Part shown: positions 1 to 64,000 of the stretch, piece after piece | How the letters are laid out: each line of letters begins with the position of its first letter | How positions within the stretch are numbered: position 1 is the first letter of the stretch | From: Candidatus Vogelbacteria bacterium | GTDB taxonomy: Bacteria > Patescibacteriota > Minisyncoccia > Phycocordibacterales > XYD1-FULL-46-19 | Direction: 5' to 3' | DNA length: 64,000 nucleotides | NCBI GenBank assembly: GCA_903864935.1 | Contig: CAIPHT010000005.1 | Location: 9,867-73,866, forward strand | Program-made: the position numbers and the translations under genes | The notes under the pieces: generated by a model | Told to the model about the DNA's origin: nothing | Database searches by the model: none | Seen by the model: only the letters and a program-made list of their open reading frames with translations

Positions 1-758
1 ACAGATGATCCTGAGATATCTATCGAGGGATAGCATCGGTGCCCTGGAGGAAAGAAATGCTCTTCTTTAGCAGGTGCCGCTAGACCAACCAGATAGCCGT
101 ATTCCTTGAGAAATCCCTTTCCTTTCCTTGCCCTGGAACATACTTCCGCATGGAAGCTGTGCAAAAGCTCGTCGGATTTCCTTATCGCCGAAGCAAAAGA
201 GAGAACGTCTTGCCGGTTGGCATGACGACTAGACTTCTCGATTACTCCTCTGTCTCTTGCTATCTCCACAAGGCTGAGCGCAGAGAGGTCGTCGATCAGG
301 CATGTTCGGAAGCGAATAATCTGGAATCTCCGCCTGGTCGGCCTCACTTTCTTCATCAGGCTCTCTCTGGCATTGTTTTTGGAGCCAATCGTGGAAAAGA
401 AAATCCACAAAGTCAGCAACCAGATGTAAGCCTTTGACCCCTTTGGCGGGCAATCGAGATCAATCACACTTGATACCGCAGCCTCGTCGGCCATTTTTTC
501 TGCCCAAGTCCGGCGGTCTTTCTTGGGCGGGGCGACAGTCTTTTCTTGGACTTTCTTCATTGTCATATTCCTTTCTTTGCTTACCCCAAGAGGGGAGCGG
601 TTTTCAATGTTTCTGGTCGAATTATGTAACGGCAAATCAAATATGTAAAGTAGCTTCGTCAGAATTGACGAAAAGATGTTAAAGGTGGTAAAATATGTGT
701 GTAAAACAAGGTTAGATTTATCAATAAATGACTAAAGTTATTTCGTCACTTTTATAAA

Positions 759-1502
759 ATGAGCTTCGATCGATTATTAAAACAACTCGGTTTCTCACAA
801 AATGAGACAAAGGTTTATCTGGCTGGCCTAGAGTGTGGGCTGAGTTCAGCTCAAAATATTGCCGAGAAGGCGGGCCTTGAACGCACCACAACCTACTCGG
901 TCCTTGGGCAATTGGTTAAGAGGGGAGTTGTGGCTAAGACTAAAGATAAGGGGAAGAGCCGTTTCTTAGCGGAATCACCCAGTAAATTGATGTCTTTACT
1001 TAATGAGCTTAAAGAGAATTTGAGTAAGACCTTGCCTGAGTTAGAGGCTATTTATAATAAGAGCCAAATTAAACCCAAAATTATTTTCTATGAAGGGGAT
1101 CGGGCGATTCAGAAAGTTTATGACGATACTTTAGCGGAGAAGCCTGAAGAGATTTTGGAATGGAACACTAATGCCTTCTTTGACAATGCTAAAGTAGATC
1201 GAGACTACATTAAGAAGCGGGTGGGCCTTGGCATCTATGCCAGGCGTCTGGCTGGTGAGGGCTCAATCTGGGCCAAGAAGAATAAACTAAAAGACGAACA
1301 GGAGCTGGCCGAGACACTAATTGTGCCTAAAAACATTTTCTGGCCGGGGATTGAAGTTAATATTTACAACAATAAAGTGGCTTTTCTTAACTATGAAGAA
1401 AATATGTCGGTAATTATTGAGAGTAAGGCAATTGCCGATGCGATGAAACAAGTTTATCGCTTGTCCTGGCTTGGGGCGCGAACCGTAGAGGCTAAAAAAT
1501 AA
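759..1502 (+). CDS. TrmB-family HTH transcriptional regulator (paralog 1 of 3)
   Basis: N-terminal wHTH resembling the TrmB family (LGFSQNETKVYLAGLE...AQNIAEKAGLERTTTYSVLGQLVKRGVV). Length ~250 aa is typical. Two paralogs with the same architecture lie at 10972 and 21461. Confidence 0.72.
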   Translation: MSFDRLLKQLGFSQNETKVYLAGLECGLSSAQNIAEKAGLERTTTYSVLGQLVKRGVVAKTKDKGKSRFLAESPSKLMSLLNELKENLSKTLPELEAIYNKSQIKPKIIFYEGDRAIQKVYDDTLAEKPEEILEWNTNAFFDNAKVDRDYIKKRVGLGIYARRLAGEGSIWAKKNKLKDEQELAETLIVPKNIFWPGIEVNIYNNKVAFLNYEENMSVIIESKAIADAMKQVYRLSWLGARTVEAKK

Positions 1503-1602
1503 GGGCCGAATTAAGTCTTGGCGAAGCAGGGGATTATGTGCTAAGATATTCTTGCTGAAACAGGTTGAAAAACGCTTTTTCAGATTCAAGTTCAATTTCT
1601 AA

Positions 1603-1674
1603 CGGGGTGTAGTGCAACGGCTAGCACGAGTCCTTTGGGAGGATTTAATCCGAGTTCGAATCTCGGCACCCCGA
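1603..1674 (+). tRNA. tRNA-Pro(TGG)
   Basis: Cloverleaf read by eye: acceptor CGGGGTG/CACCCCG, D-arm GTGC..GCAC, anticodon stem AGTCC/GGATT with loop TTTGGGA (anticodon TGG), T-arm CCGAG-TTCGAAT-CTCGG, discriminator A. Confidence 0.85.
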
Positions 1675-1683
1675 CACAAAAGA

Positions 1684-1712
1684 AAAAACAGGATTTATTT
1701 CCTGTTTTTTCT
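1684..1712 (+). terminator. Rho-independent terminator hairpin (AACAGG-atttattt-CCTGTT + T-tract) after tRNA-Pro
   Basis: Stem-loop followed by TTTTTT directly after the tRNA. It sits at the centre of a ~30-nt-arm inverted repeat formed by the tRNA 3' half and its downstream antisense copy. Confidence 0.6.
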
Positions 1713-1767
1713 TTTGTGTCGCGAGATTCGAACTGAAGAGGGGGTCGGGGAGAGGGTAGGGTTTCTC

Positions 1768-1796
1768 TTGACTTCTAAACCAATATTTGCTATAAT
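1768..1796 (+). promoter_or_regulatory. sigma70-type promoter TTGACT-N17-(tgc)TATAAT upstream of the DEAD-box helicase leader
   Basis: TTGACT at 1768-1773, 17-nt spacer ending in TGC (extended -10), TATAAT at 1791-1796. About 180 nt of leader with a stem-loop (1851-1884) precedes the ATG at 1978. Confidence 0.55.
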
Positions 1797-1977
1797 TTAA
1801 GTATCGATTAACTGTTCTAAGAAGTCTGACTTAACACTCATATATTCTCAAGGGCTGTTTCGAAAAATGCGTTACAGCCCTTTTCTGTATTCGCGAACCC
1901 TGCTAAGCCTAAAGCTAGACAGGATTGTGATTATTCGTAATGTATCCCAAAAAAACGGGGTATTTAGATAAATAATA

Positions 1978-3252
1978 ATGTATAACTTTAATAACAATAA
2001 GCGTTTTGGTGCTAAGAAACCCCTCTCAAGCAGGGGAGCTCCTTCGCGTCTCGGCTCTCGCGTGATGGGCCGTTCTTCGAGTGCCTCACGACCTTCTCGT
2101 TTCTCTAGTTCCTCGCGCCCTACTTTTAAGAAAAAGATGCGTGGTGAGTATATTGATATCGCCCGCTTCGTTAAGAAAGCGGTGGTTGGTGTTGTCTCCG
2201 AACCGGTAGTCATCGAGCACGTTTTTGCCGACTTCGGCTTCACTCCTCAATTGCAGAAGAATCTTGAAACAAGAAATTATCTTAATCCGACCCCGATTCA
2301 GGATCAGTCTATTAAGCATACTATGGCCGGCAAGGATATGATTGGTCTCGCTAATACTGGTACCGGTAAGACCGCGGCCTTTCTTCTCCCGATGATTAAC
2401 AAATGTTTCCTTGATAAGCAACAGGGTGTCTTGATTGTGGCTCCAACTCGTGAGCTCGCCATCCAGATTGACGATGAATTTAAGAAATTTACCGGTGGTT
2501 TAGGCCTCTTCTCAGCAGTATGCGTTGGTGGTGCACCTATCTATAGACAAATTGCTGACCTTCGTCGTAATCCAAACTTCGTTATTGGTACCCCAGGGCG
2601 CCTTAAGGATCTTAAGGATAGGGGAGTGATCCACTTTGCTGATTATCAAAATATCGTCTTGGATGAGATCGACCGCATGCTCGACATGGGCTTCGTGGAG
2701 GAAATTCGTCGTATCTTGGCGGAGATGCCTAAAGAGCGACAATCCCTCTTCTTCTCCGCTACCCTGCCTCCTAAGATTAGAGAATTATCCCAAGCCTTCT
2801 TGACCGACCCCGTGGTTGTCAAAGTGACAACGGGCGAGACTTCGGAGAATGTTGATCAAGATATTGTTAAGCATAATAAAGAAAATAAATTTGAGAAATT
2901 GCGTGACTTGCTCGGGACTAAGGCTCTTGGCAAAGTCCTTATCTTCTCCGAGACCAAGAGGGAGGTGGATCGCTTGGCGGTGAGCCTCTCTAAAGAAGGC
3001 TTTAAGGCTGACTCTATCCATGGTGATAAGCATCAGAGCCAGCGTGAGAAAGCTCTTCGTCGCTTCAAAGAAGATCATGTGAATATCCTTGTGGCGACTG
3101 ATGTTGCCGCTCGTGGCCTAGATATCAAGAACATCACTCACGTGATCAACTATTCCTTACCTCAAACTTATACTGATTATGTCCACCGCATTGGCCGTAC
3201 TGGTCGTGGTGACACTAAGGGCTGTGCCTTGACCTTTGTTGAGGTGAATTAA
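1978..3252 (+). CDS. DEAD-box ATP-dependent RNA helicase
   Basis: Q-motif (TPIQ), motif I AxTGTGKT, motif II DEID, SAT, and HRIGRTGR motif VI. Arg/Ser-rich N-terminal tail. Confidence 0.9.
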   Translation: MYNFNNNKRFGAKKPLSSRGAPSRLGSRVMGRSSSASRPSRFSSSSRPTFKKKMRGEYIDIARFVKKAVVGVVSEPVVIEHVFADFGFTPQLQKNLETRNYLNPTPIQDQSIKHTMAGKDMIGLANTGTGKTAAFLLPMINKCFLDKQQGVLIVAPTRELAIQIDDEFKKFTGGLGLFSAVCVGGAPIYRQIADLRRNPNFVIGTPGRLKDLKDRGVIHFADYQNIVLDEIDRMLDMGFVEEIRRILAEMPKERQSLFFSATLPPKIRELSQAFLTDPVVVKVTTGETSENVDQDIVKHNKENKFEKLRDLLGTKALGKVLIFSETKREVDRLAVSLSKEGFKADSIHGDKHQSQREKALRRFKEDHVNILVATDVAARGLDIKNITHVINYSLPQTYTDYVHRIGRTGRGDTKGCALTFVEVN

Positions 3253-3273
3253 AAAAAAGATTATACTCTTGGT

Positions 3274-3978
3274 GTGCCTCAGGAAGGTAAGCCATTTTTA
3301 AGCGATAATATTCATCTTGCTAATTTTGCCGAGGGTAAGGGCGATTTTGTTACCGTTAAGGAATTAAAGAATAAAATTGCTGATCCAAGTTTGGGTGGTG
3401 AAGGGAAGTTTGTTTTAAAAGAATATAATAAGGATCCTGTTAGCGACCTTTTTGCCCAGAAAAATCTTACGTTAGAAAAAATGGCCTCTTTATTAAAAAG
3501 ACGGCAAGAATTTACCCGGGCTTACTATAAGGAACTTCCTGAGTTGGTCGTGGAAAGCCAGTTTTTGATTGCTGAAGGAGAAAATGGTCAACCGACAATC
3601 TATGAATTTCAGGAGAAATTAAATAATTTCCACGAAACTAGTTCCGAGGGGATTGATAATATTGTAAAAAGTTTGGATCACGAGCAAAAAGAGGTTTTGA
3701 TAAAAGAGCTTAGGTATTTTGTAGAGAGGACAAACGATTTTATTGAACAAAAGAATTTGCCTGAAGGTTTTGAAGAATACGAATCTTTTTTTCCTGATCT
3801 CGGTGAACAAAATTTAGTTGTCACCGCTGATGGTCATTTAAGGGTTATTGATACTAACATGTACCATAATCTTTGGGAACAGGACGGTACTTTTGAATCA
3901 AGCGAGCAACTTCTTTTTGGTTTGCGCATGATGACAAGGGAATTGGTTTTATCTATCAAAAAATCCCAAAAAGACTAG
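3274..3978 (+). CDS. hypothetical protein (GTG start), co-directional with the helicase
   Basis: Long ORF 20 nt after the helicase stop. No motif recognised; a ...TADGHLRVIDTN... segment is vaguely kinase-like. Confidence 0.45.
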   Translation: MPQEGKPFLSDNIHLANFAEGKGDFVTVKELKNKIADPSLGGEGKFVLKEYNKDPVSDLFAQKNLTLEKMASLLKRRQEFTRAYYKELPELVVESQFLIAEGENGQPTIYEFQEKLNNFHETSSEGIDNIVKSLDHEQKEVLIKELRYFVERTNDFIEQKNLPEGFEEYESFFPDLGEQNLVVTADGHLRVIDTNMYHNLWEQDGTFESSEQLLFGLRMMTRELVLSIKKSQKD

Positions 3979-4008
3979 ACGTTTTTGTCCCCGGTCTTTT
4001 TTTATGTC

Positions 4009-4036
4009 TTGACATTGTGCGTACATTGTATATACT
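4009..4036 (+). promoter_or_regulatory. promoter TTGACA-N16-TATACT for the dinJ-yafQ module, overlapping a GTACA..TATAC palindrome (likely operator)
   Basis: Consensus -35 and -10 hexamers 10 nt upstream of the antitoxin ATG. Confidence 0.5.
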
Positions 4037-4045
4037 TAAGACATT

Positions 4046-4294
4046 ATGACGACTCTAAATATAAGGATTGAGGAGAAAGCTAAAGCTGATGCCAATAAGA
4101 CCCTGGCTCGTCTTGGCCTTGATATGTCGAGTGCCGTGAAGCTTTTTCTCTATCAAGTGGTAAAGGAGGATGGCTTACCTTTCTTGCCGACCAACAATCT
4201 CTCTACTATCAAAGCGCGTTTTGATGCCCAGGTGTCTGAGGCAAAGAAAAGCCGTGGGTTTAAAACTGCTAAACAAGCTCTTAAGGGACTATAG
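4046..4294 (+). CDS. dinJ: type II antitoxin, DinJ/RelB family
   Basis: MTTLNIRIEEKAKADANKTLARLGLDMSSAVKLFLYQVV is a ribbon-helix-helix antitoxin signature. It is immediately followed by a YafQ-like ORF. Confidence 0.75.
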   Translation: MTTLNIRIEEKAKADANKTLARLGLDMSSAVKLFLYQVVKEDGLPFLPTNNLSTIKARFDAQVSEAKKSRGFKTAKQALKGL

Positions 4295-4300
4295 TTAATT

Positions 4301-4588
4301 ATGACTTTTCTCATTAAACGAACTAAGGATTTTGAGAAGTCTTTCAAAAAAATTAGCCGTTCTGGTTTGAATTTAAAAACAAGAGAGAAATTAGAATTTA
4401 TTATTGATGCTATTGCTTGCGAGAGAAGATTAGACATAAAGTAAAAGAATCATAGATTAAAAGGGGAATTAAAAGATTACTACGAATGTCATGTTGTCCC
4501 AGATCTTTTGCTTATTTACAAAATAGAAGAGGAAGTAAATTTCTTGATTTTGGTGGATATAGGAAGCCATAATCAATTGTTTGGGTAG
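4301..4588 (+). pseudogene. yafQ: YafQ/RelE-family toxin gene interrupted by an in-frame TAA (4442-4444)
   Basis: N part MTFLIKRTKDFEKSFKKISRSGLNLKTREKLEFIIDAIACERRLDIK, then a stop, then in the same frame KNHRLKGELKDYYECHVVPDLLLIYKIEEEVNFLILVDIGSHNQLFG. Together these match the YafQ consensus (...GxxKGxRECHIxPDxLLIYK...). The catalytic C-terminal half lies after the stop. Confidence 0.65.
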
Positions 4589-4635
4589 CCTTTTGTCCCA
4601 GGTCTTTTTTTGTGTTAAGTTGTATTTGTTAATTT

Positions 4636-4825
4636 CGGAGTGTAGTGTAACGGTAACATCCACGACGCGCCCCCACACCTTTTTAACGGGGCATAGTGTA
4701 ACGGTAACATCCACGATTCGGGTTCGTGGGACTCTGGGTTCGAGTCCCAGTGCCCCGACAGGAACGTAAAAAAGGTGTGGGGGTGAAGGTTCGTGGGACT
4801 CAGGGTTCGAATCCCTGCACTCCGA
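4636..4825 (+). tRNA. tRNA-Pro-like gene whose anticodon loop holds a 125-nt insertion (4666-4790) containing a complete tRNA-Pro(CGG)
   Basis: 5' part CGGAGTG-TA-GTGTAACGGTAACATC-CCACGA (4636-4665) and 3' part TCGTGG-GACT-CAGGGTTCGAATCCCTG-CACTCCG-A (4791-4825). Acceptor is perfectly complementary and the D-arm is identical to the nested tRNA. The insert has 10-bp perfect inverted repeats CCCCCACACC (4670-4679) and GGTGTGGGGG (4774-4783). Uncertain whether functional, spliced or a pseudo-tRNA. Confidence 0.5.
4687..4758 (+). tRNA. tRNA-Pro(CGG), nested inside the outer tRNA-Pro-like gene
   Basis: Acceptor CGGGGCA/TGCCCCG, anticodon stem CCACGA/TCGTGG, loop TTCGGGT (anticodon CGG), T-arm CTGGG-TTCGAGT-CCCAG, discriminator A. 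Confidence 0.8.
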
Positions 4826-4840
4826 CAAAGCGAAGCATTT

Positions 4841-5016
4841 GGCGGAGTGAGCGAGCCAACTGCTTGGCTTGCGTCTGGGATTCGAACAGCGGAGTGATAT
4901 TTTTTCAGCAGAAAAAATTAGCGAGCTGGTGCCTAGACAAAGTTTTGCGACGGCAAAACTTTAGTCGAAGGAGAATCCCTGCACCGTAGTAGTGATATTT
5001 CCTGCACTCCGACAAA
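4841..5016 (+). repeat. tRNA-flank mimic element copy B (~175 nt), immediately 3' of the outer tRNA-Pro-like gene
   Basis: Homologous to the minus-strand segment 9201-9354. It starts with a GGCGGAGTG acceptor-like 5' end and contains three hairpins: GCGAGCCAA-ctgc-TTGGCTTGC; TTTTTTC-agca-GAAAAAA; AAAGTTTTG-cgacggc-CAAAACTTT. It ends with GAATCCCTGCAC...TCCGACAAA, a direct repeat of the tRNA 3' end plus 4 nt of flank. Confidence 0.5.
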
Positions 5017-5091
5017 TTTCTTTACTTTTTCTCTCTTGTCGTTGATAATTGGGTGGGTTTTTGGGTCTCTATCAACAACAGGAGTTTTCTT

Positions 5092-5541
5092 ATGAATAAC
5101 ACGTCCGTTGCTATTGCGAGCGTTCAGCTTCAACGCTGGGCAACCATCCGTCTCAACCATTGCCGGTTGGAGACGGAATGGAGAGCGAGGTTTCGTTTTT
5201 CTCCCACAAGGAGAAACCTCTCTGCCCTTCCTTCGCTTACCCTTGGGGAGTATGTTATCGGTCTTGATCTCGAGGGAGGGAATTTTGACATCAGTTCAAG
5301 ACTCCCTCTTGAAGATTTTTCTCACGGGGTGGCAATCTATCTCTCGTCTCCTGATTGGGGAGAGGGCGAGGTGGATTCTGGGGCTGGGGTCTCGGGACGT
5401 TTCTTCCAAAGGTTCTATTCTTCTGAGGAAGAGAACCAGGGGCTCTCGGTCGGGGTGTTCCTTGATTTTCCTTCCCGACGAATTTGCCACTTTTTCTTCC
5501 GAGGAGAAAATGGGGGGATGGTGAGAAAAACTTTCAAGTAG
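5092..5541 (+). CDS. hypothetical protein (149 aa), or alternatively part of a structured non-coding region
   Basis: ATG with AGGAG 7 nt upstream, and a terminator right after the stop. However, three overlapping ORFs of similar length occur in different frames and strands here, and the region is rich in hairpins. Confidence 0.3.
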   Translation: MNNTSVAIASVQLQRWATIRLNHCRLETEWRARFRFSPTRRNLSALPSLTLGEYVIGLDLEGGNFDISSRLPLEDFSHGVAIYLSSPDWGEGEVDSGAGVSGRFFQRFYSSEEENQGLSVGVFLDFPSRRICHFFFRGENGGMVRKTFK

Positions 5542-5555
5542 GGTTAAGCCCCGTC

Positions 5556-5595
5556 GGCACATTGCGTGCTGGCGGGGCTTTCTTTTTCTAAACTG
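5556..5595. terminator. bidirectional intrinsic terminator (AAGCCCCGTCGGCAC...GTGCTGGCGGGGCTT + T-tract)
   Basis: Long GC stem flanked by A/T tracts on both sides, lying between convergent genes. Confidence 0.6.
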
Positions 5596-5599
5596 TTTT

Positions 5600-5926
5600 T
5601 TACTCTCTTAGAACGAGAGTCTCTTGATATTCCAAGAAGTGTTTCCAACACTCCTCAGCCGATGGTTCGTATCCGAGCTTTAGTCCGGCGTAGTAGCGGT
5701 TGAGTTCCTCTTGGCCTTGTTCGTAGGCGACCCTGAACATGGCGGCGTAACCCATGCTGATGTACCAGAAGACAACTTCGTTGTTCGTCAGTTTTCTGTC
5801 TCCCATCTCTTCGGCGAGTTTGCGATAGCGCATGGCGTCAACGTATTGGGTAATGTCCCGCTCTACCCTTTTCATTCGCTCTTCTTCGGTGAGCTCAGGA
5901 ACACCTTCGACATTTGGGTCTATCAT
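5600..5926 (-). CDS. hypothetical protein (108 aa), GC-richer than its neighbours
   Basis: RBS AAGGAG 7 nt upstream of the ATG at 5926, clean ORF, terminator downstream. No recognisable domain. Confidence 0.5.
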   Translation of the reverse strand: MIDPNVEGVPELTEEERMKRVERDITQYVDAMRYRKLAEEMGDRKLTNNEVVFWYISMGYAAMFRVAYEQGQEELNRYYAGLKLGYEPSAEECWKHFLEYQETLVLRE

Positions 5927-6066
5927 TTCGGCACTCCTTTCTTGGTTATGACTGATGAGACCAAAAATCTGCCCTTAGTCTAACACCAACCTTTAATTTA
6001 ACAAGCATCAAAAAACTCACCATCAATTGGCGAGTTTTTTGATTTACGAAAATTAATATCTTCTAA

Positions 6067-6321
6067 TTATTTCTTGCCCCACTTCTTCTTGTAAGCATAG
6101 AAGTAGTAGAGGATGTCCAAGATGCCCAAGGTGTTAACCAAGAGAAGCACCACGAACCAAACCTTAGCGCCACTACGAGCAGCGCGCCACATGGCCAAAC
6201 CTTTCCAAAGAAGGTTCCAGGCAATGAGGACAATTAATAAAGTGGTTAGACCAGCGGTGCTGGCGATAACCGTACCCCATGTTGATGGAGGTAACGTACC
6301 CAATTTATAAATGCTTTCCAT
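6067..6321 (-). CDS. small membrane protein with a PLDc_N-like motif (cardiolipin synthase N-terminal-like)
   Basis: Two TM helices and the motif KVWFVVLLLVNTLGILDILYYFYAYKKK, matching the PLD-nuclease N-terminal small-protein family (W..vllL....G...Y...). Confidence 0.55.
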   Translation of the reverse strand: MESIYKLGTLPPSTWGTVIASTAGLTTLLIVLIAWNLLWKGLAMWRAARSGAKVWFVVLLLVNTLGILDILYYFYAYKKKWGKK

Positions 6322-6386
6322 GTTTTGAATTATACCATATGGTTCAGAAATTTGACGAGACTTTTATCCACATCTATCATTAACTC

Positions 6387-7259
6387 ATGTTAACGCAAAT
6401 CCAAAAAGAATTAAGAAAAGTGGCCGACAAAGACAAGGCAAAAATTTTGGCGCGGTTTTTCAAAACTGGGAAAGGCGAGTATGGTGAGGGTGATAAATTC
6501 TTAGGGGTGGTGGTGCCGGAGCAAAGACGGATTGCAAAAGAATATTTGCGAGACGAGAACGTTGTGAGAAGTCGTTTTTCAAGTGAGCCCGAAATGCGAC
6601 TTCGCACAATGTTCGCTGACCTTCAAAATCTTTTGCGAAGCGAGTATCACGAAGACAGGTTAACCGCCCTTTTGGTTTTAGTGGAGCTGTATCGACTTAC
6701 TCAAAAAAATGACCCTACTTCGCCGAGGCTTCGCAGGGTTAATTCGCGCAAGATTTTTTTGTTTTACATAAAAAATCTTGCGCGAACTTGCCCCGTGAGA
6801 GCGAAGCGATTTTACGGGGTTAACAATTGGGACTTAGTAGATTTAAGTGCCCCTAATATTGTCGGCGATTATCTGTTTACCCTGAGTGAAGTCGAAGGGT
6901 TGAATAATTTTTCTAAAATTCAAATAAAAACATTTTTGCTTAAATTAGCTAAGTCAAAAAATCTTTGGTCGCGTCGGGTGGCGGTGCTTGCCACCTTCCC
7001 CTTTATCAAAAATAAAAAGTTCGAAGAAATTTTAGAGTTGACCAAGTTCTTACTTTTCGAACAAAAAGAAAATCATGACCTAATGCACAAGGCTCTTGGT
7101 TGGGCGCTCCGCGAAGTGGGGAAGAGGGAGTTGGGAGTTTTGAGGAACTTCCTTGATCACTATGCGGGAGTCTTGCCTCGGACCACTCTTCGTTACTCAA
7201 TTGAGAGATTGCCTCAAAAGGAGAGGCTCGAGTATCTAGCTAGGCCCAAAATCGCTTGA
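6387..7259 (+). CDS. DNA alkylation repair protein (AlkD-like HEAT-repeat glycosylase family) carrying in-frame palindromic inserts
   Basis: N-terminus MLTQIQKELRKVADKDKAKILARFFKTGKGEYGEGDKFLGVVVPEQRRIAKEY and later ...NNWDLVD..., ...LWSRRVAVLA... are typical of the DNA_alkylation repair family. Extra segments VRSRFSSEPEMRLRT and DPTSPRLRRVNSRK.../...ARTCPVRAKRFYGV coincide with DNA palindromes. Confidence 0.7.
   Translation: MLTQIQKELRKVADKDKAKILARFFKTGKGEYGEGDKFLGVVVPEQRRIAKEYLRDENVVRSRFSSEPEMRLRTMFADLQNLLRSEYHEDRLTALLVLVELYRLTQKNDPTSPRLRRVNSRKIFLFYIKNLARTCPVRAKRFYGVNNWDLVDLSAPNIVGDYLFTLSEVEGLNNFSKIQIKTFLLKLAKSKNLWSRRVAVLATFPFIKNKKFEEILELTKFLLFEQKENHDLMHKALGWALREVGKRELGVLRNFLDHYAGVLPRTTLRYSIERLPQKERLEYLARPKIA
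6564..6607. repeat. 44-nt palindromic element GTGAGAAGTCGTTTTTCAAGTGAGCCCGAAATGCGACTTCGCAC inserted in-frame in the AlkD-like CDS
   Basis: Nucleotide-identical to 45454-45497 inside comEC. Imperfect hairpin (11-bp outer stem plus inner TTTC/GAAA). Encodes VRSRFSSEPEMRLRT in both hosts. Confidence 0.8.
6716..6820. repeat. composite nested palindrome inside the AlkD-like CDS (17-bp perfect stem TTCGCGCAAGATTTTTT/AAAAAATCTTGCGCGAA plus outer CTTCGC..GCGAAG arms)
   Basis: Read directly from the sequence. It stays in-frame (...NDPTSPRLRRVNSRKIFLFYIKNLARTCPVRAKRFYGV...). Confidence 0.6.
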
Positions 7260-7338
7260 GATATAAGGGTTACACGGTTATGGTCGTTCTGCGTCACAAC
7301 TTCTTGGCGAAGATTATTAAAAGAGTATAATTATCTAT

Positions 7339-8241
7339 ATGAAAAAATTAATTAATCTTAAGAAACTTCTTCGACAATCTCGAGCGGTTTATCGAGCGAA
7401 GTTTCCTGTTCTCTTTGGGCTCCTTGTTTTGCCCTTCACCCTCTTTATTATTAGTCCGCTCTTGGTTCAAAGTTTTGATTTTCTTTATCTGCCACTCTCG
7501 CTCTTGCTCACAATCCTGGGCCTCTTCTTGTTGCTCTGGGGTGGGACAGCGGCCATTATTGTTATTCGCGACCGTGATGAGAATCTCTCAATCAGAGAAG
7601 CACTTGAGCGAAGTAAGGGAAAAATTTGGCCCCTTCTCTGGGTCTCAATTATTGTTGGCTTCATTGTTGTCGGGGCTTCAATTTTATTTTTAATCCCTGG
7701 TTTAATTTTGGCCGTCTATTTTATCTTTGCCAAAATTATTGTCGTGGCTGAAGATGAGACTGGTCTCGTCGCTTTGGCCAAGAGCCGTGAATATGTTCGA
7801 GATTATTTCTGGCCAGTTCTTGGACGTTACTTGGTGATTGTTATTCTTACTACAATTGTTGTTGCTATTTTTGCTGGCATTATCTCAGCCCTCAGCCAAG
7901 CCCTTATCTCTGTCTGGGGGCGAGCGGTGAGCGAGGCATTAGTGATTATCTTGCAAGCCTTAGTAAATGCAATTATTTTTCCTTTTGTTTTGTCGGCAAC
8001 TTATTTGCTTTATGAGAATGTGAGAGAAGTTAAGGGTGAGGTGTCTGTTGAAGAAAAAAATAATCAAGCGTGGATTTATCTTGGCGTGGGTTTGGCCGGT
8101 TGGATTTTCTTAGCGGTCTTAATTGTTTTGGCGATTGTCATTCTCACGACCGCTATTGGTGGTTATGTTCTTGGTGCCTTTGCTTCGAATATTTTTAATA
8201 GCCAAGCGTTAATTAAAGCGACGAGTACTCTCGCACAATAA
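7339..8241 (+). CDS. polytopic membrane protein, hypothetical
   Basis: About 6 hydrophobic helices; no catalytic motif recognised. Confidence 0.5.
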   Translation: MKKLINLKKLLRQSRAVYRAKFPVLFGLLVLPFTLFIISPLLVQSFDFLYLPLSLLLTILGLFLLLWGGTAAIIVIRDRDENLSIREALERSKGKIWPLLWVSIIVGFIVVGASILFLIPGLILAVYFIFAKIIVVAEDETGLVALAKSREYVRDYFWPVLGRYLVIVILTTIVVAIFAGIISALSQALISVWGRAVSEALVIILQALVNAIIFPFVLSATYLLYENVREVKGEVSVEEKNNQAWIYLGVGLAGWIFLAVLIVLAIVILTTAIGGYVLGAFASNIFNSQALIKATSTLAQ

Positions 8242-8245
8242 AATT

Positions 8246-8464
8246 ATGTCTTACGGCTTCCTCATTATTTTTCTCGCCTGGCTCTGGCAATGGTATAAGT
8301 TTGGTCAAGGTCATCGCTCGATGGATCCATGGTTTCTTCGCCTCTTTGCGCTTGGGATGTTGGTCTTAGTTCTCGACACTTTCAGAATTTCTAATTGGCT
8401 CACTTGGGCCAATGTCGCCACTCTTGTCATCACTATTTTCTTCATCTGGAAATTCAGACGATAA
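8246..8464 (+). CDS. small 2-TM membrane protein, hypothetical
   Basis: 72 aa ORF 4 nt after the previous stop, with two hydrophobic segments. Confidence 0.35.
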   Translation: MSYGFLIIFLAWLWQWYKFGQGHRSMDPWFLRLFALGMLVLVLDTFRISNWLTWANVATLVITIFFIWKFRR

Positions 8465-8483
8465 AATCCTACCAATCTTTATC

Positions 8484-9104
8484 ATGAAGACTTTCGCTTT
8501 TATTGACGCTTCTAATCTTTTTTATGGTGGTGAAAAAAGTTTAGGTTGGAAGATCGATTATCAAAAATTACTCGCTTATATTAAAGAAAAATACGAAGCG
8601 GAAAAGGTCTTTTATTTTGGAGGAGTGGAAATTCACGATTTTCTCTATGACTATCAAAAAGAAGAAACCGTCAATTTATCGGAGTTAGAGAAACATTTGT
8701 TGTTGATAATCAAAAATGAAGAGAATAATTTTAACGAAGCTCGGTTAATTCTTTTTGGTCACCATCTTCAGCGTGTTCGTTTTTACAAAAAGCTAGAATC
8801 TTTTGGTTACAAAATGTTTCTCAAGCCGGTTAAACTTTTTGAGCAGGAAGATGAATCAACTAAAAGAAAAGCTGATTGCGATGTTGATATGACAGTAAAA
8901 ATTATCAGAGAAAAAGATAATTTTGACCGAGCTCTTATTTTGTCTGGTGATGGAGATTTTTTGCCTACCCTAAAATATCTGAGAGAATTAGAAAAAGAAG
9001 TTGTTATCTTGGCACGTGGGCCTAGGACAGCACGAGAAATTCGCCAATTTGCTGGCAGTAATTTTAGAGACTTCGAGTATCTTCGAGAGCTATTAAAAAG
9101 GTAA
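8484..9104 (+). CDS. NYN-domain (LabA/PIN-like) protein
   Basis: MKTFAFIDASNLFYG ... ILSGDGDFLPTLKYLRE is a NYN/LabA-like nuclease-fold signature. The ATG at 8484 is preferred over the longer upstream extension. Confidence 0.65.
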   Translation: MKTFAFIDASNLFYGGEKSLGWKIDYQKLLAYIKEKYEAEKVFYFGGVEIHDFLYDYQKEETVNLSELEKHLLLIIKNEENNFNEARLILFGHHLQRVRFYKKLESFGYKMFLKPVKLFEQEDESTKRKADCDVDMTVKIIREKDNFDRALILSGDGDFLPTLKYLRELEKEVVILARGPRTAREIRQFAGSNFRDFEYLRELLKR

Positions 9105-9200
9105 TAGAAACACAAACGGCACCCATTTAGGATGCCGTTCAAGTTTAGTACCTTAAGTTTACTTGATTGACGAAAATTGTCAATCGTTGTTTGCAATTTT

Positions 9201-9354
9201 TGCGAGGGATGGGAGAAAACCGTCGCCCGCGACTCAAGTCTCGCCGTCGCTCAACTTGGTCTGGGCACCAGCTCGCTAGTTTTTGTTGGTACAAAAACAT
9301 CGCTCCGCTGTTCGACTCTCCACGCAAGCCAAGCAGTTGGCTTGCTCATCCCGC
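9201..9354 (-). repeat. tRNA-flank mimic element copy A, immediately 3' of tRNA-Gly(TCC)
   Basis: Read on the minus strand: GCGGGAT (the tRNA-Gly acceptor 5' strand), then hairpin GCAAGCCAA-ctgc-TTGGCTTGC, then GTGGAGAGTCGAAC (antisense to the tRNA-Gly T-arm), then AGCGGAGCGAT, then hairpin GTTTTTGT-acca-ACAAAAAC, then TAGCGAGCTGGTGCCCAGAC, then a hairpin with loop CGACGGC, ending CTCCCATCCCTCGCA (a near-copy of the tRNA-Gly 3' end). Core is homologous to 4841-4975. Confidence 0.5.
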
Positions 9355-9356
9355 AA

Positions 9357-9380
9357 AAGAGCCTCCTTGTGGAGGCTCTT
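9357..9380. terminator. bidirectional terminator hairpin AGAGCCTCC-ttgt-GGAGGCTCT flanked by A/T tracts, between tRNA-Gly and element A
   Basis: Perfect 9-bp stem with T-runs on both strands. Confidence 0.55.
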
Positions 9381-9386
9381 TTTCTG

Positions 9387-9457
9387 TGCGGGATGGGAGA
9401 GTCGAACTCCCGACCTCAGTTTGGAAAACTGATATTTTACCGCTAAACTAATCCCGC
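9387..9457 (-). tRNA. tRNA-Gly(TCC)
   Basis: Minus strand: GCGGGAT-TA-GTTTAGCGGTAAAAT-A-TCAGT-TTTCCAA-ACTGA-GGTC-GGGAG-TTCGACT-CTCCC-ATCCCGC-A; anticodon TCC. Confidence 0.8.
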
Positions 9458-9544
9458 CTTCGCTGAAGCTTCGGCGGGCAGGCCCGCTCAGCTAGCTTTG
9501 ACTTCAATACTTTAGCAGGAAAATTGAGTATTTTCAATATAAAA

Positions 9545-9585
9545 AATACGCCGAGGACATTTCTGTCCTCGGCGCTTAATCGTTC
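9545..9585 (-). terminator. intrinsic terminator (GCCGAGGACA-tttct-GTCCTCGGCG + T-tract on the minus strand) after the REC gene
   Basis: Strong stem with an A-tract on plus and T-tract on minus, directly 3' of the 9597 stop. Confidence 0.6.
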
Positions 9586-9596
9586 TCGGCGTGTGG

Positions 9597-10133
9597 CTAA
9601 CGGTGACGGAAACGTTGCTCGTATTTGCTCAGGTCATGGGAGCAAGAGAAACTCTTTCCTGTGTCTGGGTCCTGCCAGAAGTCTTCTGCAAATGCAAGTC
9701 CCCAGTCCTTGCCTGGCTTAGACCCCTCTTCTCTGTTCCAGCGAGGAAGAGCTTGTTTGAAAAAGACTCTCTTCCCACCAACAAGGAATCTCCCCATGCT
9801 GACAATCATCTCGCAAATCGGGTCGGAATGTTGTGTCGAAGTGAAGAGACCCACTCCTTTAACGCAAGGCTTGCTCAGGGCCTCCAACATCACGAGCAGG
9901 CCACTGGGCACAAGCTTCGGCGGGCCGGTAGTGACAGACTTGTTGATGAAGGTTTTGTCCGGGGGCATGTAGAGGTCGGTCATCACCCAGTCGAAGTCTT
10001 GTTTGTCCAGCAGGTCCACCGCTTCTTTGTAGCCCGTCGCGGAGACAATGTCGTAGGCTTCGGGGGAGATTGTCTCCCTGGTAGACTCGATATTCTCTGG
10101 GCTGTCGTCAACAATCAGAATGCGCTCTCTCAT
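9597..10133 (-). CDS. response-regulator receiver (REC)-like domain protein with an uncharacterised C-terminal domain
   Basis: MRERILIVDDSPEN...YDIVSATGYKEAVDLL...FDWVMTDLYMP shows a CheY-like beta1-alpha1-beta2-alpha2-beta3 pattern with the DD pair and a phospho-acceptor Asp. The ATG at 10133 is chosen because it abuts the upstream gene's stop. The C-terminal ~100 aa are unknown. No histidine kinase nearby. Confidence 0.45.
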   Translation of the reverse strand: MRERILIVDDSPENIESTRETISPEAYDIVSATGYKEAVDLLDKQDFDWVMTDLYMPPDKTFINKSVTTGPPKLVPSGLLVMLEALSKPCVKGVGLFTSTQHSDPICEMIVSMGRFLVGGKRVFFKQALPRWNREEGSKPGKDWGLAFAEDFWQDPDTGKSFSCSHDLSKYEQRFRHR

Positions 10134-10134
10134 C

Positions 10135-10770
10135 TTAGGTCTCCTTTTCAAAGTTCTGGTTTTTGTTATCTTCTTCTGAGACGATGAAGGCGAATCCGTT
10201 CGCTCGACTAATCTTCCTTTTTTCGCTCTCAAAAAAGATCGTGTCTAGACTGGGCCGGATCAGGCGGCTGCCGAATCTTCCTTCAATCAGCTTGCCGGGG
10301 AAAAGGGTGAGAATATACTGACCATTTTCGCTACTGAAGTTGGGCAGAGGGTCATGCATAACGACAACGCAATTTGCCCTCATGTAAGACAAGTCTTCGT
10401 CGGAGAGACTTTTGCGGAGAAGGCAGGCAACTTCTGGTGTGGCCTCTCTCCAACCTCGCTCCTTCGCTTCTTGGCGGATATTTTCCACTGTGCACCATTC
10501 AGCCTTGTCGATGTTCCAGCCATCAAGAATGGCGATTTCGTACTTCTTTCCTCTCGTTGGTTTGAAGTCCTCTGATTCGATAATTCTCTCGGCGCAGCCC
10601 TGGATTATGGGGGACTTGTCATCTTCCGAATAAAAGTTACGGAAGGATTCTTCGCACCATTCTTTTCCGGTTTTCCCGTCAGACGTTACGGAGAGGTAGT
10701 AAACCCCATCTTTCCAGGTAAAATGTTCATGGGTCGAGGTCCTTCCTGCCCACGGCTGAGAAATAATCAT
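10135..10770 (-). CDS. hypothetical protein (211 aa), GC-richer, co-transcribed with the REC-like gene
   Basis: Clean ORF with a 1-nt gap to the downstream gene. No recognisable motif. Confidence 0.5.
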   Translation of the reverse strand: MIISQPWAGRTSTHEHFTWKDGVYYLSVTSDGKTGKEWCEESFRNFYSEDDKSPIIQGCAERIIESEDFKPTRGKKYEIAILDGWNIDKAEWCTVENIRQEAKERGWREATPEVACLLRKSLSDEDLSYMRANCVVVMHDPLPNFSSENGQYILTLFPGKLIEGRFGSRLIRPSLDTIFFESEKRKISRANGFAFIVSEEDNKNQNFEKET

Positions 10771-10971
10771 GGTTCATCTCCTTTTCAAGGTTCTTGTTTT
10801 TTGCCTAAATCAACCATTGATTCAGGTATTCACTCTTGCCAATGTTCTGATTATATTTTACAACGAAGACTACATTCTGTCATATTTGTCAACAATTCTT
10901 TATTTTTGACTTATTTTACCTTTATTTATATAATTAAAATGTTGACAATATTTTAGACAAAAACTAAAAAT

Positions 10972-11712
10972 ATGGAAAATAAACTCCTAAATACCCTTAC
11001 AAACATTGGATTATCTGATAAAGAAGCTCGGGTCTATATGGCGACAATGGCTCTAGGGCCTAGTAAAGTCCAAGCTATCGCTAAGGCTGCCGAGGTAAAA
11101 AGGACGACCGTTTATGTTATTTTGGAGGCGCTTAAGTCTAAGGGGTTAATAAGGGTGGAGCTTTCGGGTTGGAAGACTCTGTATGTGGCTGAGAGCCCAG
11201 ACAAATTGGAGTCTCTGGTAGAGCAAATGCGCCATCAGGTTAAGAAGACTCTGCCAGAATTTTCTGCCTTATATAATCTCCACTCCAGCGGCGCTTTTAT
11301 CAGTTATTACGAAGGACTTGAGGCGGTGAAGAACGTCTATGAGGGACTGCTTCGCGATATCAAGCCCCATGAGGACTATCTAGTTATTGGTGATTTGAAT
11401 CAGTGGCTAGAACAAGATAGGGACTTTTTTCTCGATTTTACCAAGCGTAGGGCTAAATTGGATATAAATATCAGAATCTTAATGCAAGAATCGCCTCTAG
11501 CTCATGAGCACAAAAGGTTGGAGAGAAATTTTAATGAAATTGTTAAGATTATGCCTCCAGAGTATAAACTGACAACTAATATGGTCATTATTCCGCATCG
11601 AGTCGTAATAAATCAGCTAACCCCACCCCTCCTTGCAATGGTCATAGAAAATGACAACATTGTCAAAATGAATAGGGAGTTATTCGAAATGATCTGGAAG
11701 TCAATTCCTTAA
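10972..11712 (+). CDS. TrmB-family HTH transcriptional regulator (paralog 2)
   Basis: LGLSDKEARVYMATMALGPSKVQAIAKAAEVKRTTVYVILEALKSKGLI, with the same architecture as 759-1502. Confidence 0.72.
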   Translation: MENKLLNTLTNIGLSDKEARVYMATMALGPSKVQAIAKAAEVKRTTVYVILEALKSKGLIRVELSGWKTLYVAESPDKLESLVEQMRHQVKKTLPEFSALYNLHSSGAFISYYEGLEAVKNVYEGLLRDIKPHEDYLVIGDLNQWLEQDRDFFLDFTKRRAKLDINIRILMQESPLAHEHKRLERNFNEIVKIMPPEYKLTTNMVIIPHRVVINQLTPPLLAMVIENDNIVKMNRELFEMIWKSIP

Positions 11713-11764
11713 ATTGATTATTTACTAAATTTGCCCTTCTCTTCATTTTTGGTATTATTCAAAA

Positions 11765-12907
11765 ATGGTAAATAAAAAAACTCTCCGAACTTGGGTTGAG
11801 ATAGACAAGAAAGCCCTCGTTCATAATTATAAAATGTGGCGGCGTTTTATCGGCCCCAAGAAAAAACTCCTCTCGGTGATTAAGTCTAATGCCTATGGCC
11901 ATGGCCTTGTTGATTGTGCTAAGATTTTTTCTAAACTCGGGGCAGACTGGTTGGGGGTGGATGCGATCGAAGAGGCACTAGTTTTGAGGCGGGCCGGTAT
12001 TAAGAAACCGATCTTGGTCTTGGGCCATACTCGTCCGGCTAACTTCAAGCTCGCTGTTGAAGACAATATTGTTATTACTATTTCTTCCCCCGAATCTCTT
12101 AAAGAGATTGTGTCACTTGATAAGAAGTTGACTGGTAGCCAAGAGCTCCGCTTCCATCTCAAAATTAATACCGGCATGAACAGACAGGGCTTTGCTGTTT
12201 CTGATTTGCCCAAAGTCCTAAAAATTGTTTCTAGTTTAAAAAAAGTTAAGTTGATAGGAGTTTATAGCCACTTGGCTAGCCCTTGTAGTAAAGAAAACGA
12301 AACGAGAACTAAGTCTCAGGTAAAACTCTTCAAACAAGCGGTGCAAATTCTCGAAGAAGCCAGTTTTAATAACTTGATTCGACATCTCTGTGCCACGGGA
12401 GCCACCACCTTCTATCTTGATGATTCCTTAGACATGGTGCGAATTGGCATTGGCTCTTATGGCCTCTGGCCTGACGAGGCGGCTAAGAAGTATCTGGCCA
12501 AGACGGCCAAATGGTTCTCACTTAAGCCAGCTCTTACTTGGAAGGCGGTGGTGAGCGAGATTCATGGAGCGAAGAAGGGCGAGGCCGTTGGTTATGATTT
12601 CACCCATGTTTTCAAAAAAGATTCTAAATTGGCTATTTGCGCCGTCGGTTATTGGCATGGCTATAATCGCATACTCTCCAATCGGGGTTACGTAATGATC
12701 AAAGGAAAGAAGGCCCCTCTCGTCGGGCGAGTCTCGATGGATATGATTATTGTTGATGTGACTAATATCCCTCAGGCCAAAGTTGGTGATGAAGTTATCA
12801 TTATGGGGCCCGGCATTAGTGCTTATGATTTTGCCAAACTCTCTGACACTTCTCCCTATGAAGTAATCACCCGTATTAATCCAGATATTCCTAGGTTATA
12901 TAAATAA
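11765..12907 (+). CDS. alr: alanine racemase
   Basis: PLP-lysine motif VIKSNAYGHG near the N-terminus, length 380 aa, C-terminal beta-domain pattern. Confidence 0.88.
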   Translation: MVNKKTLRTWVEIDKKALVHNYKMWRRFIGPKKKLLSVIKSNAYGHGLVDCAKIFSKLGADWLGVDAIEEALVLRRAGIKKPILVLGHTRPANFKLAVEDNIVITISSPESLKEIVSLDKKLTGSQELRFHLKINTGMNRQGFAVSDLPKVLKIVSSLKKVKLIGVYSHLASPCSKENETRTKSQVKLFKQAVQILEEASFNNLIRHLCATGATTFYLDDSLDMVRIGIGSYGLWPDEAAKKYLAKTAKWFSLKPALTWKAVVSEIHGAKKGEAVGYDFTHVFKKDSKLAICAVGYWHGYNRILSNRGYVMIKGKKAPLVGRVSMDMIIVDVTNIPQAKVGDEVIIMGPGISAYDFAKLSDTSPYEVITRINPDIPRLYK

Positions 12908-13297
12908 AAAATCTTTTACTTCTTTGCTCGAAGCTAGTTTTAGGATGATAAGGCCAATTATTACTCCAATGATAATGTTTTGGAGTTTTGTGTTAGATGA
13001 GGCGGAGTTAATTTGATAGAAAAATTCACCAACTGGCAAAATTATGAGAATTAATCCTTCAAAAATAGCCAGTTTTTGCCCGAGCTTCTTTTTCTTAGCT
13101 AATAAGATCCCGGCAAAGAGAGGCAACCCTATTGAAAAAATTAAGGATGATAAAAAGGTTATGATTAAAATCGAGCCATTACCACCTGTCAAAGATAAGA
13201 AGGCTGGGATTAGCAATAGGGAAAGAGCTAACCCAAATATTCCAATTGCCGTCTCTATAGAAAGTAGGATGAGTAGGACTTTTAATTTTGTCGGCAT
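12896..13297 (-). CDS. small polytopic membrane protein, hypothetical
   Basis: 4 hydrophobic helices in 133 aa, convergent with alr. Confidence 0.4.
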   Translation of the reverse strand: MPTKLKVLLILLSIETAIGIFGLALSLLLIPAFLSLTGGNGSILIITFLSSLIFSIGLPLFAGILLAKKKKLGQKLAIFEGLILIILPVGEFFYQINSASSNTKLQNIIIGVIIGLIILKLASSKEVKDFLFI

Positions 13298-13355
13298 AAT
13301 TTTATCTGTTAAGTTATTAATCTCTTTAATTATACAACCGTTAGCTTAAAATCAA

Positions 13356-13395
13356 AAAACCAGCCGGTGTAAGGGCTGGTTTTTTGATGGTTTGG
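13356..13395. terminator. bidirectional intrinsic terminator AAACCAGCCGGTGTAAGGGCTGGTTTTTT
   Basis: GC stem with an A-run upstream and a T-run downstream, between convergent genes. Confidence 0.6.
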
Positions 13396-13427
13396 CTAAA
13401 AGCTATTAGCTAAAACCTAGAAGCTTT

Positions 13428-13700
13428 CTACTTAACAGCGTCCTTCAAGGCCTTAGCAGGCTTGAACTTAGGCACGTTCATAGCAGGAACGTGGACTGCC
13501 TCGCCGGTGCGAGGATTACGAGCCTCACGAGCCTTGCGGGCCTTAACAGCGAAGATACCGAGACCGGCGATAGAGACGTCATTACCTTTCTTAAGGCTTG
13601 AGATGATCGCATCGATCATTACGTCGACGGCTTTCTCGGCGCTGGCCTTGGTTGTACCAATCGCTTCGGCGACCACTTCGACAATTGCTTGCTTATTCAT
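13428..13700 (-). CDS. hup: DNA-binding protein HU
   Basis: MNKQAIVEVVAEAIGTTKASAEKAVDVMIDAIISSLKKGNDVSIAGLGIFAVKARKAREARNPRTGEAVHVPA is a classic HU/IHF fold sequence, 90 aa. Confidence 0.9.
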   Translation of the reverse strand: MNKQAIVEVVAEAIGTTKASAEKAVDVMIDAIISSLKKGNDVSIAGLGIFAVKARKAREARNPRTGEAVHVPAMNVPKFKPAKALKDAVK

Positions 13701-13797
13701 AGTGTTGTTTTTCCCTTTTAACGGGGATATTTTTGTTAATGTGTAAACAACTTATAATGAGGCCATTGTAATACAAGGCTATTTGGGTGTAAAGGGT

Positions 13798-15792
13798 CTA
13801 GAACCAGATCTTGAGCAGGAGCGGGATGATCAAGAGGGCGACAATATTTAAGATTTTGATCATTGGGTTGATGGCGGGACCGGCGGTATCCTTGTAAGGA
13901 TCACCCACGGTGTCACCAGTAACGGCGGCTTTGTGCGCATCGCTACCTTTGCCACCAAAATTACCTAACTCGATGTACTTCTTAGCATTATCCCAAGCCC
14001 CACCACCAGAGGTCATCGAGATAGCGACGAAGAGACCCGTTACAATACTACCCACCAAGAGGCCACCCAAGGCAACTGGGCCAAGGATTAACCCAACAAG
14101 GACAGGAGCGAGAACGGGGATAAGGGCAGGGATAATCATCTGTCTGAGAGCAGCCGAGGTCACAATGTCGACAGCCTTGGCATAATCAGGCTTGGCGGTG
14201 CCAGCCATAATACCAGGAATCTCGCGGAATTGACGACGAACTTCCTCCACAACTTCGCCAGCGGCTTTGCCCACGGCCTCCATGGAGAGGGCGGCAAAAT
14301 AATAAGGGAGAAGTCCTCCAATGAAGAGGCCAACAATAACTTTAGGATCAGAGAGGGAGAAAGCAAGGTTGCCAGCTTCTTGAGTGTAAGAGGCGAAGAG
14401 GACAAGTGCCGCGAGACCAGCCGAACCAATGGCATAACCCTTGGTGACGGCCTTGGTGGTGTTGCCCACGGCATCAAGCGGGTCGGTAACATTGCGAACT
14501 TCTTCAGGCAACTCGGCCATCTCGGCAATACCACCGGCATTGTCGGTGATTGGACCATAGGCATCGATGGCAACAATAATACCAGCCATCGAGAGCATGC
14601 TCATGGCGGCAATCGCGATACCGTAGAGTCCGGCGAGATCATAGGCGGCTAAGATACCAATAACGATGGAGATAAGAGGGAGAGCGGTCGACTTCATCGA
14701 CATGGCGAGGCCTTGGATAATGTTGGTGCCGTGACCAGAGACAGAAGCCTTGGCAATGGACTGGACAGGATAATACTTGGTAGAGGTGTAGTACTCAGTA
14801 ATGATAACGAGAGCGCCAGTGACAAGGAGTCCCACAATAGCTGAACCAAAGAGGGCGGCGACTGGATAGAGACCGTTACTTCCCATCATCAGGTCGGTGA
14901 TGAAGTAGAAGGCGACAGCTGAGATGAGTCCAGAGGCGATAAGTCCCTTATAGAGAGCCCCCATAATATTCTCTGATTTGCCCATCTTTACAAACCAGGT
15001 ACCAATAATTGAGGAAATAATAGCCGCACCACCTAAGACGAGAGGGTAAGTAATGGCAATGCTCCCCGCTTTGAAGAGGGAGAGACCAATAATCATACAA
15101 GCAATAGTGGTAACAGCGTAGGTTTCGAAGAGGTCGGCAGCCATACCAGCACAGTCACCAACGTTGTCACCAACGTTGTCAGCAATAACCCCAGGGTTAC
15201 GAGGATCATCTTCGGGAATGCCAGCCTCAACTTTACCGACGAGGTCAGTACCAACATCAGCGGCTTTGGTAAAGATACCGCCACCGAGACGAGCGAAGAT
15301 AGAGATTAAAGAGGCGCCGAAGCCAAGACCAATTAAAGAGGCGACATCCTTGGTGATGGCGTAGAAGCCGGTAACACCCAAGAGAGCGAGACCAACGACA
15401 AGGAGGCCAGTAACTGACCCGCCACGGAAGGCGAGTTTGAGAGCGGCATCTAAACCATCACGGGCGGCCTCGGTGGTGCGCACGTTGGTGCGAACCGAGA
15501 CATTCATCCCGATATAGCCAGTCGCGGCGGAGAGAAGGGCCCCAACCAAGAAGCCAATGGCCAAAGTTAAGCCGAGGGCGACCCAAAGGATAACAAAAAG
15601 GATGGCCGCAATGATGGCAATCGTCTTGTATTGACGATTGAGATAGGCGCTTGCGCCTTGCTGAATAGCGAGGGCAATCTCTTGCATGCGAGCGTTGCCG
15701 GCCGGCTTCTTCATGATCAAACTGGCCAAAAAGAGACCATAAACGATGGCCAAAATGGCGGTCACGAGAGCAAAAATGATGTATGGATCCAT
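13798..15792 (-). CDS. hppA: membrane-bound proton/sodium-translocating pyrophosphatase
   Basis: 664 aa polytopic protein with signature [21 protein letters not shown] and multiple conserved acidic loops ([24 protein letters not shown]). Confidence 0.9.
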
Positions 15793-15913
15793 AAAAATTT
15801 ATAATTAATAATTGCTAAATAATGGCTATATACTAACATATTTTGGCTTTTTGGCTAGTTTATGCTAATAATTAAGTCAGGTCTGAACACTCTAGAGAGA
15901 AAGGAATAACAAG

Positions 15914-16132
15914 ATGTTTTATGTTGGTTGCGCCTCTAAAAAATGGGAGGAAATGACTTCTGCGGAGAGGCTGCAAGCTCTCCGTCGGGATAGTTACGCT
16001 GATCCGATGCCGACACCAGAAGGAGTCTGCGGAATTTGCTTTGAAACGAGTGAGGATCGTGACAAGTTTCGCTCGTCTCGTGCCCAGGAATACCAAGATA
16101 AACTTGACGACGAGGAGAGAGCCAATTTGTAG
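15914..16132 (+). CDS. small hypothetical protein (72 aa)
   Basis: RBS GAAAGGAA upstream, followed by two tandem terminators (16138-16195 and 16205-16240). No domain recognised. Confidence 0.4.
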   Translation: MFYVGCASKKWEEMTSAERLQALRRDSYADPMPTPEGVCGICFETSEDRDKFRSSRAQEYQDKLDDEERANL

Positions 16133-16261
16133 CTCTGCCCGCTTCGTGCAACAGCAAAGCCCCTCTGTCTGTACGAAGCGGGTTTTTGTTTTAGCAAGAA
16201 AGCAAAAAGCTGTCGGATCTGGCTCGACAGCTTTTTTGGGTGGACAGTTTTCCGTTTCTAA

Positions 16262-16909
16262 TTAATTAGTGGTGCGGAAGGAAGCTGGCCAAGTGACACT
16301 CACATTACCCTGTTGATCGGTGGAGTAGATCAAGTAGTAATAAGTAGTGTTGGATTGAAGACCGGAGAGGCTCACGCCTTGGAAGTTGCGATAATTAGAG
16401 TCAGTTCGCGCAATGTTACCGCTAACATCAACAGAGTTTGGATGCTCGTAGGTGGTAAGGGGGCTAGTGCTGTAGTAGACCTGGCCCTTAGCACTCTCGT
16501 TGGTCATCCAGCTAACAACAGCATTATTGCTATTGGTGCTGATGCCGACATTGCTGATAAGTGGAGCCGAACCAGTTGTCCCACTTCCACTACCATCATC
16601 ATTGGCCATCTTGTCGTTAAGAACGGGGAGGGTGGCGGGTCCAACACGACCAACTGAAGGAAGGCCATTGGCACTCTGGAAGTTGGCCACGGCCGACTTG
16701 GTCAAGAAACCGAAGTAGCTGGTAACCAAACCTTGAGGGTAGATAGTTGGATCTTCTGCAAGATAACTTTGCATAGCACCAACATCAGAGCCAGACATTC
16801 CCACTTCGAGCTGGCGATTTATTGCGGCGGCTGAAGCTGTGGCAGGGGAGCTCATTAAGAAGAGGGCCATAAGCATTAAGCCGGTTCCGAAAATTAAAGT
16901 TTTTGTCAT
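16262..16909 (-). CDS. secreted protein with a peptidoglycan-binding (PG_binding_1-like) domain and an FN3-like domain
   Basis: Signal peptide MTKTLIFGTGLMLMALFLMSSPATASA. Then LEVGMSGSDVGAMQSYLAE...GLVTSYFGFLTKSAVANFQSANGLPSVGRVGPATLPVL, which is PG-binding-like. Then a beta-rich ...YYYLIYSTDQQGN... FN3-like region. Confidence 0.6.
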   Translation of the reverse strand: MTKTLIFGTGLMLMALFLMSSPATASAAAINRQLEVGMSGSDVGAMQSYLAEDPTIYPQGLVTSYFGFLTKSAVANFQSANGLPSVGRVGPATLPVLNDKMANDDGSGSGTTGSAPLISNVGISTNSNNAVVSWMTNESAKGQVYYSTSPLTTYEHPNSVDVSGNIARTDSNYRNFQGVSLSGLQSNTTYYYLIYSTDQQGNVSVTWPASFRTTN

Positions 16910-17205
16910 AATATTTTATTTTAAGTTATTTTTTATTTACTGGTATGAATATTCGACCTTATATCTCATACCTCCATTTGCTACGTACCTGATGCCGTGG
17001 CTTGCCCGAAAAAATTACAGACCCCATTACAAATTAGGGATAAACTTTTTACTATGCTAGGCTTAATATCTCAGCAATAACTCTATTTTAGTGGTCTCTT
17101 TTGTAATTAATCTTGTCTCCCACGGCTTCATAAATAGTTAATGTCTCAGGCGTAATATTGAAGACATGACCTCAAAACAAGAAACAGAAAAAAGGCAGGG
17201 GGGTA

Positions 17206-17682
17206 ATGGCCACTGCTCACCACGACTTTGAGAAAGGTCTTAAAGCTCGGGCCTTGTTTAAGGTTCATGACAAGGTTATGAGTGATGACTTAGTCCAAGA
17301 TACTTTTATGAAAACGTGGAGCTATTTGGTAAAAGGAGGCAAAATCGATATGATGAAGGCCTTTCTCTATCATGTTCTCAATAATCTTATTATCGATGAG
17401 TATCGTCGGCACAAGACAAACTCGCTTGAGGTTTTGCTCGAAAAAGGTTTTGAGCCCGCCTCTGATCATTCGCGTATCTTTGAAATTCTTGATGGTAAAG
17501 CAACCATTCTTCTCATCCAACTTTTGCCGGATAAATATCAGAAAGTTGTCCGCATGCGTTACATCCAAGACCTCTCGCTTGATGAGATTGCTGTTCTCAC
17601 CGGAGAAACCAAGAACGCCGTTGCCGTACAATTGCATCGCGGGCTTAAGAAGTTAAGGGACCTGTACGAACACCGTTTTTAG
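17206..17682 (+). CDS. ECF-type sigma-70 family RNA polymerase sigma factor
   Basis: Region 2 (DLVQDTFMKTWSYLV...YHVLNNLIIDEYRR) and region 4 HTH (LPDKYQKVVRMRYIQDLSLDEIAVLTGETKNAVAVQLHRGLKKLR). Confidence 0.75.
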   Translation: MATAHHDFEKGLKARALFKVHDKVMSDDLVQDTFMKTWSYLVKGGKIDMMKAFLYHVLNNLIIDEYRRHKTNSLEVLLEKGFEPASDHSRIFEILDGKATILLIQLLPDKYQKVVRMRYIQDLSLDEIAVLTGETKNAVAVQLHRGLKKLRDLYEHRF

Positions 17683-17732
17683 TTTATAATATCCCAGGGT
17701 TTGTAACTTTTTCTTAAATATGGAGATCGGTC

Positions 17733-17960
17733 ATGACTACGCCCATAGCTATTCACACCAGACTAAAAGATTTGCCCGAGGGCACCCGCTTTAAGATCTC
17801 TGGCTGTCATAGTCGGGGAGTTTTTGTTCGCGTTTGCAACAAAGGAGTCCGAACAGCTTGTTCCGAAGCCTCTGGCCGGGAAGTTGTCCTCCATTTGGAG
17901 AACTTTGTCGACCCTGTCCCGACTTCGGAAGAGGCTCTTGCTCCCACTTTGGTCGAGTAG
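17733..17960 (+). CDS. small hypothetical protein (75 aa) downstream of the ECF sigma factor; possible anti-sigma or partner
   Basis: RBS GGAG 9 nt upstream; Cys/His-containing segment GCHSRGVFVRVCNKGVRTAC; terminator 17970-18015 follows. Confidence 0.4.
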   Translation: MTTPIAIHTRLKDLPEGTRFKISGCHSRGVFVRVCNKGVRTACSEASGREVVLHLENFVDPVPTSEEALAPTLVE

Positions 17961-18133
17961 CCTTCTTACAGAAAATCCCGCACGGCGCGAAGCGCCGTGC
18001 GGGATTCCTTTTTTTGTTCGTAACTATGTCATAGATTGACATAAACAATGTTATTAAGTAGGGTTGGTTTAGAAATCGGTAGGCTTAAGCTGGAATAGGC
18101 CAGCAAGGAGTAGACCGTAGAAAGGACATTGTC

Positions 18134-18874
18134 ATGTCGCTTGATTCGCATATTGCCGCAGATGCCTTCGAAATTGCGAAGGTTATCAAGGCCCTCACTG
18201 AGGGTGTCAAAGACGCTGGGGGTAATCCTGACTTGGACTTGGGATTGCTCTGTGATAAGGAGACGAAGCACGAAGTGGGGAAGTTGATTGCCCGCAAGAT
18301 GTTTCGGGTTTGCTACGAAGCGAAAGTTTCTGCTTTCGGCAAAGAGTTTGACGCAGCCTTCTCTTTTGTTGCGAATCTCCCCAACGTGAAAGGGCAAAAC
18401 TGGCCTGCTTTGACTGATTACAAGACCGAGCCAATCTTTTTGCCCGGAGATCTCCGGGATGGCCAGTTCCGCAGTCTGAAGTTCCTCAGATTTTACCGGG
18501 GGTTCGAACAGCAGCGTGAAGTGCAAAAGGTTCTTGGCTCGGCTGGGTTGAGGCTTGCCTCCTTCGAACAGCTGGCATTGTTTCTTCACGGTCTGGCTGA
18601 TGGCTCGAGTGACCTCATCCTTCCTGAAGAGTTACAACCTGGAGAGGTGAAAAACAGCTCCACTGTGTCCTTTATTTCCGCCGACCATCACTGGGAGGAG
18701 GCCGGTCACTACTGGACGCCGGTCATGTTCAAGAAGGTCTTCTACATCTCGCTCGAAAGCAATGTTAGGACGATGAAGGTTCTCTATGAGCTTCGCCCCT
18801 TTGATCACCAGCGACTCGAAGAGGACAAACCCAACAACCGGACATTCGTGGTTGCGGTCGACAAGGTCGCCTAG
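18134..18874 (+). CDS. hypothetical protein (246 aa), GC-richer
   Basis: Longest ORF in a region with overlapping antisense ORFs; RBS AAAGGA upstream; strong terminator 18878-18916 right after the stop. Confidence 0.45.
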   Translation: MSLDSHIAADAFEIAKVIKALTEGVKDAGGNPDLDLGLLCDKETKHEVGKLIARKMFRVCYEAKVSAFGKEFDAAFSFVANLPNVKGQNWPALTDYKTEPIFLPGDLRDGQFRSLKFLRFYRGFEQQREVQKVLGSAGLRLASFEQLALFLHGLADGSSDLILPEELQPGEVKNSSTVSFISADHHWEEAGHYWTPVMFKKVFYISLESNVRTMKVLYELRPFDHQRLEEDKPNNRTFVVAVDKVA

Positions 18875-18971
18875 TTTTTGTCGCCCCGAGGAGCGTCCCG
18901 CTCCTCGGGGCGTTCTTTGTTTAACGAAAAGCCCCTGGCTCGCGAAGCGAACCAGAGGCTTTATCTTGTTT

Positions 18972-20501
18972 TTATCTCGCGTAATCGATAACTCTTGTTT
19001 CTCTAATGACGGTAATTTTAATTTCGCCAGGATACTTGAGTTCTTGCTCAATTCGCAGAGCAATGTCTCGGGCAATTTTGCGAGCTTCGAGGTCATTAAC
19101 CTCTTCTGGGCGAATGAAGACGCGGATCTCACGACCGGCGGCAATAGCATAAGTTTTCTCAATACCTGAGAAAGAGTTGGCAATGTCTTCAAGGTCCTTC
19201 AAACGCTTAAGATAATTCTCTAGGCTGTCACGACGAGCGCCGGGGCGAGAACCGGAGATGGCGTCGGCCACCTTCACAATCACAGCCTCCAAGCTCTCAT
19301 AAGGATATTCTTCGTGGTGACTCTTCATAGCTGAGACAATCTTAGGGTCAGCACCAAATTTCTCTAAGATGCGCTTGCCAATCTCCACGTGAGTTCCAGG
19401 GATCTCGTGGTCGACGGCTTTGCCCAAGTCATGGAGGAGGGCTCCGGCCTTAGCGACTTGAACATCGGCTCCGAGCTCTTCAGCCAACATGCTGGCCAAG
19501 TGAGCCATCTCAATGGAGTGTTGGAGAACATTCTGACCGTAAGAGGTGCGGAAGTGGAGGCGACCTAAGATGATAAGAACACGAGGGTCAAGATTCAAGA
19601 CACCCACTTCATAAGCGGCCGACTCACCCTTCTCTTTAATAATTTTAGAAATTTCTTCGCGCGCCTTCTCAACTGTCTCTTCAATCTTGGCTGGCTGGAT
19701 ACGGCCATCGGCAATGAGGTTGGTGAGGGCAACTTTGGCAATCTGGCGACGCACTGGGTCGAAGGAGGAGAGGACAATTGAGCCTGGGGTGTCATCAATG
19801 ATAACTTCGACACCGGTTGCTTTCTCGAAGGCGCGGATATTACGTCCTTCTTTACCAATAATCTTGCCCTTTAAGTCATCGGAGGAGATATCAATGATTG
19901 TCGACATCGTCTCAGCGACCGTGGAGGTGGAGAGACGTTGGAGGACAGTGCTCATGGCCTCCTTAGCCTTCTGTTCTAGGCGTTCAGCTCCATCAATCTC
20001 AAATTTCTTAAGACGAGAGAGGATATCCTCTTCGTATTCGCGCTCAGTGACTTTAATTAATTCAGTCTTAGCCTCTTCAATAGAGAGGCGACCTACGCGC
20101 TCGAGCTCCTTCTTCTTAATTTCTTCAGCTTGAGCGAGACGCTCTTTAATCTCTTTAACCTCTTCGATTTTTTTCTTGATCTCTTCAGTTTCACGGTCAA
20201 TATCCCCCTGCCTCTTGTCGAGGAGCTCATCTTTGTTGAGGAGGCGGTCCTCCATCTTCTTGAGCTGGGTCTCTTTTTCTTCGGCCTTAAGCTTGGCTTC
20301 GTTGGTAATTTTGTTGGCTTCTTCTTCGGCCTCGGCGACAATTTTTTGAGCTTTGTCTTTGGCTTCGAGGAAGGCTTGCTTGACCTGCAACTCCATTGAC
20401 CCCTTCTGAGCGGAGAGAATAAGGTAACGCAAAAGATACCCAACGGCGATACCGAGGGCTCCAGCTGCTCCAGCGAGGAGGAATACTATTTTTAAACTCA
20501 T
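18972..20501 (-). CDS. rny: ribonuclease Y
   Basis: N-terminal TM helix, long coiled-coil (EEKETQLKKMEDRLL...), a KH domain, and an HD domain (HSIEMAHLASMLAEELGADVQVAKAGALLHDLGKA). 509 aa. Confidence 0.9.
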   Translation of the reverse strand: MSLKIVFLLAGAAGALGIAVGYLLRYLILSAQKGSMELQVKQAFLEAKDKAQKIVAEAEEEANKITNEAKLKAEEKETQLKKMEDRLLNKDELLDKRQGDIDRETEEIKKKIEEVKEIKERLAQAEEIKKKELERVGRLSIEEAKTELIKVTEREYEEDILSRLKKFEIDGAERLEQKAKEAMSTVLQRLSTSTVAETMSTIIDISSDDLKGKIIGKEGRNIRAFEKATGVEVIIDDTPGSIVLSSFDPVRRQIAKVALTNLIADGRIQPAKIEETVEKAREEISKIIKEKGESAAYEVGVLNLDPRVLIILGRLHFRTSYGQNVLQHSIEMAHLASMLAEELGADVQVAKAGALLHDLGKAVDHEIPGTHVEIGKRILEKFGADPKIVSAMKSHHEEYPYESLEAVIVKVADAISGSRPGARRDSLENYLKRLKDLEDIANSFSGIEKTYAIAAGREIRVFIRPEEVNDLEARKIARDIALRIEQELKYPGEIKITVIRETRVIDYAR

Positions 20502-20751
20502 AAGCGTGCTGCCGCTCGGTATTTTTACACGGTAATTTTAGACAACGAAAGAGAAATCAAGGTTTTTGCCTTAACTTTAAGGGGATTTGAGATGGTAATT
20601 GATTTCTGGGCCATGACCGGTTAGAGACCAAACGGACTTTAGGTTAATGTTTCTAATAAATTTACAACCAATTTGATTTAATATCGAATGACTTAATGAT
20701 ACCACACCCCTCGTCAGACCTCAAGTCCCAAACTTGCTCAGTAAAACAACA

Positions 20752-20797
20752 CAGAAAACCCCTCCAGCGAGGGGTTTTCTGTGTTGTTTAGGCTAAC
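20752..20797. terminator. intrinsic terminator AACAACACAGAAAACCCCTCCAGCGAGGGGTTTTCTGTGTTGTT (near-identical copy at 53963-54003)
   Basis: Long perfect stem GAAAACCCCTC/GAGGGGTTTTC, downstream of clpP on the minus strand. Confidence 0.65.
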
Positions 20798-20809
20798 AAG
20801 GTTGACGGC

Positions 20810-21394
20810 CTACTTTCCCTTGCTCTTAATTATCTCATCGATAATCCCGTATTTTTTGCCTTCTTCGGCCGAGAGATAGAAGTCGCGGTCGAGGTCTTTC
20901 TCGATTTGGGTCTCACTCTGTCCAGTGTTCTTTGCCATTATCTTAGTGAGGTTCTTCTTTGTCTTGATGATATGTTCCGCCGTGATTGCAATGTCGGAGG
21001 CTTGTCCCTCAGTTCCACCGAGTGGTTGGTGAATCATTATCTCGGCATTAGGGAGAGCCAAGCGCTTACCTTTAGCGCCAGAAGAGAGAACCCAAGCCCC
21101 ACCTGAGGCGGCCATGCCCACACAGACAGTGGAGACATCAGGCTTGATATAATTCATTGTATCTATAATAGCGAGGGTTGAAGTGACGGAACCTCCAGGG
21201 GAATTAACATAAAGAGTAATATCCTTAGAGCCATCTTCGGCTGCTAAGAAGAGGAGTTGAGCAATAATGATATTGGCGAGATTGTCATCAATAGCGCCAC
21301 CTAAGAAGACAATGCGGTCCTTCAAGAGGCGTGAATAGATATCGTAGGCGCGTTCGCCTTGAGGGGATTTCTCAATAACGGTTGGGATTAACAT
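20810..21394 (-). CDS. clpP: ATP-dependent Clp protease proteolytic subunit
   Basis: [19 protein letters not shown]...MIHQPLGG with the Ser-His-Asp triad context, 194 aa. Confidence 0.92.
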
Positions 21395-21460
21395 ATTGAA
21401 TAGTATTAAGTAATAAGTAGTAAATAATAAGTTAGATTAAAGCATAAAAAAGACAGATAA

Positions 21461-22216
21461 TCAATTTTGCCAATTTGAGTTCTGGTCGAGAAGTTTCCAG
21501 AGTAAATCAAATTTGTCTCGTTCATCAGAGGCAATATCATCGCTCTCTATGACTATTGTTATTAAATCCTTTTGGCTCGAGGTAATAACTACCTTATTCT
21601 CATAAATCAACATCGCCGTTTTTAACTTATAGTCCTTAGGCAAGAAACGCATTTCTCTTCGCTCCGAGTTATTCATTTTTTTGAATCCGACGCTTGTGTC
21701 GTCGGTGTAGATAGCCCTTATCGAGATATGCCTTTTGACTCTAGTCGGGATATAGTGTTCGAGATCATATTTTTCGCCAACAATGTGGTGGAGCTCTGTG
21801 AGTGATCCAATGTGCCTGAGGGTGATATGGGGCTTTTTAAGCGAATCTTCACAGGCTGTTATGTAACCCTCGCGACCTTCATAATAAGTAATCTTCGGTT
21901 TCTTGTCGGCATTGTTGGCAATTGCCCTCAATTCGGGGATTATTTTTTTTAGATCACCTAAATCTTTCTCGGTTTTAATAAGAAGGGCTTCTGGCTTGGT
22001 GGCGACGAACTTCATCCCACTTTTCATCTTGAAGCTACCCATTAAGCCCCTCTGCTCTAGAGATTTGAAGGTCATATAAGCGGTAGTCTTCTTTAGTTCA
22101 GCCTTTTTGGCCAAATCTGTGATCCCAGAGTCACCCAATTGAAGGGCGGCCATATATAGGGATATCTCTTTATCGGAGAGCCCCATTGATTTTAGAGTTT
22201 GCTGTGCTTCTCTCAT
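21461..22216 (-). CDS. TrmB-family HTH transcriptional regulator (paralog 3)
   Basis: MGLSDKEISLYMAALQLGDSGITDLAKKAELKKTTAYMTFKSLEQRGLM, with the same fold as the other two paralogs. Confidence 0.72.
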   Translation of the reverse strand: MREAQQTLKSMGLSDKEISLYMAALQLGDSGITDLAKKAELKKTTAYMTFKSLEQRGLMGSFKMKSGMKFVATKPEALLIKTEKDLGDLKKIIPELRAIANNADKKPKITYYEGREGYITACEDSLKKPHITLRHIGSLTELHHIVGEKYDLEHYIPTRVKRHISIRAIYTDDTSVGFKKMNNSERREMRFLPKDYKLKTAMLIYENKVVITSSQKDLITIVIESDDIASDERDKFDLLWKLLDQNSNWQN

Positions 22217-22437
22217 TGGGTGTTTTTATTAAAAACGTCGTCTTTTATGACGTCATCATAACACGGTACATAAAATAGTACAAATCTCTTTAATTAGCAA
22301 CATATTTAAGATATTAGAAAATGTCTACTTCCTTTAAATCTAGACATATTTTTTGACCATATCTCAATACTACGACACAATTAAGATATATTATCAAGAG
22401 TTTAATAGTCGTCAGTGCCATTAATTGCTTATAGAAT

Positions 22438-23544
22438 ATGTCTAAATTAACAAAGTGGGTGCTCGGGATCATTGTTCTGGTTTTTGTTGTAGGGGGAATC
22501 TGGTTTTCCTCAAAAGGGGCTTTAGTTTTATCTGATAACGGCCCGATTAAAATTGGTTTTATCTCGGCCTTGTCAGGGGACGGTGCTCTTTGGGGTCAGA
22601 ATGTGAGGACCGGTTTTGACTTTGCCCTAAAGGAGATTAATGATAAGGGTGGAGTAAATGGAAGAAAAATCGAAGTCTATTACGATGATGACAAATGTGA
22701 TGCCACGGCTGGTGTCACGGCCTTCAATAAGGCCGTTGATATTGATAAGTTAAAAATTATAACGGGGTCGGTCTGTTCATCGGTCGCCATGTCTGTTGCC
22801 AAGAAAACTCAAGATAATGACGTTCTTTATATCGCCTCCGGAGCTACCAATCCAGATGTTCCCAAGCAGGGAGATTTAGTCTTCCGCCTTTGGGTATCTG
22901 ACGCTTATGAAGCTAAGGCTATCGCCAACTATGCGACCAAGACATTGGGGTTGAAGAGCTTCGCTATTGCTCATATGAATGACAATCCCGCTGGTCTGGC
23001 TCTAAGAGATGAGTTTAAGACTGTGGCCGTAGCTAATGGTGGTGAAATTAAGGGAATTGAGAGTTTCTCTTCTAAGGAGAGAGATTATAAAACTTCTCTA
23101 ATTAAGTTGATGGCTAGCAAGCCAGATGCTCTCTATCTTGTTACCTTGCCAGAGTCAATGCCGATTATTATTAATCAAGCTCGGGTCCTCGGGTATAAAG
23201 GGGTTATTCTTGCTTATAGCCCGGCTATAGTGGCTGATGGTGTTATCTCTAAGATAAAGAATAAAGATAATCTCTACTACTCGACCCCGATTGAGAAAAA
23301 GGAGACAAATTTCTGGTCTGATTATCGTTCGTCAACCGGGAAAGAGGCTGACATGCTTACCGCTTTGGGCTATGACAGTATGAAGGTTATCGAAGCTGGC
23401 CTCCTAAAGTGTGGGGAAGACAATCAGTGTATAAAAAATTATCTACTTAATCTCAAGGATTACCAAAGTTCAAGAGGAAAATTAAACTTTGACCAGTATG
23501 GGGATTTAACCAACATTGAGTTCAATACGATTAAGGTTAAATAA
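22438..23544 (+). CDS. ABC-transporter periplasmic substrate-binding protein, Leu/Ile/Val-binding (LivJ-like, PBP type I); orphan
   Basis: N-terminal TM/signal, IKIGFISALSGDGALWGQNVRTGFDFALKEINDKGGVNGRKIEVYYDDDKCDA matches the Peripla_BP_6 family. No permease or ATPase genes are adjacent. Confidence 0.72.
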   Translation: MSKLTKWVLGIIVLVFVVGGIWFSSKGALVLSDNGPIKIGFISALSGDGALWGQNVRTGFDFALKEINDKGGVNGRKIEVYYDDDKCDATAGVTAFNKAVDIDKLKIITGSVCSSVAMSVAKKTQDNDVLYIASGATNPDVPKQGDLVFRLWVSDAYEAKAIANYATKTLGLKSFAIAHMNDNPAGLALRDEFKTVAVANGGEIKGIESFSSKERDYKTSLIKLMASKPDALYLVTLPESMPIIINQARVLGYKGVILAYSPAIVADGVISKIKNKDNLYYSTPIEKKETNFWSDYRSSTGKEADMLTALGYDSMKVIEAGLLKCGEDNQCIKNYLLNLKDYQSSRGKLNFDQYGDLTNIEFNTIKVK

Positions 23545-23564
23545 AAATTCTTGTGGCTTAACAA

Positions 23565-23605
23565 AGAACCCCCCCCACGCGACAATTGGTCGCGTGGGGG
23601 GGGTC
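23565..23605. terminator. bidirectional terminator AACCCCCCCCACGCGACAATTGGTCGCGTGGGGGGGGTCTTGTTT
   Basis: Very strong GC stem between convergent genes. Confidence 0.65.
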
Positions 23606-23617
23606 TTGTTTCTCCTT

Positions 23618-24718
23618 TTACTTTAATCCTTCAAGAAATTCAAAAACTTTTTCGTTTACAATTAGACCGGCGGCGTAGGAGCGAAGGCGGTCTTCGGGGA
23701 CATCTTTATATTGATTCTTGAGATAATCTACTTCGTTCTTTAATTCATCTTCAGGTGCAGTGATTCCTTCTAAGTGGGCGATCTCGTTTAAGATGAGACC
23801 GAAGGCGACACGCTCACGGGCTTGCTTCTCCCAGGAGTCGCGCAATTCCTCACGAGTTTTCTTAAGATGAGTGAGATAATCTTCGAAGTCCATACCCATA
23901 TAGCCAATTTGCCCTTCCATCTCGGCCAGCATCTTGTCTTTCTCGTTCTCGATGAAGACTTTCGCCATCTTGATCTCAGACTTGGCAATCACGCCCTCGA
24001 TAATCCCAACTCGTCTCTTGTCCTTGGCTTTATTAGCCTTCTCGAGAGCCAGATTTTCTTTAATTTTGGCTTTTAGCTCATCAAGAGTCTCAAATTGGCC
24101 GAGACTTTTGGCAAAATCATCATTAAGCTCGATTTCATGTCCCGCTTCCGCAGAATGCTCCGGCGAGGCGAGGTCACATTTCTCGCCCTCTTTGTGCTCG
24201 TGGTGGCTATGCTCGGCGCTCGAACGGCTTTTGCGTAATTCTTCGAGGACGTTGGTAATTTCTTCTTCTTTGACGGCCAAAGGCGAGTCCTCAAGTGAGC
24301 CCGAGGTCTCTCCTTGGGTCGTCACGGTGTTCTTGGCAATCGCTTTATAATCCCCAATTTTTACCTCCGGCATAATAGCGGTATTGATCTTGAAGCCGAG
24401 CGGGTTGCCGGGAGCGAGCTTGGTAATAGTAATCTCGGGGCGGCCAAGCGCCATAATTTTATTGTCGGTAATTATCTGCAAGTACATCTCGGAGATTGCC
24501 TGCTGAGCCATTTCCCAGAGAATTTTTTCTTCACCCAACTTCTCAACAAGAACGTTCTCGGGGATGTGGCCAGGGCGGAAGCCGTCTAACTTAGCATCTT
24601 GGCCCAGAGTTTTGAGGGCTTTCTCTCGATAGGGGGCAAATTCGGTGACGGCTAATTCGCCAGTGATTTCGAGTTCACCTTCTTCAGCCGGATTTATTTT
24701 AAGATCGGTAATTGTCAT
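23618..24718 (-). CDS. tig: trigger factor (short form, 366 aa)
   Basis: N-terminal ribosome-binding domain with the GFRPGHIP signature (cf. GFRKGKVP), followed by a PPIase-like and C-terminal helical region. Near clpP, as in the conserved tig-clpP neighbourhood. Confidence 0.7.
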   Translation of the reverse strand: MTITDLKINPAEEGELEITGELAVTEFAPYREKALKTLGQDAKLDGFRPGHIPENVLVEKLGEEKILWEMAQQAISEMYLQIITDNKIMALGRPEITITKLAPGNPLGFKINTAIMPEVKIGDYKAIAKNTVTTQGETSGSLEDSPLAVKEEEITNVLEELRKSRSSAEHSHHEHKEGEKCDLASPEHSAEAGHEIELNDDFAKSLGQFETLDELKAKIKENLALEKANKAKDKRRVGIIEGVIAKSEIKMAKVFIENEKDKMLAEMEGQIGYMGMDFEDYLTHLKKTREELRDSWEKQARERVAFGLILNEIAHLEGITAPEDELKNEVDYLKNQYKDVPEDRLRSYAAGLIVNEKVFEFLEGLK

Positions 24719-24726
24719 AGACTATA

Positions 24727-24879
24727 TTATTGGATTGGTAATTCCTGAGTGGTTGTGGCGGTCTGGTCAGTAGAACTTTGGTTATAGAGTTGGCCGAAGA
24801 CGAGATACCAACCACCAAAGAAGATGGCCACGACGAGGAGAGCAATAATGACGGCGATATTTGTGTGTTCTTTGTCCAT
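24727..24879 (-). CDS. small membrane protein (50 aa), possibly translationally coupled to nusA
   Basis: ATG 2 nt after the nusA stop; one TM helix (IAVIIALLVVAIFFGGWYLVF). Below the ORF-track size cutoff. Confidence 0.3.
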   Translation of the reverse strand: MDKEHTNIAVIIALLVVAIFFGGWYLVFGQLYNQSSTDQTATTTQELPIQ

Positions 24880-24881
24880 AT

Positions 24882-26009
24882 TTAATTTGGGGTTTCTTCC
24901 TCTTCTTCACTTTCTTCGACTTCAGGAGAGCTAATGTCGATCTTCCAGCCGGTTAATTTGGCCGCGAGACGAGCATTTTGCCCACCTTTACCAACCGCGA
25001 GAGAGAATTGGTCGGCATCCACTTCAATTTGGGCCTCCTTATTTTCCTCATCAAGAGAGAGGCTGTTGACCTTAGCTGGAGAAAGGGCGTTGGCGATGAA
25101 GGTCTCTGGAGCCTCGGACCATTCAATTATATCAATTTTCTCACCCCCAAGCTCGTTGATGACGGCTGTGACACGAGCACCTCGTTGACCGACACAAGAA
25201 CCCACCGGGTCAATGTTGGGAGCATTAGAAGCAACGGCGACCTTAGAACGAGAACCGGCTTCACGAGCGACGGCCTTGATTTCTACTACCCCGCTAGCAA
25301 TTTCTGGAGCTTCGGCGGAGAAGAGGAGTTCAACAAATTTAGGATGAGAACGGGATAGGCGAAGGTTGATACCACGGGGGGTCTCTTCTACTTGATAGAG
25401 ATAAGCGCGAATACGCTCACCGGGGCGATAGAATTCGCCTGGGATTTGGTCGTCACGCAAGAGGACACCAACGGCGCGACCGAGGTCGACGAAGACTGTC
25501 CCACGATCTACCTTCTGAACTGAACCGCTCAAAATAACACCAACTTGGTCTTGGTATTCGCCTAGAGTGCTTTCTTTCTCGGCTTCGCGGAGACGTTGGA
25601 TAATAACTTGTTTGGCTGTCTGAGCAGCGATACGGCCATAATCATCCTTAGTTTCTAATGGGAAGACGACTTCGTCCCCAACTTGAGAATCTTTTTTAAT
25701 TTTCTTGGCGTCTTCTAAGGTAATGTGGTGCTCAGAATTGAATTTTGGACGCTCATCATCATCGTCCTCTCTCTCTTCATCATCCATGCGAGCGGTAGTG
25801 GCGTCGGCCACAATTTTGACCTGATAGAAGCTGGTGACACCGGTCTCGAGGTCGAATTTGGCCCTAATAATCTGGCCTTTTTTGCCATAGTCCTTCTTAT
25901 AGGCAGCAACAAGAGAATCCTCAATGGCCGTGAGGATTTTCTCTTTAGGAATGTGACGCTCCTCTTCCATTTGGTCGAGGCCGGCGCGTAGAGCTTTAAG
26001 ATCAATCAT
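24882..26009 (-). CDS. nusA: transcription termination/antitermination factor NusA
   Basis: N-terminal domain, an acidic insert (DDEEREDDDDER), S1 and two KH domains (GxxG motifs), 375 aa. Confidence 0.9.
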   Translation of the reverse strand: MIDLKALRAGLDQMEEERHIPKEKILTAIEDSLVAAYKKDYGKKGQIIRAKFDLETGVTSFYQVKIVADATTARMDDEEREDDDDERPKFNSEHHITLEDAKKIKKDSQVGDEVVFPLETKDDYGRIAAQTAKQVIIQRLREAEKESTLGEYQDQVGVILSGSVQKVDRGTVFVDLGRAVGVLLRDDQIPGEFYRPGERIRAYLYQVEETPRGINLRLSRSHPKFVELLFSAEAPEIASGVVEIKAVAREAGSRSKVAVASNAPNIDPVGSCVGQRGARVTAVINELGGEKIDIIEWSEAPETFIANALSPAKVNSLSLDEENKEAQIEVDADQFSLAVGKGGQNARLAAKLTGWKIDISSPEVEESEEEEETPN

Positions 26010-26161
26010 AATTTATTTATTATCTTTTAAAAAAAATGGTCCGTTGGGACACAACAGACGACTGATATAATAATAATACTTTTAGGTAATATGTCAAACT
26101 TATCAACAGTTTCTACTCTAACTGATTGTCCTTCTCTTAATTTCTGCGATATAATTAAATT

Positions 26162-26443
26162 ATGGAATTTTCCCAACCAAATTTTCCTGTGGTCAATAAC
26201 CCAGGCAAGCGACATCTTGGTTTGATTGTGTCTATGGTTGTTGTTTTGGTTGTGGCCGTGATTCTTCTTATACTATTGAATGGTAAGGCAAGCTTACCTG
26301 AATCTTCCCCAGCAATTTCTTCTGAAACTTCTCTCACAGAAGAACAACAAACAATAATGACGCAGAATCTGAGCCAAAAAGTTGAACCTTTAACTTCCTC
26401 ACAAAAAAATAATATGGCCAAGAATTTGGGAGCTGTTCAATAA
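26162..26443 (+). CDS. small membrane-anchored hypothetical protein
   Basis: One TM helix (LGLIVSMVVVLVVAVILLILL), immediately upstream of the pilus locus. Confidence 0.35.
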   Translation: MEFSQPNFPVVNNPGKRHLGLIVSMVVVLVVAVILLILLNGKASLPESSPAISSETSLTEEQQTIMTQNLSQKVEPLTSSQKNNMAKNLGAVQ

Positions 26444-26482
26444 ATATTAAGTCAAAATTTATTATTAACTATTTTAAAAAAA

Positions 26483-27721
26483 ATGTTTACAAAAAATATT
26501 AATCTGCTCCTTTTGATCCTCATCATCGCTCTCTTCCTCATCGTCGGTCAGAATGTTTTTGCTGCCACTGTCGAGCAAAATTATCCTTGGACCGCGCCAC
26601 AGAGCACCCCTCCTGATTGTTATCCTAGTAAAGATGGCCTTGGCTGTTTCTCTCCTGTGAATGTTGGCAATGTCCTTCAAATTAAAGCTGGGAGCCTTGG
26701 TTTGGGTGGTGATTTGGGCTTGACTCCTGATAAAGCCGTTGATTTTGCTTCAACCTTAGCGATGCCGGGAGAGCGTGCTAATTATGCTGGTCGCATTGCC
26801 TATAAGAAGAGTTACGATTTGGATTGGAACGGTGTCGCTCCTTATACCGAGGTCCATACCGGAGTGCTTCGTAGTCTCCTGAACATTATTGGTGGCGGGA
26901 TGAGAGAAGGTGACCGCTTGGTGAAGATTTGGGATAATCTTGATGTGGTAGGGACAACAACGACCGGCAGTCTCTATGCTCAAAATTACTATGTTTGTAA
27001 TAGCTCGGGAGCTTGTAGTCCACTTACTACCTCTTCTGGCTCAACCAATTTTTGGACGGCTCTTGGTACAGATGCTATTACCAGCGCTCGTCGCGTTTTT
27101 GTGAATAGTAGTTCTGAAGTTTCTGGAGCTGGTGGTTCTACTTTTCAGGTTAAATTAGCAAATTCAGTTAACAATGGTTTGGCTTTTCAAACAGCTGATG
27201 GCTCTAAGACTTGGCGTTTTATCTTCGGTCGGGCTAATGTTGCTGGGGACACTAATCCTGGAGGTTTTAGTATCTACAACGGTATTTCCAATGTTTTCAA
27301 TATCAAGGACCCTAATTCTAACTCACACAATGCCAGTAACGTTGTTATAACGAGCGGTCTGGTTTTGAGTAATGGTCTGTTAAATAAGGGTGAGCCAGAA
27401 GCAGCCGCCGGAGAGTTGTGTTTAGGTGGGGTGTGTAAAAATGCTTGGCCTTCAGCCTCTGCTCCCGTGGTGAAGAGATGTGTCTATTATTTAGATGGGA
27501 GGGCAAATCAGGCCGCAGATTGTCCTGCTCCTAGCTATTCTGCTTCTTCTGACTCTGGCACGATGTATTGTCCTGCTGGTTATACTGTCATGAGTGGTGG
27601 GGTCGCTTGTTCCAAGGGCAATAGAATTGAATCGAGTGTTCTTACCTCAACAAATTCTTGGTTTGTTAATTGCCAGAATTCAATCGTGAGCGCCTCAATT
27701 TCTTGCCTCAAGACTAATTAG
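26483..27721 (+). CDS. secreted Cys-rich protein, hypothetical (possible pilus-associated adhesin)
   Basis: N-terminal signal/TM, Gly/Ser/Thr-rich beta-like body, and a Cys-rich C-terminal ~90 aa. Terminator 27740-27775 follows. Sits directly before pilB. Confidence 0.5.
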   Translation: MFTKNINLLLLILIIALFLIVGQNVFAATVEQNYPWTAPQSTPPDCYPSKDGLGCFSPVNVGNVLQIKAGSLGLGGDLGLTPDKAVDFASTLAMPGERANYAGRIAYKKSYDLDWNGVAPYTEVHTGVLRSLLNIIGGGMREGDRLVKIWDNLDVVGTTTTGSLYAQNYYVCNSSGACSPLTTSSGSTNFWTALGTDAITSARRVFVNSSSEVSGAGGSTFQVKLANSVNNGLAFQTADGSKTWRFIFGRANVAGDTNPGGFSIYNGISNVFNIKDPNSNSHNASNVVITSGLVLSNGLLNKGEPEAAAGELCLGGVCKNAWPSASAPVVKRCVYYLDGRANQAADCPAPSYSASSDSGTMYCPAGYTVMSGGVACSKGNRIESSVLTSTNSWFVNCQNSIVSASISCLKTN

Positions 27722-27815
27722 AGAGTAAAAATTTATCAAAACAAAAAAGAGCGGACTTATCCGCTCTTTTTTGTTGGGAATAAAAAATATTTGCGTTATA
27801 ATTTAGGTAAAGTTT

Positions 27816-29576
27816 ATGCTAGTTAGTTTGGAAAGTTTAAAAAATTTTTTGATCGACGCGCGTCTCATCACGTTGCGAGATTTTGATGCGGTGATGACCG
27901 AAGCGGGAGGAGATTCTCGCCGGGCGGAGGACTTACTTTTGAGCAAGGGACTCTTGACCGAGGACGATCTGCGTCGAGCCAAGTCTTATATTTTGGGCAT
28001 CCCTTTTGTGAATTTGAGCAAAGAGCGCATCCCTAAAGAAGTTCTCTTTTTAATTCCTGAGCCAATTGCTCGTAAGCACAATATTGTCGCTTACAAGAAA
28101 GGGACCGATACACTTGAGGTGGCTATGCTTGACCCGCTTGATCTGGAGTCAATTGATTTTGTGAAGAAGGGGACGGGGCTTAAGATTTTGCCTCGTTTAA
28201 CCGACAATGAGTCGATCAAGAGCATCTTGGTTCAATACCAGAAGAGTCTTAAGGCGGAGTTCGGCGATTTGATCCAGAAGGAGTCTCTTGCGATTAAGAA
28301 TCAGGCCAGCGGTGCTCCTCTTGAGGAGCCAACGGGTGATGATCTTAAGAAATTGGCCGAGGGGTTGCCGGTGGTGCGTATTGTCGATTCGCTCTTAGAG
28401 CATGCCATTATGCAGAAGGCCTCGGATATTCATATTGAACCATTCGAGAATGAATTGGTTATTCGTTATCGTATTGATGGAGTTTTGCATGATGCGATGA
28501 TTTTGCCTAAGGAGACGGCCTCGGGAATTGTCGCTCGTATTAAAGTCTTGGCCAATTTGCGCTTGGATGAGAAACGTTTGCCTCAAGATGGACGTTTCAA
28601 GACAACGAGCCATGGGGCCAACGTTTCTTATCGTGTCTCGACTTTGCCAATTCAATTTGGTGAGAAGGTGGTGATGCGTCTTCTCCCCGACTCTGTCCAT
28701 GGTCTGACTCTTGAGTCTGTCGGCTTCCATGGTGAAGGCTTAGAGAAAATTCAGAAAGCAATTCAGCGCACAACAGGTATGCTCTTAGTGACGGGGCCAA
28801 CTGGTTCGGGTAAGTCTACCACTCTTTATGCGCTCTTAGATATTCTTAATACCCCAGATGTTAATATCTCTACGGTTGAGGATCCGGTCGAGTATCAGAT
28901 CAAACGCGTTAATCAAACACAGGTTCGTCCGGATATTGGTCTGACCTTTGCCAGTGGTTTGCGTACCCTTGTTCGCCAGGACCCGGACATCATTATGGTG
29001 GGGGAAATTCGCGATCAAGAGACGGCGAGTCTTGCGATTAACGCTTCTCTTACTGGTCACTTGGTGCTCTCGACTCTCCATACCAACTCGGCGGCGGGGA
29101 CTATCCCACGCTTGCTTGATCTTGGGGCCGAGGCTTTCTTGCTTGTCTCAACGGTTGAGGTTATCGTCGCTCAGCGTTTGGTGCGTAAGCTCTGTGAACC
29201 GAAGGAGCCTTATGTTATGACCGAGGCAGAGCTCAAGTCTTTTGGTGAGAAGGCCGACCTGCCTAAGGTTCTCGCCTGTTTAAAAAAAGAAAATATTATT
29301 AAAGAGACAGATGATTGGGCTAACATTACTTTCTACCGTCCCAAAGAATTACCAGAATCGGCTCACCCCGATGGTTATGCTGGCCGCTTGGCTATTGTTG
29401 AGGTCTTGACCATGTCACGCATCTTAAGAGAGATGATTATTAAGAATGCTACCGCCGATGATCTTAATATCGAGGCTCGTAAGGAGGGGATGCTTACTAT
29501 GCTTGAGGACGGGCTCTTCAAGGCGGCGCAGGGTTTAACTTCGGTCGAAGAGATTTTGCGGGCGGTGACAGAATAA
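27816..29576 (+). CDS. pilB: type IV pilus assembly ATPase PilB (GspE family)
   Basis: N-terminal GSPII_E_N-like region, Walker A GPTGSGKSTT, Asp/His boxes, and a tetracysteine-free C-terminus; 586 aa. Confidence 0.9.
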   Translation: MLVSLESLKNFLIDARLITLRDFDAVMTEAGGDSRRAEDLLLSKGLLTEDDLRRAKSYILGIPFVNLSKERIPKEVLFLIPEPIARKHNIVAYKKGTDTLEVAMLDPLDLESIDFVKKGTGLKILPRLTDNESIKSILVQYQKSLKAEFGDLIQKESLAIKNQASGAPLEEPTGDDLKKLAEGLPVVRIVDSLLEHAIMQKASDIHIEPFENELVIRYRIDGVLHDAMILPKETASGIVARIKVLANLRLDEKRLPQDGRFKTTSHGANVSYRVSTLPIQFGEKVVMRLLPDSVHGLTLESVGFHGEGLEKIQKAIQRTTGMLLVTGPTGSGKSTTLYALLDILNTPDVNISTVEDPVEYQIKRVNQTQVRPDIGLTFASGLRTLVRQDPDIIMVGEIRDQETASLAINASLTGHLVLSTLHTNSAAGTIPRLLDLGAEAFLLVSTVEVIVAQRLVRKLCEPKEPYVMTEAELKSFGEKADLPKVLACLKKENIIKETDDWANITFYRPKELPESAHPDGYAGRLAIVEVLTMSRILREMIIKNATADDLNIEARKEGMLTMLEDGLFKAAQGLTSVEEILRAVTE

Positions 29577-29582
29577 ATTTAA

Positions 29583-30812
29583 ATGACAATGATTAACTTT
29601 TCCTATCGAGCAAAAAAAGAGGATAACGAAGAGGTTGTTGGGGAGCGACAGTCTACTGATCGCTTTGCTTTGGCTCGCGAATTGCGGAGTGAAGGCCTAA
29701 CAGTTATTTCGGTTAATGAGATAAGGGCTAATCGAGGGTTTAATCTTCTTTCCAGTTTTAATATCTTTGGGCACCGAGTTAAGTTAAAAGATAAAATTAT
29801 TTTTGCCAGTAACTTAAGTGCGATGTTATCAGCGGGCCTCTCTTTGTCGCGAGCGCTCACCGTTCTTTCTAAACAGACTAACAGCAAACATTTCAAAGAA
29901 ATTATTGATCAAGTCGGTCAGAAGATAAATAAGGGTGATAGTTTTAGTCGTGCCCTCTCATCTTATCCTAAGGTTTTTCCTGAAGTCTTTGTGGCAATGG
30001 TGGAGGCAGCCGAGGAGTCAGGTAAGCTGGCTGAGGCTCTTAAATTAATTGCTGAACAATTGGATAAGAGTTATGGTCTTAGGCGCAAGATTATGGGGGC
30101 GCTTATTTACCCGGCGGTTATTGTGGTGGCGATTGTGGTAATTGGAATTTTAATGATGGTCTTCTTAATCCCAACCTTGTCGGCCACCTTCCGTGAGCTT
30201 AATGTTCCCTTACCAATAACAACGAAGTTGGTCATTGGGCTGTCTGATTTTCTCGTTAATAACCTTTTGCTGGTTGTTGGTCTAATTTTTGCCGTGGTTG
30301 TTTCGACAGTGATTACTTTGCGCTCGACTTGGGGGCAAAGGTATGCCTCGTTGGTCTTTTTGCATGTCCCCTTTATTAATAATCTGACTCGTCAGTCTAA
30401 TTCGGCCACTGTTTTGCGAACAATTTCTTCGCTTATTGCGGCTGGTGTCAGTATGACCGAGACAATTGAGATCACAGCACGCGTTGTTCAGAATCATTAT
30501 TACCGTGAAGTTTTAATTGAGGCTTACGATAAAGTGCAGAAAGGTTTCTCTCTCTCTGCTGTTTTTGCCGCCCATCAAAATCTTTTCCCTATTTTTGCTA
30601 GCGAAATGGCCGCCGTGGGTGAAGAGACAGGGCAATTGCCCGAACTTCTGCTCAAAGGGGCCCTTTTCTTCGAAGATGAGGTTGATCAGGTAACGAAGAA
30701 CTTGTCGACAGTTATTGAACCAGTCTTGATGATTGTCATTGGTGTGGCGGTCGGCTTTTTTGCCATCTCGATGATTGGCCCAATGTATTCTCTTTCCAAT
30801 GCTATTAAATAA
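29583..30812 (+). CDS. pilC: type IV pilus platform protein PilC (GspF family)
   Basis: Two T2SSF repeats with three TM segments, 409 aa, directly after pilB. Confidence 0.9.
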   Translation: MTMINFSYRAKKEDNEEVVGERQSTDRFALARELRSEGLTVISVNEIRANRGFNLLSSFNIFGHRVKLKDKIIFASNLSAMLSAGLSLSRALTVLSKQTNSKHFKEIIDQVGQKINKGDSFSRALSSYPKVFPEVFVAMVEAAEESGKLAEALKLIAEQLDKSYGLRRKIMGALIYPAVIVVAIVVIGILMMVFLIPTLSATFRELNVPLPITTKLVIGLSDFLVNNLLLVVGLIFAVVVSTVITLRSTWGQRYASLVFLHVPFINNLTRQSNSATVLRTISSLIAAGVSMTETIEITARVVQNHYYREVLIEAYDKVQKGFSLSAVFAAHQNLFPIFASEMAAVGEETGQLPELLLKGALFFEDEVDQVTKNLSTVIEPVLMIVIGVAVGFFAISMIGPMYSLSNAIK

Positions 30813-32574
30813 TAAGAAAAAGGGTTTCACTCTTATTGAGTCGATGGTCGCGACTGTTATTTTTGCGATGTTGGCGGTGGGGGTTTATCAGGCCCTTGGG
30901 AGCCTGGCGAGCCTTGTCCAGATGTCTAAACTTAAGGCGGCGGCTATTGCTTTGGCCAACGAGCAATTAGAAGTGGCGCGTAATTTGCCATATTCGGATG
31001 TTGGTATTGCTGGTGGTTGGCCCGTGGGGAAGATCCCTTACCAGAAGACAGATGTTAGGAGTGGGGCTAATTTTATTGTGACAACTACGGTTCGCGAAAT
31101 TGACGACCCTTTTGACGGGGTAATTGGCAGTTCGACGAAGAACGATCTTAACCCGGGCGATTACAAACTTGTCGCGGTGGAGATTACTTGTCCAACTTGT
31201 CTCCACTACTCGCCCTTAACCTTGACGGCTCAGGTGGCTCCGAAGAATTTAGAGACGAGTTCGGGTAACGGCGCTCTCTTTGTTCAGGTTATTGATGCCA
31301 ATGGTCAGGCGGTAGTGGATGCTGATGTTAAGGTGACGAGGGTTGTTGGTACGACCACGATGGTTATTCGAGATTCAACCAACAATGTTGGACTTTTGCA
31401 GTTGGTGGATTTGCCAACGGGAAATCTCGCTTATCGAGTTGAGGTGAGTAAGACCGGCTACTCGTCTGATCGAACTTATGCTGCGGGCGAGAATGGTCTG
31501 ACCAAACCAGCTAAGCCTAATGCCACGGTTCTGGCTGGGCAATTAACCCGTTTGACTTTGGTGATTGATAAACTTAGCAATTTGCAGGTTAAGACCATTG
31601 ACCAGTATTGTCAGCCCGCTGGACCCTTCTCCTTCCGTTTACAGGGGAGCAAATATATGGACGCTGATAATACTATCTTGCGCTATAGCCAGAACCTAAC
31701 CGTCCCTGTTGCCGGCCTTCTCAATCTTATTAATATGGAGTGGGATACTTATAAATTTACTCCCAATGATAGTGCTTGGGCGATTGTCGGGTCTTTTCCC
31801 TTGCAATCAGTACTCTTACCTCCAGGGGTGACGAGTGAGGTTAAGTTGCTCCTGGCCCCGCCGTCTGGCCGTGGACTCTTGGTGTCGGTGAAGGATGGCT
31901 CAACTCGTCTTCCTTTGTCTGATGTTACGGTCACTCTTAGTAAGGTGGGGGAGACAAGCAAGTCGCAAGGCACAAGCCGAGGCTTCTTCAGAGATACCGA
32001 CTGGTCTCTCGGCAGTGGGACAACTGATGGCAATATCGAAATTAATAATCCGGCCGGTGATATAAAATTAAAAAATACTCTCGGTCTCTACGCCAGTAGC
32101 GGTTATTTGATTTCTCGAGTTTTTGATGCAGGGACCGCCTCGACAACTTTTTATAATTTGAATTGGCAACCGGCTGATCAAGCCTCATCAACGGGCTCGG
32201 GTAGCGTTCGCCTTCAACTGGCTTCAAGCAATGATCCGGCAACTACAACTTGGAATTTTGCTGGTCCGGATGGAACAGCAAGCACCTTCTACACTGTCTC
32301 GGGCAGCAATATAAATGTTCAACATAATAACAAGCGCTATCTGCGCTATAAAATTTTCTTAGCTACGACGAACCGTAGTTTCACCCCTAATATCTCAGAA
32401 ATTACGGTTACCTATAGTTCCGAATGTTTACCTTTTGGCCAGGTCTTCTTTTCCGATTTAAGTCTTGGGACTTATAATTTACTAACTCAAAAGACGGGCT
32501 ACCAAGCTTATAATGGTTCGGTAACAATGAGCAGCAATTGGCAGATTTTAGAGATAACTCTTAATCCGCAATAA
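30799..32574 (+). CDS. large prepilin-like protein (N-terminal KKGFTLIESMVA class III signal; ~590 aa)
   Basis: Prepilin cleavage/methylation motif G|FTLIE with a hydrophobic helix, then a long beta-rich C-terminus. The ATG at 30799 overlaps the pilC stop. Confidence 0.7.
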   Translation: MLLNNKKKGFTLIESMVATVIFAMLAVGVYQALGSLASLVQMSKLKAAAIALANEQLEVARNLPYSDVGIAGGWPVGKIPYQKTDVRSGANFIVTTTVREIDDPFDGVIGSSTKNDLNPGDYKLVAVEITCPTCLHYSPLTLTAQVAPKNLETSSGNGALFVQVIDANGQAVVDADVKVTRVVGTTTMVIRDSTNNVGLLQLVDLPTGNLAYRVEVSKTGYSSDRTYAAGENGLTKPAKPNATVLAGQLTRLTLVIDKLSNLQVKTIDQYCQPAGPFSFRLQGSKYMDADNTILRYSQNLTVPVAGLLNLINMEWDTYKFTPNDSAWAIVGSFPLQSVLLPPGVTSEVKLLLAPPSGRGLLVSVKDGSTRLPLSDVTVTLSKVGETSKSQGTSRGFFRDTDWSLGSGTTDGNIEINNPAGDIKLKNTLGLYASSGYLISRVFDAGTASTTFYNLNWQPADQASSTGSGSVRLQLASSNDPATTTWNFAGPDGTASTFYTVSGSNINVQHNNKRYLRYKIFLATTNRSFTPNISEITVTYSSECLPFGQVFFSDLSLGTYNLLTQKTGYQAYNGSVTMSSNWQILEITLNPQ

Positions 32575-32578
32575 TAAA

Positions 32579-33184
32579 ATGATTAAAAAAGGTTTTACTC
32601 TTATCGAAATATTAGTTGTTGTTGGCATTTGTGCTGTCGTGGGCTTAGCTGTCTCCAACTTTGGGCGAGATATTTTTGTGCAGAATTATGTTGTGTCCAA
32701 ATCGCTGGTGGCACAAAGTGATGCCAATATGGCGATTTCTCGCATGATGACCGAGCTTCGTCGGGCTCAGCCAGCTTCGAATGGGGCTTACCCAATAGAG
32801 GCGGCGGCTTCCTCGACCATTACATTTTATAGTGACGTTGATAATAATGGCATAAGAGACAGAATCCGTTATTGGCTTGAGGGTAAGGTTTTGAAGCGAG
32901 GGGTTATACGCCCGACAGGTCAACCCTACGTTTATCTTCAAAGTAATGAGAGCATCGGGACAGCCGCTAACGATCTTGTTAACTCAAACGGTTTAATTTT
33001 TAGTTACTATGACAAGAATTATGACGGCACCGCTTCGAGTTCGCCCCTTTCTTATCCGATTGACCTCAAGGCCGTACGTTTGATTAAAGTTGAATTATTA
33101 ATTGATGCCAACCCGACTCGTTCACCGGCTCCGCTCTACTTGAGTAGTCAAGTGATGCTTCGTAATTTGAAAGATAATTTATGA
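32579..33184 (+). CDS. type IV pilin / pseudopilin-like protein
   Basis: MIKKGFTLIEILVVVGICAVVGLAV is a class III signal peptide; 201 aa. Confidence 0.7.
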   Translation: MIKKGFTLIEILVVVGICAVVGLAVSNFGRDIFVQNYVVSKSLVAQSDANMAISRMMTELRRAQPASNGAYPIEAAASSTITFYSDVDNNGIRDRIRYWLEGKVLKRGVIRPTGQPYVYLQSNESIGTAANDLVNSNGLIFSYYDKNYDGTASSSPLSYPIDLKAVRLIKVELLIDANPTRSPAPLYLSSQVMLRNLKDNL

Positions 33185-34599
33185 GATTAAAGACTTTAAA
33201 TTCTGGCTACTTATTAATCCAAGTTCTCGTTTTTGGAGCCATTGGAGTGGTTATTATTACGGGTCTTCTTGGTTGGGCCGGGACAAGTCTGCGTTACTCC
33301 AAACTTCTTAATTCTCGAGAACAAGCCTTAGCCATTGCCGAGTCTGGCCTTGATTATTATCGTTGGCACTTGGCCCATGCTACCAAAGACTTCCAAGATG
33401 GCACGGGGCGTGTGGGTCCTTATGTCCACTCTTTTGCGGATAAGGACGGTAATGTTATTGGTCAATTCACTCTTACAATTACACCGCCAATTGTCGGCTC
33501 GACGATTGTTACAATTGTTTCTAAAGGAGAAGTTTTTGACGGGTCCAAGGCGGTACGAACCTTAGAAAGTAAATTAGCAATACCTTCTCTCGCGAAGTAT
33601 GCGATGGTGGCTAATACCGATATGCGTTTTGGTGAGGGGACCGAAGTCTTTGGCCCCGTTCATTCCAATGGTGGTATCCGTTTTGACGGCTTGGCTCATA
33701 ATTTGGTCACTAGTGCCCGAGCGACCTACTCTGACCCGGATCATGTTGGTGCCGATGAATACGCTGTTCATACTCACTTGGGAACGGTTGATCCACTCCC
33801 TAATGCTACTTTGCCAGCACGAACAGATGTCTTTATGGCGGGGAGGCAGTCTCCCGTGCCAGCGGTAGATTTCGTTGGCTTGTCGGCCGATTTGGCCACA
33901 ATTAAGGCCAGTGCCAACACCTCGAGCGGTAAGTACCTTGCCAATTCTGGGTCGCAGGGTTATCACTTAATTTTAAAAACCAACGATACCTTTGATGTTT
34001 ATAAAGTTACTTCGATCATCTCTACTCCTAGGAACTGTGATGACCCTGGTAACCAGGATGATTGGGGAACCTGGAGCATCAACAAAGAGACCTATGTGAC
34101 TAATTACCCTTTCCCATCCAATGGTTTGATTTTTGTTGAGGATAATGTCTGGGTCTCGGGACAAATCAATACGGCGCGAATTACAATTGCCTCGGCCCGT
34201 TTCCCTGAGAGTACCAACACCAACACTAGCATTACTATTAATAGTGACCTTAAATATACAAACTTCGATGGGCAAGATGTGATCTCGCTCGTGGCTCAAG
34301 ATAATATTAATGTTGGAGAATATAGTGATGATGACTTGGAGATTGACGGGGCCCTCGTGGCTAAGGGTGGGCGAGTTGGTCGTTATTACTATGAAAGTGC
34401 TTGTGATAATGCTGATCGACACAGCCTTACCCTCTTTGGTATGATTGCCACTAAAGAACGTTACGGTTTTGCTTATACTGATGGTCGTGGCTATGATATC
34501 CGCAATATCACCTATGATGGCAACCTCTTGTATGGTCCGCCGCCATCCTTCCCTCTGACTTCTGACCAGTATCAAACAATTTCTTGGCGAGAAATTTAA
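33181..34599 (+). CDS. PilX-like minor pilin / pilus-associated protein
   Basis: Hydrophobic N-terminal helix (GYLLIQVLVFGAIGVVIITGLL) like PilX-N, a large beta-rich body, ATGA overlap with the previous gene, and a terminator at 34612-34645. Confidence 0.5.
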   Translation: MRLKTLNSGYLLIQVLVFGAIGVVIITGLLGWAGTSLRYSKLLNSREQALAIAESGLDYYRWHLAHATKDFQDGTGRVGPYVHSFADKDGNVIGQFTLTITPPIVGSTIVTIVSKGEVFDGSKAVRTLESKLAIPSLAKYAMVANTDMRFGEGTEVFGPVHSNGGIRFDGLAHNLVTSARATYSDPDHVGADEYAVHTHLGTVDPLPNATLPARTDVFMAGRQSPVPAVDFVGLSADLATIKASANTSSGKYLANSGSQGYHLILKTNDTFDVYKVTSIISTPRNCDDPGNQDDWGTWSINKETYVTNYPFPSNGLIFVEDNVWVSGQINTARITIASARFPESTNTNTSITINSDLKYTNFDGQDVISLVAQDNINVGEYSDDDLEIDGALVAKGGRVGRYYYESACDNADRHSLTLFGMIATKERYGFAYTDGRGYDIRNITYDGNLLYGPPPSFPLTSDQYQTISWREI

Positions 34600-34667
34600 T
34601 TCAAAAATAGTAATGGCCCGCGCAACGGATATTGCGCGGGCCATTGTTTGACCGGGGGAGAAGGCCA

Positions 34668-34895
34668 TTATCTCAGAGTCTTCTGGGGTTCGATGAAGAG
34701 TCCTTGTTCCACGAAGGGGCAGACACCCTTGGCCTTTATTTCCGTGCAGCCACTCTGGTGAAGCTCCCCGTTTGGTTCGCCATCTGTCAACCAGGTGCAC
34801 CCTCTTAGTTTTTCGACTCCGTCCACAGTCTCAAAGTTGACCTTGTGACCAGCGTTGTGGTCACAATCTCTGCGCGTCTTCTTGTTCATGGCCAT
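34668..34895 (-). CDS. small Cys-containing hypothetical protein (75 aa), GC-richer
   Basis: RBS AAAGGAG upstream of the ATG at 34895; four Cys residues; shares the 34612-34645 terminator. Confidence 0.4.
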   Translation of the reverse strand: MAMNKKTRRDCDHNAGHKVNFETVDGVEKLRGCTWLTDGEPNGELHQSGCTEIKAKGVCPFVEQGLFIEPQKTLR

Positions 34896-35132
34896 GACTC
34901 CTTTGTTGTCTGAAAGAACAATTTTGACTTAAACGAAAACGATCCGCCTACAGGGCGGATCGTCTGATTTCGTGAAGTCTTTGATTACACGAATAAACTT
35001 TCCGCCTGAGGCAGACAGTAGCTAAACCAGAAGCTAAAGTTTATTCGATTAATCATACTATATTTAGTCTAACTTATATATGTAAAAAGGCAAGACGGAC
35101 TGTTTATGTCTATTAAAATAAAATTGCAATAT

Positions 35133-35175
35133 CATATATGGTAACATTTTTTACAATTGTAAAAAATGTTACCAA
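35133..35175. promoter_or_regulatory. 36-bp perfect palindrome TGGTAACATTTTTTACAATTGTAAAAAATGTTACCA (copy 1, downstream of the PaaX-like gene)
   Basis: Perfect dyad symmetry. A second copy at 35737-35774 differs by a single centre base. Confidence 0.6.
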
Positions 35176-35194
35176 TTTGGAAGGTTAAAGAAAA

Positions 35195-35713
35195 TTAAAC
35201 AATTTCTTTCTCTTTGACCTCAAAAAATTTGAGGTGGGGGAGAAGGTCCATTGTTTTTAGATGCTCAATAAATTCCTTGGGTAGGGGAGCGGGTCCAAGC
35301 CAAACGCTTTTTTGTAGTAGCTTAAATCCGAGCCCAACCAGTTCTACTCTTAGCCAGTAACGACTTCTTTTCTTGTCTTCTGGGATATCGAAAGCAATGA
35401 TAACTTTTTTGTCCGTTTTGTTCCCTTTAATTGGTGTAGTGTGATTTTTGTATAATTTTTGGCTCTTAAATTTTCTTAGCCCTTCAATTGTCAGACTCCA
35501 ATTTTGCCCATTTTCTTTAAGTAGCCCGTTTTCCTTGAGACGATATAGTGTTGATTTTAATACTTTTTCTTGGGCATATTTCGCTCTTCTTTGCGTTGAT
35601 ACTTTTTCCATCTCCTCTTCTATTCGAGGATCTCCCATCATGTGTAACCGCAAATTACGGTAATTACCTGGATGATTAGATAAAAAGAGAAATATTTGGT
35701 CGGTTAGTTTCAT
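35195..35713 (-). CDS. PaaX-like transcriptional regulator (wHTH + PaaX-middle-domain-like), truncated form
   Basis: N-terminal wHTH (...KVLKSTLYRLKENGLLKENGQNWSLTIEGLRKF). Then DKKVIIAFDIPEDKKRSRYWLRVELVGLGFKLLQKSVWLGP, which resembles the PaaX central domain (GKWLLLLSEGLDKS...QLIWQGFGALAPSLMASP). Confidence 0.55.
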   Translation of the reverse strand: MKLTDQIFLFLSNHPGNYRNLRLHMMGDPRIEEEMEKVSTQRRAKYAQEKVLKSTLYRLKENGLLKENGQNWSLTIEGLRKFKSQKLYKNHTTPIKGNKTDKKVIIAFDIPEDKKRSRYWLRVELVGLGFKLLQKSVWLGPAPLPKEFIEHLKTMDLLPHLKFFEVKEKEIV

Positions 35714-35736
35714 TATTATTATCTATTTTAACAAAT

Positions 35737-35774
35737 GGTAACATTTTTTACAATCGTAAAAAATGTTACCAGAA
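35737..35774. promoter_or_regulatory. 36-bp palindrome copy 2 in the divergent intergenic region between the PaaX-like gene and tpiA (putative operator)
   Basis: GGTAACATTTTTTACAATCGTAAAAAATGTTACC, 60 nt upstream of the tpiA ATG. Confidence 0.55.
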
Positions 35775-35834
35775 AAACAACTTTTTAATAACGGCTCTTT
35801 TTTGTTTATTTTTGTTTTGGTCTATAATAACCCT

Positions 35835-36602
35835 ATGTCTACAAAAATTATTGCTGGGAACTGGAAGATGAATCCGGTGACCCTTAAGGACGTTAAGTCC
35901 ACTTTTGCGGGAATTAAGCGTTCGGTGAGTAAGGTTCGTGGGGTCTCGGTGCTTATTTGCCCACCTTTTATCTATTTACCAGAACTTAAGAAAATGGCGA
36001 TGGGGGGCAAGGTTGAAGTTGGAGCTCAGGACGTGAGCGACAAGGACCAAGGCGCGCAGACGGGGAGTGTCTCGGCTTATATGGTGCGAGACCTTGGCGT
36101 TAAGAGCACAATTATCGGTCACTCCGAGCGACGAGCGGGTGGTGATACCGACGAGATTGTGAACCAGAAGGTCCTGACCGCCCTAACCGCGGGTCTTAAG
36201 GTCATACTCTGTATTGGTGAGAAGGTCCGCGATGAGAAGGGGCAATATCTTGAAGCTTTGCAGAAGCAGCTCGAGAAGGCCCTAGCTGGCTTCCCTGTAA
36301 AATTAGCTGACCGCTTGATTGTCGCCTATGAGCCGGTTTGGGCGATTGGCAAGAATGCGACAGGTGTTGAGACCCCCGACGGCTTTCTTCATAATAAAAT
36401 TTTTATCCGCAAGGTTCTCTCGGGCATACTCGGCAAGAAGAAGGCCCTCGCCGTGCCAGTTCTTTATGGCGGTTCGGCGAATGCCCAAAACGCTGGTGAT
36501 TTTCTTGGTGCCGGTCAGGCCGATGGTCTCTTGGTGGGCCGCGATTCCTTGAATCCTAAGAATTTTGCCGAGATTATTAAGATTGCCTCATTGTCTAAAT
36601 AG
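35835..36602 (+). CDS. tpiA: triosephosphate isomerase
   Basis: IIAGNWKMN, IGHSERR, AYEPVWAIG and YGGS motifs. The ATG at 35835 is preferred over the upstream in-frame extension. Confidence 0.9.
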   Translation: MSTKIIAGNWKMNPVTLKDVKSTFAGIKRSVSKVRGVSVLICPPFIYLPELKKMAMGGKVEVGAQDVSDKDQGAQTGSVSAYMVRDLGVKSTIIGHSERRAGGDTDEIVNQKVLTALTAGLKVILCIGEKVRDEKGQYLEALQKQLEKALAGFPVKLADRLIVAYEPVWAIGKNATGVETPDGFLHNKIFIRKVLSGILGKKKALAVPVLYGGSANAQNAGDFLGAGQADGLLVGRDSLNPKNFAEIIKIASLSK

Positions 36603-36605
36603 ATT

Positions 36606-37676
36606 ATGAAATTCCTTAATCAATTAAAAAAGAAAGATCTCCTAAATAAGAAAGTTCTTGTTCGTGTCGATTATAATGCTCCGATTAAGGCTGGTAAAAT
36701 CACCGAGACAACAAGAATTGATGAGAGTTTGCTGACCATTAATTATCTCTTAGAGAAGGGAGCAAGGGTAATCTTGGTTAGCCATATGGGAAACGATGGG
36801 AGCAAGAGTTTGGCTCCAGTCGCGAAGTATCTTGGAAAATTCTTTGGTGTTCAGTTGGTTAAAAAAATAAATGATCCCAAGCTTGAGAGTTATTTGTTGT
36901 CAGGCCAAATTGTTCTCTTAGAGAATATCCGTCAATATGAAGGAGAGAAAAAGAATGATCCCGCTTTTGCAAAGCAATTAGCCGGTCTTGCCGATATTTA
37001 TATTAACGATGCCTTCTCGGTTTCGCATCGGGCTCACGCCTCCGTCTCGGCCATTACTAAGTACTTGCCAAGTTATGCCGGCCTACTCTTTGCTAAAGAA
37101 TTTAAAAATTTAAGTTTGGCCCTTAAGCCTAGACAGCCTCTCACGGTAATTTTGGGCGGTATCAAATTCGAGACCAAGATTCCGCTCATTAAGAAATTTT
37201 TGAAGACGGCTGACCAAATTTTTATCGTTGGTGCTTTTGCCAATTCCTTTATGAAGGCGATGGGTTGTGATATTGGTGCTTCGATTGCCGATGATGATGT
37301 GAGTTATATTAAGCCGTTCTTGAAAAATAAAAAAATTGTAGTGCCATCAGATGTGGTGACTAATAAAAAAGACCAGATTGTTGATATTGGCAAAGATACT
37401 CTAGAGGTTATTGAAGAGGCTGTGAAGAAATCTAAGATGATAATCTGGAATGGTCCCGCGGGTTGGTTTGAGGTTGGGGCTAAGAAGGGGACACTAGAGT
37501 TGGCCAAAATAATTGCTGAAGCCAAAGGCTTCTCAATTGTTGGCGGTGGCGATACCTTGGCGGCGATTCATGAACTTAAAATTGATAAAAAATTCAACTT
37601 CGTCTCCACTGCTGGCGGGGCGATGCTCGATTTTCTCTCTTCCGGCACCTTGCCGGGGATCAAAGCATTAAAATAA
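36606..37676 (+). CDS. pgk: phosphoglycerate kinase (compact, 356 aa)
   Basis: VRVDYNAP, ILVSHMG, and a hinge plus C-terminal nucleotide-binding motif (GGGDT..A); directly after tpiA. Confidence 0.85.
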   Translation: MKFLNQLKKKDLLNKKVLVRVDYNAPIKAGKITETTRIDESLLTINYLLEKGARVILVSHMGNDGSKSLAPVAKYLGKFFGVQLVKKINDPKLESYLLSGQIVLLENIRQYEGEKKNDPAFAKQLAGLADIYINDAFSVSHRAHASVSAITKYLPSYAGLLFAKEFKNLSLALKPRQPLTVILGGIKFETKIPLIKKFLKTADQIFIVGAFANSFMKAMGCDIGASIADDDVSYIKPFLKNKKIVVPSDVVTNKKDQIVDIGKDTLEVIEEAVKKSKMIIWNGPAGWFEVGAKKGTLELAKIIAEAKGFSIVGGGDTLAAIHELKIDKKFNFVSTAGGAMLDFLSSGTLPGIKALK

Positions 37677-37682
37677 ATTATT

Positions 37683-39236
37683 ATGAAAGAAGGGCAACTA
37701 GATGATTTTAGAAATTTTCGCCAAGCTTCTAAGGAAGTTGGTTATGATGACGACGAACGAAAGCTGATTGCGGTAGAGCCATCTCTAGTCCTAGAGGAAG
37801 CCAGTGATTCTTTGAGAGAAAAAGTGACACCCGAAATAATTTCCTCTTTCTTCGAGGCAATAATGGGTAAAAAAGATATCGACGATAATAATCTTGTTGC
37901 ATTAGGTCGTTTTCTTTATAATTTTCGGCCAGATATTAAAGCGCCGAATATGTTTGAGGAAAAAGATGTTCGGTTGATTAACCTCGGTTGTGTATTACTA
38001 GAAAATTCTTTCTATTCTGGACAGATTTTTAATCTTGATAAAAAGGCTACAGCGGCAATGGCTTTTGTGGTTAATGTTTTGGCTAAAATTTTTGAAAGAG
38101 ACGATTTACCCAGTGGCCTAATCGGCTTCAAAAAGGAGAAGTTGGAGGACTTTGTTACTAGTGTTCGTCAATTTGAGGAAAAAGAACTTTTTCCCGATGG
38201 ACCGGATCCAGAGAGAAAGGCCTCTGCTCGCCGTCGAACGATAGAGGATCTCGATCGAGAAATATTAGACCTTTTGAATCAAGCCAAAGAAACTCTGGCT
38301 AATACTAATTGGGAAGATTATTTTTACTATGAGGCCTCTGACCGACTAATGAAAGATTATGACCTTTTGGCCAGTCAAGGCAAAGATTTTAGGCTTTGGC
38401 TTAATGACATAATACATTTTCGTGACTTTATTGCCCTCCCTTCCTTTCGAGAGAGGTTAATCGGCCAGATTAGAGTTGGAATCAGGGCCCTTGAAGCGGA
38501 AGAAAAAGGAGTGGTTGGTCTAAACCGCCAAATTAACACATCCGAAGACACTTTTTTGTTCCGTCGGGGCTCTATCCACCGTATTGTCCATGAAGATATC
38601 ATGACAGAAGACGAGCGCTATGAGTATGGATGTTCCCCGGATACTTTTGCTGCTCTGTTAAAAAAGATCCAGCAAAAAATAGATCAAACACAAAAAGAGG
38701 AAGGAGGAAAGAAAAAACAAATTATCTCAAGTTTTGCTGAGCTCGGGCAAAATTTGGCGCCGCAGATATTGCCCGAGATTTTAGCTGATCTCCAATCTTT
38801 TGTGGGAGAATATGGAGATGATGTGCTTGGTAGTTTGTTGAAGAAATGTCGAGAGGTGGGCCGTCTGATTGTCCAAAGGGAAAGTCTAAAGAATAAAGAC
38901 AATAATTATCAAATCGCCGAACAACGTCTGCGGCAGGGAATGGACGGCAACTTATCCTCAGCCCTTCTTTATTTGTTAAAAACGTCGCTGATTGTGAAGG
39001 ATATGATTGCCGATGAAGAAGGGAAATGGGATCCAAATAGTTTTGGAGGGAGGGATTTAGCCAGCGGAAGAAAAGGCGAAAGTCTTTATCGTTATTCTGG
39101 TGGCCAGACTCCGGTCCATGACTTTCTTCTCTCAAAGGGTGACTCTGGGCCGGCCTATGCGAGGTTACATATACTCCCAGAAGATATTCCTCTTTCCTTC
39201 TGGATCCTGAATTATTTTGACACAAGATCTAAGTAA
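37683..39236 (+). CDS. hypothetical protein (517 aa)
   Basis: Long clean ORF 6 nt after pgk; helical, acidic; no motif recognised. Confidence 0.5.
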   Translation: MKEGQLDDFRNFRQASKEVGYDDDERKLIAVEPSLVLEEASDSLREKVTPEIISSFFEAIMGKKDIDDNNLVALGRFLYNFRPDIKAPNMFEEKDVRLINLGCVLLENSFYSGQIFNLDKKATAAMAFVVNVLAKIFERDDLPSGLIGFKKEKLEDFVTSVRQFEEKELFPDGPDPERKASARRRTIEDLDREILDLLNQAKETLANTNWEDYFYYEASDRLMKDYDLLASQGKDFRLWLNDIIHFRDFIALPSFRERLIGQIRVGIRALEAEEKGVVGLNRQINTSEDTFLFRRGSIHRIVHEDIMTEDERYEYGCSPDTFAALLKKIQQKIDQTQKEEGGKKKQIISSFAELGQNLAPQILPEILADLQSFVGEYGDDVLGSLLKKCREVGRLIVQRESLKNKDNNYQIAEQRLRQGMDGNLSSALLYLLKTSLIVKDMIADEEGKWDPNSFGGRDLASGRKGESLYRYSGGQTPVHDFLLSKGDSGPAYARLHILPEDIPLSFWILNYFDTRSK

Positions 39237-39807
39237 TCTTTAAAATAATTTTTTTAGAATTACAAAGCCGCCAGAGGTCCTAAGACATGGCGGCAAACGG
39301 GGCCCCTCGAGGGGGCAAAAGCAGTGAGCAACGAAATCCAGACGCATGAACTTCGTTGCCTAATCTAAATAAAAATTGAAAGTTAGGGCACTTTCGTGGC
39401 GTCGTCCGTGGGCCTACTACTCCGAGCGATTCGGAGTGCAACTACGCGAGCTCTCGCAGTTGCTACGGCCTTTCTTTATTTATAGAACAGAGAAGATTGC
39501 TGGGGTGGTCTCATCGCTAACTCGCAATTGGGCGAGCGAGGGGTCAGCAAACTTCTTAGAGGAGCATCTAAGTTAAGTATATCATAACCACAAAATTTGT
39601 CAAGGATAAAAATAGAAACCGCCAGGTCTCGCAATGCGGTGGGACCCCAAGGGGGTGGTCGCGTTACGAAAAACTGGCGGCGGTAGCCGGTGGCATCCGG
39701 CCACGCGGGGAGCATTCAGATAGAGCTTGGGCCCCAATGCCCTTCTTTGTGGCATCCCTCTGCCCTTTAGTGTGTCATAACTTCAAAATTCGTCAAGTAT
39801 AAAAACA

Positions 39808-39843
39808 CCGCCCAGGTTTCGGACTCACTTGAGGCCTGGGCGG
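39808..39843. repeat. GC-rich hairpin of the CCGCCCAGG...CCTGGGCGG family (3' of the HIT gene)
   Basis: CCGCCCAGGTTTCGGACTCACTTGAGGCCTGGGCGG. Related copies at 48441-48476, 54947-54986 and 59543-59580. Confidence 0.6.
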
Positions 39844-39859
39844 GGAGAGGAGAAATGGC

Positions 39860-40276
39860 TTAAATTAAAGATTTTTTGATAGCTTCTTGAGTCTCGGCAA
39901 AATCTTCTTTGGTATAGCCACCTTGGCCATGCCAATGGATGAAACCGTCGCCGTCGAAGCGGGGGATGAGGTGTACATGGGAGTGGAAGACGAGTTGGCC
40001 GGCAGCCGGTTCGTTATTCCAACCAATATTTAAGCCATCGGCTTTGGTTCCGTCTTTGATTGCTCTGGCCAGTTTTTGTAAGACTGGGCCTAGTTTGATG
40101 AGAAGTTCTGCGGGTAGGTCGAAGAGGTTGCGGTGGTGTGCCTTAGGTAAGAGCAAGGTGTGGCCAAGATTAACAGGGTTGATATCGAGAACGGCCAGCC
40201 AGTCGTTATCCTCATAAACTTTGTCAGCCGGGATATCGCCGGCGATAATTTTGCAAAAAATACAGTCTGTTTCCAT
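39860..40276 (-). CDS. HIT-family (histidine triad) nucleotide hydrolase
   Basis: GHTLLLPKAHH...HSHVHLIPR: an HxHxHxx histidine triad with the N-terminal CIFCKII motif. Confidence 0.85.
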   Translation of the reverse strand: METDCIFCKIIAGDIPADKVYEDNDWLAVLDINPVNLGHTLLLPKAHHRNLFDLPAELLIKLGPVLQKLARAIKDGTKADGLNIGWNNEPAAGQLVFHSHVHLIPRFDGDGFIHWHGQGGYTKEDFAETQEAIKKSLI

Positions 40277-40326
40277 AATTTTATATATTAGCTCTTATAT
40301 AGTATATTGTATAACAATAAAGACAA

Positions 40327-42081
40327 ATGATTAAGAAAAAATGGGCCCTGAGGAAGGCTATACCGAAGAAAGTTGAGAAAGAATTAACCAATTACCCCGA
40401 ACTTGTTCGGAAACTTCTTTTTTATCGTGGTATCACTACGGCCAAGGACGCCGAGCTCTATCTTAATCCCGACTATGAACGTGACCTTCTCGACCCATTT
40501 CTTATGCAAGATATGAAAAAGGGTGTCGATCGGCTACTGTTGGCGATTGAGAAGGGCGAGCGAGTTGTTATCTTTGGTGACTATGATGCTGATGGTATCC
40601 CCGGTTCGGCTATTCTCTCCTCGTTTTTTGACGAGGTTAAATTTACTAATTATGAAGTTTATATCCCCGATCGGCACAATGAGGCCTATGGTCTGAATGA
40701 GAAGAAGATTGGCGACTTTATCAAAGAAGGGGTCAAAGTCGTCATCACCATTGATTGCGGCATTACTGACGTGAAGGAAGTGGCGATGGCTCAAGCGGAG
40801 GGGATTGATGTGATTATTACCGATCATCACCTTGTCCCACCTATTGCCCCACCCGCCTTTGCCGTGATTGATGCGAAGCGTAGTGATGATGAATATCCTT
40901 ATAAACTTTTGGCTGGCGCGGGTGTCATGTTTAAATTTGTGTGCGCGGTGCTCGCGACCAAGCGCTTCGATCTCCCCGTTGGTTGGGAGAAATGGTTGCT
41001 CGACCTTGTCGCTATCGCCACAGTCTCGGATATGGTGGCGCTCACGGGAGAGAATCGAATGCTGGTCACCTATGGACTTAAAGTTTTGCGTCAGACTCGT
41101 CGCCTTGGCCTCCAGACCCTTCTCTCTCAAATCAAACTCCGCCCGGCGAATATTGTTGAAGATGACATTAGCTTTATGATTGGGCCGCGTATCAACTCGG
41201 CTAGTCGCATGTCGCACGCTTCGCAGGCTTATTATCTCTTAACCACTAAAGATCAAGCCGAGGCCCGGACTATTGCCGATCACCTTGAGGGGAAGAATCA
41301 AGAGCGCAAAGAGGCTGTTGAGAGAATTGTTAAAGATATTGGAGAAAAGTTGGACGGCTTAGCTAGTTTGCCCGAGATTATTGTGATGGGTTCGTCGGAT
41401 TGGGGCCTTGGTGTGCTTGGTATGACCTCGTCCAAAATAACCGAGAAATATGGTCGCTCCGTTTGGCTTTGGAGTAAGAATGACGCTGGGACGATTAAGG
41501 GTTCGTGTCGTTCTGATGGCTCACTCAATGTGGTGGAGGTGATGGCTGGTGCGGGCGATAAATTCTTCAATGATTTTGGCGGACATCCAATGGCGGGTGG
41601 CTTTTCTCTCTCTGGTGACAAAGGAAAAGATTTGGAGAAGAAGCTTGTCGCCTCAGCTAAAAAAGCGAAGAAAAAAGATGTCGTCACTGAGCTCTTGGCA
41701 GACGAAGAGCTTTCTCTTGATCAATTAACTTGGGAGACCTATAAATTGATAGAACCCATGGCTCCTTTTGGGATGGAGAATCCTAAACCCATCTTTTGGT
41801 TAAGAGCGATAGAAATTGACGAGGTAAAATATTTTGGTAACGGAGGTTTGCATCTAGAATTGATGTTTAAAAAGTCTGACGGGAAGAAGATTCCGGCCAT
41901 AGGATTTTTTGTGAGTCCTACTCCCAATGACCCAACCCATATTTTTGGTGATATTAAATTAGAGAAAGGGGAGAAGATTGACCTGCTGGTAACTCTTGAG
42001 AAATCAATGTTTAAAAATTATCCTGAATTGCGTTTACGTATCATAGATCTCAAAAAACCTGAGGGAAAAGTTAAGCCTTAA
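40327..42081 (+). CDS. recJ: single-stranded-DNA-specific exonuclease RecJ
   Basis: DHH motifs (VIFGDYDADGI, TDHH) and a DHHA1 region (GGHPMAGG); 584 aa. Confidence 0.88.
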   Translation: MIKKKWALRKAIPKKVEKELTNYPELVRKLLFYRGITTAKDAELYLNPDYERDLLDPFLMQDMKKGVDRLLLAIEKGERVVIFGDYDADGIPGSAILSSFFDEVKFTNYEVYIPDRHNEAYGLNEKKIGDFIKEGVKVVITIDCGITDVKEVAMAQAEGIDVIITDHHLVPPIAPPAFAVIDAKRSDDEYPYKLLAGAGVMFKFVCAVLATKRFDLPVGWEKWLLDLVAIATVSDMVALTGENRMLVTYGLKVLRQTRRLGLQTLLSQIKLRPANIVEDDISFMIGPRINSASRMSHASQAYYLLTTKDQAEARTIADHLEGKNQERKEAVERIVKDIGEKLDGLASLPEIIVMGSSDWGLGVLGMTSSKITEKYGRSVWLWSKNDAGTIKGSCRSDGSLNVVEVMAGAGDKFFNDFGGHPMAGGFSLSGDKGKDLEKKLVASAKKAKKKDVVTELLADEELSLDQLTWETYKLIEPMAPFGMENPKPIFWLRAIEIDEVKYFGNGGLHLELMFKKSDGKKIPAIGFFVSPTPNDPTHIFGDIKLEKGEKIDLLVTLEKSMFKNYPELRLRIIDLKKPEGKVKP

Positions 42082-42247
42082 AACATCTTGCATTTTCTTA
42101 ATAATTATGTTGTAATCTCGACAGACGAGGCTTAGTAGCCTCTTTTTATCTTTGGTCTCTGACAATTGAGGATACGACGCTCACGAAGCTTGTCTGCTTC
42201 GTGAGCGAGAAAATAAATGCTGAAACATAAGGTTAAGGAGAAAAGTT

Positions 42248-43108
42248 ATGGAGTCGAATGGAGAGACATTTCAATCTCAACCCCAACACAAGCCTGTGCC
42301 GGGTGCCCCAATTGCTGAGAAGATACATCCTCCCAAGAAGGGGGGATGGAGGGCGAAGCTACTCTTTGCCTTCAGTCGCCATCAGGACGAGAATTCGATC
42401 GTGTTCCACTCATACCCGAAGTTTGTTTTCTGCTGGCCGATCCTGTTCTTGGGTTTGGTCGGCTACTTGTGGAGTCTGGTGGGGACACCTCCGTCGGCTC
42501 TTTCCTGGGTCTATGTCTTGGCCATGACGGTGGTGCTTCTGGCCATTAGTTTCGACATGGGGCGCAACTGGGTGGCCATATGGTCCCTCGTCGTAATGGT
42601 TTTTGTGTTCTGTGCCCTGTGGTTGGGGTCGGTTTATGGGGTTCCCGTTTTTCGGACTATCGGCCACTGGCTGGGAACACGAGAGATGGATTATCCCGTG
42701 GGCCTGACCTCGACGATCAGCTTGATCCTTGCCCCGATATTTCTGGGCATGGTGATCTCTGTTCGACTCAATCAGAAATGGCGGATGACGCACAATGAGA
42801 TAGAACGTTTCGTGTTTTGGTCAAGCAGCGACTCTTTCGGGCGTGGGTCCAAACAGTTCACCTTTACCTTTCCGGACGTTCTCGAGCGACTACTGCTCTT
42901 CTCTGGGACGATTACAGTGAAGACGAACAATGGGAAGTTTCTGAAGGCCATCCCTGATGTTCCAGGACTAACGCTCAAGATGAGGAAGTTTGATCGTATT
43001 TTGGCTGCAGTGGCCATGTCTCCGCACCTTGATGAAGAGGATGATGGGGATCACGGTGACGCTGATGGCCACGACTCGGAAGATGAAAACAATGACGGCC
43101 ACGATTGA
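42248..43108 (+). CDS. hypothetical membrane protein (4-5 TM) with an acidic His-rich C-terminal tail, GC-richer
   Basis: RBS AAGGAGAAAAG upstream. An 11-bp perfect hairpin (GCTCACGAAGC-ttgtct-GCTTCGTGAGC) at 42168-42195 precedes it. The tail ends ...EEDDGDHGDADGHDSEDENNDGHD. Confidence 0.5.
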   Translation: MESNGETFQSQPQHKPVPGAPIAEKIHPPKKGGWRAKLLFAFSRHQDENSIVFHSYPKFVFCWPILFLGLVGYLWSLVGTPPSALSWVYVLAMTVVLLAISFDMGRNWVAIWSLVVMVFVFCALWLGSVYGVPVFRTIGHWLGTREMDYPVGLTSTISLILAPIFLGMVISVRLNQKWRMTHNEIERFVFWSSSDSFGRGSKQFTFTFPDVLERLLLFSGTITVKTNNGKFLKAIPDVPGLTLKMRKFDRILAAVAMSPHLDEEDDGDHGDADGHDSEDENNDGHD

Positions 43109-44078
43109 GCGCCCTCGGAAGAGGTTGAAAGGACAAACGCCAAACCTCATGGCCAAGCGAGAAGTCCCTTCGGACTTGGTTGACGCTTTGATGGCGTTGA
43201 CCCCGGCGAATGTCTGCAACCTTGCCTACAGCATGTACGTGTGTACGGCTGAAGAAGAAAAGGGTAAGGTCACTTCGATTGGGCGAACCGCTCGTGAGGC
43301 CGTTAAGGTCTTCGAGGCCCTTGAGAAATGGGTTGAGCGTCGTGGCGGACCGAGGGAGAAGAAATTTCTCTTCCTCATCCGCCTCTCGGCAGTGTCTTTG
43401 TCTCGTGGGCTATTTCGGCGCAAGCAGGAACAGCACGTTCGGACCGAGGCAGCTATCGAGGAACGAGCTCGCAGTATTAAGCAGGCCCAACTTTCGACGA
43501 GTCGAGGAGTCTTCCTCACAACTGCATGGAAGGCGGCTATGACCGGAGGTGTTGGCTTTCTCTTCGCGAAGACCTTTGCGCCGGATTTCTTGAGTGAATC
43601 TGGCCATGGTCCGACGGTCTTCTCTATGGGCGTCGGCTTTGCTTCTCTCTTGGCGTACTATTACTTCCGTTCCTTTTACCTGCAGAGGGTGGACCGGCGG
43701 ATATATACGCTCTATGAGATGGCAGAACGTTTTGCCGTTGAGGAGAATGAGGTCGGTTCGCGGGGTGAGTACATTCGTGCTCGACGTGAAGTGACCGAAG
43801 CTTGGAAGGGTTACTTTGGACATGCTCCTAAGGGTAACACTTTGGACTTTGGGCATGTGCTCGAGGACAATATCGAGCGTCGCCGTGATCATGAGCGCCA
43901 AATCCAGAGGGTTCGCATGGGTGAATGGTATTATTTCGTGACCTTTGTCTCGGCGACTTATCGCGAGGCAAGGAAGTTGCGGAAGACCGCCACGAAGGCC
44001 ACCAACGGCTGGCTCCAGAAGCGGCATCGCAAGCAGGAAGCTCTTAAGGTAGCTAAGGCGAAGCGAATCGAGAAGTGA
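43083..44078 (+). CDS. hypothetical protein with a central two-TM hairpin flanked by charged helical regions; overlaps the previous gene (operon)
   Basis: ATG at 43083 overlaps the upstream stop by 26 nt. TM pair ...GGVGFLFAKTFAP... and ...VFSMGVGFASLLAYYYF.... Terminator at 44095-44135. Confidence 0.45.
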   Translation: MKTMTATIERPRKRLKGQTPNLMAKREVPSDLVDALMALTPANVCNLAYSMYVCTAEEEKGKVTSIGRTAREAVKVFEALEKWVERRGGPREKKFLFLIRLSAVSLSRGLFRRKQEQHVRTEAAIEERARSIKQAQLSTSRGVFLTTAWKAAMTGGVGFLFAKTFAPDFLSESGHGPTVFSMGVGFASLLAYYYFRSFYLQRVDRRIYTLYEMAERFAVEENEVGSRGEYIRARREVTEAWKGYFGHAPKGNTLDFGHVLEDNIERRRDHERQIQRVRMGEWYYFVTFVSATYREARKLRKTATKATNGWLQKRHRKQEALKVAKAKRIEK

Positions 44079-44160
44079 TATCCTCAATTAAGTACCGCCC
44101 CGGGCCAAATGGCACGGGGCGGTTTTCTGTTGTCTAGGAAGTTATTGAGCTGGAGAGAAA

Positions 44161-44544
44161 CTAGTGTCTGAAGTAGTAGATTGATTTGGACTTATTGCCC
44201 CCTAAGAACTCACGGCAGAATTTCTCGGCCTCCTTGTGATCGAAGAATTTGCAACTGAATATGTCGATGAAGGCACGATTGTCGTGTTGGTCGTCGAAGT
44301 GCATGGTAATACTCGAGGTCTCGATGAATTGCATGGCCGAGTGACCAGCGAGTTCCCCTTCGGCAAAGCGCTCGATCAAGGTTGGTCCGTGACGCTTCAT
44401 GTCAATATGCTTGCAGAGCTCAATGACGAACTTTTGGATTTCTTTTTTACTAGTAATCTTCTTGGGGTTGCATTTGTAGACATCGATGGAGGAAACCATG
44501 CCCCAACATTTTTTCTTATTATATTCTTGTTCGATTTTTTTCAT
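44161..44544 (-). CDS. speH: S-adenosylmethionine decarboxylase proenzyme, prokaryotic class 1B (SpeH-like)
   Basis: ~125 aa with ...FIETSSITMHFDD... resembling the self-cleavage/pyruvoyl site (..SESHLTIHTWPE..) of small AdoMetDCs. Confidence 0.65.
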   Translation of the reverse strand: MKKIEQEYNKKKCWGMVSSIDVYKCNPKKITSKKEIQKFVIELCKHIDMKRHGPTLIERFAEGELAGHSAMQFIETSSITMHFDDQHDNRAFIDIFSCKFFDHKEAEKFCREFLGGNKSKSIYYFRH

Positions 44545-44631
44545 TTTTTAGTGCGTTTTTAGTATAGTAGAAATGGCCAGAATTACAATAGAAAGTGTTG
44601 ATAACTTAGATGTCCTTGTTATAATAAAAAT

Positions 44632-45084
44632 ATGAATACAGACAAAATATTTATGTACACCGATGGCGGTTCACGTGGCAATCCGGGTCCGGCCGGTGCA
44701 GGGGTCTATATTTGCAATGAGAAGAAGGATGCGGTGCGTACGGCCAAACTTTTTTTAGGCAAGGTGACCAATAACGAAGCTGAGTATCAAGCGGTAATTT
44801 TGGGCTTAGAGACTCTTAAAAAAGTCTTTGGCAAAGATAAGATCAAAGATTTGCCGGTCGAGATTCGTATGGATAGCGAGTTGATTTGCCGGCAGTTAAA
44901 AGGGGAGTATCAGATAAAAGATGATAATCTGGCCAAACTCTTTATGAAAATTTGGAATGCCCGCGTCGCCGACTTCCATAACCTGTCCTTTGTGCATATT
45001 CCCCGCGAAGAGAATCATGAGGCCGACAAGCTGGCCAACGAAGCCATGGACGAGGGAAGTAATTCTCAGTCGGGGTTGTTTTAA
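44632..45084 (+). CDS. rnhA: ribonuclease HI
   Basis: YTDGGSRGNPGPAG, NNEAEY, MDSELI and a C-terminal HEEAD-like motif; 150 aa. Confidence 0.88.
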   Translation: MNTDKIFMYTDGGSRGNPGPAGAGVYICNEKKDAVRTAKLFLGKVTNNEAEYQAVILGLETLKKVFGKDKIKDLPVEIRMDSELICRQLKGEYQIKDDNLAKLFMKIWNARVADFHNLSFVHIPREENHEADKLANEAMDEGSNSQSGLF

Positions 45085-45093
45085 AAAAGAAAA

Positions 45094-46641
45094 ATGAGCA
45101 TGGCTAATTTGAGAAAAAATTTAGCCCTGCTCATATTTGGTTTTTTGAGCGGTGTCACCTTGGGTGGTCTTATCTCTTGGGCTTTGCCGTGGGTGGGGCT
45201 ATTTTTGGTTCTCGCTCTGGCTTTCTCGGCCCTGTTTCTCAAACTTAAGCGCCAAAAGCTTTTTTTAGCTCTCGCCATAATTTTTGTTGGAGTGATTCTC
45301 GGCCTGATTAGATTTAACTTTAGCCAAAAAACTGACCAAGCTTTGCCCGATTGCTCATCTTCGTCTAGGCCTTGCCTAGCCATGGTTGTCGCTGACCCAG
45401 ACCGGCGAGATGCTTCAACGAGGTTGGTGATTGAGCTTATGGAGTCCGAGTTTGTGAGAAGTCGTTTTTCAAGTGAGCCCGAAATGCGACTTCGCACGAA
45501 CTCGAGAGTTCTAGCTATTATTGACAACTTCACCGACTACTCTTACGGCGACAAAGTGGAGCTCGTTGGTAAAGTAGAAAAGCCTCAGAACTTTTTGACT
45601 GAACAAAACACCGTCTTCGATTATCAAAATTATTTATTAGTCCGCGGCATAGAACAAACAGTTTATCAGCCCAAACTTAAAATCATTTCTCGGGGTAACG
45701 GTTCTACTGTTAAGGCTGGTCTCTATTCTTTAAAAAATAATTTCTTAGGCAATCTTCGTCGTACTTTGCCCGAGCCGGCTGCCTCGTTAGCTGGCGGTCT
45801 CATCTTGGGGGACAAGGGCGGCTTAGGTAAGAAGACTGAAGATGAGTTTAGGCAAGCCGGGGTCTCGCACATTATTGTCCTCTCTGGCTATAACATTACG
45901 ATTGTGGCCGAGAGTGTGCTCTATTTCTTCGCTTGGCTCACACCGGCTTTCTCCTGGCTCCTTTCTATTGGTTCAATCTTTCTTTTTGTCCTGATGACCG
46001 GTGGCGAAGCTGCGGCCGTGCGCTCGGCGGTGATGGGCGCCATCGCGCTCATAGCAAGGCGTTATGGTCGCACCTATGATGCGGGAGTGGCCTTAATTGT
46101 TGCCGGCTTCTTGATGATAGTTTGGAATCCAAGGCTTCTCGCCTTCGACCTCGGCTTTCAACTCTCCTTCCTCGCCACATTGGGTTTGATATATTTGTCA
46201 CCCGTGGTGGAGAAGCTTTTGGATATCGGTTCGGGATTTCTGCGAAGTCGCATCTGGCTACGCGAGAAACGACTTCTCAAAAATCCCGAGCTTTTGAGAA
46301 GTTGGACTTCAAGAGAGCCCGAAGTCCAACTTCGCGGAAGCGGGGAGAAAAAGTTTAACAAGGATGTTTGGTCCGGTCTCAAAGAGCTCATCTGCACCAC
46401 CACCGGCGCCCAACTCGCCGTCTACCCTTGGCTCCTCTATAAAATGGGCAACGCTTCGCTCGTTGGTTTCATCTCCAACATCTTCATTCTCCCACCTATT
46501 CCCATTGCCATGTTCTTAAGTTTCTTAACGGGTATTACTGGTTTTATTTCCTCCTTCCTATCTCTTCTCATCAGTTATCCTACTTATTTCCTCCTCGCTT
46601 ATATCCTCAAAATGGCTCATATCTTTGCGAGTTTGTTATAA
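45094..46641 (+). CDS. comEC: ComEC/Rec2 competence protein, membrane channel part (DUF4131 + Competence domain), with in-frame palindromic inserts
   Basis: Multi-TM with IIVLSGYNITIVAES (competence domain signature). Contains the 44-nt palindrome at 45454-45497 and a related one at 46297-46335. Confidence 0.8.
   Translation: MSMANLRKNLALLIFGFLSGVTLGGLISWALPWVGLFLVLALAFSALFLKLKRQKLFLALAIIFVGVILGLIRFNFSQKTDQALPDCSSSSRPCLAMVVADPDRRDASTRLVIELMESEFVRSRFSSEPEMRLRTNSRVLAIIDNFTDYSYGDKVELVGKVEKPQNFLTEQNTVFDYQNYLLVRGIEQTVYQPKLKIISRGNGSTVKAGLYSLKNNFLGNLRRTLPEPAASLAGGLILGDKGGLGKKTEDEFRQAGVSHIIVLSGYNITIVAESVLYFFAWLTPAFSWLLSIGSIFLFVLMTGGEAAAVRSAVMGAIALIARRYGRTYDAGVALIVAGFLMIVWNPRLLAFDLGFQLSFLATLGLIYLSPVVEKLLDIGSGFLRSRIWLREKRLLKNPELLRSWTSREPEVQLRGSGEKKFNKDVWSGLKELICTTTGAQLAVYPWLLYKMGNASLVGFISNIFILPPIPIAMFLSFLTGITGFISSFLSLLISYPTYFLLAYILKMAHIFASLL
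45454..45497. repeat. 44-nt palindromic element, identical to 6564-6607, in-frame inside comEC
   Basis: Exact 44/44 nt identity. Encodes VRSRFSSEPEMRLRT in the same frame as in the AlkD-like gene. Flanks form extra complementary arms (CGAGTT / AACTCG). Confidence 0.8.
46297..46335. repeat. diverged member of the same palindromic element family inside comEC (GAGAAGTTGGACTTCAAGAGAGCCCGAAGTCCAACTTCGC)
   Basis: Shares the GAGAAGT...TTCAAG.GAGCCCGAA...ACTTCGC framework, with a compensatory inner stem TGGACTTC/GAAGTCCA. Confidence 0.6.
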
Positions 46642-46649
46642 TCAGAACA

Positions 46650-47504
46650 ATGAAATATCGCTGGGGCTTTATTTTTTTACTTTTAATTTTTACCGTCACT
46701 ACTTGGCTGGCGGTTTGGTATGAGACGCCGAGTAAGTATTTAACAGTAGACTTTCTTGATGTCGGCCAAGGCGATGCCATCTTAATCACGGCGCCCAACG
46801 GCAACCAAGTTTTGATTGATGGGGGTCCAGACCGGAGTGTGATACGCGCCCTTGGTCAAGCCATGCCCTTCTTTGATCACTCCATTGATCTTGTTTTAGA
46901 ATCTCATCCCGACCAAGACCATATTGGTGGTTTGCCCGAAGTCTTTGATCGTTATAATGTGGCTGGTTTTATTGAGCCACTCTTCACGGCCGAGACTTCT
47001 GTCTATAAAACTCTTGAGCAAGATGTAATAAAAGAAAAATCTTCGCACCTGATTGCAAAAAGGGGAACAAAAATTACTCTAAGCCCTGGCGTCTATCTCA
47101 GTATTATCGAAGCCCATCCTGCCACTTGGGGTCCGAGGGGAGGGAAGCCGGATTCTAATTATAGTTCGATTATTGCCAAGCTCACTTATGCCTCCACCTC
47201 CTTCCTCTTCATGGGTGATGCGTCTATTAAATTAGAGAATCAATTACTAACAGCTAAAAGCTCTGACCTAAAAGCTACGGTGCTAAAAGTTGCCCACCAT
47301 GGCGCGAAGAGCTCTAATTCCCTAGCTTTCTTCAGGGCGGTTAAACCAGAGCTGGCGATAATCTCTGTTGCGGAGAAGAACCGCTATAACCACCCAAGCC
47401 CCGAGACTATCGGTTGGCTAAAAATGGCCGGCATCCAAACTCTCCAAACCAAGGACCTCGGCACCATCAAACTAAAATCCGACGGTATTAGTGTCGGATT
47501 TTAG
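46650..47504 (+). CDS. ComEC C-terminal metallo-beta-lactamase domain encoded as a separate ORF with its own N-terminal TM helix
   Basis: HPDQDHIGG and VAHHGAKSS motifs (MBL fold); begins 9 nt after the comEC stop. Confidence 0.78.
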   Translation: MKYRWGFIFLLLIFTVTTWLAVWYETPSKYLTVDFLDVGQGDAILITAPNGNQVLIDGGPDRSVIRALGQAMPFFDHSIDLVLESHPDQDHIGGLPEVFDRYNVAGFIEPLFTAETSVYKTLEQDVIKEKSSHLIAKRGTKITLSPGVYLSIIEAHPATWGPRGGKPDSNYSSIIAKLTYASTSFLFMGDASIKLENQLLTAKSSDLKATVLKVAHHGAKSSNSLAFFRAVKPELAIISVAEKNRYNHPSPETIGWLKMAGIQTLQTKDLGTIKLKSDGISVGF

Positions 47505-47520
47505 CAATGTCTTTTTGAAT

Positions 47521-47739
47521 TTATTTTGCCTTAACTTTAGCAGAAGTAACCGTGAGATTCTTGCCAGCCTTTAAACATCGGGTGCAAAGCTTAATGCGGG
47601 AACCGTCGGCGGTTTTGCCCCATTGCAAGTTAGGCTGCTTGCGCTGCTTAGGGATGGGGTTATATTTGGTCGCGCGCACGCGGTTGGAGTAACCACCAAC
47701 CATGAGGGAACCTTTGTCGCAAATTAAACAAGTTTTCAT
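47521..47739 (-). CDS. rpmB: 50S ribosomal protein bL28
   Basis: 72 aa, basic, with ...ATKYNPIPKQRKQPNLQW... matching the L28 core (..RrwlPNLq..). Carries an N-terminal CxxC and a later CxxC pair (zinc-ribbon form). Confidence 0.7.
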   Translation of the reverse strand: MKTCLICDKGSLMVGGYSNRVRATKYNPIPKQRKQPNLQWGKTADGSRIKLCTRCLKAGKNLTVTSAKVKAK

Positions 47740-47804
47740 ATAAGTGGTTACATGCTATCATTATATAGTTAATTTGGCAACCCTTTAATCTTTATCTATA
47801 AATT

Positions 47805-48425
47805 ATGGACGTTATATCATTAAGTTTTATATTCTCCTTGGCCATTTTGGTCATTTCGGTCATTGTTCATGAGGTCTCTCATGGCTGGATGGCCTATGTT
47901 TTGGGTGACCCAACGGCCAAATTGGCGGGGCGCTTAACTCTGAACCCGATTCCTCATATTGACCCGATTGGTTCTATTCTTGTCCCTCTTGTCTTGTCTC
48001 TTATCCCTGGGGGTATCGTTTTTGGCTGGGCCAAGCCGGTGCCTTATAACCCCTACAACCTCAAGGCGGGGAAGTATGGTCCGGCTTATGTGGCGGCCGC
48101 TGGTCCCGCTTCCAACTTGCTCTTGGCTTTGATCTTTGGTCTTCTTATCCGTTCTGGTATTGCCGTCGCCTACTTGGGAGCCTCGGTAACTCCCATACTT
48201 TCGGCCATTGTAATTATTAATATAATGTTGGCCCTCTTCAACCTCATTCCGGTCCCACCCCTTGATGGCTCCACCATCCTCTTCTCGGCCTTGCCTTATC
48301 GTTCGCGGATTGCCCATTTCTTCTCCCGTTATCAAATTATTGTTATTTTGGCCGTCATCCTCGCCGCCGGCGCTATTATCGACAAGCTTGTCGGCTCTAT
48401 CTATTACCTAATCACGGGGCTATAG
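47805..48425 (+). CDS. site-2 protease (peptidase M50)-like membrane metalloprotease
   Basis: HEVSHG (HExxH) in the first TM helix, a second motif NLIPVPPLDGS (LDG), 206 aa polytopic. Confidence 0.72.
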   Translation: MDVISLSFIFSLAILVISVIVHEVSHGWMAYVLGDPTAKLAGRLTLNPIPHIDPIGSILVPLVLSLIPGGIVFGWAKPVPYNPYNLKAGKYGPAYVAAAGPASNLLLALIFGLLIRSGIAVAYLGASVTPILSAIVIINIMLALFNLIPVPPLDGSTILFSALPYRSRIAHFFSRYQIIVILAVILAAGAIIDKLVGSIYYLITGL

Positions 48426-48440
48426 AAATTCACCTAAAAA

Positions 48441-48476
48441 CCCGCCAGGCCTCGGGCTCACTTGAGGCCTGGCGGG
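48441..48476. repeat. GC-rich hairpin of the CCGCCAGG...CCTGGCGG family (terminator for the S2P gene)
   Basis: CCCGCCAGGCCTCGGGCTCACTTGAGGCCTGGCGGG. Confidence 0.6.
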
Positions 48477-48499
48477 GGAGAAAGGGGGAGTTTTTGCCC

Positions 48500-48528
48500 T
48501 TGACAGAAATAACCTGTTATGCTATACT
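48500..48528 (+). promoter_or_regulatory. extended -10 sigma70 promoter TTGACA-N17(..TGC)-TATACT
   Basis: TTGACA 48500-48505, TATACT 48523-48528 preceded by TGC. An RBS AAGGAG and the ATG at 48601 follow. Confidence 0.6.
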
Positions 48529-48600
48529 AGACGTTAGGTAAGGTAATATTTGGTGTTCTCTACAAAAGGCCTTTTGGCCAGAAAATAAGGAGATAGAGTC

Positions 48601-48888
48601 ATGAGCCGAGAGGAGCAATTTGCTCAGATTTTGGAACGTGTGTGTGGTCGCAACATCGGTTGCCTTGTCTGCTATGCGGGTAGCCACGGAAACTGGTTGG
48701 TGGAACTCCAAGACGCGCTTGAAGACATGGGCGTGTCGGTAGAGGAGTTCGCCTCGACCCGCAGCGACCAAGCAGGAATTTTGTTCACTGTCACTCGGGG
48801 CCGCCTCAGGTTGCTTCACCCCGGCCAGTGCGTCGACTCCAAGGCGATCATGAGCATTTTTCTCCGGCTCGAGAAGGCAGAGGATTAG
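48601..48888 (+). CDS. small hypothetical protein (95 aa), GC-richer, inserted just upstream of rpsL
   Basis: Own promoter, RBS and terminator (48896-48936). No domain recognised. Confidence 0.45.
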   Translation: MSREEQFAQILERVCGRNIGCLVCYAGSHGNWLVELQDALEDMGVSVEEFASTRSDQAGILFTVTRGRLRLLHPGQCVDSKAIMSIFLRLEKAED

Positions 48889-49015
48889 GCTCAAACACCG
48901 CCCACAACGGAAAACCGTTGGAGGGCGGTTTTCTTTTTGCCCAAACAGTTGCATTTTCTAAGCATTTATATTAAAGTAGTGCTTACCTGGCCGAGAGGTC
49001 ATTTTTATTGTATTT

Positions 49016-49447
49016 ATGCCAACAATCAATCAATTAATTAGGAAGCCTCGCAAAATCGTTAAGCGCAAGTCTAACACGGTGGCTTTGGAGCGTGGTTTTA
49101 ATACTATCAAGAACAAGCCTGTTTTTTACCCATCACCTTTCAAACGAGGTGTCTGTTTGCAGGTTAAGACTACTACCCCTAAGAAGCCTAACTCCGCTTT
49201 GCGTAAGATTGCCCGTGTGCGTTTGACCAACGGTATGGAAGTGACCGCCTATATCCCAGGTGAGGGCCACAATTTGCAAGAGCACTCCGTCGTCATTATC
49301 CGTGGCGGTCGTGTGAAGGACTTGCCAGGTGTTCGTTACCACATTGTTCGCGGTCTCTTGGATACCGCTGGTGTAGAGAAGCGCCGTCAGGGCCGTTCTC
49401 TATATGGTAACAAGCGTCCTAAGGCTGGTGATGCCAAGAAGAAATAG
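49016..49447 (+). CDS. rpsL: 30S ribosomal protein uS12 (with a ~12 aa insertion near the N-terminus)
   Basis: PTINQLIRK...[27 protein letters not shown] core. The extra segment [13 protein letters not shown] is not in canonical S12. Confidence 0.9.
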
Positions 49448-49462
49448 TATATTAAATAAATC

Positions 49463-49942
49463 ATGCGACGACCTACTAAAAAATTAGTTAAATTACAGCC
49501 TGACCATCAATACCAGTCTCTTAAGGTTGAGAAGCTTATCAATTATATAATGGAGCGTGGCAAGAAGAATGTCGCTCGCACCATTGTTTATAACGCCTTC
49601 GATATCATTAAGGAGAAGACTAAGGAGGAGCCAATTGAAGTCTTCGAGACCGCTATTCGTAATGTTTCCCCACAAGTTGAAGTTCGTTCCCGCCGTGTCG
49701 GTGGTGCCAACTATCAGGTTCCTCACGAGGTTCGTCCTGAGCGCAAGATTGCTTTGACCTATCGCTGGATTATTGAGGCTGCCAAGGGTAAGAAGGGTAA
49801 GCCAATGGCCGAGAAACTTGCTGATGAATTGATCGGTGCCTATAAAAATGAAGGTGAAGCAATCAAGAAACGTGAGAACGTTCATCGCATGGCCGAGGCC
49901 AACCGCGCTTTTGCTCACTTTGCCCTTGCTCGCAAGAAGTAG
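49463..49942 (+). CDS. rpsG: 30S ribosomal protein uS7
   Basis: Classic S7 sequence throughout. Confidence 0.92.
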   Translation: MRRPTKKLVKLQPDHQYQSLKVEKLINYIMERGKKNVARTIVYNAFDIIKEKTKEEPIEVFETAIRNVSPQVEVRSRRVGGANYQVPHEVRPERKIALTYRWIIEAAKGKKGKPMAEKLADELIGAYKNEGEAIKKRENVHRMAEANRAFAHFALARKK

Positions 49943-50031
49943 ATTAATAAAGTAACCTAATTTCTAATTGGTCTAATTGACCTAAATTACAAGCCTTAGA
50001 AATTAGAATAATTAGAAATTAGAATAATTTT

Positions 50032-52173
50032 ATGCGTGACTATCCGCTCGATAAAGTTCGTAACTTCGGTATTATTGCCCACATTGACGCTGGTAAGACA
50101 ACTGTCTCCGAGCGTATTCTTTATTATACTGGTGTTTCTCATAAGATTGGTGAAGTTCACGAAGGGGAGGCGACCATGGACTGGATGGATCAAGAGCGTG
50201 AGCGTGGTATCACCATTTGTTCGGCTGCGACCACCGCTTTTTGGACACCTACCTATGATCTCCTAAATCCTGAGCGCAAGCACCGCTTGAATATTATTGA
50301 TACCCCAGGGCACATCGACTTCACTGTTGAGGTTAAGCGCTCTCTCCGCGTGCTTGATGGTGCTGTCGTTATCTTCGACGGTGTCGCTGGTGTGGAGCCT
50401 CAGTCTGAGACCAACTGGCGTTATGCTGATGAGGCTAAGGTTCCTCGTATGTGCTTCATCAACAAGCTCGACCGTATGGGTGCCTCTTTTGATAAATCCT
50501 ATCAGACCATTCTTGACCGTCTCTCTAAGAAAGCGGTTCGCACTCAGATCCCGATCGGCGTTGATTCTGAACACGAAGGCGTTATTGATTTGTTGAAGAT
50601 GAAGGGTTACCTCTTCGAAGGCGATAAAGGTAAAGAAATTAAAGAAATTGAGATTCCCGAGAAATATCTTGAGGATGCCAAAACTCTTCGCGCCGAGCTC
50701 GTTGAGCGTATTGTTGAGAATGATGACGCTCTAATGACCGATTTTCTTGAGGGTAAGGAGATTGCCATCGCTGATCTTAAGCGTGTTTTGCGCAAGGCGG
50801 TTATTGCTAATGAAATTTTCCCAGTCATGTGTGGTTCAGCTCTTAAGAACAAGGGTGTTCAGCTAATGCTTGATGCCGTTGTTGATTATTTGCCAAGTCC
50901 ACTCGACATGCCCGCTATCCACGGCTTCCACCCCGTCACTGGCGAAGAGGAATTCCGCAAGACCTCTGATGATGAGCATTTCTCTGCTCTTGCTTTCAAA
51001 ATGCAGGCTGACCCCTTTGTTGGGCAGTTGACCTTCTTCCGTGTCTACTCCGGCGTTCTTAAATCCGGTTCTTATGTCTACAACTCGATCAATGATGAGA
51101 AAGAGCGTGTTGGCCGTATCGTCCGTCTCCATGCTAACCATCGTGAAGAAGTTCCCGAGGTCTATGCTGGAGAAATTGCCGCTATCGTCGGATTGAAGAA
51201 TACCAAGACTGGTCACACCCTTTGTGACGAGAATTTCCCCATCGTACTTGAAGGTATCAAGATTCCTGAGCCGGTGGTGGAGATGCGCATTGAGCCTAAG
51301 ACCAAGGTTGACCAAGAGAAGATGGGTATTGCGCTTAAGAAACTTTCTGACGAAGATCCAACCTTCCGCATCAAATCTGATCCTGAGACTATGGAGACTA
51401 TTATTGCCGGTATGGGTGAATTGCACTTAGACGTTCTCGTTGAGCGTATGAAGCGTGAGTTTGGTGTAGAGGCGAATATTGGTAAGCCACAGGTCGCTTA
51501 TAAAGAAACAATCACTGCCGAGGCTGAGGCTGAAGGCAAATATGTTAAGCAGTCTGGTGGTAAGGGTCAATACGGTCACGTTCGTTTGCGCATTAAGCCG
51601 ATGGAGAAGATTGTTGACCCCGATGCTAAGGTGGCCAAGAACATTAAGCGTGAAGCTAATTTTGAATTCATCAATAATATTAAGGGTGGCGCTATCCCTG
51701 GTGAATATATCCCAGCCGTGGAGAAGGGTGTGCGCGAGGGTCTCTCCCGTGGTATCTCAGCGGGCTTCGAAGTTGTCGATGTCTCTGTCGAGCTCTATGA
51801 TGGTTCTTATCACGAAGTGGACTCCTCCGAAATGGCCTTCAAGATGGCCGGTTCGATGGCTCTCCAAGATGCCGCTCGTCGCGCCAAGCCAGTGCTCCTT
51901 GAGCCAATTATGAAAGTTGAGGTCGTGGTGCCTGAGAAGTTCATGGGTGATATCACTGGTCACCTCTCCTCCAAGCGTGGCCAGATTGAGGCGATGGAAG
52001 AAAGAGGCGACCTCAAGGTTATCAATGCCAAGGTACCGCTCTCCGAAATGTTCGGCTATGTCACCACTCTCCGCTCGATGACCGAAGGCCGTGGTAATTA
52101 CACAATGGAATTCCTCGAGTATGCCATTATCCCTAACTCGGTGGCCCAGGCGATTATTGAGGCGAGAAAATAA
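50032..52173 (+). CDS. fusA: elongation factor G
   Basis: G-domain [22 protein letters not shown]; domains II-V; 713 aa. Confidence 0.95.
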
Positions 52174-52327
52174 GACTTAAAAATTAGCCAAAGCCCCGCT
52201 GGATATGTCCATATCCAGCGGGGCTTTGCTTTTATTGACTTATCTTTGGATTTTGCTAATATAAGTGTTGCGTTTGTGCGCAGTCTTTTAATTTGTATTT
52301 ATTATTAATCGTTAATTTTAATTAATT

Positions 52328-53533
52328 ATGGCAGCAGAAAAATTTGATCGTTCCAAGCCACACGTTAACGTCGGGACCATTGGCCACGTTGACCACGGCA
52401 AGACCACCCTCACCGCCGCTATCTTGTACACTCTAAACATGGCCGCTGGCCAGGGTTATAGTGCACGCGTAGAAGGTGTTGATGGTATTGATAATGCCCC
52501 TGAAGAAAAAGCTCGTGGGATCACGATTGCTCTTCACCACTCCGAGTACGGTACTCCTAAGCGTCACTATGCTCACATCGACGCCCCAGGTCACGCCGAC
52601 TATATTAAGAACATGATCACTGGTGCTGCCCAGATGGATGGCGCTGTTATCGTTGTTGCTGCGACTGACGGTCTTATGCCTCAGACTCGTGAGCACATTC
52701 TTTTGGCTCGTCAGGTTGGTGTACCTAAGATTATTGTCTTCATCAACAAGTGCGATATGGTTGATGATCCTGAACTTATTGACTTGGTTGAGGAAGAAGT
52801 TCGCGAACTTCTTACCAAACAAGAATTCGATGGTGCCAACTGCCCAGTTATCCGTGGCTCCGCTCTTAAGGCTCTTGCCGCCACCAGTCTTGATGACGAG
52901 TGGTCCAAGAAGATTATGGAGTTAGTCCAAGCGATGGATGACTATATTCCTGATCCTGTTCGTGAAGTTGACAAGCCTTTCTTGATGCCGATTGAAGATA
53001 TCTTCTCTATTGAAGGTCGCGGTACTGTCGTTACTGGCCGTATCGAGCGCGGTGTTGTGAAGGTTGGTGAAGATGCTGAGATTGTTGGTCTTAAGGACAC
53101 TGTCAAGACCACCATTACCGGTATCGAAATGTTCAACAAGCAACTCGATGAGGGTATGGCTGGCGACAACGCTGGTATTCTCTTGCGCGGTCTTAAGAAG
53201 GATGATGTCACTCGTGGTCAGGTTTTGGCCAAGGTTGGTTCTATCACTCCTCACACCGAATTTACTGCTGAAGTTTACATTTTGACTAAGGAAGAAGGTG
53301 GTCGTCACACCCCATTCTTCGCTGGTTACAAACCACAGTTCTACATCCGTACCACTGACGTGACTGGTGAGGTTATCCTCCCAGAGGATGTGAAGATGGT
53401 TATGCCTGGCGATACCATTAGCATTACTGTTAAGTTGATTTCTCCGGTTGCCTTGGAAGACAAGCAACGCTTTGCTATCCGCGAGGGTGGTAAGACTGTT
53501 GGAGCCGGTGCCGTTAACAAAATTATTGCTTAA
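52328..53533 (+). CDS. tuf: elongation factor Tu
   Basis: [22 protein letters not shown], and the remainder canonical; 401 aa. Confidence 0.95.
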
Positions 53534-53566
53534 GTTCGCTTAATCAATCAAGCACCTTACAAAATT

Positions 53567-53941
53567 ATGGAAAACGAAACAAAAACAACCAAAGCCAAGA
53601 AGCCGGTGAAGGCCAAGAAGGATGAGGTAAAAGAATTGGCCAAGTTGCGCATCCGTGTCTCAGCTTATGAGCACAAAGTGCTTGATGCTTCGGTGAAGCA
53701 GATTGTCGATACCGCGACTCGTTATGATGGTAAGATTGAGGGCCCTATCCCTCTTCCTACTGAGTTCAAGAAGTATACGGTTAACCGTAGCTCCTTCATC
53801 GACAAGAACTCCCGCGAGCAGTTCGAAATGCGTATCCATAAGCGCTTGATTGATATCTCTAACCCCTCTCCGAAGTTGATTGAGAGCCTCACAAATCTCA
53901 ATCTTCCATCCGGAGTTAACATTGACGTAAAGATGATGTAA
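53567..53941 (+). CDS. rpsJ: 30S ribosomal protein uS10 with a Lys-rich N-terminal extension
   Basis: [37 protein letters not shown]... with an extra ~25 aa [12 protein letters not shown] at the N-terminus. Confidence 0.9.
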
Positions 53942-53962
53942 AGTCGCTCGACTTACTTCAGT

Positions 53963-54003
53963 TAAACAACACAGAAAACCCCTCCAGCGAGGGGTTTTCT
54001 TAC
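53963..54003. terminator. intrinsic terminator, near-identical copy of 20752-20797
   Basis: AAACAACACAGAAAACCCCTCCAGCGAGGGGTTTTC. Confidence 0.6.
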
Positions 54004-54412
54004 GCTCCGCATCGGCCATTTTGCCATTGTTCTCGCTTTGCTCGAACATAAATGATGGCAAAAACCGGCTGGCCGTAGCTACGCGAGGTTGTTTAACTGA
54101 AGAAGTCTCGCTTAACTGCAAACCGCCACTGAGAGGCGAAGCCTCTCAGTGGCGGTTTGCTAGAAACTCGAAACCCTACCAATCGGTAGGGTTTCTCGGA
54201 GGCCGGAGCCACTAATACATAAATTGTAATACTGGGCATTTGAAAGTCAAATCAAAAAAAAGGCCCCCGATGCAGACGTGTCTGCATAAGGGTCCTCTCC
54301 GTAGTGATGTGTATATTATACCCCCGGGTATTAAAAAGTCAAGAAATGGAAAACCCGCCGGCGGCAAGCGGGAAATCCGTTTGCGCGCGCGGCGGGTGTG
54401 TGGGCAGTGAAC

Positions 54413-54829
54413 TTAGCTGAGGTCGACGCCAGCCTCTTTCATGGCTTTGGCGAGGGCCTTTTCGACGAGGGTGGGAAGTTTTTTCTTGAACTCTTCGACC
54501 AGGGCCAGGGCTCTTGCCGGAAGGTCTTCAAGGTGAGATCTCTTCAACTCGTCACCGTCCCTTCTGTGCTTCAGTGAAATCTTGCTCATCTCGGCGCAGA
54601 GGATTTTGACCTGCTCCAATTCCTGGAGGTCCTCTTTCGGGATGTCCTTGCTGAGAAAATGGTATTTCGAGGCCATGTCTCTGCCGGCATCTTCCACTGT
54701 GTGCACCAAACGCCAGTCGTCTTTCCCTTCCCAGTTGGTGAGTCTCTTGAGGGGGTTACCGAAGTGTTCTGTTGAGCGTGTTGGTTGGCTTCGGTATTCT
54801 TCAACTAAACGCCTGAAGTTTATCATCAA
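54413..54829 (-). CDS. hypothetical protein (138 aa), GC-richer, inserted between rpsJ and rplC on the opposite strand
   Basis: Own consensus promoter (54902-54930, minus), RBS AAGGAGAA, and several downstream terminator hairpins (54120-54400). Confidence 0.5.
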   Translation of the reverse strand: MMINFRRLVEEYRSQPTRSTEHFGNPLKRLTNWEGKDDWRLVHTVEDAGRDMASKYHFLSKDIPKEDLQELEQVKILCAEMSKISLKHRRDGDELKRSHLEDLPARALALVEEFKKKLPTLVEKALAKAMKEAGVDLS

Positions 54830-54901
54830 CTTTCTCCTTCTTCTTTCTGACCTTATCTCAAAAGCACCCTACTTGTTCGGGCACCTTACTCTCTATAATT
54901 A

Positions 54902-54930
54902 AGTATAGCACAATAGGTTCTATATGTCAA
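54902..54930 (-). promoter_or_regulatory. extended -10 sigma70 promoter TTGACA-N17(..TGC)-TATACT on the minus strand
   Basis: Reverse complement reads TTGACAtatagaacctattgtgcTATACT; drives the 54413-54829 gene. Confidence 0.6.
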
Positions 54931-54946
54931 TGGCTCTACATTCAGA

Positions 54947-54986
54947 CCCCGCCCAGGTCTCGGGCGACCTTGAGGCCTGGGCGGGG
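54947..54986. repeat. GC-rich hairpin CCCCGCCCAGGTCTCGGGCGACCTTGAGGCCTGGGCGGGG between divergent promoters
   Basis: Same family as 39808, 48441 and 59543. Confidence 0.6.
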
Positions 54987-55003
54987 GAAAGGAGGGGTAA
55001 ATA

Positions 55004-55032
55004 TTGACTTTAAATGACATTCTGGTAGTATA
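55004..55032 (+). promoter_or_regulatory. putative promoter TTGACT-N16-TAGTAT for the rplC-rplB segment
   Basis: Hexamers read by eye; weaker than the others. Confidence 0.35.
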
Positions 55033-55067
55033 AACCAGAGCTCGTAGGGGCTATTATTTTTACTTTT

Positions 55068-55721
55068 ATGAAATTCATTCTCGGCAAAAAGGAATACATG
55101 ACCCAGCTCTTCGATGAGTCTGGTAAGGTTGTCCCTGGGACGGTTGTTTCGGTTGGGCCGATGTCTGTTCTAGAGATTAAGAAAGGCAAGCCTTCTACGA
55201 CTAGATCCAAGACTGGTACTTACGATTCAATGGTTATTGGTTATGGTGAGCGCAAACTCTCTAATGTTAATAAGCCTCAGAAAGGTTTGATTAAGAAGGC
55301 CCTGGCTGATAAGGAAAAGGGTTTTGCCGTTATTCGTGAGTTCAATAATAAGAAAAGCGAGTTACCAGCTGTTGAAGTTGGCTCAACTATCGATGCCTCG
55401 GTCTTCGCTGTCGGCGATAAGGTGGTTGTGAGCTCTATTTCTAAGGGTAAGGGCTTCCAAGGTGTCGTCAAGCGTCACGGCTTCAAGGGTGGACGTCGTT
55501 CTCATGGTCAGAAGCACTCTGAGCGTGAGCCAGGTTCTATCGGTGCTGGTGGCAAACAACGTGTTCTTCCTGGTATGCGCATGGGTGGCCGTATGGGTAC
55601 TGATCGTATTACTGCTAAGAATTGCATCGTTTCCCGTGTTGATGCCGAGAAGAATTTGATTTTTATAAAGGGGGCCATTGCCGGTCGCAAGGGGACGTTG
55701 GTTGAGATAATGAGCAAGTAG
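55068..55721 (+). CDS. rplC: 50S ribosomal protein uL3
   Basis: Canonical L3 sequence (..GKGFQGVVKRHGF.GG...HG...). Confidence 0.92.
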   Translation: MKFILGKKEYMTQLFDESGKVVPGTVVSVGPMSVLEIKKGKPSTTRSKTGTYDSMVIGYGERKLSNVNKPQKGLIKKALADKEKGFAVIREFNNKKSELPAVEVGSTIDASVFAVGDKVVVSSISKGKGFQGVVKRHGFKGGRRSHGQKHSEREPGSIGAGGKQRVLPGMRMGGRMGTDRITAKNCIVSRVDAEKNLIFIKGAIAGRKGTLVEIMSK

Positions 55722-55750
55722 TAAAAGTAGTAGAGTAGTAAAGTAATATC

Positions 55751-56419
55751 ATGATTGACGCTAAAGTATACAATTTTGAAGGAGTAGAGTCAGGGAAGGC
55801 GAGTTTGCCTGAAGCAGTTTTTGGCGTTAAGTGGAACAATGATCTTGTTTATCAAGTGGCTGTTGCTATGCAGGCTAATCTTCGCCGCGTGACCGCTGAT
55901 ACTAAAGACCGCGCTGAAGTTCGTGGTGGTGGCAAGAAGCCTTATCGCCAGAAGGGTACCGGCCGCGCTCGTCACGGGTCCTCTCGTTCACCAATCTGGA
56001 TTGGTGGTGGTGTTACTCATGGACCGCTCGCCGAGAAGGATTATAGCCAGAAGATTAATAAGAAAATGAAATCCAAGGCCTTCTTCATTGTTTTGTCTAA
56101 GAAATTAGCTGATGGTGAAGTCGTTTTTGTCCAAGATTTGCCTCTAACTGTGGCTAAGACTAAGCAAGCTCAAGCTTATTTGAATAATTTTGCTAAGGCT
56201 GGCTTCGAGAAAATCAACTACAAGAAGGGCAAGCGTGCTCTTATCACTACCGCCAAGAAGGATGAGAAGACCTCTAAGAGTTTCAAGAATATTCCTAGCG
56301 CTACTGTCACTGACTTGCGCGACGTGAACATGCTTGATTTGTTGAATTACAAGTATTTGGTCATTACTAATCCGGCTGACAGTTTGGCTGTTCTTAAAAC
56401 AAGAGCTAAAGCAGAATAG
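55751..56419 (+). CDS. rplD: 50S ribosomal protein uL4
   Basis: Canonical L4 (..RGGGKKPYRQKGTGRARHGS..). Confidence 0.92.
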   Translation: MIDAKVYNFEGVESGKASLPEAVFGVKWNNDLVYQVAVAMQANLRRVTADTKDRAEVRGGGKKPYRQKGTGRARHGSSRSPIWIGGGVTHGPLAEKDYSQKINKKMKSKAFFIVLSKKLADGEVVFVQDLPLTVAKTKQAQAYLNNFAKAGFEKINYKKGKRALITTAKKDEKTSKSFKNIPSATVTDLRDVNMLDLLNYKYLVITNPADSLAVLKTRAKAE

Positions 56420-56447
56420 TTCGATAAACTCACTATAAATAATTATT

Positions 56448-56750
56448 ATGTCTAAGATTGGCAAAGAAAATAAAACCCAGATTGTCCTGAAGTCACCTCG
56501 CGTCACCGAGAAGTCGACCGATTTGTCTGTCCGGACGAACCCCGCTTATGTCTTCGAAGTTGCTCGTGAGGCCACCAAGCCGATGATTGTTGCCGCTTTT
56601 GAAGCGAAGTATAAGGTCAAGCCGGTCAAGGTCAACATTGTTAATTTGCCAGCCAAGAAGACCATGGTCCGCGGTAAGCGTGGCTCTAAGAGCGCGATCA
56701 AGAAGGCGATGGTTTTTATTAAAGCTGGTGAGAAAATAGAAATTGTCTAA
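56448..56750 (+). CDS. rplW: 50S ribosomal protein uL23
   Basis: Canonical L23. Confidence 0.9.
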   Translation: MSKIGKENKTQIVLKSPRVTEKSTDLSVRTNPAYVFEVAREATKPMIVAAFEAKYKVKPVKVNIVNLPAKKTMVRGKRGSKSAIKKAMVFIKAGEKIEIV

Positions 56751-57591
56751 TATGAAAAAATACGCCCCAACAACTCCATCCCGTCGCAACATGACCACGA
56801 TCAACTATCGTGAGTATTTGACCGTTTCTGAGCCACATAAGCCTCTCACCAAAGGGGTGAAGCGAGATGTTGGCCGTAATGGTGATGGTCGCATCACTGT
56901 CCGTCACAAGGGGGGTGGACACAAGCGCCTCTATCGCGACATTGATTTTAAATATACTAAGGTTGGTATCCCGGCCAAGATTGAGACTGTGGAGTATGAT
57001 CCTAATCGCTCTGGCTTCATTGCCCTTGTCTGTTACAAGGATGGGGCTCGTGCTTATCACTTGCTTCCTAAGGAGCTCAAGGTTGGTGATGTTATCTTGA
57101 ATGATGCTAGCGCTGATGTGAAGACCGGCAACCGTTTACCACTTTCTAAAATTCCTGTTGGTACCTTTATTTACAATATCGAGACCAAGCCGGGGAGTGG
57201 AGCTAAGTTTGTCCGTTCGGCTGGTTCTTATGCTGAGGTTGTCTCTCATGATGCTGGCTATACCGCCATCAAGATGCCTTCAACTGAAGTTCATAAATTA
57301 CTTGATACCTGTTCCGCTTCGATTGGGGCCGTTTCTAATGATGAACACAAATTAGTTAAGTATGGTAAGGCCGGCCGTTCTCGCTGGAAGGGTATTCGCC
57401 CAACTGTCCGAGGCACCGCTATGAACCCAGTAGATCATCCATACGGAGGAGGTGAAGGTGTCCAAGGCCGAGGTACTCGTCGTCCTAAGACCATGTGGGG
57501 TAAGGTTACCGGTGGTAAGAAGACTCGTCACCCTAAGAAATACTCTAACCACCTCGTTGTTTCTCGCCGTAAGGTTGGGAAAAGAAAGTAA
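56743..57591 (+). CDS. rplB: 50S ribosomal protein uL2
   Basis: Canonical L2 (..GGGHKRLYR.., ..RGTAMNPVDHPYGGGEG..). Confidence 0.93.
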   Translation: MSNMKKYAPTTPSRRNMTTINYREYLTVSEPHKPLTKGVKRDVGRNGDGRITVRHKGGGHKRLYRDIDFKYTKVGIPAKIETVEYDPNRSGFIALVCYKDGARAYHLLPKELKVGDVILNDASADVKTGNRLPLSKIPVGTFIYNIETKPGSGAKFVRSAGSYAEVVSHDAGYTAIKMPSTEVHKLLDTCSASIGAVSNDEHKLVKYGKAGRSRWKGIRPTVRGTAMNPVDHPYGGGEGVQGRGTRRPKTMWGKVTGGKKTRHPKKYSNHLVVSRRKVGKRK

Positions 57592-57602
57592 AAACTCAGA
57601 AC

Positions 57603-57645
57603 TGCCCTTGGCCTTCGGTCAAGGGCAGTTTTACTTTTCCCCCTT
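57603..57645 (+). terminator. intrinsic terminator CTGCCCTTGGCCTTCGGTCAAGGGCAG + TTTT immediately after rplB (inside the S10 operon)
   Basis: Perfect 9-bp stem plus a T-run. Confidence 0.6.
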
Positions 57646-57750
57646 TTTTTCTTTTCCCTCATGTCCCTCAATGCTATTATTAACCTAGGCCTAAAGTGCC
57701 TAACGTGTTTTTATTATAAATTTATTAGTAACCAATTTTTTATTAAACAA

Positions 57751-59511
57751 ATGAAAAAGTATCTTTTTGGAGCCCTCTTGGCCTTAGCGCTAGTTGTTGC
57801 TCCTTTTGTGTCTAGTGCGGCAACTACCCCTGTGGCAAATCAAGGCAAGCCAGTTGTTAAGTTGGCCACCGGGTCAGTATCTCTAAAAGATGGGCGGGTT
57901 GAAGCCGTTTTTAATGGTTACGTTTCCTCTTCTGGCGGGGAGGCCTACATTGATAAGAACAATCCCTTTAACGTTCGCCTGATTAATTATTCGGGAAAGG
58001 GCCTAAATAATAATAGTTGTAAAGTTGTGTCATATGATTATGATAAAAATTTGTCTAGCGTAAAGGGTAAATGGGGGCAATTAATTACAGTTTTGAAAAA
58101 TGGCACAAATGCTCGATATAGAGTTGTGGTTAGTTGCGACACTAATGGGTTATTAGCTGGAGTTTACTATGCAGAATTATCCTATTTATATTATTGGCCA
58201 ACTATCATGAGTCAATATGGGGCTCATCTAAATATCAATAATAAGTCAAATGATTATGTTTATGTGTCTGGTGATAAATCATCCCCTTGGATTTCCAATG
58301 TAAATAATCCTGTTGAGAACGGAGGCAAAGTTGCTCTAAGTGGTTTCAATTTGGGTAATATTAACGCTGTCTATGTCGATGGTCTTCCGGTTTCCACTGA
58401 ACATAACACCTCTGACCCTAACAATCTTTCGTTTAATTTGGCAGAAGACCTTACTGTTGGTCATCATGAATTTCAAGTGGCCAACGTTAATGGGCGAAGT
58501 AATTTAGGCGACTTAATTATTAAACCCCGTGTTATTATTGTAAGCCTTCTCTTTGCTCCATCGACCTTTATCCCTACCAGTCAGACCCTTAAGGGGGGAG
58601 ACTCAAAGTCGATTATTGCGATTGATCTCAGCGTCTACAGGTCAAAGCTGGCTGTTAGCCGTTTAGATGTTCATTTTACCGAGCGCCCATGGCTTAACTT
58701 CAGTGAAGTTAGCTTAAGAGATATCAATGGTACGATTATTGCTCGCAAAACCTTATCAGGACCTAATGACGCGACAGAAGTCTCGGCTGGTTCTGAGTAT
58801 TTTGTTCGTTTTGATAACATTGATTATCCCGTTATTCCTGGTAACAAGTCTACTCTCGTTGCTTGGGCCAATGTCCGCCCTATTGCTAAGTTTACGGCTG
58901 GAGAGAAGGTTGGAGTTAGTATTCCTGCTGGTTCCGTCCAGTATTTTAGTGGCCTAAGCACGACGACTGTTGGCTTGGGTTCTGCTTTTCGGATTGGCGG
59001 GGCCTATGTCAATACTTTAACCATGCTTGATACGGTCTCCTCTCCGGTTATTACTCCAACCCCTGCACCAGTCACTCCAGTTACTACCGGTTCGGTTGTT
59101 ACTCCAACCCCAGTTTCAACTCCAGCCCCTACTACCGTTACGGCTGAAGTTTCCCCTCGCGTCTCGGCTATTGCCGGTAACCTTTACCCAGGTGGGTGGG
59201 TTAAGTTGAGTGGGGCTCGCTTAACGACGGACGTCAAAATTGTAGATAATTATGACCCTAGTAAGATTGTGGTGCCACTGAGCCTCTCCGATGTTAATGG
59301 TGACGGGACACGCATTGATTTCAAGTTGCCTTCGGATATGAAGATCGGGGCCTATTACCTTAATGTTTACAGCAAGACGGGCATGAAGAGCCCAACCATG
59401 CCTTTCCCAGTCACTGCCAAACCTGTCACTTCGGCTCAAGCTAAGGTTAACCAGCTCGCGGCCACGGCCAGTGCCCTACAGGCTATTCTTGATAAAATGA
59501 TGGGGCAGTAG
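57751..59511 (+). CDS. secreted surface protein (signal peptide, Ig/IPT-like beta domains, Pro/Thr-rich linker) inserted between rplB and rpsS
   Basis: MKKYLFGALLALALVVAPFVSSAA signal, PTPAPVTPVTTGSVVTPTPVSTPAPTT linker, and 586 aa of beta-rich sequence. The ATG at 57751 is preferred over the upstream extension. Confidence 0.6.
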   Translation: MKKYLFGALLALALVVAPFVSSAATTPVANQGKPVVKLATGSVSLKDGRVEAVFNGYVSSSGGEAYIDKNNPFNVRLINYSGKGLNNNSCKVVSYDYDKNLSSVKGKWGQLITVLKNGTNARYRVVVSCDTNGLLAGVYYAELSYLYYWPTIMSQYGAHLNINNKSNDYVYVSGDKSSPWISNVNNPVENGGKVALSGFNLGNINAVYVDGLPVSTEHNTSDPNNLSFNLAEDLTVGHHEFQVANVNGRSNLGDLIIKPRVIIVSLLFAPSTFIPTSQTLKGGDSKSIIAIDLSVYRSKLAVSRLDVHFTERPWLNFSEVSLRDINGTIIARKTLSGPNDATEVSAGSEYFVRFDNIDYPVIPGNKSTLVAWANVRPIAKFTAGEKVGVSIPAGSVQYFSGLSTTTVGLGSAFRIGGAYVNTLTMLDTVSSPVITPTPAPVTPVTTGSVVTPTPVSTPAPTTVTAEVSPRVSAIAGNLYPGGWVKLSGARLTTDVKIVDNYDPSKIVVPLSLSDVNGDGTRIDFKLPSDMKIGAYYLNVYSKTGMKSPTMPFPVTAKPVTSAQAKVNQLAATASALQAILDKMMGQ

Positions 59512-59542
59512 AGTATTGAGATTGTCCTGAAATTAAGAAAAC

Positions 59543-59580
59543 CGCCCAGACCTCTAGTTTCCCGAGGTCTGGGCGGTTTT
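59543..59580 (+). terminator. intrinsic terminator of the CCGCCCAG hairpin family (CCGCCCAGACCTC...GAGGTCTGGGCGG + TTTT)
   Basis: 13-bp stem plus a T-tract after the surface-protein gene. Confidence 0.65.
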
Positions 59581-59616
59581 TGCTTGCCCCGTGGGGGTGA
59601 AGTCCCTCTACGGGGT

Positions 59617-59644
59617 TTGACATTATCCCCAATTTTGCTATGCT
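59617..59644 (+). promoter_or_regulatory. promoter TTGACA-N16(..TGC)-TATGCT re-starting transcription for rpsS...rplE, followed by a leader hairpin GTCCGCC-gact-GGCGGAC
   Basis: Hexamers at 59617-59622 and 59639-59644, with about 100 nt of structured leader before the rpsS ATG. Confidence 0.5.
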
Positions 59645-59746
59645 ATCCCTAGCTCAAATAAGGGGCGTCTGTCCGCCGACTGGCGGACTAAATTTTGCTC
59701 GTCAGGGTGTGCCGGTAGGCCACTTCAACGGGCGTTTAAAATATTT

Positions 59747-60085
59747 ATGGCACGATCATTATCTAAGGGTCCCTATGTGGACGAAAAACTTTTAAAGAAA
59801 CTTGTCGGTAAGAAGGCAAGTGAATCTGGCGTAATTAAGACTTGGGCCAGACGTAGCCAAATCTCCCCAGAGATGATCGGCTTTACTTTTGGTGTTCATA
59901 ATGGCAAGAGCCACTTGGAGGTTTTCGTGACCGAAGAAATGGTGGGCCACCGCTTAGGCGAATTTTCCCCAACTCGCAAGTTTACCAAACACGGCGGTAA
60001 GATGCAGAAGGAGATAGAGCAGAAGAAGAAGGAGGCTGAGATTAGCGCGGCTAAAGCGGCTAAGGACTCCCCAGCTAAGAAATAG
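59747..60085 (+). CDS. rpsS: 30S ribosomal protein uS19 with a Lys/Ala-rich C-terminal extension
   Basis: Canonical S19 core (..GPYVD..L...........IKTWSR.S.I.PEM.G..F.VHNG..) plus a ~25 aa extension. Confidence 0.9.
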
Positions 60086-60110
60086 TTCGACCCGCTCACT
60101 ATAAATAATC

Positions 60111-60461
60111 ATGAAAGCTTTTCTTAAAAACCATCATCAGACTCCACGCAAGACCCGTCTCATCGCGGATCTTATTCGTGGCAAGAAGGTCTCGGTCGCT
60201 TTGGCTGAGCTTGATTTGGTAATTAAGAAGTCAGCGGCTCCAATCAAGAAGCTTATTGAGTCCGCCGTAGCGAATGCTAAATCTAATTTTAAGGCTAACG
60301 AGGAGGATCTCTATGTTAAGAATTTGACCGTCGATAAGGGTAATGTTATCAAGCGTTCTCAGCCGATGTCCCGTGGTCGCGCTTTCCCTATTCGTCACCG
60401 CTTGAGCCACATTCAAGTTGAATTAGAAGCTAAAAGCTCAAACCTTAACCCTAAAAGCTAA
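60111..60461 (+). CDS. rplV: 50S ribosomal protein uL22
   Basis: Canonical L22. Confidence 0.9.
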   Translation: MKAFLKNHHQTPRKTRLIADLIRGKKVSVALAELDLVIKKSAAPIKKLIESAVANAKSNFKANEEDLYVKNLTVDKGNVIKRSQPMSRGRAFPIRHRLSHIQVELEAKSSNLNPKS

Positions 60462-60465
60462 TATT

Positions 60466-61131
60466 ATGACACACCGCGTCCATCCATATGCACATAGACT
60501 CACTATCATTCGCGACTGGCAGTCACGTTGGTTTGGTAAGGGTCCTAAGTATGTTGAGTTCCTAAAGGCTGACGTTCTCCTTCGTGAGTATCTCACCAAG
60601 CGTTTGCGCGGTTTTTATGTTGATCGTGTTGATATTGAGCGCGGTGAGAATTTCTATAAAATAATTATCCGTACTTCTCGCCCTGGTATGATCATTGGCC
60701 GTGGGGGAGATGGTATTACTAAACTTAAGACTGAGATTATCTCCCAATTGTTAAAGACGGGGACCACTTTGCCTAAGGATGTTCAGGTTGATATCCAGGA
60801 GGTTAAAGAACCGGAGGCCAGCGCCGCTATTGTTGCTTATATGATTGCTGAGGGCTTAGAGAAGCGTTTGCCTTTCCGTCGTGTTTTGAAGCAGACGGTT
60901 GAGAAGGTTTTGAATAGCAAATCCGTGAAGGGAGTTAAGGTTACCTTGTCTGGCCGCCTTGGTGGTGCTGATATGGGTCGTACTGAGACCTTGCGCAAGG
61001 GTCAAGTACCGCTTCAGACTTTGCGCGCTGATATCGATTTTGCTCGTGAGAAGGCCTATATGTATTACGGCGTGACCGGTATTAAGGTCTGGATTTATCG
61101 AGGCGAGATTTTTAATACTGAGAATAAATAA
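60466..61131 (+). CDS. rpsC: 30S ribosomal protein uS3
   Basis: KH domain and C-terminal domain (..GIKVWIY.GE..). Confidence 0.92.
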   Translation: MTHRVHPYAHRLTIIRDWQSRWFGKGPKYVEFLKADVLLREYLTKRLRGFYVDRVDIERGENFYKIIIRTSRPGMIIGRGGDGITKLKTEIISQLLKTGTTLPKDVQVDIQEVKEPEASAAIVAYMIAEGLEKRLPFRRVLKQTVEKVLNSKSVKGVKVTLSGRLGGADMGRTETLRKGQVPLQTLRADIDFAREKAYMYYGVTGIKVWIYRGEIFNTENK

Positions 61132-61137
61132 ACTACC

Positions 61138-61554
61138 ATGTTATTACCAAAAAAAGTAAAATTCAGAAAGTGGCAGACGATGCGGACTAATCCTAATAAG
61201 ATTAAGACGGAGACTCGCGGGACTAAATTATCTTTTGGTAATTTTGGTTTGAAGGCTGAGACCCCCGGCCGTATTCGTTCTAACCAAATTGAGGCTGCCC
61301 GTAAGACGATTGCTCGCCAAATGCATAAGACCGGCAAACTCTGGATTCGTATTTTCCCCGATATGCCTTTTACTGCTAAAGCGGCTGAGGTGGGTATGGG
61401 TAAAGGTAAGGGAGATCCACAGGGTTACCAGATTCAAGTTTGGCCTGGCCGTTTGATCTTCGAAGTTGATGGTTTGACCGATGAGATTGCCAAGGAGGCT
61501 CTTCGCAAGGCCGGTGCTAAATTGCCTATTAAAACCAAAATAGTCAGTCGATAG
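61138..61554 (+). CDS. rplP: 50S ribosomal protein uL16
   Basis: Canonical L16 (..MLLPKKVKFRK.Q.MR..). Confidence 0.92.
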   Translation: MLLPKKVKFRKWQTMRTNPNKIKTETRGTKLSFGNFGLKAETPGRIRSNQIEAARKTIARQMHKTGKLWIRIFPDMPFTAKAAEVGMGKGKGDPQGYQIQVWPGRLIFEVDGLTDEIAKEALRKAGAKLPIKTKIVSR

Positions 61555-61570
61555 GGGAATAAATAAAAAC

Positions 61571-61750
61571 ATGAAGAAAACAGATTTTAAAAAAGAGACA
61601 GAGGCCGCGTTGAAGAAAACCCTTATTGAGAAGCGTGATTCTTTGGCTAAATTCAAGTTCGGCATGACTGGATCCCGCACCAAGAATGTCAAAGAAGGGC
61701 GCAATACTCGTCGAGATATTGCCAGAATCTTAACCGCCCTAAAAAAATAA
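61571..61750 (+). CDS. rpmC: 50S ribosomal protein uL29
   Basis: 59 aa (MKKTDFKKETEAALKKTLIEKRDSLAKFKFGMTGSRTKNVKEGRNTRRDIARILTALKK); below the ORF-track size cutoff but in the canonical position. Confidence 0.85.
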   Translation: MKKTDFKKETEAALKKTLIEKRDSLAKFKFGMTGSRTKNVKEGRNTRRDIARILTALKK

Positions 61751-61751
61751 T

Positions 61752-61997
61752 ATGAAAACAGAAATAGCAAACAAAAAAATATTAAAGGGAAAGGTTGTCT
61801 CGGACAAGATGGACAAGACTGTTGTTGTTGAGATTAAGCGCTTCGTTAAGCATCCTAAGTACGGCAAGTTCTTCAACCTCTCTAAGCGTCACAAGGCTCA
61901 TGATCCAGAGAATAAGGCCAAGATTGGAGATGAGGTTGAGATCCGTGAGTGTCGCCCAATGTCTAAAGACAAGCATTTCGAAGTAATTTATAAATAA
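61752..61997 (+). CDS. rpsQ: 30S ribosomal protein uS17
   Basis: Canonical S17 (..GKVVSDKMDKTVVV.., ..HDPENKAKIGDEVEIRECRP.SK.K.F.V). Confidence 0.92.
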   Translation: MKTEIANKKILKGKVVSDKMDKTVVVEIKRFVKHPKYGKFFNLSKRHKAHDPENKAKIGDEVEIRECRPMSKDKHFEVIYK

Positions 61998-62003
61998 ACT
62001 ACC

Positions 62004-62375
62004 ATGATTCAGCCACAATCCATTGTAAAAATTGCCGATAACACGGGCGCCAAGATTGGACGCGTCTTCAAGGTGCTTGGCAGTTCGAAGAAGCGCTATG
62101 CTCGGATTGGTGAGCTGGTTATTCTTTCCGTGCAATCTGCTGAACCTCGTAAGGCGGTTAAGAAAAAGGAAGTTCTTCGTGCTCTTGTTGTTCGTCAGAA
62201 GTCTCCCTTCCGTCGTGCCGATGGTACCTATCTCCGTTTTGACGAGAATGCCGTTGTGATTTTAGACAAGACCAAGCCTGAGCCACGTGGTGGCCGTATA
62301 TTTGGACCTATTCCTCGCGAGATTGGCGAATTGGGTTATCAGAAAATTGTGTCATTAGCGCCAGAAGTGGTATAA
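62004..62375 (+). CDS. rplN: 50S ribosomal protein uL14
   Basis: MIQPQSIVKIADNTGAK...; canonical. Confidence 0.93.
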   Translation: MIQPQSIVKIADNTGAKIGRVFKVLGSSKKRYARIGELVILSVQSAEPRKAVKKKEVLRALVVRQKSPFRRADGTYLRFDENAVVILDKTKPEPRGGRIFGPIPREIGELGYQKIVSLAPEVV

Positions 62376-62387
62376 AAAAATACGAGT

Positions 62388-62693
62388 ATGAAAATCAAAA
62401 AGAATGACAATGTAATAATCATCACCGGTAAGGACCGCGGTAAGCAGGGCAAAGTTTTGCGCGTGTTGGCGGAGGATGAGAAGGTCTTAGTGGAGGGGAT
62501 GAATCTTCGCAAGAAGCACCAGAAGCCTCGCAAAGAAGGGGAGAAGGGTCAGATGATTGATATGCCACATCCTGTTCATATATCTAATGTTGCCCTTTAT
62601 TGCTCAAGTTGTGGCAAGGGTGTTCGTATGGGCGCTAAGGTTAACGGCAAGAAGAAGATTCGCGTTTGTAAGAAATGCGGTAAAGAAATTTAA
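62388..62693 (+). CDS. rplX: 50S ribosomal protein uL24 with a C-terminal C4 zinc-ribbon variant
   Basis: KOW domain (IKKNDNVIIITGKDRGKQGKV) then ...YCSSCGKGVRMGAKVNGKKKIRVCKKCGKEI (CxxC-x17-CxxC) in place of the usual Cys-free C-terminus. Confidence 0.88.
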   Translation: MKIKKNDNVIIITGKDRGKQGKVLRVLAEDEKVLVEGMNLRKKHQKPRKEGEKGQMIDMPHPVHISNVALYCSSCGKGVRMGAKVNGKKKIRVCKKCGKEI

Positions 62694-62695
62694 AT

Positions 62696-63244
62696 ATGAA
62701 AAAATTAAAGGAAAAAATTGAATCAATTACACCTGAGCTTAAAAAAGAGCTTGGTGTTAAGAATAAAATGGCTACCCCTCACTTGGTGAAGGTGGTTGTT
62801 AACTCTGGCACCGGTAAGGCTAAGGACAAGAAGCGCAATGAACTCGTCGAGAATCGTCTCGCCAAGATCACTGGTCAGAAGGCTTCACCTCGTGGTGCCA
62901 AGCAATCTGTGGCCTCCTTCAAAGTTCGTCAGGGTGATATCATTGGTTTTGCGACCACTCTCCGTGGTCAGCGCATGTATGACTTCCTTGATCTCCTCTT
63001 CAATGTCACTATCCCTCGTATCCGTGACTTCAAGGGTTATGATGAGAAAATTGTTGATGAAGTTGGGAACTTAACCTTGGGGGTCAAAGAGCACACCGTC
63101 TTCCCTCAGACCGCTGATGAAGAACTTAAGGATGTCTTCGGTCTCGCTATCACTATTGTTACTTCTGCCAAGGATAAGGAATCGGCTCTCGCTTTCTTTA
63201 AAGCTATCGGCTTTCCTTTTAAGAAAAAAGTGGCTGCTAAATAA
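62696..63244 (+). CDS. rplE: 50S ribosomal protein uL5
   Basis: Canonical L5. Confidence 0.92.
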   Translation: MKKLKEKIESITPELKKELGVKNKMATPHLVKVVVNSGTGKAKDKKRNELVENRLAKITGQKASPRGAKQSVASFKVRQGDIIGFATTLRGQRMYDFLDLLFNVTIPRIRDFKGYDEKIVDEVGNLTLGVKEHTVFPQTADEELKDVFGLAITIVTSAKDKESALAFFKAIGFPFKKKVAAK

Positions 63245-63347
63245 ATATCGCTCAGGTTGTTGTTTATAAAACCTCGAAAAATCCCCCTAGCCGGGGCTTT
63301 TTTGTGCTATAGTAAATTAAGCAAATTAATAGTCTAATTATAAAATA

Positions 63348-64000
63348 ATGAAAAAATATTATGTTCTCGTTGCGATAATTATTGTTCTAGTCATTGCTGT
63401 TGTTTATTTCGCTTTTTTTAAAAAGGTGGGGCCTATTGAGCAGCCTGTGGTGACCTCGACTCCGGCACCTGTTCAAGAAAACCCAATTGTTAACGCTCCA
63501 ATTAAAACAACATTGCAAAAAGAAGGGTGGAGGACTTATGAAAATTCAAAATATGGTTTTTCTATTCAATATCCTTGCGATGAGAAGTGTCAGGCTGATT
63601 TACCAGTCCCATCTAAAAGTGATTATTTCTGGGAGACAAATTGGTTACCTACGGGAACAAGAGCTAGTGTTATTGTGAGCTCTTTTACTGATGAAAGCGT
63701 TAAAGCTTGGAATGACTCACTTAAAAACTCTGGCGAAGAAGCAGCTATCCCTTTTCAGTTTAGTTTGTCTTCTTTTAGAGAAGCTTTAAATTTACCTTTA
63801 AATTCGAAGTGTAAAATAGCCAGTTATTTTGGGGGTGATGTTTCCTTTGGCTGTAGCATTGTTTCGTTGGGAGGGAAGAAGGCTGTCAAATTCGATAACG
63901 GGGTCATTCATTCTTTTGATGGGGATCCTCATCAATACTATTATGTTAATCTTGGGGGAAATAATTGGCTAACTATTAATGAAGCTTACAATCTGATAGA
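63348..64000 (+). CDS. membrane-anchored hypothetical protein, 3'-truncated by the window end
   Basis: ATG at 63348; N-terminal TM (YYVLVAIIIVLVIAVVYFAFF); open to 64000 with no stop. Follows a weak terminator after rplE. Confidence 0.5.
   Translation, partial: MKKYYVLVAIIIVLVIAVVYFAFFKKVGPIEQPVVTSTPAPVQENPIVNAPIKTTLQKEGWRTYENSKYGFSIQYPCDEKCQADLPVPSKSDYFWETNWLPTGTRASVIVSSFTDESVKAWNDSLKNSGEEAAIPFQFSLSSFREALNLPLNSKCKIASYFGGDVSFGCSIVSLGGKKAVKFDNGVIHSFDGDPHQYYYVNLGGNNWLTINEAYNLI

Follow-up and report, generated by a model that had tools for sequence, protein, structure and literature searches.

A tRNA-linked family of structured elements in Patescibacteria carrying antisense and sense copies of the neighbouring tRNA 3' end

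A hairpin-rich element lies immediately downstream of a gene derived from tRNA-Pro(CGG) in the 64-kb window (the whole stretch of DNA analysed here), and a second copy, on the opposite strand, follows tRNA-Gly(UCC). The question raised by this locus is what kind of element has a core common to both copies and ends that follow whichever tRNA lies beside it, and whether such an element acts as mobile DNA, as a tRNA-like substrate or as an RNA directed at its own tRNA.

Copies A and B and their tRNA neighbours

An earlier note, made from the sequence alone, had placed copy B beside a tRNA-Pro-like gene and copy A beside tRNA-Gly. Both copies are confirmed at the stated coordinates by two conserved blocks, AGCCAACTGCTTGGCTTGCG and AGCGAGCTGGTGCCYAGAC, which occur exactly twice each in the window (approximately 0.02 occurrences expected by chance), in B at 4854-4873 and 4920-4938 (+) and in A at 9342-9323 and 9277-9259 (-). 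Pairwise alignment of A and B gives 82% column identity and, together with inspection of the sequences, agrees with the differences that had been described between their hairpins. The gene beside B, tRNA-Pro-like in the note, is a tRNA-Pro(CGG) whose anticodon loop is split by a second, inverted-repeat-flanked tRNA-Pro(CGG); an intact orthologue of the outer tRNA is found in a related contig (locus L033, 2637-2709, -). The B locus was recovered at 100% identity in independent metagenome assemblies and is therefore not an assembly artefact. Exact-protein look-ups for strain variants returned either 100%-identical contigs or no match. The features of the B locus are as follows.

4636..4665 (+): 5' half of the outer tRNA-Pro(CGG)-derived gene, with acceptor CGGAGTG, D arm and anticodon-stem 5' strand (repeat family D3)
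4666..4789 (+): insertion within the anticodon loop of the outer tRNA (fold z-score -5; identical in independent assemblies)
4670-4688 and 4765-4783 (+): 19-nt inverted repeats of the insertion (inverted repeat I6)
4687-4759 (+): inner tRNA-Pro(CGG), complete, between the inverted repeats
4790..4829 (+): 3' half of the outer tRNA and trailer (direct repeat D10), including the proximal copy X, G53 (4805) to A73 (4825), which takes in the T loop and the 3' strands of T stem and acceptor and is followed by the trailer CAAA
4830..4837 (+): loop joining the tRNA end and the antisense arm, with a GCGAAGC mini-hairpin motif that recurs here in other copies
4838..4849 (+): antisense arm X'a (TTTGGCGGAGTG), reverse complement of the acceptor 3' strand and trailer with one mismatch, at the discriminator
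4851..4872 (+): hairpin hp1, 9-bp stem and loop CTGC, at the acceptor/T-stem junction of the antisense copy (compensatory changes in 8/9 pairs)
4875..4887 (+): antisense arm X'b (CTGGGATTCGAAC), reverse complement of tRNA positions 53-65
4887..4974 (+): conserved core, ending in GA (covariance model R1, 103.4 bits over 4875-4974; covariation)
4887-4928 (+): core domain P2, with CAGC/GCUG, a GGA/GA internal loop, GC/GC and hairpin 2, then a GU linker
4931-4972 (+): core domain P3, with GCCY/RGG, GAC/GUC and hairpin 3
4975..5016 (+): distal sense copy of the tRNA 3' end, ATCCCTGCAC, then a 17-nt insertion and a repeated CTGCAC, then TCCGACAAA (direct repeat D10)

The direct repeat at the 3' end of B, CCTGCACTCCGACAAA, is present as described, at 4814-4829 and 5001-5016, with 16/16 positions identical. 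Copy A has the same layout on the opposite strand, and a third element of a different family follows another tRNA-Pro in the window.

9386..9457 (-): tRNA-Gly(UCC), partner of copy A (ARAGORN/Rfam)
9355..9385 (-): trailer and terminator-like hairpin (AAAAAGAGCCTCC ACAA GGAGGCTCTTTT) between tRNA-Gly and copy A
9310..9354 (-): antisense arms and hp1 of copy A
9354-9348 (-): X'a, GCGGGAT
9345-9324 (-): hp1
9322-9310 (-): X'b, TGGAGAGTCGAAC
9223..9310 (-): conserved core, with P2 at 9310-9269 and P3 at 9266-9225 (R1, 101.7 bits over 9223-9322)
9201..9222 (-): distal sense copy (CGGTTTTCTCCCATCCCTCGCA), T-stem and acceptor 3' strands with one inserted T (direct repeat D6)
1676..1760 (+): related element of a different family, after tRNA-Pro(UGG) at 1603-1675, comprising a 22-bp perfect palindrome over the tRNA end, trailer and terminator-like hairpin (inverted repeat I4), then an antisense T arm CGAGATTCGAAC and a different core (GGGGGTCGGGGA...)

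Both A and B thus combine a match to the core, an upstream tRNA on the same strand and an arm that is the reverse complement of tRNA positions 53-65 (12/13 matches in each, B being read against the outer T arm).

Distribution and comparison with known families

The element had been taken for a two-member family, a count that did not hold. A pattern scan of genomes returned 90 stretches, 89 of them from Patescibacteria-type genomes and one a chance match in Streptomyces, and the covariance model R1 gave, in addition to the two copies in the window, 105 matches in 89 of the collected loci, all Patescibacteria genomes. The elements are approximately 150-190 nt long, lie on the same strand as, and immediately downstream of, tRNA or tmRNA genes, and occur mostly in Paceibacteria/Parcubacteria. 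Among 94 pattern matches, a same-strand tRNA or tmRNA was found directly upstream in 70, and no match showed any other arrangement (0/94); the remainder lay at locus edges, followed tRNAs missed by ARAGORN (including intron-containing ones) or had no detectable upstream tRNA. None of the refuting outcomes named in the earlier note was observed when tested: further copies exist, their termini follow the adjoining tRNA and the hairpin covariation persists. Hosts include around 30 tRNA species, tmRNA and also tRNAs with group I introns. Presence is patchy, with only some tRNAs bearing an element: one 675-kb contig contains two exact-pattern matches of family 1, and among tRNAs other than those that recruited the loci an antisense T arm was seen in roughly 10 of about 60. 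Because only a subset of tRNAs carries an element, it is not obligatory for tRNA maturation. When other core families are included, an antisense T arm lies downstream of 70/125 tRNAs and upstream of none (0/125). The search pattern itself fixed the 23 invariant bases of the core, and no evidence can therefore be drawn from their invariance.

Gene content was read at the scale of loci of 8 kb around each copy. Clustering of ORFs within 3.5 kb of about 90 copies gave no protein family in more than six loci, and the clusters inspected, by sequence or Pfam, have the appearance of ordinary housekeeping genes. No integrase, transposase or reverse transcriptase recurs within that distance, no HUH (TnpA/RAYT) gene adjoins the copies in the 8-kb loci, and Pfam searches with ten genes neighbouring the copies in the window pointed to unrelated genes and to no associated protein. 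Viral contigs searched with the pattern gave no match, and a viral origin was rejected on this basis.

The earlier note had been unable to match the element to any known family, and Rfam 15 agrees: scans of positions 1-12000 at E<=1 and of the two elements at E<=10 gave no match to the core, with only weak matches to the flanking tRNAs and to terminator look-alikes. At gathering threshold, a scan of 20 loci recovered only tRNAs, group I introns, LOOT RNA and a SAM riboswitch, all away from the elements. For tRNA, ARAGORN and RF00005 called only 1603-1675, 4687-4759 and 9386-9457, and not the elements. A tmRNA or permuted tmRNA was considered because TCTGGGATTCGAAC resembles a tmRNA 5' region, and was set aside: the element has no T-arm hairpin, inspection of the core showed no tag frame conserved between A and B, ARAGORN called no tmRNA in the window, and weak tmRNA-model matches are confined to the outer tRNA's 3' end. 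Matches to the group I intron model (Intron_gpI) fall elsewhere in three loci (L020, L032 and L090), never on an element. Hammerhead, hairpin, twister and K-turn motifs were also rejected, as on inspection the junctions UCGAAC, GU and GA and the GGA/GA internal loop do not appear to fit their consensus cores. Full-text literature searches returned no description of the element, the nearest paper dealing with group I introns in Patescibacteria tRNAs, a different feature. We judge the family to be new and previously uncatalogued, and we know of no described element in which a constant scaffold carries sense and antisense arms of the 3' end of its neighbouring tRNA. The covariance model R1 can be used to annotate further loci.

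Arms that follow the tRNA and a covarying core

Each element comprises, in order, a bipartite antisense arm split by hp1, the core and a distal sense copy of the tRNA 3' end. The two halves of the arm complement tRNA positions 66-73 plus the trailer and positions 53-65, respectively, and the conserved hairpin stands at the 65/66 junction, which is where the acceptor and T stems stack. Around 60 independent copies show termini that track the adjoining tRNA, as had been proposed from two. What is tracked, on the other hand, is not what had been supposed, namely that the ends imitate the tRNA and that the 5' end equals its 5' acceptor strand: the 5' arms are antisense to the tRNA 3' strand and trailer, and the distinction between the 5' strand and the reverse complement of the 3' strand is decided at G-U positions. 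For example, a tRNA-Glu begins with GGCCCTA, and its element reads GTGACCCTA, complementing the 3' strand. The acceptor complement runs past the stem into the discriminator and trailer by a mean of 6.1 nt, and in 31/42 copies it reaches at least 5 nt into the trailer. Templated CCA addition from the arm was considered and rejected, as the complement fits the genomic trailer and not CCA. The segment that had been described as antisense to the T arm reverse-complements positions 53-65, at 11.8/13 matches on average, and even the dinucleotide opposite T-loop positions 59-60 is tracked in 56/63 copies (permutation mean 14.6, maximum 25). The longest shared substring has a median length of 12 for the cognate tRNA, compared with 5.6 when the tRNA is non-cognate. 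Of the positions at which the tRNA and the distal copy disagree, the arms are complementary to the tRNA in 77 and to their own distal copy in 10; mismatches between arm and tRNA are G-U (30) more often than A-C (16). The distal copy, including the discriminator, shows 8/8 matches in 32/63 copies. Of the two acceptor segments, antisense arm and distal copy, 24 elements retain both, 17 and 15 retain one only and 6 retain neither, and this independent retention weakens the earlier suggestion of a selected tRNA-like acceptor handle for RNase P or RNase Z.

The core, of approximately 100 nt, forms two hairpin domains in which 88% of cells pair, versus 69% in shuffles and around 40% with slid partners, and compensatory changes occur in 22/31 core pairs. 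The hairpin covariation first seen between two copies holds, and becomes stronger, with 87 sequences. Non-Watson-Crick combinations in P2 and P3 favour an RNA of the tRNA strand (G-U 38 versus A-C 13), and an RNA of the opposite strand is therefore judged less likely, although the covariation and G-U bias would also fit hairpins of single-stranded DNA. An exact T-stem 3' strand of the distal copy lies within 35 nt after the core in 47/57 copies (control 10%), and this part of the distal copy closes the core as a three-way junction. The idea that the hp1 loop (CUGC) kisses the loop of hairpin 2 (GCAG) was rejected on inspection, as the copies show no covariation between the two.

When tRNA and element are folded together, the minimum-free-energy structure has the tRNA 3' strand paired with the arms in 57/61 cases, and the arm-captured state is predicted to be approximately 15 kcal/mol more stable than the tRNA with a self-folded element, the distal copy offsetting about 3 kcal/mol. 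The core accordingly has a riboswitch-like layout, a covarying multi-helix junction whose closing helix is set against the predicted pairing of the tRNA 3' strand. A terminator-like hairpin with a T-run lies between tRNA and arms in 37/57 copies, and a terminator follows the core in 14/57 (opposite-strand control 17/57); because terminators sit between the tRNA and the arms and not after the core, an RNA of the element would depend on read-through.

Conservation, possible signs of movement and possible roles

Orthologous copies are 93-97% identical, with flanking genes at 66-86%, and are under purifying selection. Copy A and its orthologue in L033 are 97.5% identical over the 237 nt that span tRNA, hairpin, arms and core (flanking genes 66-86%), and of their four differences two form one compensatory pair; the L033 orthologue lacks the distal sense copy and has lost the distal acceptor strand, with its core still 97% conserved. 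Two further pairs show the same relation, L017 and L064 (element 94%, flanks 70-76%) and L029 and L079 (element 93%, flanks 83%). Some observations would also fit movement. An empty site, for which the earlier note had suggested looking in relatives, exists in L033, where the intact tRNA-Pro(CGG) has no element and abuts the stop codon of a helicase gene, whereas the window has copy B. Tandem copies stand 165 nt apart in L003, and L028 contains a truncated second unit. Near-identical cores carry different arms within one genome (L034/L080, 99%; L051/L058, 94%), the core of L076 is a mosaic that has hairpin 2 in common with L029 and P3 in common with L014, and tRNA modules differ in place and orientation among otherwise syntenic relatives.

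With both antisense and sense copies of the tRNA 3' end, the element probably works by base-pairing to its own tRNA along the 3' strand. The reading that we tentatively favour, at somewhat below an even chance, is that of a read-through RNA whose antisense arms capture this strand against competition from the distal sense copy, by which the core is closed. RNA polymerase reading through the hairpin that follows the tRNA would produce the element RNA, the complement of the trailer would provide a toehold beside the acceptor stem, and from there the arms could strand-invade and capture the tRNA 3' strand by forming a 20-25-bp helix with it. Alternatively, the same arms would pair with the distal sense copy and close the conserved core. 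As the arms have two alternative partners, the element would therefore constitute a three-segment conformational switch or clamp that targets its own pre-tRNA in cis, with a logic resembling that of attenuators or riboswitches that would decide whether a read-through transcript gives a folded tRNA, and the core would be the likely site for a putative ligand or protein. Like attenuators and riboswitch platforms, the element has three segments with exclusive pairings (1:2 or 2:3), one of which closes a multi-helix junction; unlike them, it follows a tRNA instead of preceding an mRNA, and tRNA folding itself would be controlled. This design makes the mechanism testable, since it predicts capture of the tRNA 3' strand against a decoy copy. 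A broader version, to which we give perhaps one chance in a few, sees the family as programmable, tRNA-specific RNAs, each a conserved scaffold whose two-part guide is antisense to its own pre-tRNA or tmRNA along the 3' strand, in which a putative ligand or protein bound to the scaffold would decide between folding, processing and destruction. The H/ACA pseudouridylation pocket, RNase P external guide sequences, tRNase Z small guide RNAs and the loops of the IS110 bridge RNA likewise have two antisense segments flanking a hairpin and a constant scaffold with a variable guide, and bipartite guides form with their target a three-way junction resembling an acceptor/T coaxial stack, as the element would. 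The element differs from them in its much longer guides (about 13 plus 8-12 nt), in a target that lies in cis and includes the trailer, and in the apparent absence of an ACA box or K-turn consensus. The 3' external transcribed spacer RNAs of tRNAs, such as E. coli 3'ETS-leuZ, are likewise encoded in the 3' trailer of a tRNA unit; the element, however, belongs to a large structured family with arms antisense to its own tRNA and is not a sponge for other small RNAs. If the guide reading is true, these bacteria would have a guide-RNA- or riboswitch-like layer on tRNA biogenesis, and a functional RNA of either kind would add a conserved multi-copy family to the very small genomes of the CPR, in which its conservation and copy number would suggest importance.

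The earlier note had also offered a MITE-like or miniature integrative element as an explanation. In this form the family would be non-autonomous DNA moved in trans to tRNA and tmRNA 3' ends, with hairpins recognised in single-stranded DNA and arms serving as target guides. REPINs are long-lived and owe their movement in trans to a single-copy RAYT gene, and the end hairpins of IS200/IS605 elements have guide sequences beside them. The range of tRNA and tmRNA hosts, the site empty in L033 and filled by B, the tandem and truncated units, the near-identical cores with different arms, the mosaic cores and the shifted or inverted tRNA modules all favour such movement, as does the tRNA 3'-end direct repeat at both borders, which resembles an integrase att site. 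Tyrosine-integrase islands and prophages at tRNA and tmRNA 3' ends similarly lie 3' of the gene and have a direct repeat starting in the T loop. In contrast to these islands, the element is only about 150-190 nt long, has no integrase or recombinase inside or adjoining it and combines a hairpin-split antisense copy of the target with an RNA-like covarying core under purifying selection. With REP/REPIN sequences and MITEs it shares a small, non-coding, hairpin-rich, multi-copy, intergenic form without an ORF. However, it is strictly linked to and co-oriented with tRNAs, and in place of family-conserved terminal inverted repeats with a short target duplication it has terminal inverted segments that differ per copy and equal the neighbouring tRNA 3' end, the repeated target segment being about 20 nt. 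The lack of a recurrent transposase, integrase or reverse transcriptase near the copies and of matches in viral contigs also speaks against mobility. Orthologues that are better conserved than their flanks and show compensatory change are unlike the neutral decay of an insertion, neither target duplication nor att crossover yields an antisense target copy split by a conserved hairpin, and gene conversion among existing copies can explain the shared cores. We thus consider the MITE or integrative reading not supported as proposed, and mobility in this wider form rather unlikely. Rolling-circle and target-primed copying reproduce the order of the parts, but both models were set aside because they leave retargeting unexplained. 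The arm complement also recalls the primer-binding site of retroviruses and LTR retrotransposons, which is complementary to the 3'-terminal 18-22 nt or so of a particular tRNA (acceptor and T-stem 3' strands and part of the T loop); in the element, by contrast, the complement covers the genomic trailer and not CCA and is split by a hairpin, and no reverse transcriptase is nearby. If the family were mobile, it would be a new kind of element with ends written by its target, bearing on the movement of tRNA genes in these genomes.

The arm complementarity might also need no function, as gene conversion or quasi-palindrome correction between close inverted repeats could maintain it. A DNA-level account has palindromes centred on tRNA terminators arising by template switching or fold-back replication and kept by gene conversion, and the core having a separate local role as a fail-safe terminator, insulator or protein site. 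GCGAAGC and GCGTAGC form very stable DNA mini-hairpins, and these loops recur at the centre of the palindrome; proximal copy, inner hairpin and antisense arm together form one long interrupted palindrome around a terminator-like hairpin, a layout found with other core families as well and consistent with antisense T arms lying downstream and never upstream of tRNAs. We nevertheless regard this account as quite improbable, because it leaves unexplained the placing of hp1, which most copies have at one and the same junction, the strand-specific G-U covariation of the core and the 93-97% conservation of some 100 nt across species. Mimicry of the top half of a tRNA is unlikely, though less so; here the 5' arm and the distal copy would form an acceptor/T coaxial helix, hp1 would replace the D and anticodon arms, and RNase P and RNase Z would excise an RNA of approximately 150 nt, perhaps with CCA added. 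Single-sequence folds do pair the 5' with the 3' end in A and B (z-scores -5.9 and -4.4), hp1 stands exactly at 65/66, where the 5' strand of a tRNA leaves the coaxial stack, and the distal copy takes in the discriminator and often has an exact T-stem strand. On the other hand, the two acceptor segments are kept independently, the arms follow the tRNA over the distal copy, the L033 core is conserved without a distal acceptor strand, pairing into the trailer would be unexpected for a tRNA-like substrate, the T-loop complement of the arm has no partner in the distal copy, and there is neither a T-loop hairpin nor a match of the element to tRNA, tmRNA or other tRNA-like models. Least probable is a T-loop intron-like insertion or alternative 3' exon, in which the tRNA body of read-through transcripts would pair with the distal copy and about 200 nt (proximal 3' end, arms and core) would be removed or tolerated. 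In some full-transcript minimum-free-energy folds, such as that of L009, the distal copy takes the 5' acceptor strand of the tRNA as its partner, and tRNAs of Patescibacteria commonly contain group I introns (PMC13011429); Rfam's model of these introns, however, does not match the element, the upstream tRNA is already complete without splicing, and the distal acceptor strand is absent or decayed in about a third of copies.

The element also helps to explain breaks of assemblies at tRNA ends; contig L093, for example, begins exactly at the border between tRNA and element.

Anatomy of the element and its two copies in the window

The finding as a whole, a structured element behind tRNA genes, is real, general and statistically solid, and the family fits no known RNA family or mobile-element class among those tested. 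Copies A and B lie where the earlier note had reported them, and two conserved blocks are each present in two places only in the 64-kb window, where chance would give about 0.02. Pairwise alignment of A and B gave 82% column identity, with hairpin differences that match the description in that note. Its claim that the 5' end imitates the 5' strand of the neighbouring tRNA needs correction: the ends are antisense to the 3' strand. At G-U positions the first half of the antisense arm, X'a, complements that 3' strand and so does not copy the 5' strand. The relevant window features are as follows.

1603-1675 (+), tRNA-Pro(UGG), called by ARAGORN and Rfam
4636-4665 (+), 5' half of an outer tRNA-Pro
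4687-4759 (+), tRNA-Pro(CGG), called by ARAGORN and Rfam
4790-4826 (+), 3' half of the outer tRNA-Pro
about 4838-5016 (+), copy B
9359-9201 (-), copy A
9386-9457 (-), tRNA-Gly(UCC), called by ARAGORN and Rfam

A typical copy begins, 5' to 3' after the tRNA, with the trailer and an inner hairpin, which is either GC-rich and terminator-like, with an A-tract 5' and a T-tract 3', or a GCGAAGC/GCGTAGC mini-hairpin. The antisense arm follows in two halves, X'a and X'b, with a hairpin of about 9 bp (hp1, loop usually CUGC) between them; X'a reverse-complements the acceptor 3' strand together with the discriminator and trailer, and X'b does so for tRNA positions 53-65. The core consists of hairpin domain P2 (CAGC/GCUG, a GGA/GA internal loop, GC/GC and a variable hairpin), a GU linker and domain P3 (GCCY/RGG, GAC/GUC and a variable hairpin, often with tandem G-A pairs), and has GA at its 3' end. 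After an optional small hairpin comes a distal sense copy of the tRNA 3' end, from about position 57-61.

The core structure is well supported by pairing and covariation counts: pairing holds in 88% of cells (69% in column shuffles, about 40% with slid partners), both sides change in 22 of the 31 core pairs, and double-change cells number 560 against 147 in shuffles. In P2 and P3, a tally of the pair table gave 38 G-U against 13 A-C, which points to the tRNA strand.

An extra mini-hairpin with the conserved sequence GATAARTGTACYCAYGG lies after the core end GGGMGA and before the distal T-stem strand in several of the loci fetched from other, mostly Patescibacteria, genomes (L004, L031, L041, L042, L048, L055, L090 and L030); unlike these, copy B carries, at 4985-5007, 17 inserted nt and a duplicated 6-nt segment. 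The whole B locus was recovered at 100% identity in independent metagenome assemblies. One independent metagenome contig (L093) starts at window position 4826, the exact border between the tRNA 3' end and B, which suggests that such repeats break short-read assemblies.

Distribution, host genes and related cores

An exact-pattern scan in which each species was represented by one genome found 90 stretches, all but one from Patescibacteria-type MAGs (Paceibacteria, Nomura-, Taylor- and Kaiserbacteria, plus MAGs labelled Saccharibacteria). A Streptomyces match lies inside a coding region and was rejected as chance, and the pattern had no match in viral contigs. A same-strand tRNA or tmRNA lies directly 5' in 70 of 94 pattern matches and any other arrangement was found in none (0/94); the other matches fall at locus edges, behind tRNAs missed by ARAGORN (e.g. 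with group I introns) or where no upstream tRNA is detectable. Host genes comprise about 30 tRNA species and, twice, tmRNA (L004, L026). In L032 and L090 the element follows an intron-containing tRNA that ARAGORN misses; group I introns lie at L032 5900-6181 (-), L090 1227-1503 (+) and L020 3320-3579 (-).

A covariance model built from 87 cores found 105 copies in 89 loci, scoring B at 103.4 bits and A at 101.7 bits, with nothing else significant in the window. No Rfam family matches the element, even at E<=10 on the two elements alone, no description was found in the literature searched, and ORFs near the copies show no recurrent protein family. LOOT RNA (Rfam RF03000, 74-82 bits) occurs in L055 1320-1444 (-), L023 167-281 (+) and L030 6959-7075 (+), not adjoining elements.

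The antisense arm extends beyond this family. Of the 125 tRNAs in the fetched loci that are followed by 200 nt of sequence, 70 have an antisense T arm (at least 11/13) on the downstream side and 0 on the upstream side, and part of these arms precede other cores. One such family keeps the X'a-hp1-X'b layout with a smaller two-hairpin core, AGRCUUUUC...GAAAAGYACCUGG...CCGAAGA, and has members at these loci.

L007 ~2400-2560, L022 ~6340-6480, L061 ~980-1130, L084, L088 and L052, copies with the AGRCUUUUC core

The L022 copy stands in tandem, 5' of a copy of the A/B family, behind a single tRNA. Another family has a GGGGUCGGGRA core (L042, L056, L063), and a short member of this type, core GGGGGTCGGGGA, follows tRNA-Pro(UGG) in the window at 1676-1760 (+). 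The region 1672-1760 holds, in order, a perfect 22-bp palindrome that takes in the last tRNA bases, trailer and terminator-like hairpin; an antisense T arm whose acceptor part has a 6-nt deletion; and the core. Its 3' end meets the promoter-like TTGACT-17-TATAAT of a helicase gene.

Conservation, arm matching and possible function

Locus L033, from a related genome, is syntenic with the window (segments 1767-3252, 6050-8454, 9222-9458 and 11746-12276 compared), its helicase gene being 86% identical and other blocks 66-76%. By comparison, tRNA-Gly, hairpin, arms and core of copy A are 97.5% identical over 237 nt; our alignment shows four differences within the element itself, and two of them compensate each other in hairpin 3. 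Identity ends at GGGCGAC, and L033 is without the distal acceptor copy. Two further orthologous pairs gave 94% for the element against 70-76% for the flanks, and 93% against 83%. This excess is best read as purifying selection. Even so, the loci are dynamic. The tRNA-Pro(CGG) of L033, on the opposite strand beside the helicase gene, carries no element and is thus an empty site. L003 holds two tandem units and L028 a truncated second unit; cores are up to 99% identical at different tRNAs of one genome, and some are mosaic.

The arms track the neighbouring tRNA. The longest common substring with the element's own tRNA 3' end has a median of 12 in sense (3' side) and 11 in antisense (5' side), against about 5.7 for non-cognate tRNAs, and in most copies the cognate tRNA comes out on top. 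Between X'b and the reverse complement of positions 53-65, 11.8 of 13 sites agree on average. Opposite T-loop positions 59-60, 56 of 63 copies carry the expected dinucleotide (14.6 on average and 25 at most in permutations), and UUGAA replaces UCGAA in 6/7 cases with A57 tRNAs. The X'a complement runs at least 5 nt into discriminator and trailer in 31/42 copies. The distal T-stem strand is exact in 47/57 copies (control 10%) and the distal acceptor strand (at least 6/7) is present in 37/57 (control 14%); retention is thus good for the arms, the core and the core-closing helix and poorer for the acceptor-like outer helix.

We tentatively favour a cis-acting three-segment switch or clamp on the pre-tRNA of read-through transcripts, with the core as a putative effector site, because of predicted pairing, energetics, toehold geometry and the alternative pairing with the distal copy. 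When the full tRNA plus element transcript is folded in silico, the arms pair with the tRNA 3' strand in 57/61 cases and with the T arm in 56/61; the arm-captured state is computed to be about 15 kcal/mol more stable than the folded tRNA plus self-folded element, and the distal copy to offset about 3 kcal/mol of this. The trailer complement adjoining the acceptor stem would provide the geometry needed for toehold-mediated invasion, and the arms could alternatively pair with the distal copy, upon which the conserved three-way junction would close. Against such a switch, a terminator-like hairpin precedes the arms in 37/57 copies and follows the core only at background numbers, and only a subset of tRNAs has the element; the match of the arms could also be maintained by gene conversion between the inverted repeats, with no function involved.

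A mini-element mobilised in trans is a somewhat unlikely alternative. It would account for the variety of targets, the empty site, the occurrence of tandem copies and the directly repeated tRNA 3' end, but not for the conservation of orthologous copies, the lack of an enzyme near the copies or the split antisense copy. That the element mimics a tRNA top half for RNase P/Z is unlikely, the idea being weakened by the findings that X'a and the distal acceptor copy are retained statistically independently (both 24, one alone 17 and 15, neither 6), that where distal copy and tRNA differ the arms complement the tRNA at 77 sites, as opposed to 10 for the distal copy and 6 for neither, and that L033 is without the distal acceptor copy. 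A DNA-level palindrome with an unrelated core function seems quite improbable, and a T-loop intron or alternative 3' exon most improbable of all. The design is unusual enough to warrant experimental work.

The nested tRNA-Pro and its surroundings

The gene adjoining B, absent from the ARAGORN and Rfam calls, is an outer tRNA-Pro(CGG) at 4636-4826 (+), acceptor CGGAGTG, interrupted in the anticodon loop by an insertion of about 124 nt in which 19-bp inverted repeats (4670-4688/4765-4783) surround a complete inner tRNA-Pro(CGG) differing in acceptor and T stem. In the outer tRNA, decay has turned the anticodon loop from TTCGGGT into TGAAGGT; an uninterrupted orthologue lies at L033 2637-2709. 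The 19-bp repeat has no other occurrence in the window or the fetched loci.

The Gly module (tRNA plus element) is inverted relative to its flanks between window and L033, and tRNA-Pro(UGG) is missing at the corresponding place in L033; the three tRNA modules (Gly plus element, Pro-CGG and Pro-UGG) differ in position or orientation. Beside them the window has extra genes, RelB-like at 4046-4294 and NYN-domain at 8412-9104. A 25-nt direct repeat (3983-4007/4591-4615 (+), 92% identical, TTTTGTCCCNGGTCTTTTTTTNTGT) flanks the RelB-antitoxin-like gene region just 5' of the nested tRNA and may record an insertion or the duplication of a terminator. Within the DNA-alkylation-repair gene region, an inverted repeat at 6731-6798 (+), with 29-nt arms that are 83% complementary and a 10-nt spacer, accounts for spurious weak matches to microRNA models.

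Follow-up and report, generated by a model that had tools for sequence, protein, structure and literature searches.

A lineage-specific family of small palindromic repeats resides in and between genes of Candidatus Paceibacterota

Candidatus Paceibacterota harbors a lineage-specific family of small palindromic repeats, which is of the REP/RPE kind. A 44-nt palindrome that occurs in two unrelated genes of the window (the whole 64,000-nt stretch of DNA analyzed here) represents the core of one isomer of this family. In keeping with the preliminary description of this DNA, which had called the element uncharacterized in this kind of genome, our literature search found no description of such a repeat family for Patescibacteria. 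The data probably reflect an old resident palindromic family whose cores have recently been exchanged between copies and whose outer arms have been extended at the DNA level. The observation on which the preliminary description was built is confirmed; its interpretation, a recently active selfish element, is supported in part.

The repeated 44-mer, GTGAGAAGTCGTTTTTCAAGTGAGCCCGAAATGCGACTTCGCAC, lies on the + strand at both 6564-6607 and 45454-45497, with no mismatches as first reported, and 0 of 100 dinucleotide-preserving shuffles gave a match. Because a TT on the 5' side is also common to both copies, the identity extends to 46/46 (6562-6607 and 45452-45497). The host genes encode an AlkD-like DNA alkylation repair protein (6387-7259, + strand; PF08713 DNA_alkylation, E = 1.8e-45) and ComEC (45094-46641, + strand; PF13567 and PF03772), the latter with three family members inside. 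As proposed earlier, both copies are in frame: they fall within long + strand open reading frames, in the same frame, and read VRSRFSSEPEMRLRT. Each is the center of a 58-nt hairpin with a 24-position stem when folded as single-stranded DNA, at 6557-6614 in the AlkD gene (dG, -16.8 kcal/mol; z, -6.25) and at 45447-45504 in comEC (copy 1; dG, -17.6 kcal/mol), both on the + strand; z was -6.3 against shuffles, and 0 of 200 shuffles were equally stable. The AlkD copy is made up of tag GTGA, arm X (GAAGTCGTTTTTC), loop L1 (AAGTGAGCCC), arm Y (GAAATGCGACTTC), and tag GCAC. The complementary flanks that had been said to differ between the copies are real, with outer arms GAACGTT/AATGTTC in AlkD and CGAGTTT/GAACTCG in ComEC copy 1. 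The 44-mer alone, however, cannot be the inserted unit for which it had been taken, because 44 is not a multiple of 3; compared to insert-free orthologues, the net extra length is 51 nt in ComEC (17 amino acids) and 48 to 54 nt in AlkD. At 271 residues over a 213-position profile, the AlkD-like protein exceeds its profile because of several in-frame hairpin inserts. A structure model places the AlkD insert in a predicted inter-helix loop (residues 57 to 67) with low pLDDT, which agrees with the protein-loop placement suggested before. VRSRFSSEPEMR is an example of a predicted peptide that would span the element. A hairpin with an 18-bp stem at 6741-6788 is made of conserved AlkD codons and was seen in the window and in the relative L136 only.

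Altogether, the window holds eight related hairpins, or ~1 per 8 kb. In comEC, copy 2a (46231-46289, - strand) combines X/Y arms as in the AlkD copy with a sister loop, L2 (GCGTAGCC), which L136 and L084 also carry at their AlkD site; its 41-nt core (46240-46280, minus strand) is antisense to comEC, reads LRSRIWLREKRLL, and is accompanied by perfect 9-bp outer arms, TCGGGATTT/AAATCCCGA. Copy 2b (46290-46341, + strand) is an L1-type hairpin (dG, -16.1; z, -6.6) with inner stem TGGAC/GTCCA and loop AAGAGAGCCC, and it reads LRSWTSREPEVQLRGS. The trigger-factor copy (24271-24324, + strand) belongs to stem subfamily C, of the GAGGTGAGTCCTC/GAGGTCTCTCCTC type, and lies just past the Trigger_N domain of tig (23618-24721, - strand); since its L1 loop is on the + strand and tig on the minus strand, this copy is antisense to its host gene. 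The other three hairpins are intergenic and on the - strand. An L1-loop hairpin at 48441-48476 (dG, -18) has a GC-rich stem, CCCGCCAGGCCTC, followed by TTTTT, and lies directly 3' of the minus-strand ORF 48517-48954, while an L1-like hairpin at 39803-39848, with loop AAGTGAGTCC and a GC-rich stem followed by TGTTTTT, lies directly 3' of the minus-strand ORF 39860-40276. Judging from their sequence, these two look like intrinsic terminators. The third, at 54947-54986, has a GC-rich stem and a variant loop, AAGGTCGCCC.

A further ~70 related hairpins came from close Paceibacterota relatives and from metagenome contigs; together with the window, these sources yielded 76 distinct L1-loop hairpins. 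Exact pattern matches in metagenome contigs numbered 48, versus ~0.5 expected, and a single weak match was obtained from 1.2 Mb of distant control loci and genomes, the negative controls being homologues of at most 47% identity from a search of genome contigs with the AlkD protein. That protein search was dominated by the universal EYGEGDKF word. Members share a layout of GTGA tag, 13-nt arm, 10-nt L1 loop, complementary arm, and GCAC tag, with GACYTC-AAGTGAGCCC-GARGTC as the canonical core; the core measures 41 to 44 nt, the whole hairpin 46 to 60 nt, and the net insert 12 to 18 amino acids. The loop is the best-conserved part across stem subfamilies that have no common stem sequence, and the stems vary with compensating changes: 77.8% of cells were paired, compared to 59% in shuffles and 34 to 44% in slid controls, and double-change cells numbered 420 against 172 expected, a count reached by 0 of 500 shuffles. 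No Rfam 15 family matched the repeat, with tRNAs as the only hits in the window, and a permissive Rfam scan returned one hairpin match at 23.6 bits versus a gathering score of 70. In two scans of viral contigs, neither the canonical core nor the 36-nt core of the repeated palindrome was present, with no sign of a phage vector.

Intragenic and intergenic copies were counted and their frames checked, as the preliminary description had suggested. In a one-pattern census, 32 of 47 distinct copies were inside open frames of at least 200 amino acids in real genes, with frames preserved. Among the sampled copies, the coding-type subfamily was about two-thirds intragenic, and the GC-rich-stem subfamily was extragenic. 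Nineteen of 20 tested host ORFs were recognizable Pfam families, usually with the element between domains, and the hosts, which include UvrC, LeuRS, LepA, and enolase, span >12 unrelated protein families. Seventeen intragenic copies were sense and 15 antisense, distributed over the frames sense-0 (11 copies), sense-1 (5), antisense-0 (12), and antisense-1 (3); the two stop-containing frames were unused, the one exception being a sense-2 copy in which the loop variant has no TGA. All 32 copies thus classified occupied stop-free frames with the downstream frame kept. Intragenic copies are probably just translated, and they survive in stop-free frames only, mostly in inter-domain linkers or surface loops. 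Were the element instead removed before or during expression, as an intron-like unit with a protein endonuclease or by translational bypassing, the frame would be irrelevant. A hairpin with exon-like flanks pairing across the element and a 44-nt core that is not a multiple of 3 fit such removal, but net insert lengths are divisible by 3, and of 15 non-intragenic copies just 2 regained a long ORF upon in-silico excision. On the excision result and the frame statistics we reject this reading, to which we give very little probability.

The varied frames bear equally on a protein-level origin. An ancient protein feature, or a peptide motif that arose by convergence and is conserved as protein, would account for related peptides at the same position in orthologues. 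However, one DNA element yields, by orientation and frame, the peptides xRSRTSSEPEVRLRx, EVxLQVSPKSDF, xRSRxSGSLEVRLLx, and EVRLRAHLKSDF; because four frames in both orientations give four different peptides, a protein-level feature is ruled out. Copies also lie in intergenic DNA besides the unrelated protein families, and between L099 and L121 the core is 44/44 identical within flanks that are only 76 to 78% identical. We consider a protein motif exceedingly improbable; the multiple related hairpins and varied frames uphold the original proposal of a dispersed palindromic repeat family rather than protein homology.

The AlkD, ComEC, and tig sites are old: their occupation predates the divergence of the sampled genomes. 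In the closest relatives, a family member is already present at precisely the AlkD and ComEC sites, which contradicts the recent insertion first envisaged. At these two sites and at tig, the relatives' variants differ from those of the window in the loop, in having the arms swapped, or in the orientation of the entire element. ComEC site 1 is X-L1-Y in the window, Y-L1-X in L132 and L133, and the inverse in L134; the AlkD site has the same arms with loop L2 in L136 and L084, the inverse in L083, and no element in L135; and the tig element of L083/L084 is inverted relative to the window copy at the orthologous site. Because both sites are already occupied in relatives, the 46-nt identity represents recent overwriting, or homogenization, of old residents. 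Homogenization is also indicated by the identical L099 and L121 cores within diverged flanks, by the P0122 genome, which carries the same variant at two ComEC sites, and by L084, in which 32 nt are common to the tig copy and a neighboring intergenic copy. According to the preliminary description, orthologues of distant lineages with a shared peptide at a shared position would speak for an old protein feature. L136 and L084 fit this in part, as both have VRSRFSRSQMRLRT there. What has persisted is the DNA element and not a protein motif, since the element is inverted in other orthologues, which hence have a different peptide. Insert-free orthologues, with which the earlier text had proposed to define the insertion points, exist for AlkD and ComEC, as they do for every host gene examined, and no direct target-site duplication was present; the empty-site DNA comparison used P0127 and P0138, not the closest insert-free orthologues, P0126 and P0010.

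Classical recent transposition is therefore unlikely at sites where the closest relatives already hold other variants with homologous outer arms. On this explanation, a non-autonomous MITE- or REPIN-like element, mobilized in trans by, for example, a RAYT-type Y1 HUH enzyme, would have newly inserted into AlkD and ComEC, perhaps targeting the centers of short palindromes. It would account for the identical 44-mer core at at least 11 different sites in several genomes. The 13-nt arms of the canonical subfamily are near-palindromes in their own right, which recalls REP doublets. A second hairpin nested within an L1 element and the 6-bp inverted repeat carried by the empty ComEC site of L137 both fit insertion at a hairpin apex. 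Direct target-site duplications were looked for, but the flanks proved to be inverted complements. Y1_Tnp (PF01797) genes with weak similarity to the NCBIfam REP-associated tyrosine transposase occur in L134, L091, and L133 (35 to 43 bits versus the RAYT cut-off of 80), yet they are bracketed by their own unrelated hairpins, which are essentially confined to those gene flanks, and Y1_Tnp is absent from the 64-kb window, the part of the source genome covered; a cognate transposase may lie elsewhere in that genome. A RAYT link was not supported in the available partial-genome DNA. Finally, a syntenic indel screen (~20 kb, 4 to 8 genomes) gave no clean recent gain or loss of the family from which exact insertion boundaries could be read and, among 4 genomes, no clean presence/absence polymorphism of it outside the old sites.

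The outer arms had been described as host-gene nucleotides. They are not simply that: compared to empty sites, most of the hairpin is extra DNA, and the rest consists of host codons that have been reshaped into complementarity. In L132, for example, the arms occupy host codons unlike those of the empty-site orthologue. Copy-specific Watson-Crick pairing at flank positions 7 to 10 reached 51 to 71%, compared to 26 to 28% for mismatched flank pairs. Among ComEC orthologues, the outer arms are homologous and covary (GAGTTT/GAACTC, GAGCTT/AAGCTC, and GAGCCT/AGGCTC). On the mRNA strand, G.U was not in excess over AxC (20 versus 17; P = 0.74). This result favors a process at the DNA level over RNA-level selection on the outer arms, for which this asymmetry test was negative.

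These results also bear on whether the repeat is a functional structured motif, in which a host factor would recognize the AAGTGAGCCC-loop hairpin and coding copies would be kept as useful structure. Candidate roles would be termination or RNA processing, DNA uptake, nucleoid organization, or translational pausing at domain boundaries. The conservation of the loop across stem subfamilies is consistent with recognition, as are the GC-rich-stem copies, which sit right at the 3' ends of genes and have their T-run on the L1-sense strand, the outer-arm pairing kept at orthologous sites at the expense of amino-acid changes, and the clustering of coding copies at inter-domain linkers. However, a strand-specific RNA loop signal is unlikely in coding copies because these have no orientation bias, and the transcribed strand lacks the G.U bias. 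The loop, moreover, is replaceable at orthologous sites, where L1, L2, and a third loop occur on the same stems, every host gene examined has insert-free orthologues, no Rfam family matches, and the copies, at a density far below that of known uptake sequences, are 36- to 54-nt insertions. We regard a conserved functional motif as quite improbable.

The analogy drawn earlier with Rickettsia palindromic elements (RPEs) holds for the way the family works but not for membership in the RPE families. RPEs, as far as PMC3733652 outlines them from Ogata et al. 2000/2002, are ~100 to 150 bp long and encode ~30 to 50 amino acids, and one end carries a CGTC tag (Di Nocera et al. 2013, PMC3733652). On that outline, both are dispersed hairpin-forming palindromes that lie in frame in unrelated functional, often housekeeping, genes and in intergenic DNA, are translated into hydrophilic loop or surface peptides, and inhabit a reduced-genome, host-dependent lineage with no transposase identified. 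In contrast, the Patescibacteria family is 44 to 58 nt (12 to 18 amino acids), ends in GTGA...GCAC with no CGTC terminus, and has no sequence similarity to RPEs. Its build is modular, in that orthologous sites differ by exchange of loop, arms, or orientation, and the loop is its best-conserved part; its cores are identical between genomes whose flanks have diverged as in L099 and L121; and it occurs in a different phylum.

Similarities to REP, REPIN, and BIME sequences and their RAYT enzymes are also evident (Bertels & Rainey 2011, PMC3116915; Messing et al. 2012, PMC3479197; Di Nocera et al. 2013, PMC3733652). As in REPs and REPINs, short imperfect palindromes in inverted orientation (here the near-palindromic arms GAAGTC-S-GACTTC) form a longer hairpin whose ends are conserved and whose variable middle changes in a compensating manner, several subfamilies coexist per genome, and some copies act as terminators, here putative ones. 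As in BIMEs, palindromic units are combined with a small set of conserved linkers, although the conserved linker here is a 10-nt hairpin loop. The tags are GTGA/GTGC (the latter the reverse complement of GCAC) rather than GTAG or CGTC. REPs are mainly extragenic, with a minority inside ORFs, notably replication and repair genes (PMC3116915, PMC3733652, PMC3479197), whereas most sampled copies here are intragenic; and no RAYT flanked by the same repeats was found in the partial genomes, in which the relatives' Y1_Tnp genes adjoin other hairpins.

Other classes of repeat fit less closely. MITEs have terminal inverted repeats and direct target-site duplications, whereas the flanks here are inverted complements and not direct repeats; the AlkD flank AACGTT/AATGTT alone is readable as either because it is itself palindromic. 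No autonomous IS with the same termini was seen in ~0.6 Mb of related DNA from partial genomes. Only the GC-rich-stem copies at 48441-48476 and 39803-39848 have the features of intrinsic terminators, unlike the identical AlkD and ComEC copies, which are inside ORFs and lack a T-run. DNA uptake sequences (DUS/USS) occur at ~1 per kb and arise by substitution without added length, whereas the window has eight copies in 64 kb, and copies compared to empty sites are insertions. Coding palindromes in nematomorph mitochondrial genes are likewise inverted repeats in protein-coding sequence with both arms translated, but they are long (up to 284 bp), perfect, and locus specific (PMC6649704). The Patescibacteria repeats differ from them in forming a dispersed family with a shared core.

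Quasi-palindrome template switching (the Ripley model, studied in Escherichia coli by the Lovett laboratory) turns imperfect inverted repeats into perfect ones at the DNA level. It can create or extend hairpins in one step and thereby yield apparent compensatory changes. Monttinen and Loytynoja, in PNAS in 2022, reportedly described the creation of hairpins by template switching. Its products resemble the outer arms seen here, which are complementary and site specific, and the reshaping of host codons and the lack of G.U bias also fit. The process is known as point mutagenesis at single loci, and we know of no case in which it spreads or homogenizes a dispersed repeat family.

Under our preferred reading, old resident elements with exchanged cores, the core sequence would be recent and the sites old. 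Dispersed hairpins would swap sequence, either through gene conversion over short tracts or through template switching, and each exchange would overwrite loop, arms, or orientation module by module, with cores staying identical while host genes diverge; the AlkD and ComEC copies of the window may have been made identical in this manner. Templated fold-back or template-switch copying would extend or maintain the palindrome into the flanks and would also alter flanking host codons. We infer this mechanism from mosaic patterns in ~10 partial genomes, and likewise infer how elements first reached each site. The stretches of homology between variants span 7 to 16 nt, short for conversion of the RecA type. 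The arm swap (X-L-Y versus Y-L-X) leaves the loop unchanged and falls outside any simple inversion or conversion that we constructed: inversions, loop flips, circular permutation, and arm-to-arm conversion all failed to reproduce the observed strings. Repeated independent insertion at hot spots, such as the apex of a short palindrome, would also place a different variant at the same site. A more speculative possibility, which we think less likely than not, is that the family propagates and persists without a dedicated transposase, by hairpin-stalled replication leading to inter-copy template switching and fold-back copying into flanks; in a variant of this idea, the invariant AAGTGAGCCC loop may be a signal bound by a host factor.

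To our knowledge, translated intragenic palindromic repeats are textbook material for Rickettsia only. The present family is structurally different, and its intragenic frequency is similar to or above that in Rickettsia. In practical terms, the repeats make proteins longer and more variable in length, can give rise to spurious homology among CPR proteins that are unrelated, and are likely break points in metagenome assemblies. Their occurrence in a second reduced-genome, host-dependent lineage suggests that the phenomenon is tied to lifestyle, perhaps to a reduced DNA-repair repertoire. With the same sites occupied and their content overwritten, the family offers unusually clear material on how elements persist, how palindromes grow into coding sequence, and how proteins gain new linker segments. 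If transposase-free propagation proves true, a purely DNA-structural copy-and-overwrite replicator would be at work across Paceibacterota, continually rewriting the peptides that serve as linkers in housekeeping proteins, and such a replicator may be a general source of many of the small insertions in CPR proteins.

The 44-mer GTGAGAAGTCGTTTTTCAAGTGAGCCCGAAATGCGACTTCGCAC was found at 6564-6607 and 45454-45497 with 0 mismatches, far beyond chance (0 matches across 100 shuffles), and the identity between the two copies reaches 46 nt once the 5' TT is counted. Its hosts are long plus-strand ORFs encoding a PF08713 DNA-alkylation-repair (AlkD-like) protein (6387-7259) and ComEC (PF13567/PF03772; 45094-46641), and both copies are read as VRSRFSSEPEMRLRT. 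The flanks, GAACGTT/AATGTTC around the AlkD copy and CGAGTTT/GAACTCG around the ComEC copy, are different, yet left pairs with right; therefore, each copy is the center of a 58-nt hairpin with 24 stem positions and a 10-nt loop (dG of -16.8 and -17.6 kcal/mol as DNA for AlkD and ComEC, respectively; z of ~-6.3). Thus, the perfect identity, in-frame placement and copy-specific complementary flanks reported in the preliminary description were all borne out.

The loop motif of the 44-mer (L1) recurs in the window in hairpins with other stems: again within comEC (46290-46341), inside tig and antisense to it (24271-24324), and in three intergenic, minus-strand copies with GC-rich stems (48441-48476, 39803-39848, and 54947-54986). 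Conversely, the copy at 46231-46289 has the arms of the 44-mer and another loop, GCGTAGCC (L2). The source organism belongs to Candidatus Paceibacterota (Patescibacteria/CPR), judged from the names of its proteins. Loop-motif hairpins are frequent in the syntenic related loci L083, L084, and L132 to L134, compared to a single weak match across distant control loci totaling 1.2 Mb. A degenerate pattern of 21 specified bases matched 48 times, in 47 metagenome contigs (~0.5 expected), so the pair belongs to a dispersed family. The 76 distinct L1-loop hairpins gathered include stem subfamilies A (GAAGTC-S-GACTTC, tags GTGA/GCAC), B (CCCGCCAGACCTC), and C (GAGGTGAGTCCTC/GAGGTCTCTCCTC), as well as others, and have a family-wide 22-nt core, GACYTC-AAGTGAGCCC-GARGTC. 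The 44-mer deviates from this core (TTTTTC...GAAATG) and is a derived isomer. The stems covary strongly: 77.8% of cells are paired, compared to 59% in shuffles and 34 to 44% in slid registers, and double-sided changes number 420 cells versus 172 expected, a value reached by 0 of 500 shuffles; one mismatch is conserved. No Rfam family matched the element, and no viral contig carried the family core. Overall, the window holds 35 strong hairpins, compared to 0 to 4 in shuffles.

Two of the GC-rich copies, 48441-48476 and 39803-39848, directly follow the 3' ends of ORFs on the minus strand; both have a T-run, and their L1 loop reads in the sense of the transcript. These two copies are therefore plausible intrinsic terminators within the family; the AlkD and ComEC copies of the 44-mer are not of this type. 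Separately, a 13-pair hairpin (45094-45134) spans the ComEC start codon, and another (47472-47504; 12 pairs, then T-rich) spans the stop codon of a beta-lactamase-fold ORF; both may be regulatory or terminator structures.

Residence of the family inside genes is compatible with translation. With an open frame of ≥200 aa as the criterion, 32 of 47 distinct pattern copies are intragenic, with coding sequence on either side, 17 in the sense and 15 in the antisense orientation. The frames used are sense-0 (n = 11), sense-1 (n = 5), antisense-0 (n = 12), and antisense-1 (n = 3), while the two TGA-containing frames are unused except by one sense-2 copy with a stop-free loop variant, AAGGGAG. Excision in silico yielded a long ORF for only 2 of the 15 nonintragenic copies; this result and the stop-free frame use rule out an intron-like or bypassed element. 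A protein-level motif is likewise excluded because one DNA element, in both orientations, yields four peptides, in agreement with the earlier argument against protein homology. Recognizable genes make up 19 of 20 host ORFs and include those for UvrC (four), LeuRS (three), ComEC, Dus, DNA polymerase III delta', and 2-hydroxyacid dehydrogenase (two each), an RNase R-like protein, LepA, enolase, RNase HII, and a methyltransferase. The usual position is between Pfam domains, as in enolase (aa 132; N domain 7-125, C domain 149-414) and LepA (aa 186, with the GTPase domain on one side and domain 2 on the other). In the AlkD AlphaFold model (pLDDT of 85.9), the insert falls in a low-confidence inter-helix loop (residues 57 to 67). 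The view of a selfish palindromic element that protein loops tolerate was right in kind. The remaining low-confidence stretches coincide with further small inserts, likewise in frame but belonging to other hairpin families: TCPVRAKRFYG (6787-6821), 77% similar to intergenic 59583-59617 and also present in P0004, and DPTSPRLRRV (~6700-6740), found in P0003 and P0005 as well.

Alignment with insert-free orthologues supports insertion into both genes. In AlkD, such orthologues (P0010, P0015, and P0036 among them) have 6 to 8 residues where the window has 24; in ComEC (P0126, P0127, P0134, P0137, and P0138 among them), they have 5 versus 22, a net insert of 17 aa (51 nt). Site occupancy is ancient, however, and the proposed recent insertion did not hold, since the closest relatives carry other variants at the same sites. 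At ComEC site 1, the window reads tag-X-L1-Y-tag (X, GAAGTCGTTTTTC; Y, GAAATGCGACTTC), the order is tag-Y-L1-X-tag in L132 (82% protein identity) and in L133 (78%), and L134 (70%) has the latter form fully inverted; net inserts vary by lineage (+12, +17, +17, and +18 aa). At the AlkD site, loop L2 is combined with the window's arms (31/32 nt) in L136 (67%) and L084 (57%); in L083 the L2 form is inverted, and L135 is empty. In tig, L083/L084 carry the entire element, internal mismatches included, at the codon position used in the window but flipped. Parsimony makes X-L1-Y the derived state of the window at both sites, two old resident elements having recently been overwritten by one X-L1-Y variant, which also occupies at least nine other sites in related metagenome contigs.

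Cores are conserved above their flanks. At an orthologous Dus site, the 44-mer cores of L099 and L121 are 44/44 identical with flanks at 76 to 78%, an outcome with a chance of ~1e-5 at 77% per-site identity; ComEC DNA identity between the window and L132 is 79.6%. In the P0122 genome, both ComEC sites have one variant in common, and in L084 the tig copy and an intergenic copy 400 nt off have 32 nt in common, whereas the orthologous L083 pair does not. The loop (L1, L2, or a third), the arms, and the orientation change independently of one another, and the elements are therefore mosaics built by modular exchange. The third loop, TAGTTTCCC, sits on a B-type stem in a terminator-like hairpin at 59538-59580, whose GC-rich stem, CCGCCCAGACCTC, is that of the L1 terminator copies, a further sign that stems and loops may be exchanged as modules. 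These comparisons argue that cores are kept identical by overwriting between copies.

Outside the conserved tags, flanks are site specific and mutually complementary, with Watson-Crick pairing of 71, 69, 64, and 51% at positions 7 to 10 and background levels from position 11; left and right flanks from different copies pair at 26 to 28%. The four orthologues occupied at ComEC site 1 have homologous outer arms that covary (GAGTTT/GAACTC, GAGCTT/AAGCTC, and GAGCCT/AGGCTC), altering amino acids on either side. Non-Watson-Crick positions showed no excess of G.U over AxC, whether the mRNA strand (20 versus 17; P = 0.74) or the strand of the element itself (34 versus 26) was considered. Arm complementarity therefore looks like a strand-symmetric, DNA-level product rather than selection for RNA folding. 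In L132, the outer arms coincide with host codons, I-E-L and S-S-R, which align to I-K-L and S-N-K in empty L137. We revise the notion of host-derived arms to DNA-level upkeep of a longer site-specific stem. A separate hairpin with an 18-bp stem (6741-6788), composed of conserved AlkD codons (NSRKIF...KNLAR), is shared by the window and L136 alone, being absent from L084, L083, and L135; it suggests that palindromes grow into flanks in this lineage, arising or lengthening through templated substitutions in coding DNA.

Other features were observed in the window. A 37-nt perfect palindrome, ATGGTAACATTTTTTACAAT[T/C]GTAAAAAATGTTACCA, occurs twice in intergenic DNA (35138-35174 and 35735-35771; 36/37 identical, 597 bp apart) and could represent paired sites, either operators or recombination sites, at the two ends of a small segment. 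At 4788-4827, 28 nt downstream of tRNA-Pro (4687-4759), a 40-nt, 85% identical copy of the tRNA-Pro(CGG) 3' half looks like an att-site duplication from an integrative element; only overlapping, odd ORFs follow (4.8 to 5.6 kb). ComEC is without its usual C-terminal metallo-beta-lactamase domain, which is a separate ORF (46650-47504) starting 9 nt downstream, a split also seen in L132 to L134 and L138.

No Y1_Tnp gene was found in the window. Three related contigs have one (IS200/RAYT-like, PF01797; L134 17516-18178, L091 8136-8789, and L133 8590-9294), weakly similar to REP-associated tyrosine transposases (RAYTs) at 35 to 43 bits, against a cutoff of 80 bits, and each has its own distinct hairpin on both sides (GGGGGAGGTTGAGCCTCCCCC, GGGGAAGCTTAGCTTCCCC, and AATGTGAAGCACTCGGTGCTTCACATT, respectively); the L134 gene is flanked by EF-G and EF-Tu. 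In two genes of two genomes (AlkD in L084, 10001-10891; ComEC in P0124), an L1 element contains, nested at its stem-loop junction, a further hairpin element that encodes ACPQCFATQGRR, hinting that hairpin apices may be insertion targets. At the empty L137 ComEC site (codons L-D-S-S-S-N), a perfect inverted repeat of 6 bp, TTGGAT-tcttc-ATCCAA, lies precisely where relatives have the element; it may be chance (~2%), a palindrome preferred as a target, or the footprint of an excision. Both observations, though anecdotal, are compatible with insertion at palindrome apices.

Among known elements, RPEs (Rickettsia palindromic elements), to which the preliminary description likened the 44-mer, are functionally the same phenomenon, but size, tag, and lineage set this family apart. 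Intragenic REPs are known from several phyla, with genes for replication and repair as notable hosts (PMC3733652), and REPINs and BIMEs are alike in architecture, a hairpin of two palindromic units (PMC3116915); the family nevertheless lacks the GTAG/CGTC tag, the flanking RAYT, and the predominantly extragenic location of REPs and REPINs, as well as the direct target duplications of MITEs. Full-text literature searches turned up no account of such elements from Patescibacteria/CPR. Inversions or simple conversions cannot produce the arm swap X-L-Y versus Y-L-X, which has a counterpart in subfamily A, where GAAGTCGTACTTC occurs on either side of the loop. We propose that dispersed hairpin copies would swap sequence via short-tract conversion or template switching, and that fold-back or template-switch copying would lengthen the palindrome into its flanks and repair it. 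Altogether, our data argue for old resident elements whose cores are homogenized by overwriting between copies and whose longer, site-specific stem is maintained at the DNA level.

Follow-up and report, generated by a model that had tools for sequence, protein, structure and literature searches.

A probable composite of host sequence and short in-frame repeats behind an apparent nested hairpin in an AlkD-like gene of a Paceibacteria bacterium

Positions 6716 to 6820 of the window, the whole 64-kb stretch of DNA from a Paceibacteria (CPR) bacterium that we analyzed, had been described in preliminary form as a single nested palindromic element that either mimics or replaced part of an AlkD-like gene, unless its match to an AlkD motif was coincidental. 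We consider it likely that the region (6712 to 6821) is instead a composite of three evolutionarily independent parts lying within a working gene. The central stem-loop encodes a conserved helix of the AlkD fold and reads as host sequence. The two modules that flank it, B and C, would be unrelated, short, GC-rich, REP-like hairpin repeats inserted into the loops on either side of that helix, and both families appear to have further members between genes and in other genes. Homologous recombination among related lineages would then have joined a B-bearing tract to a C-bearing tract to produce the apparent nested hairpin. Copies of B and C may persist because the inserts are multiples of three in length, stop-free, and placed in surface loops, where they are presumably translated and tolerated. 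A striking intragenic hairpin, in other words, need not be an inserted one: the best stem here is helix-coding host sequence, probably perfected by a process acting on the DNA, whereas what was inserted is the weaker sequence on either side. The features of the gene, together with related repeat copies elsewhere in the window, are collected in Table 1.

Table 1. Features of the AlkD-like gene and related repeat copies in the 64-kb window
Feature	Position	Strand	Description
AlkD-like (PF08713, HEAT-like repeat) DNA glycosylase gene	6387-7259	+	Intact ORF, 290 aa; host of modules A, B, C, and D
Module A ("first" element of the preliminary description)	6562-6607	+	46-nt repeat with terminal inverted repeats GTGAGAAGTCG/CGACTTCGCAC; encodes VRSRFSSEPEMRLRT
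Module B	6712-6739	+	28-nt GC-rich repeat, ACCCT-ACTTCGC-CGAG-GCTTCGC-AGGGT
Central stem, 5' arm	6743-6759	+	TTCGCGCAAGATTTTTT; codons N119-S-R-K-I-F-L125; host coding; TCGCG part probably derived, by inverted copying, from the 3' arm
Central stem, loop	6760-6769	+	10 nt, TGTTTTACAT; encodes conserved (L)FY(I)
Central stem, 3' arm	6770-6786	+	AAAAAATCTTGCGCGAA; codons I128-K-N-L-A-R-T134; host coding
Module C	6787-6821	+	35-nt repeat, CTTG-CCCCGT-G-AGAGC-GAA-GCGAT-TT-T-ACGGGG-TT
Module D	6879-6900	+	ACCCT-GAGTGAAGTCGA-AGGGT; encodes TLSEVEG, in the loop after helix 156-168
Identical copy of A	45452-45497	+	In frame in the ComEC-like gene at 45094-46641
Other A-type copy, inverted	46241-46279		In frame in the ComEC-like gene
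Other A-type copy (76%)	46292-46337		In frame in the ComEC-like gene
Second copy of C	59583-59617	+	Intergenic; a terminator hairpin (59538-59580) lies on one side, a promoter-like site on the other

The in-frame location of the region within an AlkD-like gene was described correctly. Against Pfam PF08713 (DNA alkylation repair enzyme, AlkD family), the 290-aa product scored 155.7 bits (E = 1.8e-45; curated cut-off, 21 bits), and the match covered profile positions 1 to 213 of 213. Because it spread 271 residues over those 213 positions, some 58 residues of the 290-aa protein are extra, and an alignment of 31 relatives gathered the extra residues of the query into four blocks, A, B, C, and D. 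AlkD sequences in the PDB matched the protein at E = 4e-05, with NNWDLVD aligned to WWDSVD and GWALRE aligned to GWVLRE of Bacillus cereus AlkD, whose catalytic Trp-x3-Asp and second Trp we take to be W109, D113, and W187. Residues W148, D149, D152, and W239 of the AlkD-like protein were invariant across the 31 homologues, and it is because these catalytic Trp and Asp residues are intact that we regard the gene as probably functional; of the two fates offered for it in the preliminary description, functional gene or decaying pseudogene, the former is thus the one favored by an intact frame, invariant W148, D152, and W239, and a confident structural model. That model, built with AlphaFold on the homologue alignment, reached a pLDDT of 84 and a pTM of 0.81, and its top Foldseek match was an AlkD structure (5clb_A, E = 1.1e-05, target-normalized TM of 0.80). 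It contains helices at residues 88-106, 120-132, and 156-168, and pLDDT fell below 50 solely at residues 109-116 (insert B), 135-139 (insert C), and 172-174 (insert D). Modeling the fold to place the inserts, as had been suggested, therefore yields a simple picture in which all of them are predicted to be low-confidence loops of a confident AlkD-like structure.

The reading frame is open throughout, without stops, and every insert is a multiple of three nucleotides long; splicing or translational bypass of the inserts, which we considered, is for that reason unnecessary. A promoter-like site lies 5' of the start codon (6352-6380), and no terminator-like site (a GC-rich stem followed by a U-run) was found on either strand between 5900 and 7500. 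Thousands of relatives are present in the protein database; the nearest ones come from Paceibacterota/Patescibacteria metagenomes and are 226 to 303 aa long. Among the matches listed in a protein scan of genome contigs, identity was at most 47% and none carried the inserts.

The two arms of the central stem are complementary at 17 of 17 bp, exactly as first described, around a loop of 10 nt rather than the 11 nt originally given. Folded as single-stranded DNA, positions 6741-6788 reached -20.3 kcal/mol (z = -7.65), a value that none of 200 shuffles equaled, and the longest perfect stem in each of 30 first-order Markov simulations of the window measured 9 to 12 bp; a perfect 17-bp stem is far beyond chance. 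Most of the 45 strong hairpins in the window are intergenic, and the central AlkD stem is the strongest of those within genes. Searching the 64-kb window for the 17-nt arm with up to three mismatches, a check that the preliminary description had proposed, returned no copy beyond the two arms themselves, and Rfam at the gathering threshold returned three tRNAs and nothing for the AlkD hairpins or modules. The stem-loop encodes residues 119-134, NSRKIFLFYIKNLART, in exact agreement with the translation reported earlier, and these residues belong to conserved helix 120-132 of the AlkD fold, modeled at a pLDDT of about 90. The entire stretch between B and C, SRKIFLFYIKNLAR, aligned without gaps to the motif KKxIFxFYLKNxxR of the 31 homologues, so the resemblance of FYIKNL to a conserved AlkD motif was rightly noticed; I123, F124, F126, and Y127 show little or no variation, and each arm codes for conserved residues inside the helix (SRKIF and KNLAR). 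Because this core aligns gap-free to the family motif, alignment and model together identify the stem and loop as host sequence and only the flanks as extra. An ordinary AlkD segment with no extra residues, the alternative that had been named for the whole stretch, is accordingly what we find in the central 16 codons and not in the flanks, which add about 10 residues (B) and 11 residues (C).

The distribution of its copies identifies module C as a dispersed repeat family. In the AlkD-like gene it makes a net insertion of 33 nt, or 11 residues (TCPVRAKRFYG(V), residues 134-145), that directly precedes the catalytic NNWDLVD motif, and among 120 homologues it was present in P0001 and P0004 only. 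The window contains two copies: that of the AlkD-like gene, in which the inner stem is degraded, and an intergenic one beside a promoter-like site, TTGACA-N16-TATGCT, that lies upstream of a ribosomal-protein operon. A scan of metagenomes with the pattern CTTGCCCCGTG-N5-GAAG-N7-ACGGGGTT, which fixes the outer stem CCCCGT/ACGGGG, matched 17 contigs bearing 11 distinct sequences. The inner five pairs, left free by the pattern, covary around a GAA loop closed by C-G (ATTGC/GCAAT, GTCGC/GCGAC, ACCGC/GCGGT, ATAAC/GTTAT): 91.7% of inner-stem cells were paired, against 82.9% in shuffles, none of 500 of which scored as high, with 13 compensatory cells and with slid controls pairing at 39 to 51%. One position free of the search pattern forms an invariant G·T pair. 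Copies of C are mostly intergenic, several of them lying 3 to 9 nt past stop codons or adjoining promoters, and others stand in frame in a tyrosine recombinase (L103, catalytic domain), in DnaG (L098, linker), and in TsaD (L089, C-terminal tail), where they differ in both reading frame and orientation.

Module B is probably a dispersed repeat of the same kind, judging from a single relative found outside the AlkD family. It encodes (D)PTSPRLRRV (residues 109-118, about 10 aa) in the loop between helices 88-106 and 120-132, and its opposite strand reads as two GCGAAG(C) units. Most homologues lack B; P0003, P0005, and P0014 carry it. The relative in question is an intergenic copy, CCCCGCGAAGCTTTAGCGAAGTGGGG, in an unrelated genome of 37% GC (L018); its reverse complement reads NDPTSLKLRGA, and it shares its core with the B of orthologue L002 while presenting a compensatory CCCC/GGGG in place of the CCCT/AGGG outer stem. 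No second copy of B was found within the 64-kb window, and the module alone folds weakly (z = -0.5). With one copy outside the AlkD orthologues and so weak a fold, B is less secure than C as a mobile element. We rejected the assignment of the adjacent TCGCG to module B, as TCGCG is present in orthologue L003, which has no B, and missing from the B copy in L018.

The gene carries two further repeats in addition to B and C, in keeping with the earlier remark that it holds several. Module A forms a block at about residues 56-72 (VRSRFSSEPEMRL), and AlkD orthologues carry variant or inverted forms of A, in both orientations, at the same site. Module D forms a block at about residues 167-178 (SEVEGLNNFSKI), has the ACCCT/AGGGT outer stem in common with B, and resembles the ACCCTTCGACAAGCTCAGGGT repeats of L100 and L103. 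Of 120 homologues, 54 have five or more extra residues at site A, 25 have them at site B, and 32 at site D, and site B is occupied in other lineages by other repeat-like peptides, such as …MDSRLRGNDK… and …AYCNTP…. It is this recurrence of extra residues, and of other peptides at site B, that makes the AlkD loops look like permissive hot spots. We saw no direct target-site duplication at the junctions of B or C and no terminal GTAG or CGTC tag in A, B, C, or D; some copies of C do hold GTAG or GTAA inside the stem, on the opposite strand and away from the stem foot. A GC-GAA-GC core was also observed: C contains it, the opposite strand of B has it in each half, and the window hairpins at 17974-18006 and 54118-54160 share it.

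The three parts of the region come apart in related genomes. We compared the DNA of eight orthologues with the window for B, the extended stem, and C. The window allele has all three, its stem being the perfect one of 17 bp. L002 has B and a perfect stem of 18 bp without C; L004 has B and a decayed stem (16 of 19 pairs) without C; L003 has a stem of 16 pairs with one mismatch and neither B nor C; and L001 has C with neither B nor an extended stem. A different short insert occupies the B site in L006, which lacks both the extended stem and C, and all three parts are absent from L007, L105, and L106. Parts of a single nested element would not be expected to segregate separately, as B, the stem, and C do, and only the window allele has B and C side by side. 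Recombination offers a ready account of how it arose. The window and L001 genes are 69% identical overall, yet their copies of C are identical at 35 of 35 positions, and third-codon identity between the two genes is 0.73 to 0.93 at residues 122-170 and 0.3 to 0.5 outside them; in its other parts, the window gene most resembles L003 or L002. Since third-codon identity to the relatives shifts by tract, the gene is a recombination mosaic, and C would be identical in the window and L001 because it was inherited with a recombination tract. We had also considered that C entered this site twice, once in each lineage, and dropped the idea on the strength of that shared tract.

How the central stem became perfect is suggested by the same orthologues. 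The stem exists in part because the conserved peptide is self-complementary at the codon level: the codons of K-I-F (AAG ATT TTT) and of K-N-L (AAA AAT CTT) are reverse complements, as are AAGATTTTT and AAAAATCTT, such that the ancestral K-I-F…K-N-L codons pair with one another. In L105, which is without the extended stem, the 3' side reads TCT CGA ATC (S-R-I) and the 5' side AAC AAG AAA CAA, and comparison among the orthologues points to the K-N-L/I-S-R-I form of the 3' arm, as in L105, as the ancestral one. In L002, the 5' arm GAT TCG CGA AAG and the 3' arm CTT TCG CGA ATC are exact reverse complements, completing a stem of 18/18 bp with A:T at the place of the C:G of the window; between the two alleles, CGA has changed to CGC in one arm and TCG to GCG in the other, at the cost of Ser to Ala. 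We propose that in one subclade the quasi-palindrome was lengthened and made perfect as its 5' arm was rewritten into an inverted copy of the older 3' arm, most likely by intrastrand template switching on the hairpin during replication, with the GATTCGCGAAAG conversion of an ancestral L105-like sequence as the putative product. Six to seven simultaneous changes that mirror the other arm would be the signature of quasi-palindrome correction, and hairpin-templated conversion is, on these sequences, the most likely origin of the perfect stem. The arm changes observed are one compensatory pair (window and L002) and one templated 5' arm (against L105), with unpaired decay in L003 and L004, too few sequences for statistics; template switching is inferred from about nine orthologue DNAs and one compensatory pair, a pattern that selection for the hairpin would also give.

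That selection for a hairpin function has kept the stem perfect, with the flanking repeats adding to the structure, is an alternative that we judge improbable. The candidate functions include slowing of translation or protection of the transcript by an mRNA structure, a DNA cruciform, and a protein-binding site, and the fold is very stable. The compensatory exchange of C:G and A:T between the window and L002, made despite its Ser/Ala cost, favors selection, as does the roughly 90% identity of B plus the center between the window and L002/L004, where the genes as wholes are about 70% identical; raised identity of this kind, however, fits recombination tracts as well. The alternative is weakened because the stem is absent or decayed in close orthologues: L001, L006, L007, L105, and L106 keep the gene and its synteny but have no extended stem, and that of L004 is in decay. 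The hairpin also lacks a terminator-like tail and an Rfam family.

Less probable still is that the region is one mobile element, a composite palindrome of about 105 nt, nested, MITE- or RPE-like, and in frame, whose core mimics or replaced the host helix. RNAfold does nest B and C around the central stem on the plus strand, in one hairpin of -53.2 kcal/mol (z = -7.4), and to that extent the outer complementary arms of the preliminary description exist. The three hairpins folded apart sum to a nearly equal -50.3 kcal/mol, however, and the minus strand folds, un-nested, into three separate hairpins at -50.9 kcal/mol. Shuffling the flanks seldom matched the observed energy, which was nonetheless still reached in 21 of 500 shuffles of B and 6 of 500 of C, so that the outer B-C pairing is slightly, and marginally, better than chance (p about 0.01 to 0.04) and may reflect a weak structural link between the modules. 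This weak complementarity has a simple source, as both modules have CCC/GGG ends and carry the GCGAAG core, in opposite orientations. Counting against a nested element are the separation of the modules among orthologues, the uniqueness of the arm within the window, the residue-by-residue alignment of the core with insert-free homologues, and the occurrence of C alone at 59583 and on 16 other contigs, near none of which lies the central sequence or B. We give just as little credence to a decaying pseudogene or an assembly artifact, in which the palindromes would be misassembly or unconstrained junk. Four to five repeat modules within 873 nt of a metagenome assembly might invite such a reading, but the open frame with its inserts in multiples of three, the invariant catalytic and core residues, and the confident AlkD-like model speak against it; moreover, the same modules recur in independent assemblies (JGI, NCBI, ENA, and Logan), and the gene order DUF5652-AlkD-UPF0259 is kept in other genomes.

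The composite reading has consequences beyond this gene. In-frame repeats of the REP and RPE kinds would extend to the CPR/Paceibacteria, whose small genomes are assumed to be streamlined, and AlkD-type loop sites would have been hit repeatedly within this group. For annotators, the spread of 226 to 303 aa in the AlkD-like family would largely reflect repeat-derived peptides and not functional domains. A bolder proposition, toward which we remain doubtful, is that Paceibacteria (CPR) carry an undescribed class of very short hairpin repeats with a GC-GAA-GC core and without GTAG/CGTC tags, which, together with hairpin-templated conversion and recombination, may rewrite protein loops (AlkD, ComEC, recombinase, primase) and perfect palindromes in conserved coding helices. 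If true, protein loops across the lineage would owe part of their variation to DNA hairpins that have a mobilizing mechanism of their own. In our literature searches, we came across no account of such repeats from Patescibacteria.

The closest known systems are intragenic REPs, which are 20 to 40 nt long, occur in several phyla, often in replication and repair genes, and fall into superfamilies with a GTAG or CGTC tetranucleotide tag at one end, and Rickettsia palindromic elements (RPEs), for which in-frame copies are documented (Di Nocera et al. 2013, PMC3733652). Like the former, the present repeats are short, GC-rich, imperfect palindromes with G·T pairs in their stems, dispersed and mostly intergenic just 3' of genes, with a minority in frame in genes of known function, and their in-frame hosts (AlkD, ComEC, DnaG, and a tyrosine recombinase) recall the replication and repair genes favored by REPs. 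C conforms to the description of a dispersed, mostly extragenic short palindrome, whereas B has one extra copy only. A further mark of REPs is association with a RAYT (IS200/IS605-like) transposase gene. Unlike REPs, the modules have no GTAG or CGTC at the stem foot, the stem of C is two-tiered and includes an unvarying G·T pair and a GAA triloop closed by C-G, and the host is a Paceibacteria/CPR bacterium. RPEs, reportedly described by Ogata et al. in 2000 and cited in both PMC3733652 and PMC6649704, likewise are selfish palindromic repeats in frame in unrelated functional genes and tolerated on surfaces or in loops, a placement that we find for A, B, C, and D in AlkD, for A in ComEC, and for C in the recombinase and DnaG. 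They differ in size (RPE-1 is about 100 to 150 bp, the modules 28 to 46 nt), in phylum, and in sequence, with which the modules have no similarity; furthermore, the best hairpin here is host sequence and not a repeat. MITEs, with terminal inverted repeats, target-site duplication, and lengths of 70 to 300 bp or more, are a poor match, given the far smaller sizes of the modules and the lack of duplication at the B and C junctions.

For the central stem, the nearest parallel is in the coding palindromes of Nematomorpha mitochondria, for which template switching or conversion has been proposed as the maintaining process in a study that also discusses quasi-palindrome template switching (Mikhailov et al. 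2019, PMC6649704). There as here, perfect intragenic inverted repeats have arms that encode conserved residues and pair codon to codon, and they are gained and lost dynamically among relatives; the Nematomorpha palindromes, however, are many, mitochondrial, and up to 284 bp long, against one case of 17 to 18 bp in a bacterial gene. Quasi-palindrome templated mutation by intrastrand template switching, said to have been worked out by Ripley (1982) and by Dutra and Lovett (2006), similarly produces clustered substitutions that perfect an imperfect inverted repeat and leave one arm an exact inverted copy of the other, the difference being that here the process is deduced from orthologue comparison alone. 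The GC-GAA-GC core of B, C, and other window hairpins matches, by sequence only, d(GCGAAGC), which Hirao et al. (1992/1994) reportedly found to be an extraordinarily stable DNA mini-hairpin. By analogy with these systems, the present repeats resemble, and behave like, intragenic REPs and in-frame RPEs, and do not appear to be a new kind of element.

The AlkD-like gene (6387-7259) is a recombination mosaic; by third-codon identity across the four orthologue loci, L001 to L004, its nearest orthologue varies by segment, being L003 at residues 6-45 and 87-127, L002 at residues 98-123, and L001 at residues 122-170. The gene lies in a 4.2-kb segment flanked on both sides by inverted copies of a ~135-nt sequence (80-89% identity), each placed just 3′ of a tRNA gene (see the table). 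These copies matched no Rfam family at the gathering threshold; they could represent a small RNA that is missing from the annotation, or else mark the two termini of a mobile or invertible segment. Both halves of the tRNA-Pro are present twice within 4636-4827, the 5′ half at 4636-4665 and 4687-4716 (90%) and the 3′ half at 4721-4760 and 4788-4827 (85%). The duplications are nested, in the order 5′a-[5′b-3′b]-3′a, and the region looks as if a tRNA-like shell encloses a complete tRNA.

Repeats and hairpins in the window
Feature	Position	Strand	Remark
~135-nt inverted copy 1	4838-4974	+	just 3′ of tRNA-Pro(cgg)
~135-nt inverted copy 2	9223-9358	-	just 3′ of tRNA-Gly(tcc)
tRNA-Pro(cgg)	4687-4759	+
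tRNA-Gly(tcc)	9386-9457	-
A-type repeats, ComEC-like gene	45452-45497		identical to AlkD copy
	46241-46279		inverted variant
	46292-46337
GC-rich hairpins, A-type loop motif	24283-24309, 39803-39848, 48436-48481, 54944-54989
Long perfect GC-rich intergenic hairpins, 14-20 bp	17974-18006, 18882-18912, 54118-54160
36-nt AT-rich perfect palindromes, near-identical	35139-35174, 35736-35771

Repeats of the A type, the family of module A in the AlkD-like gene, occur three times within a ComEC-like competence gene (45094-46641), all in frame, where they encode the peptides VRSRFSSEPEMRLRT and LRSRIWLREKRLLKNPELLRSWTSREPEVQLR. Their loop motif, (T)CAAGTGAGCCCGA, is common to four GC-rich hairpins whose stems differ from one another and covary; one of these lies within the trigger-factor gene and three are intergenic, two of the latter between convergent genes. 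None of the three long intergenic hairpins carries the T-run typical of terminators. In two of them a C-G pair closes a GAA triloop, and their GC-GAA-GC core is the same as that of modules B and C, the short hairpin repeats of the AlkD-like gene. The 36-nt palindromes (TGGTAACATTTTTTAC-aatt-GTAAAAAATGTTACCA) stand one on either side of a 172-aa open reading frame (35195-35713, - strand).

Several copies of the dispersed C family, at metagenome loci L090/L096 and L101 and in the window (59583-59650), extend precisely up to the start of a sigma-70-like -35 box, the junction reading …ACGGGGTTGACA-N17-TATGCT, which suggests that the repeat may either provide promoters or lie next to them.
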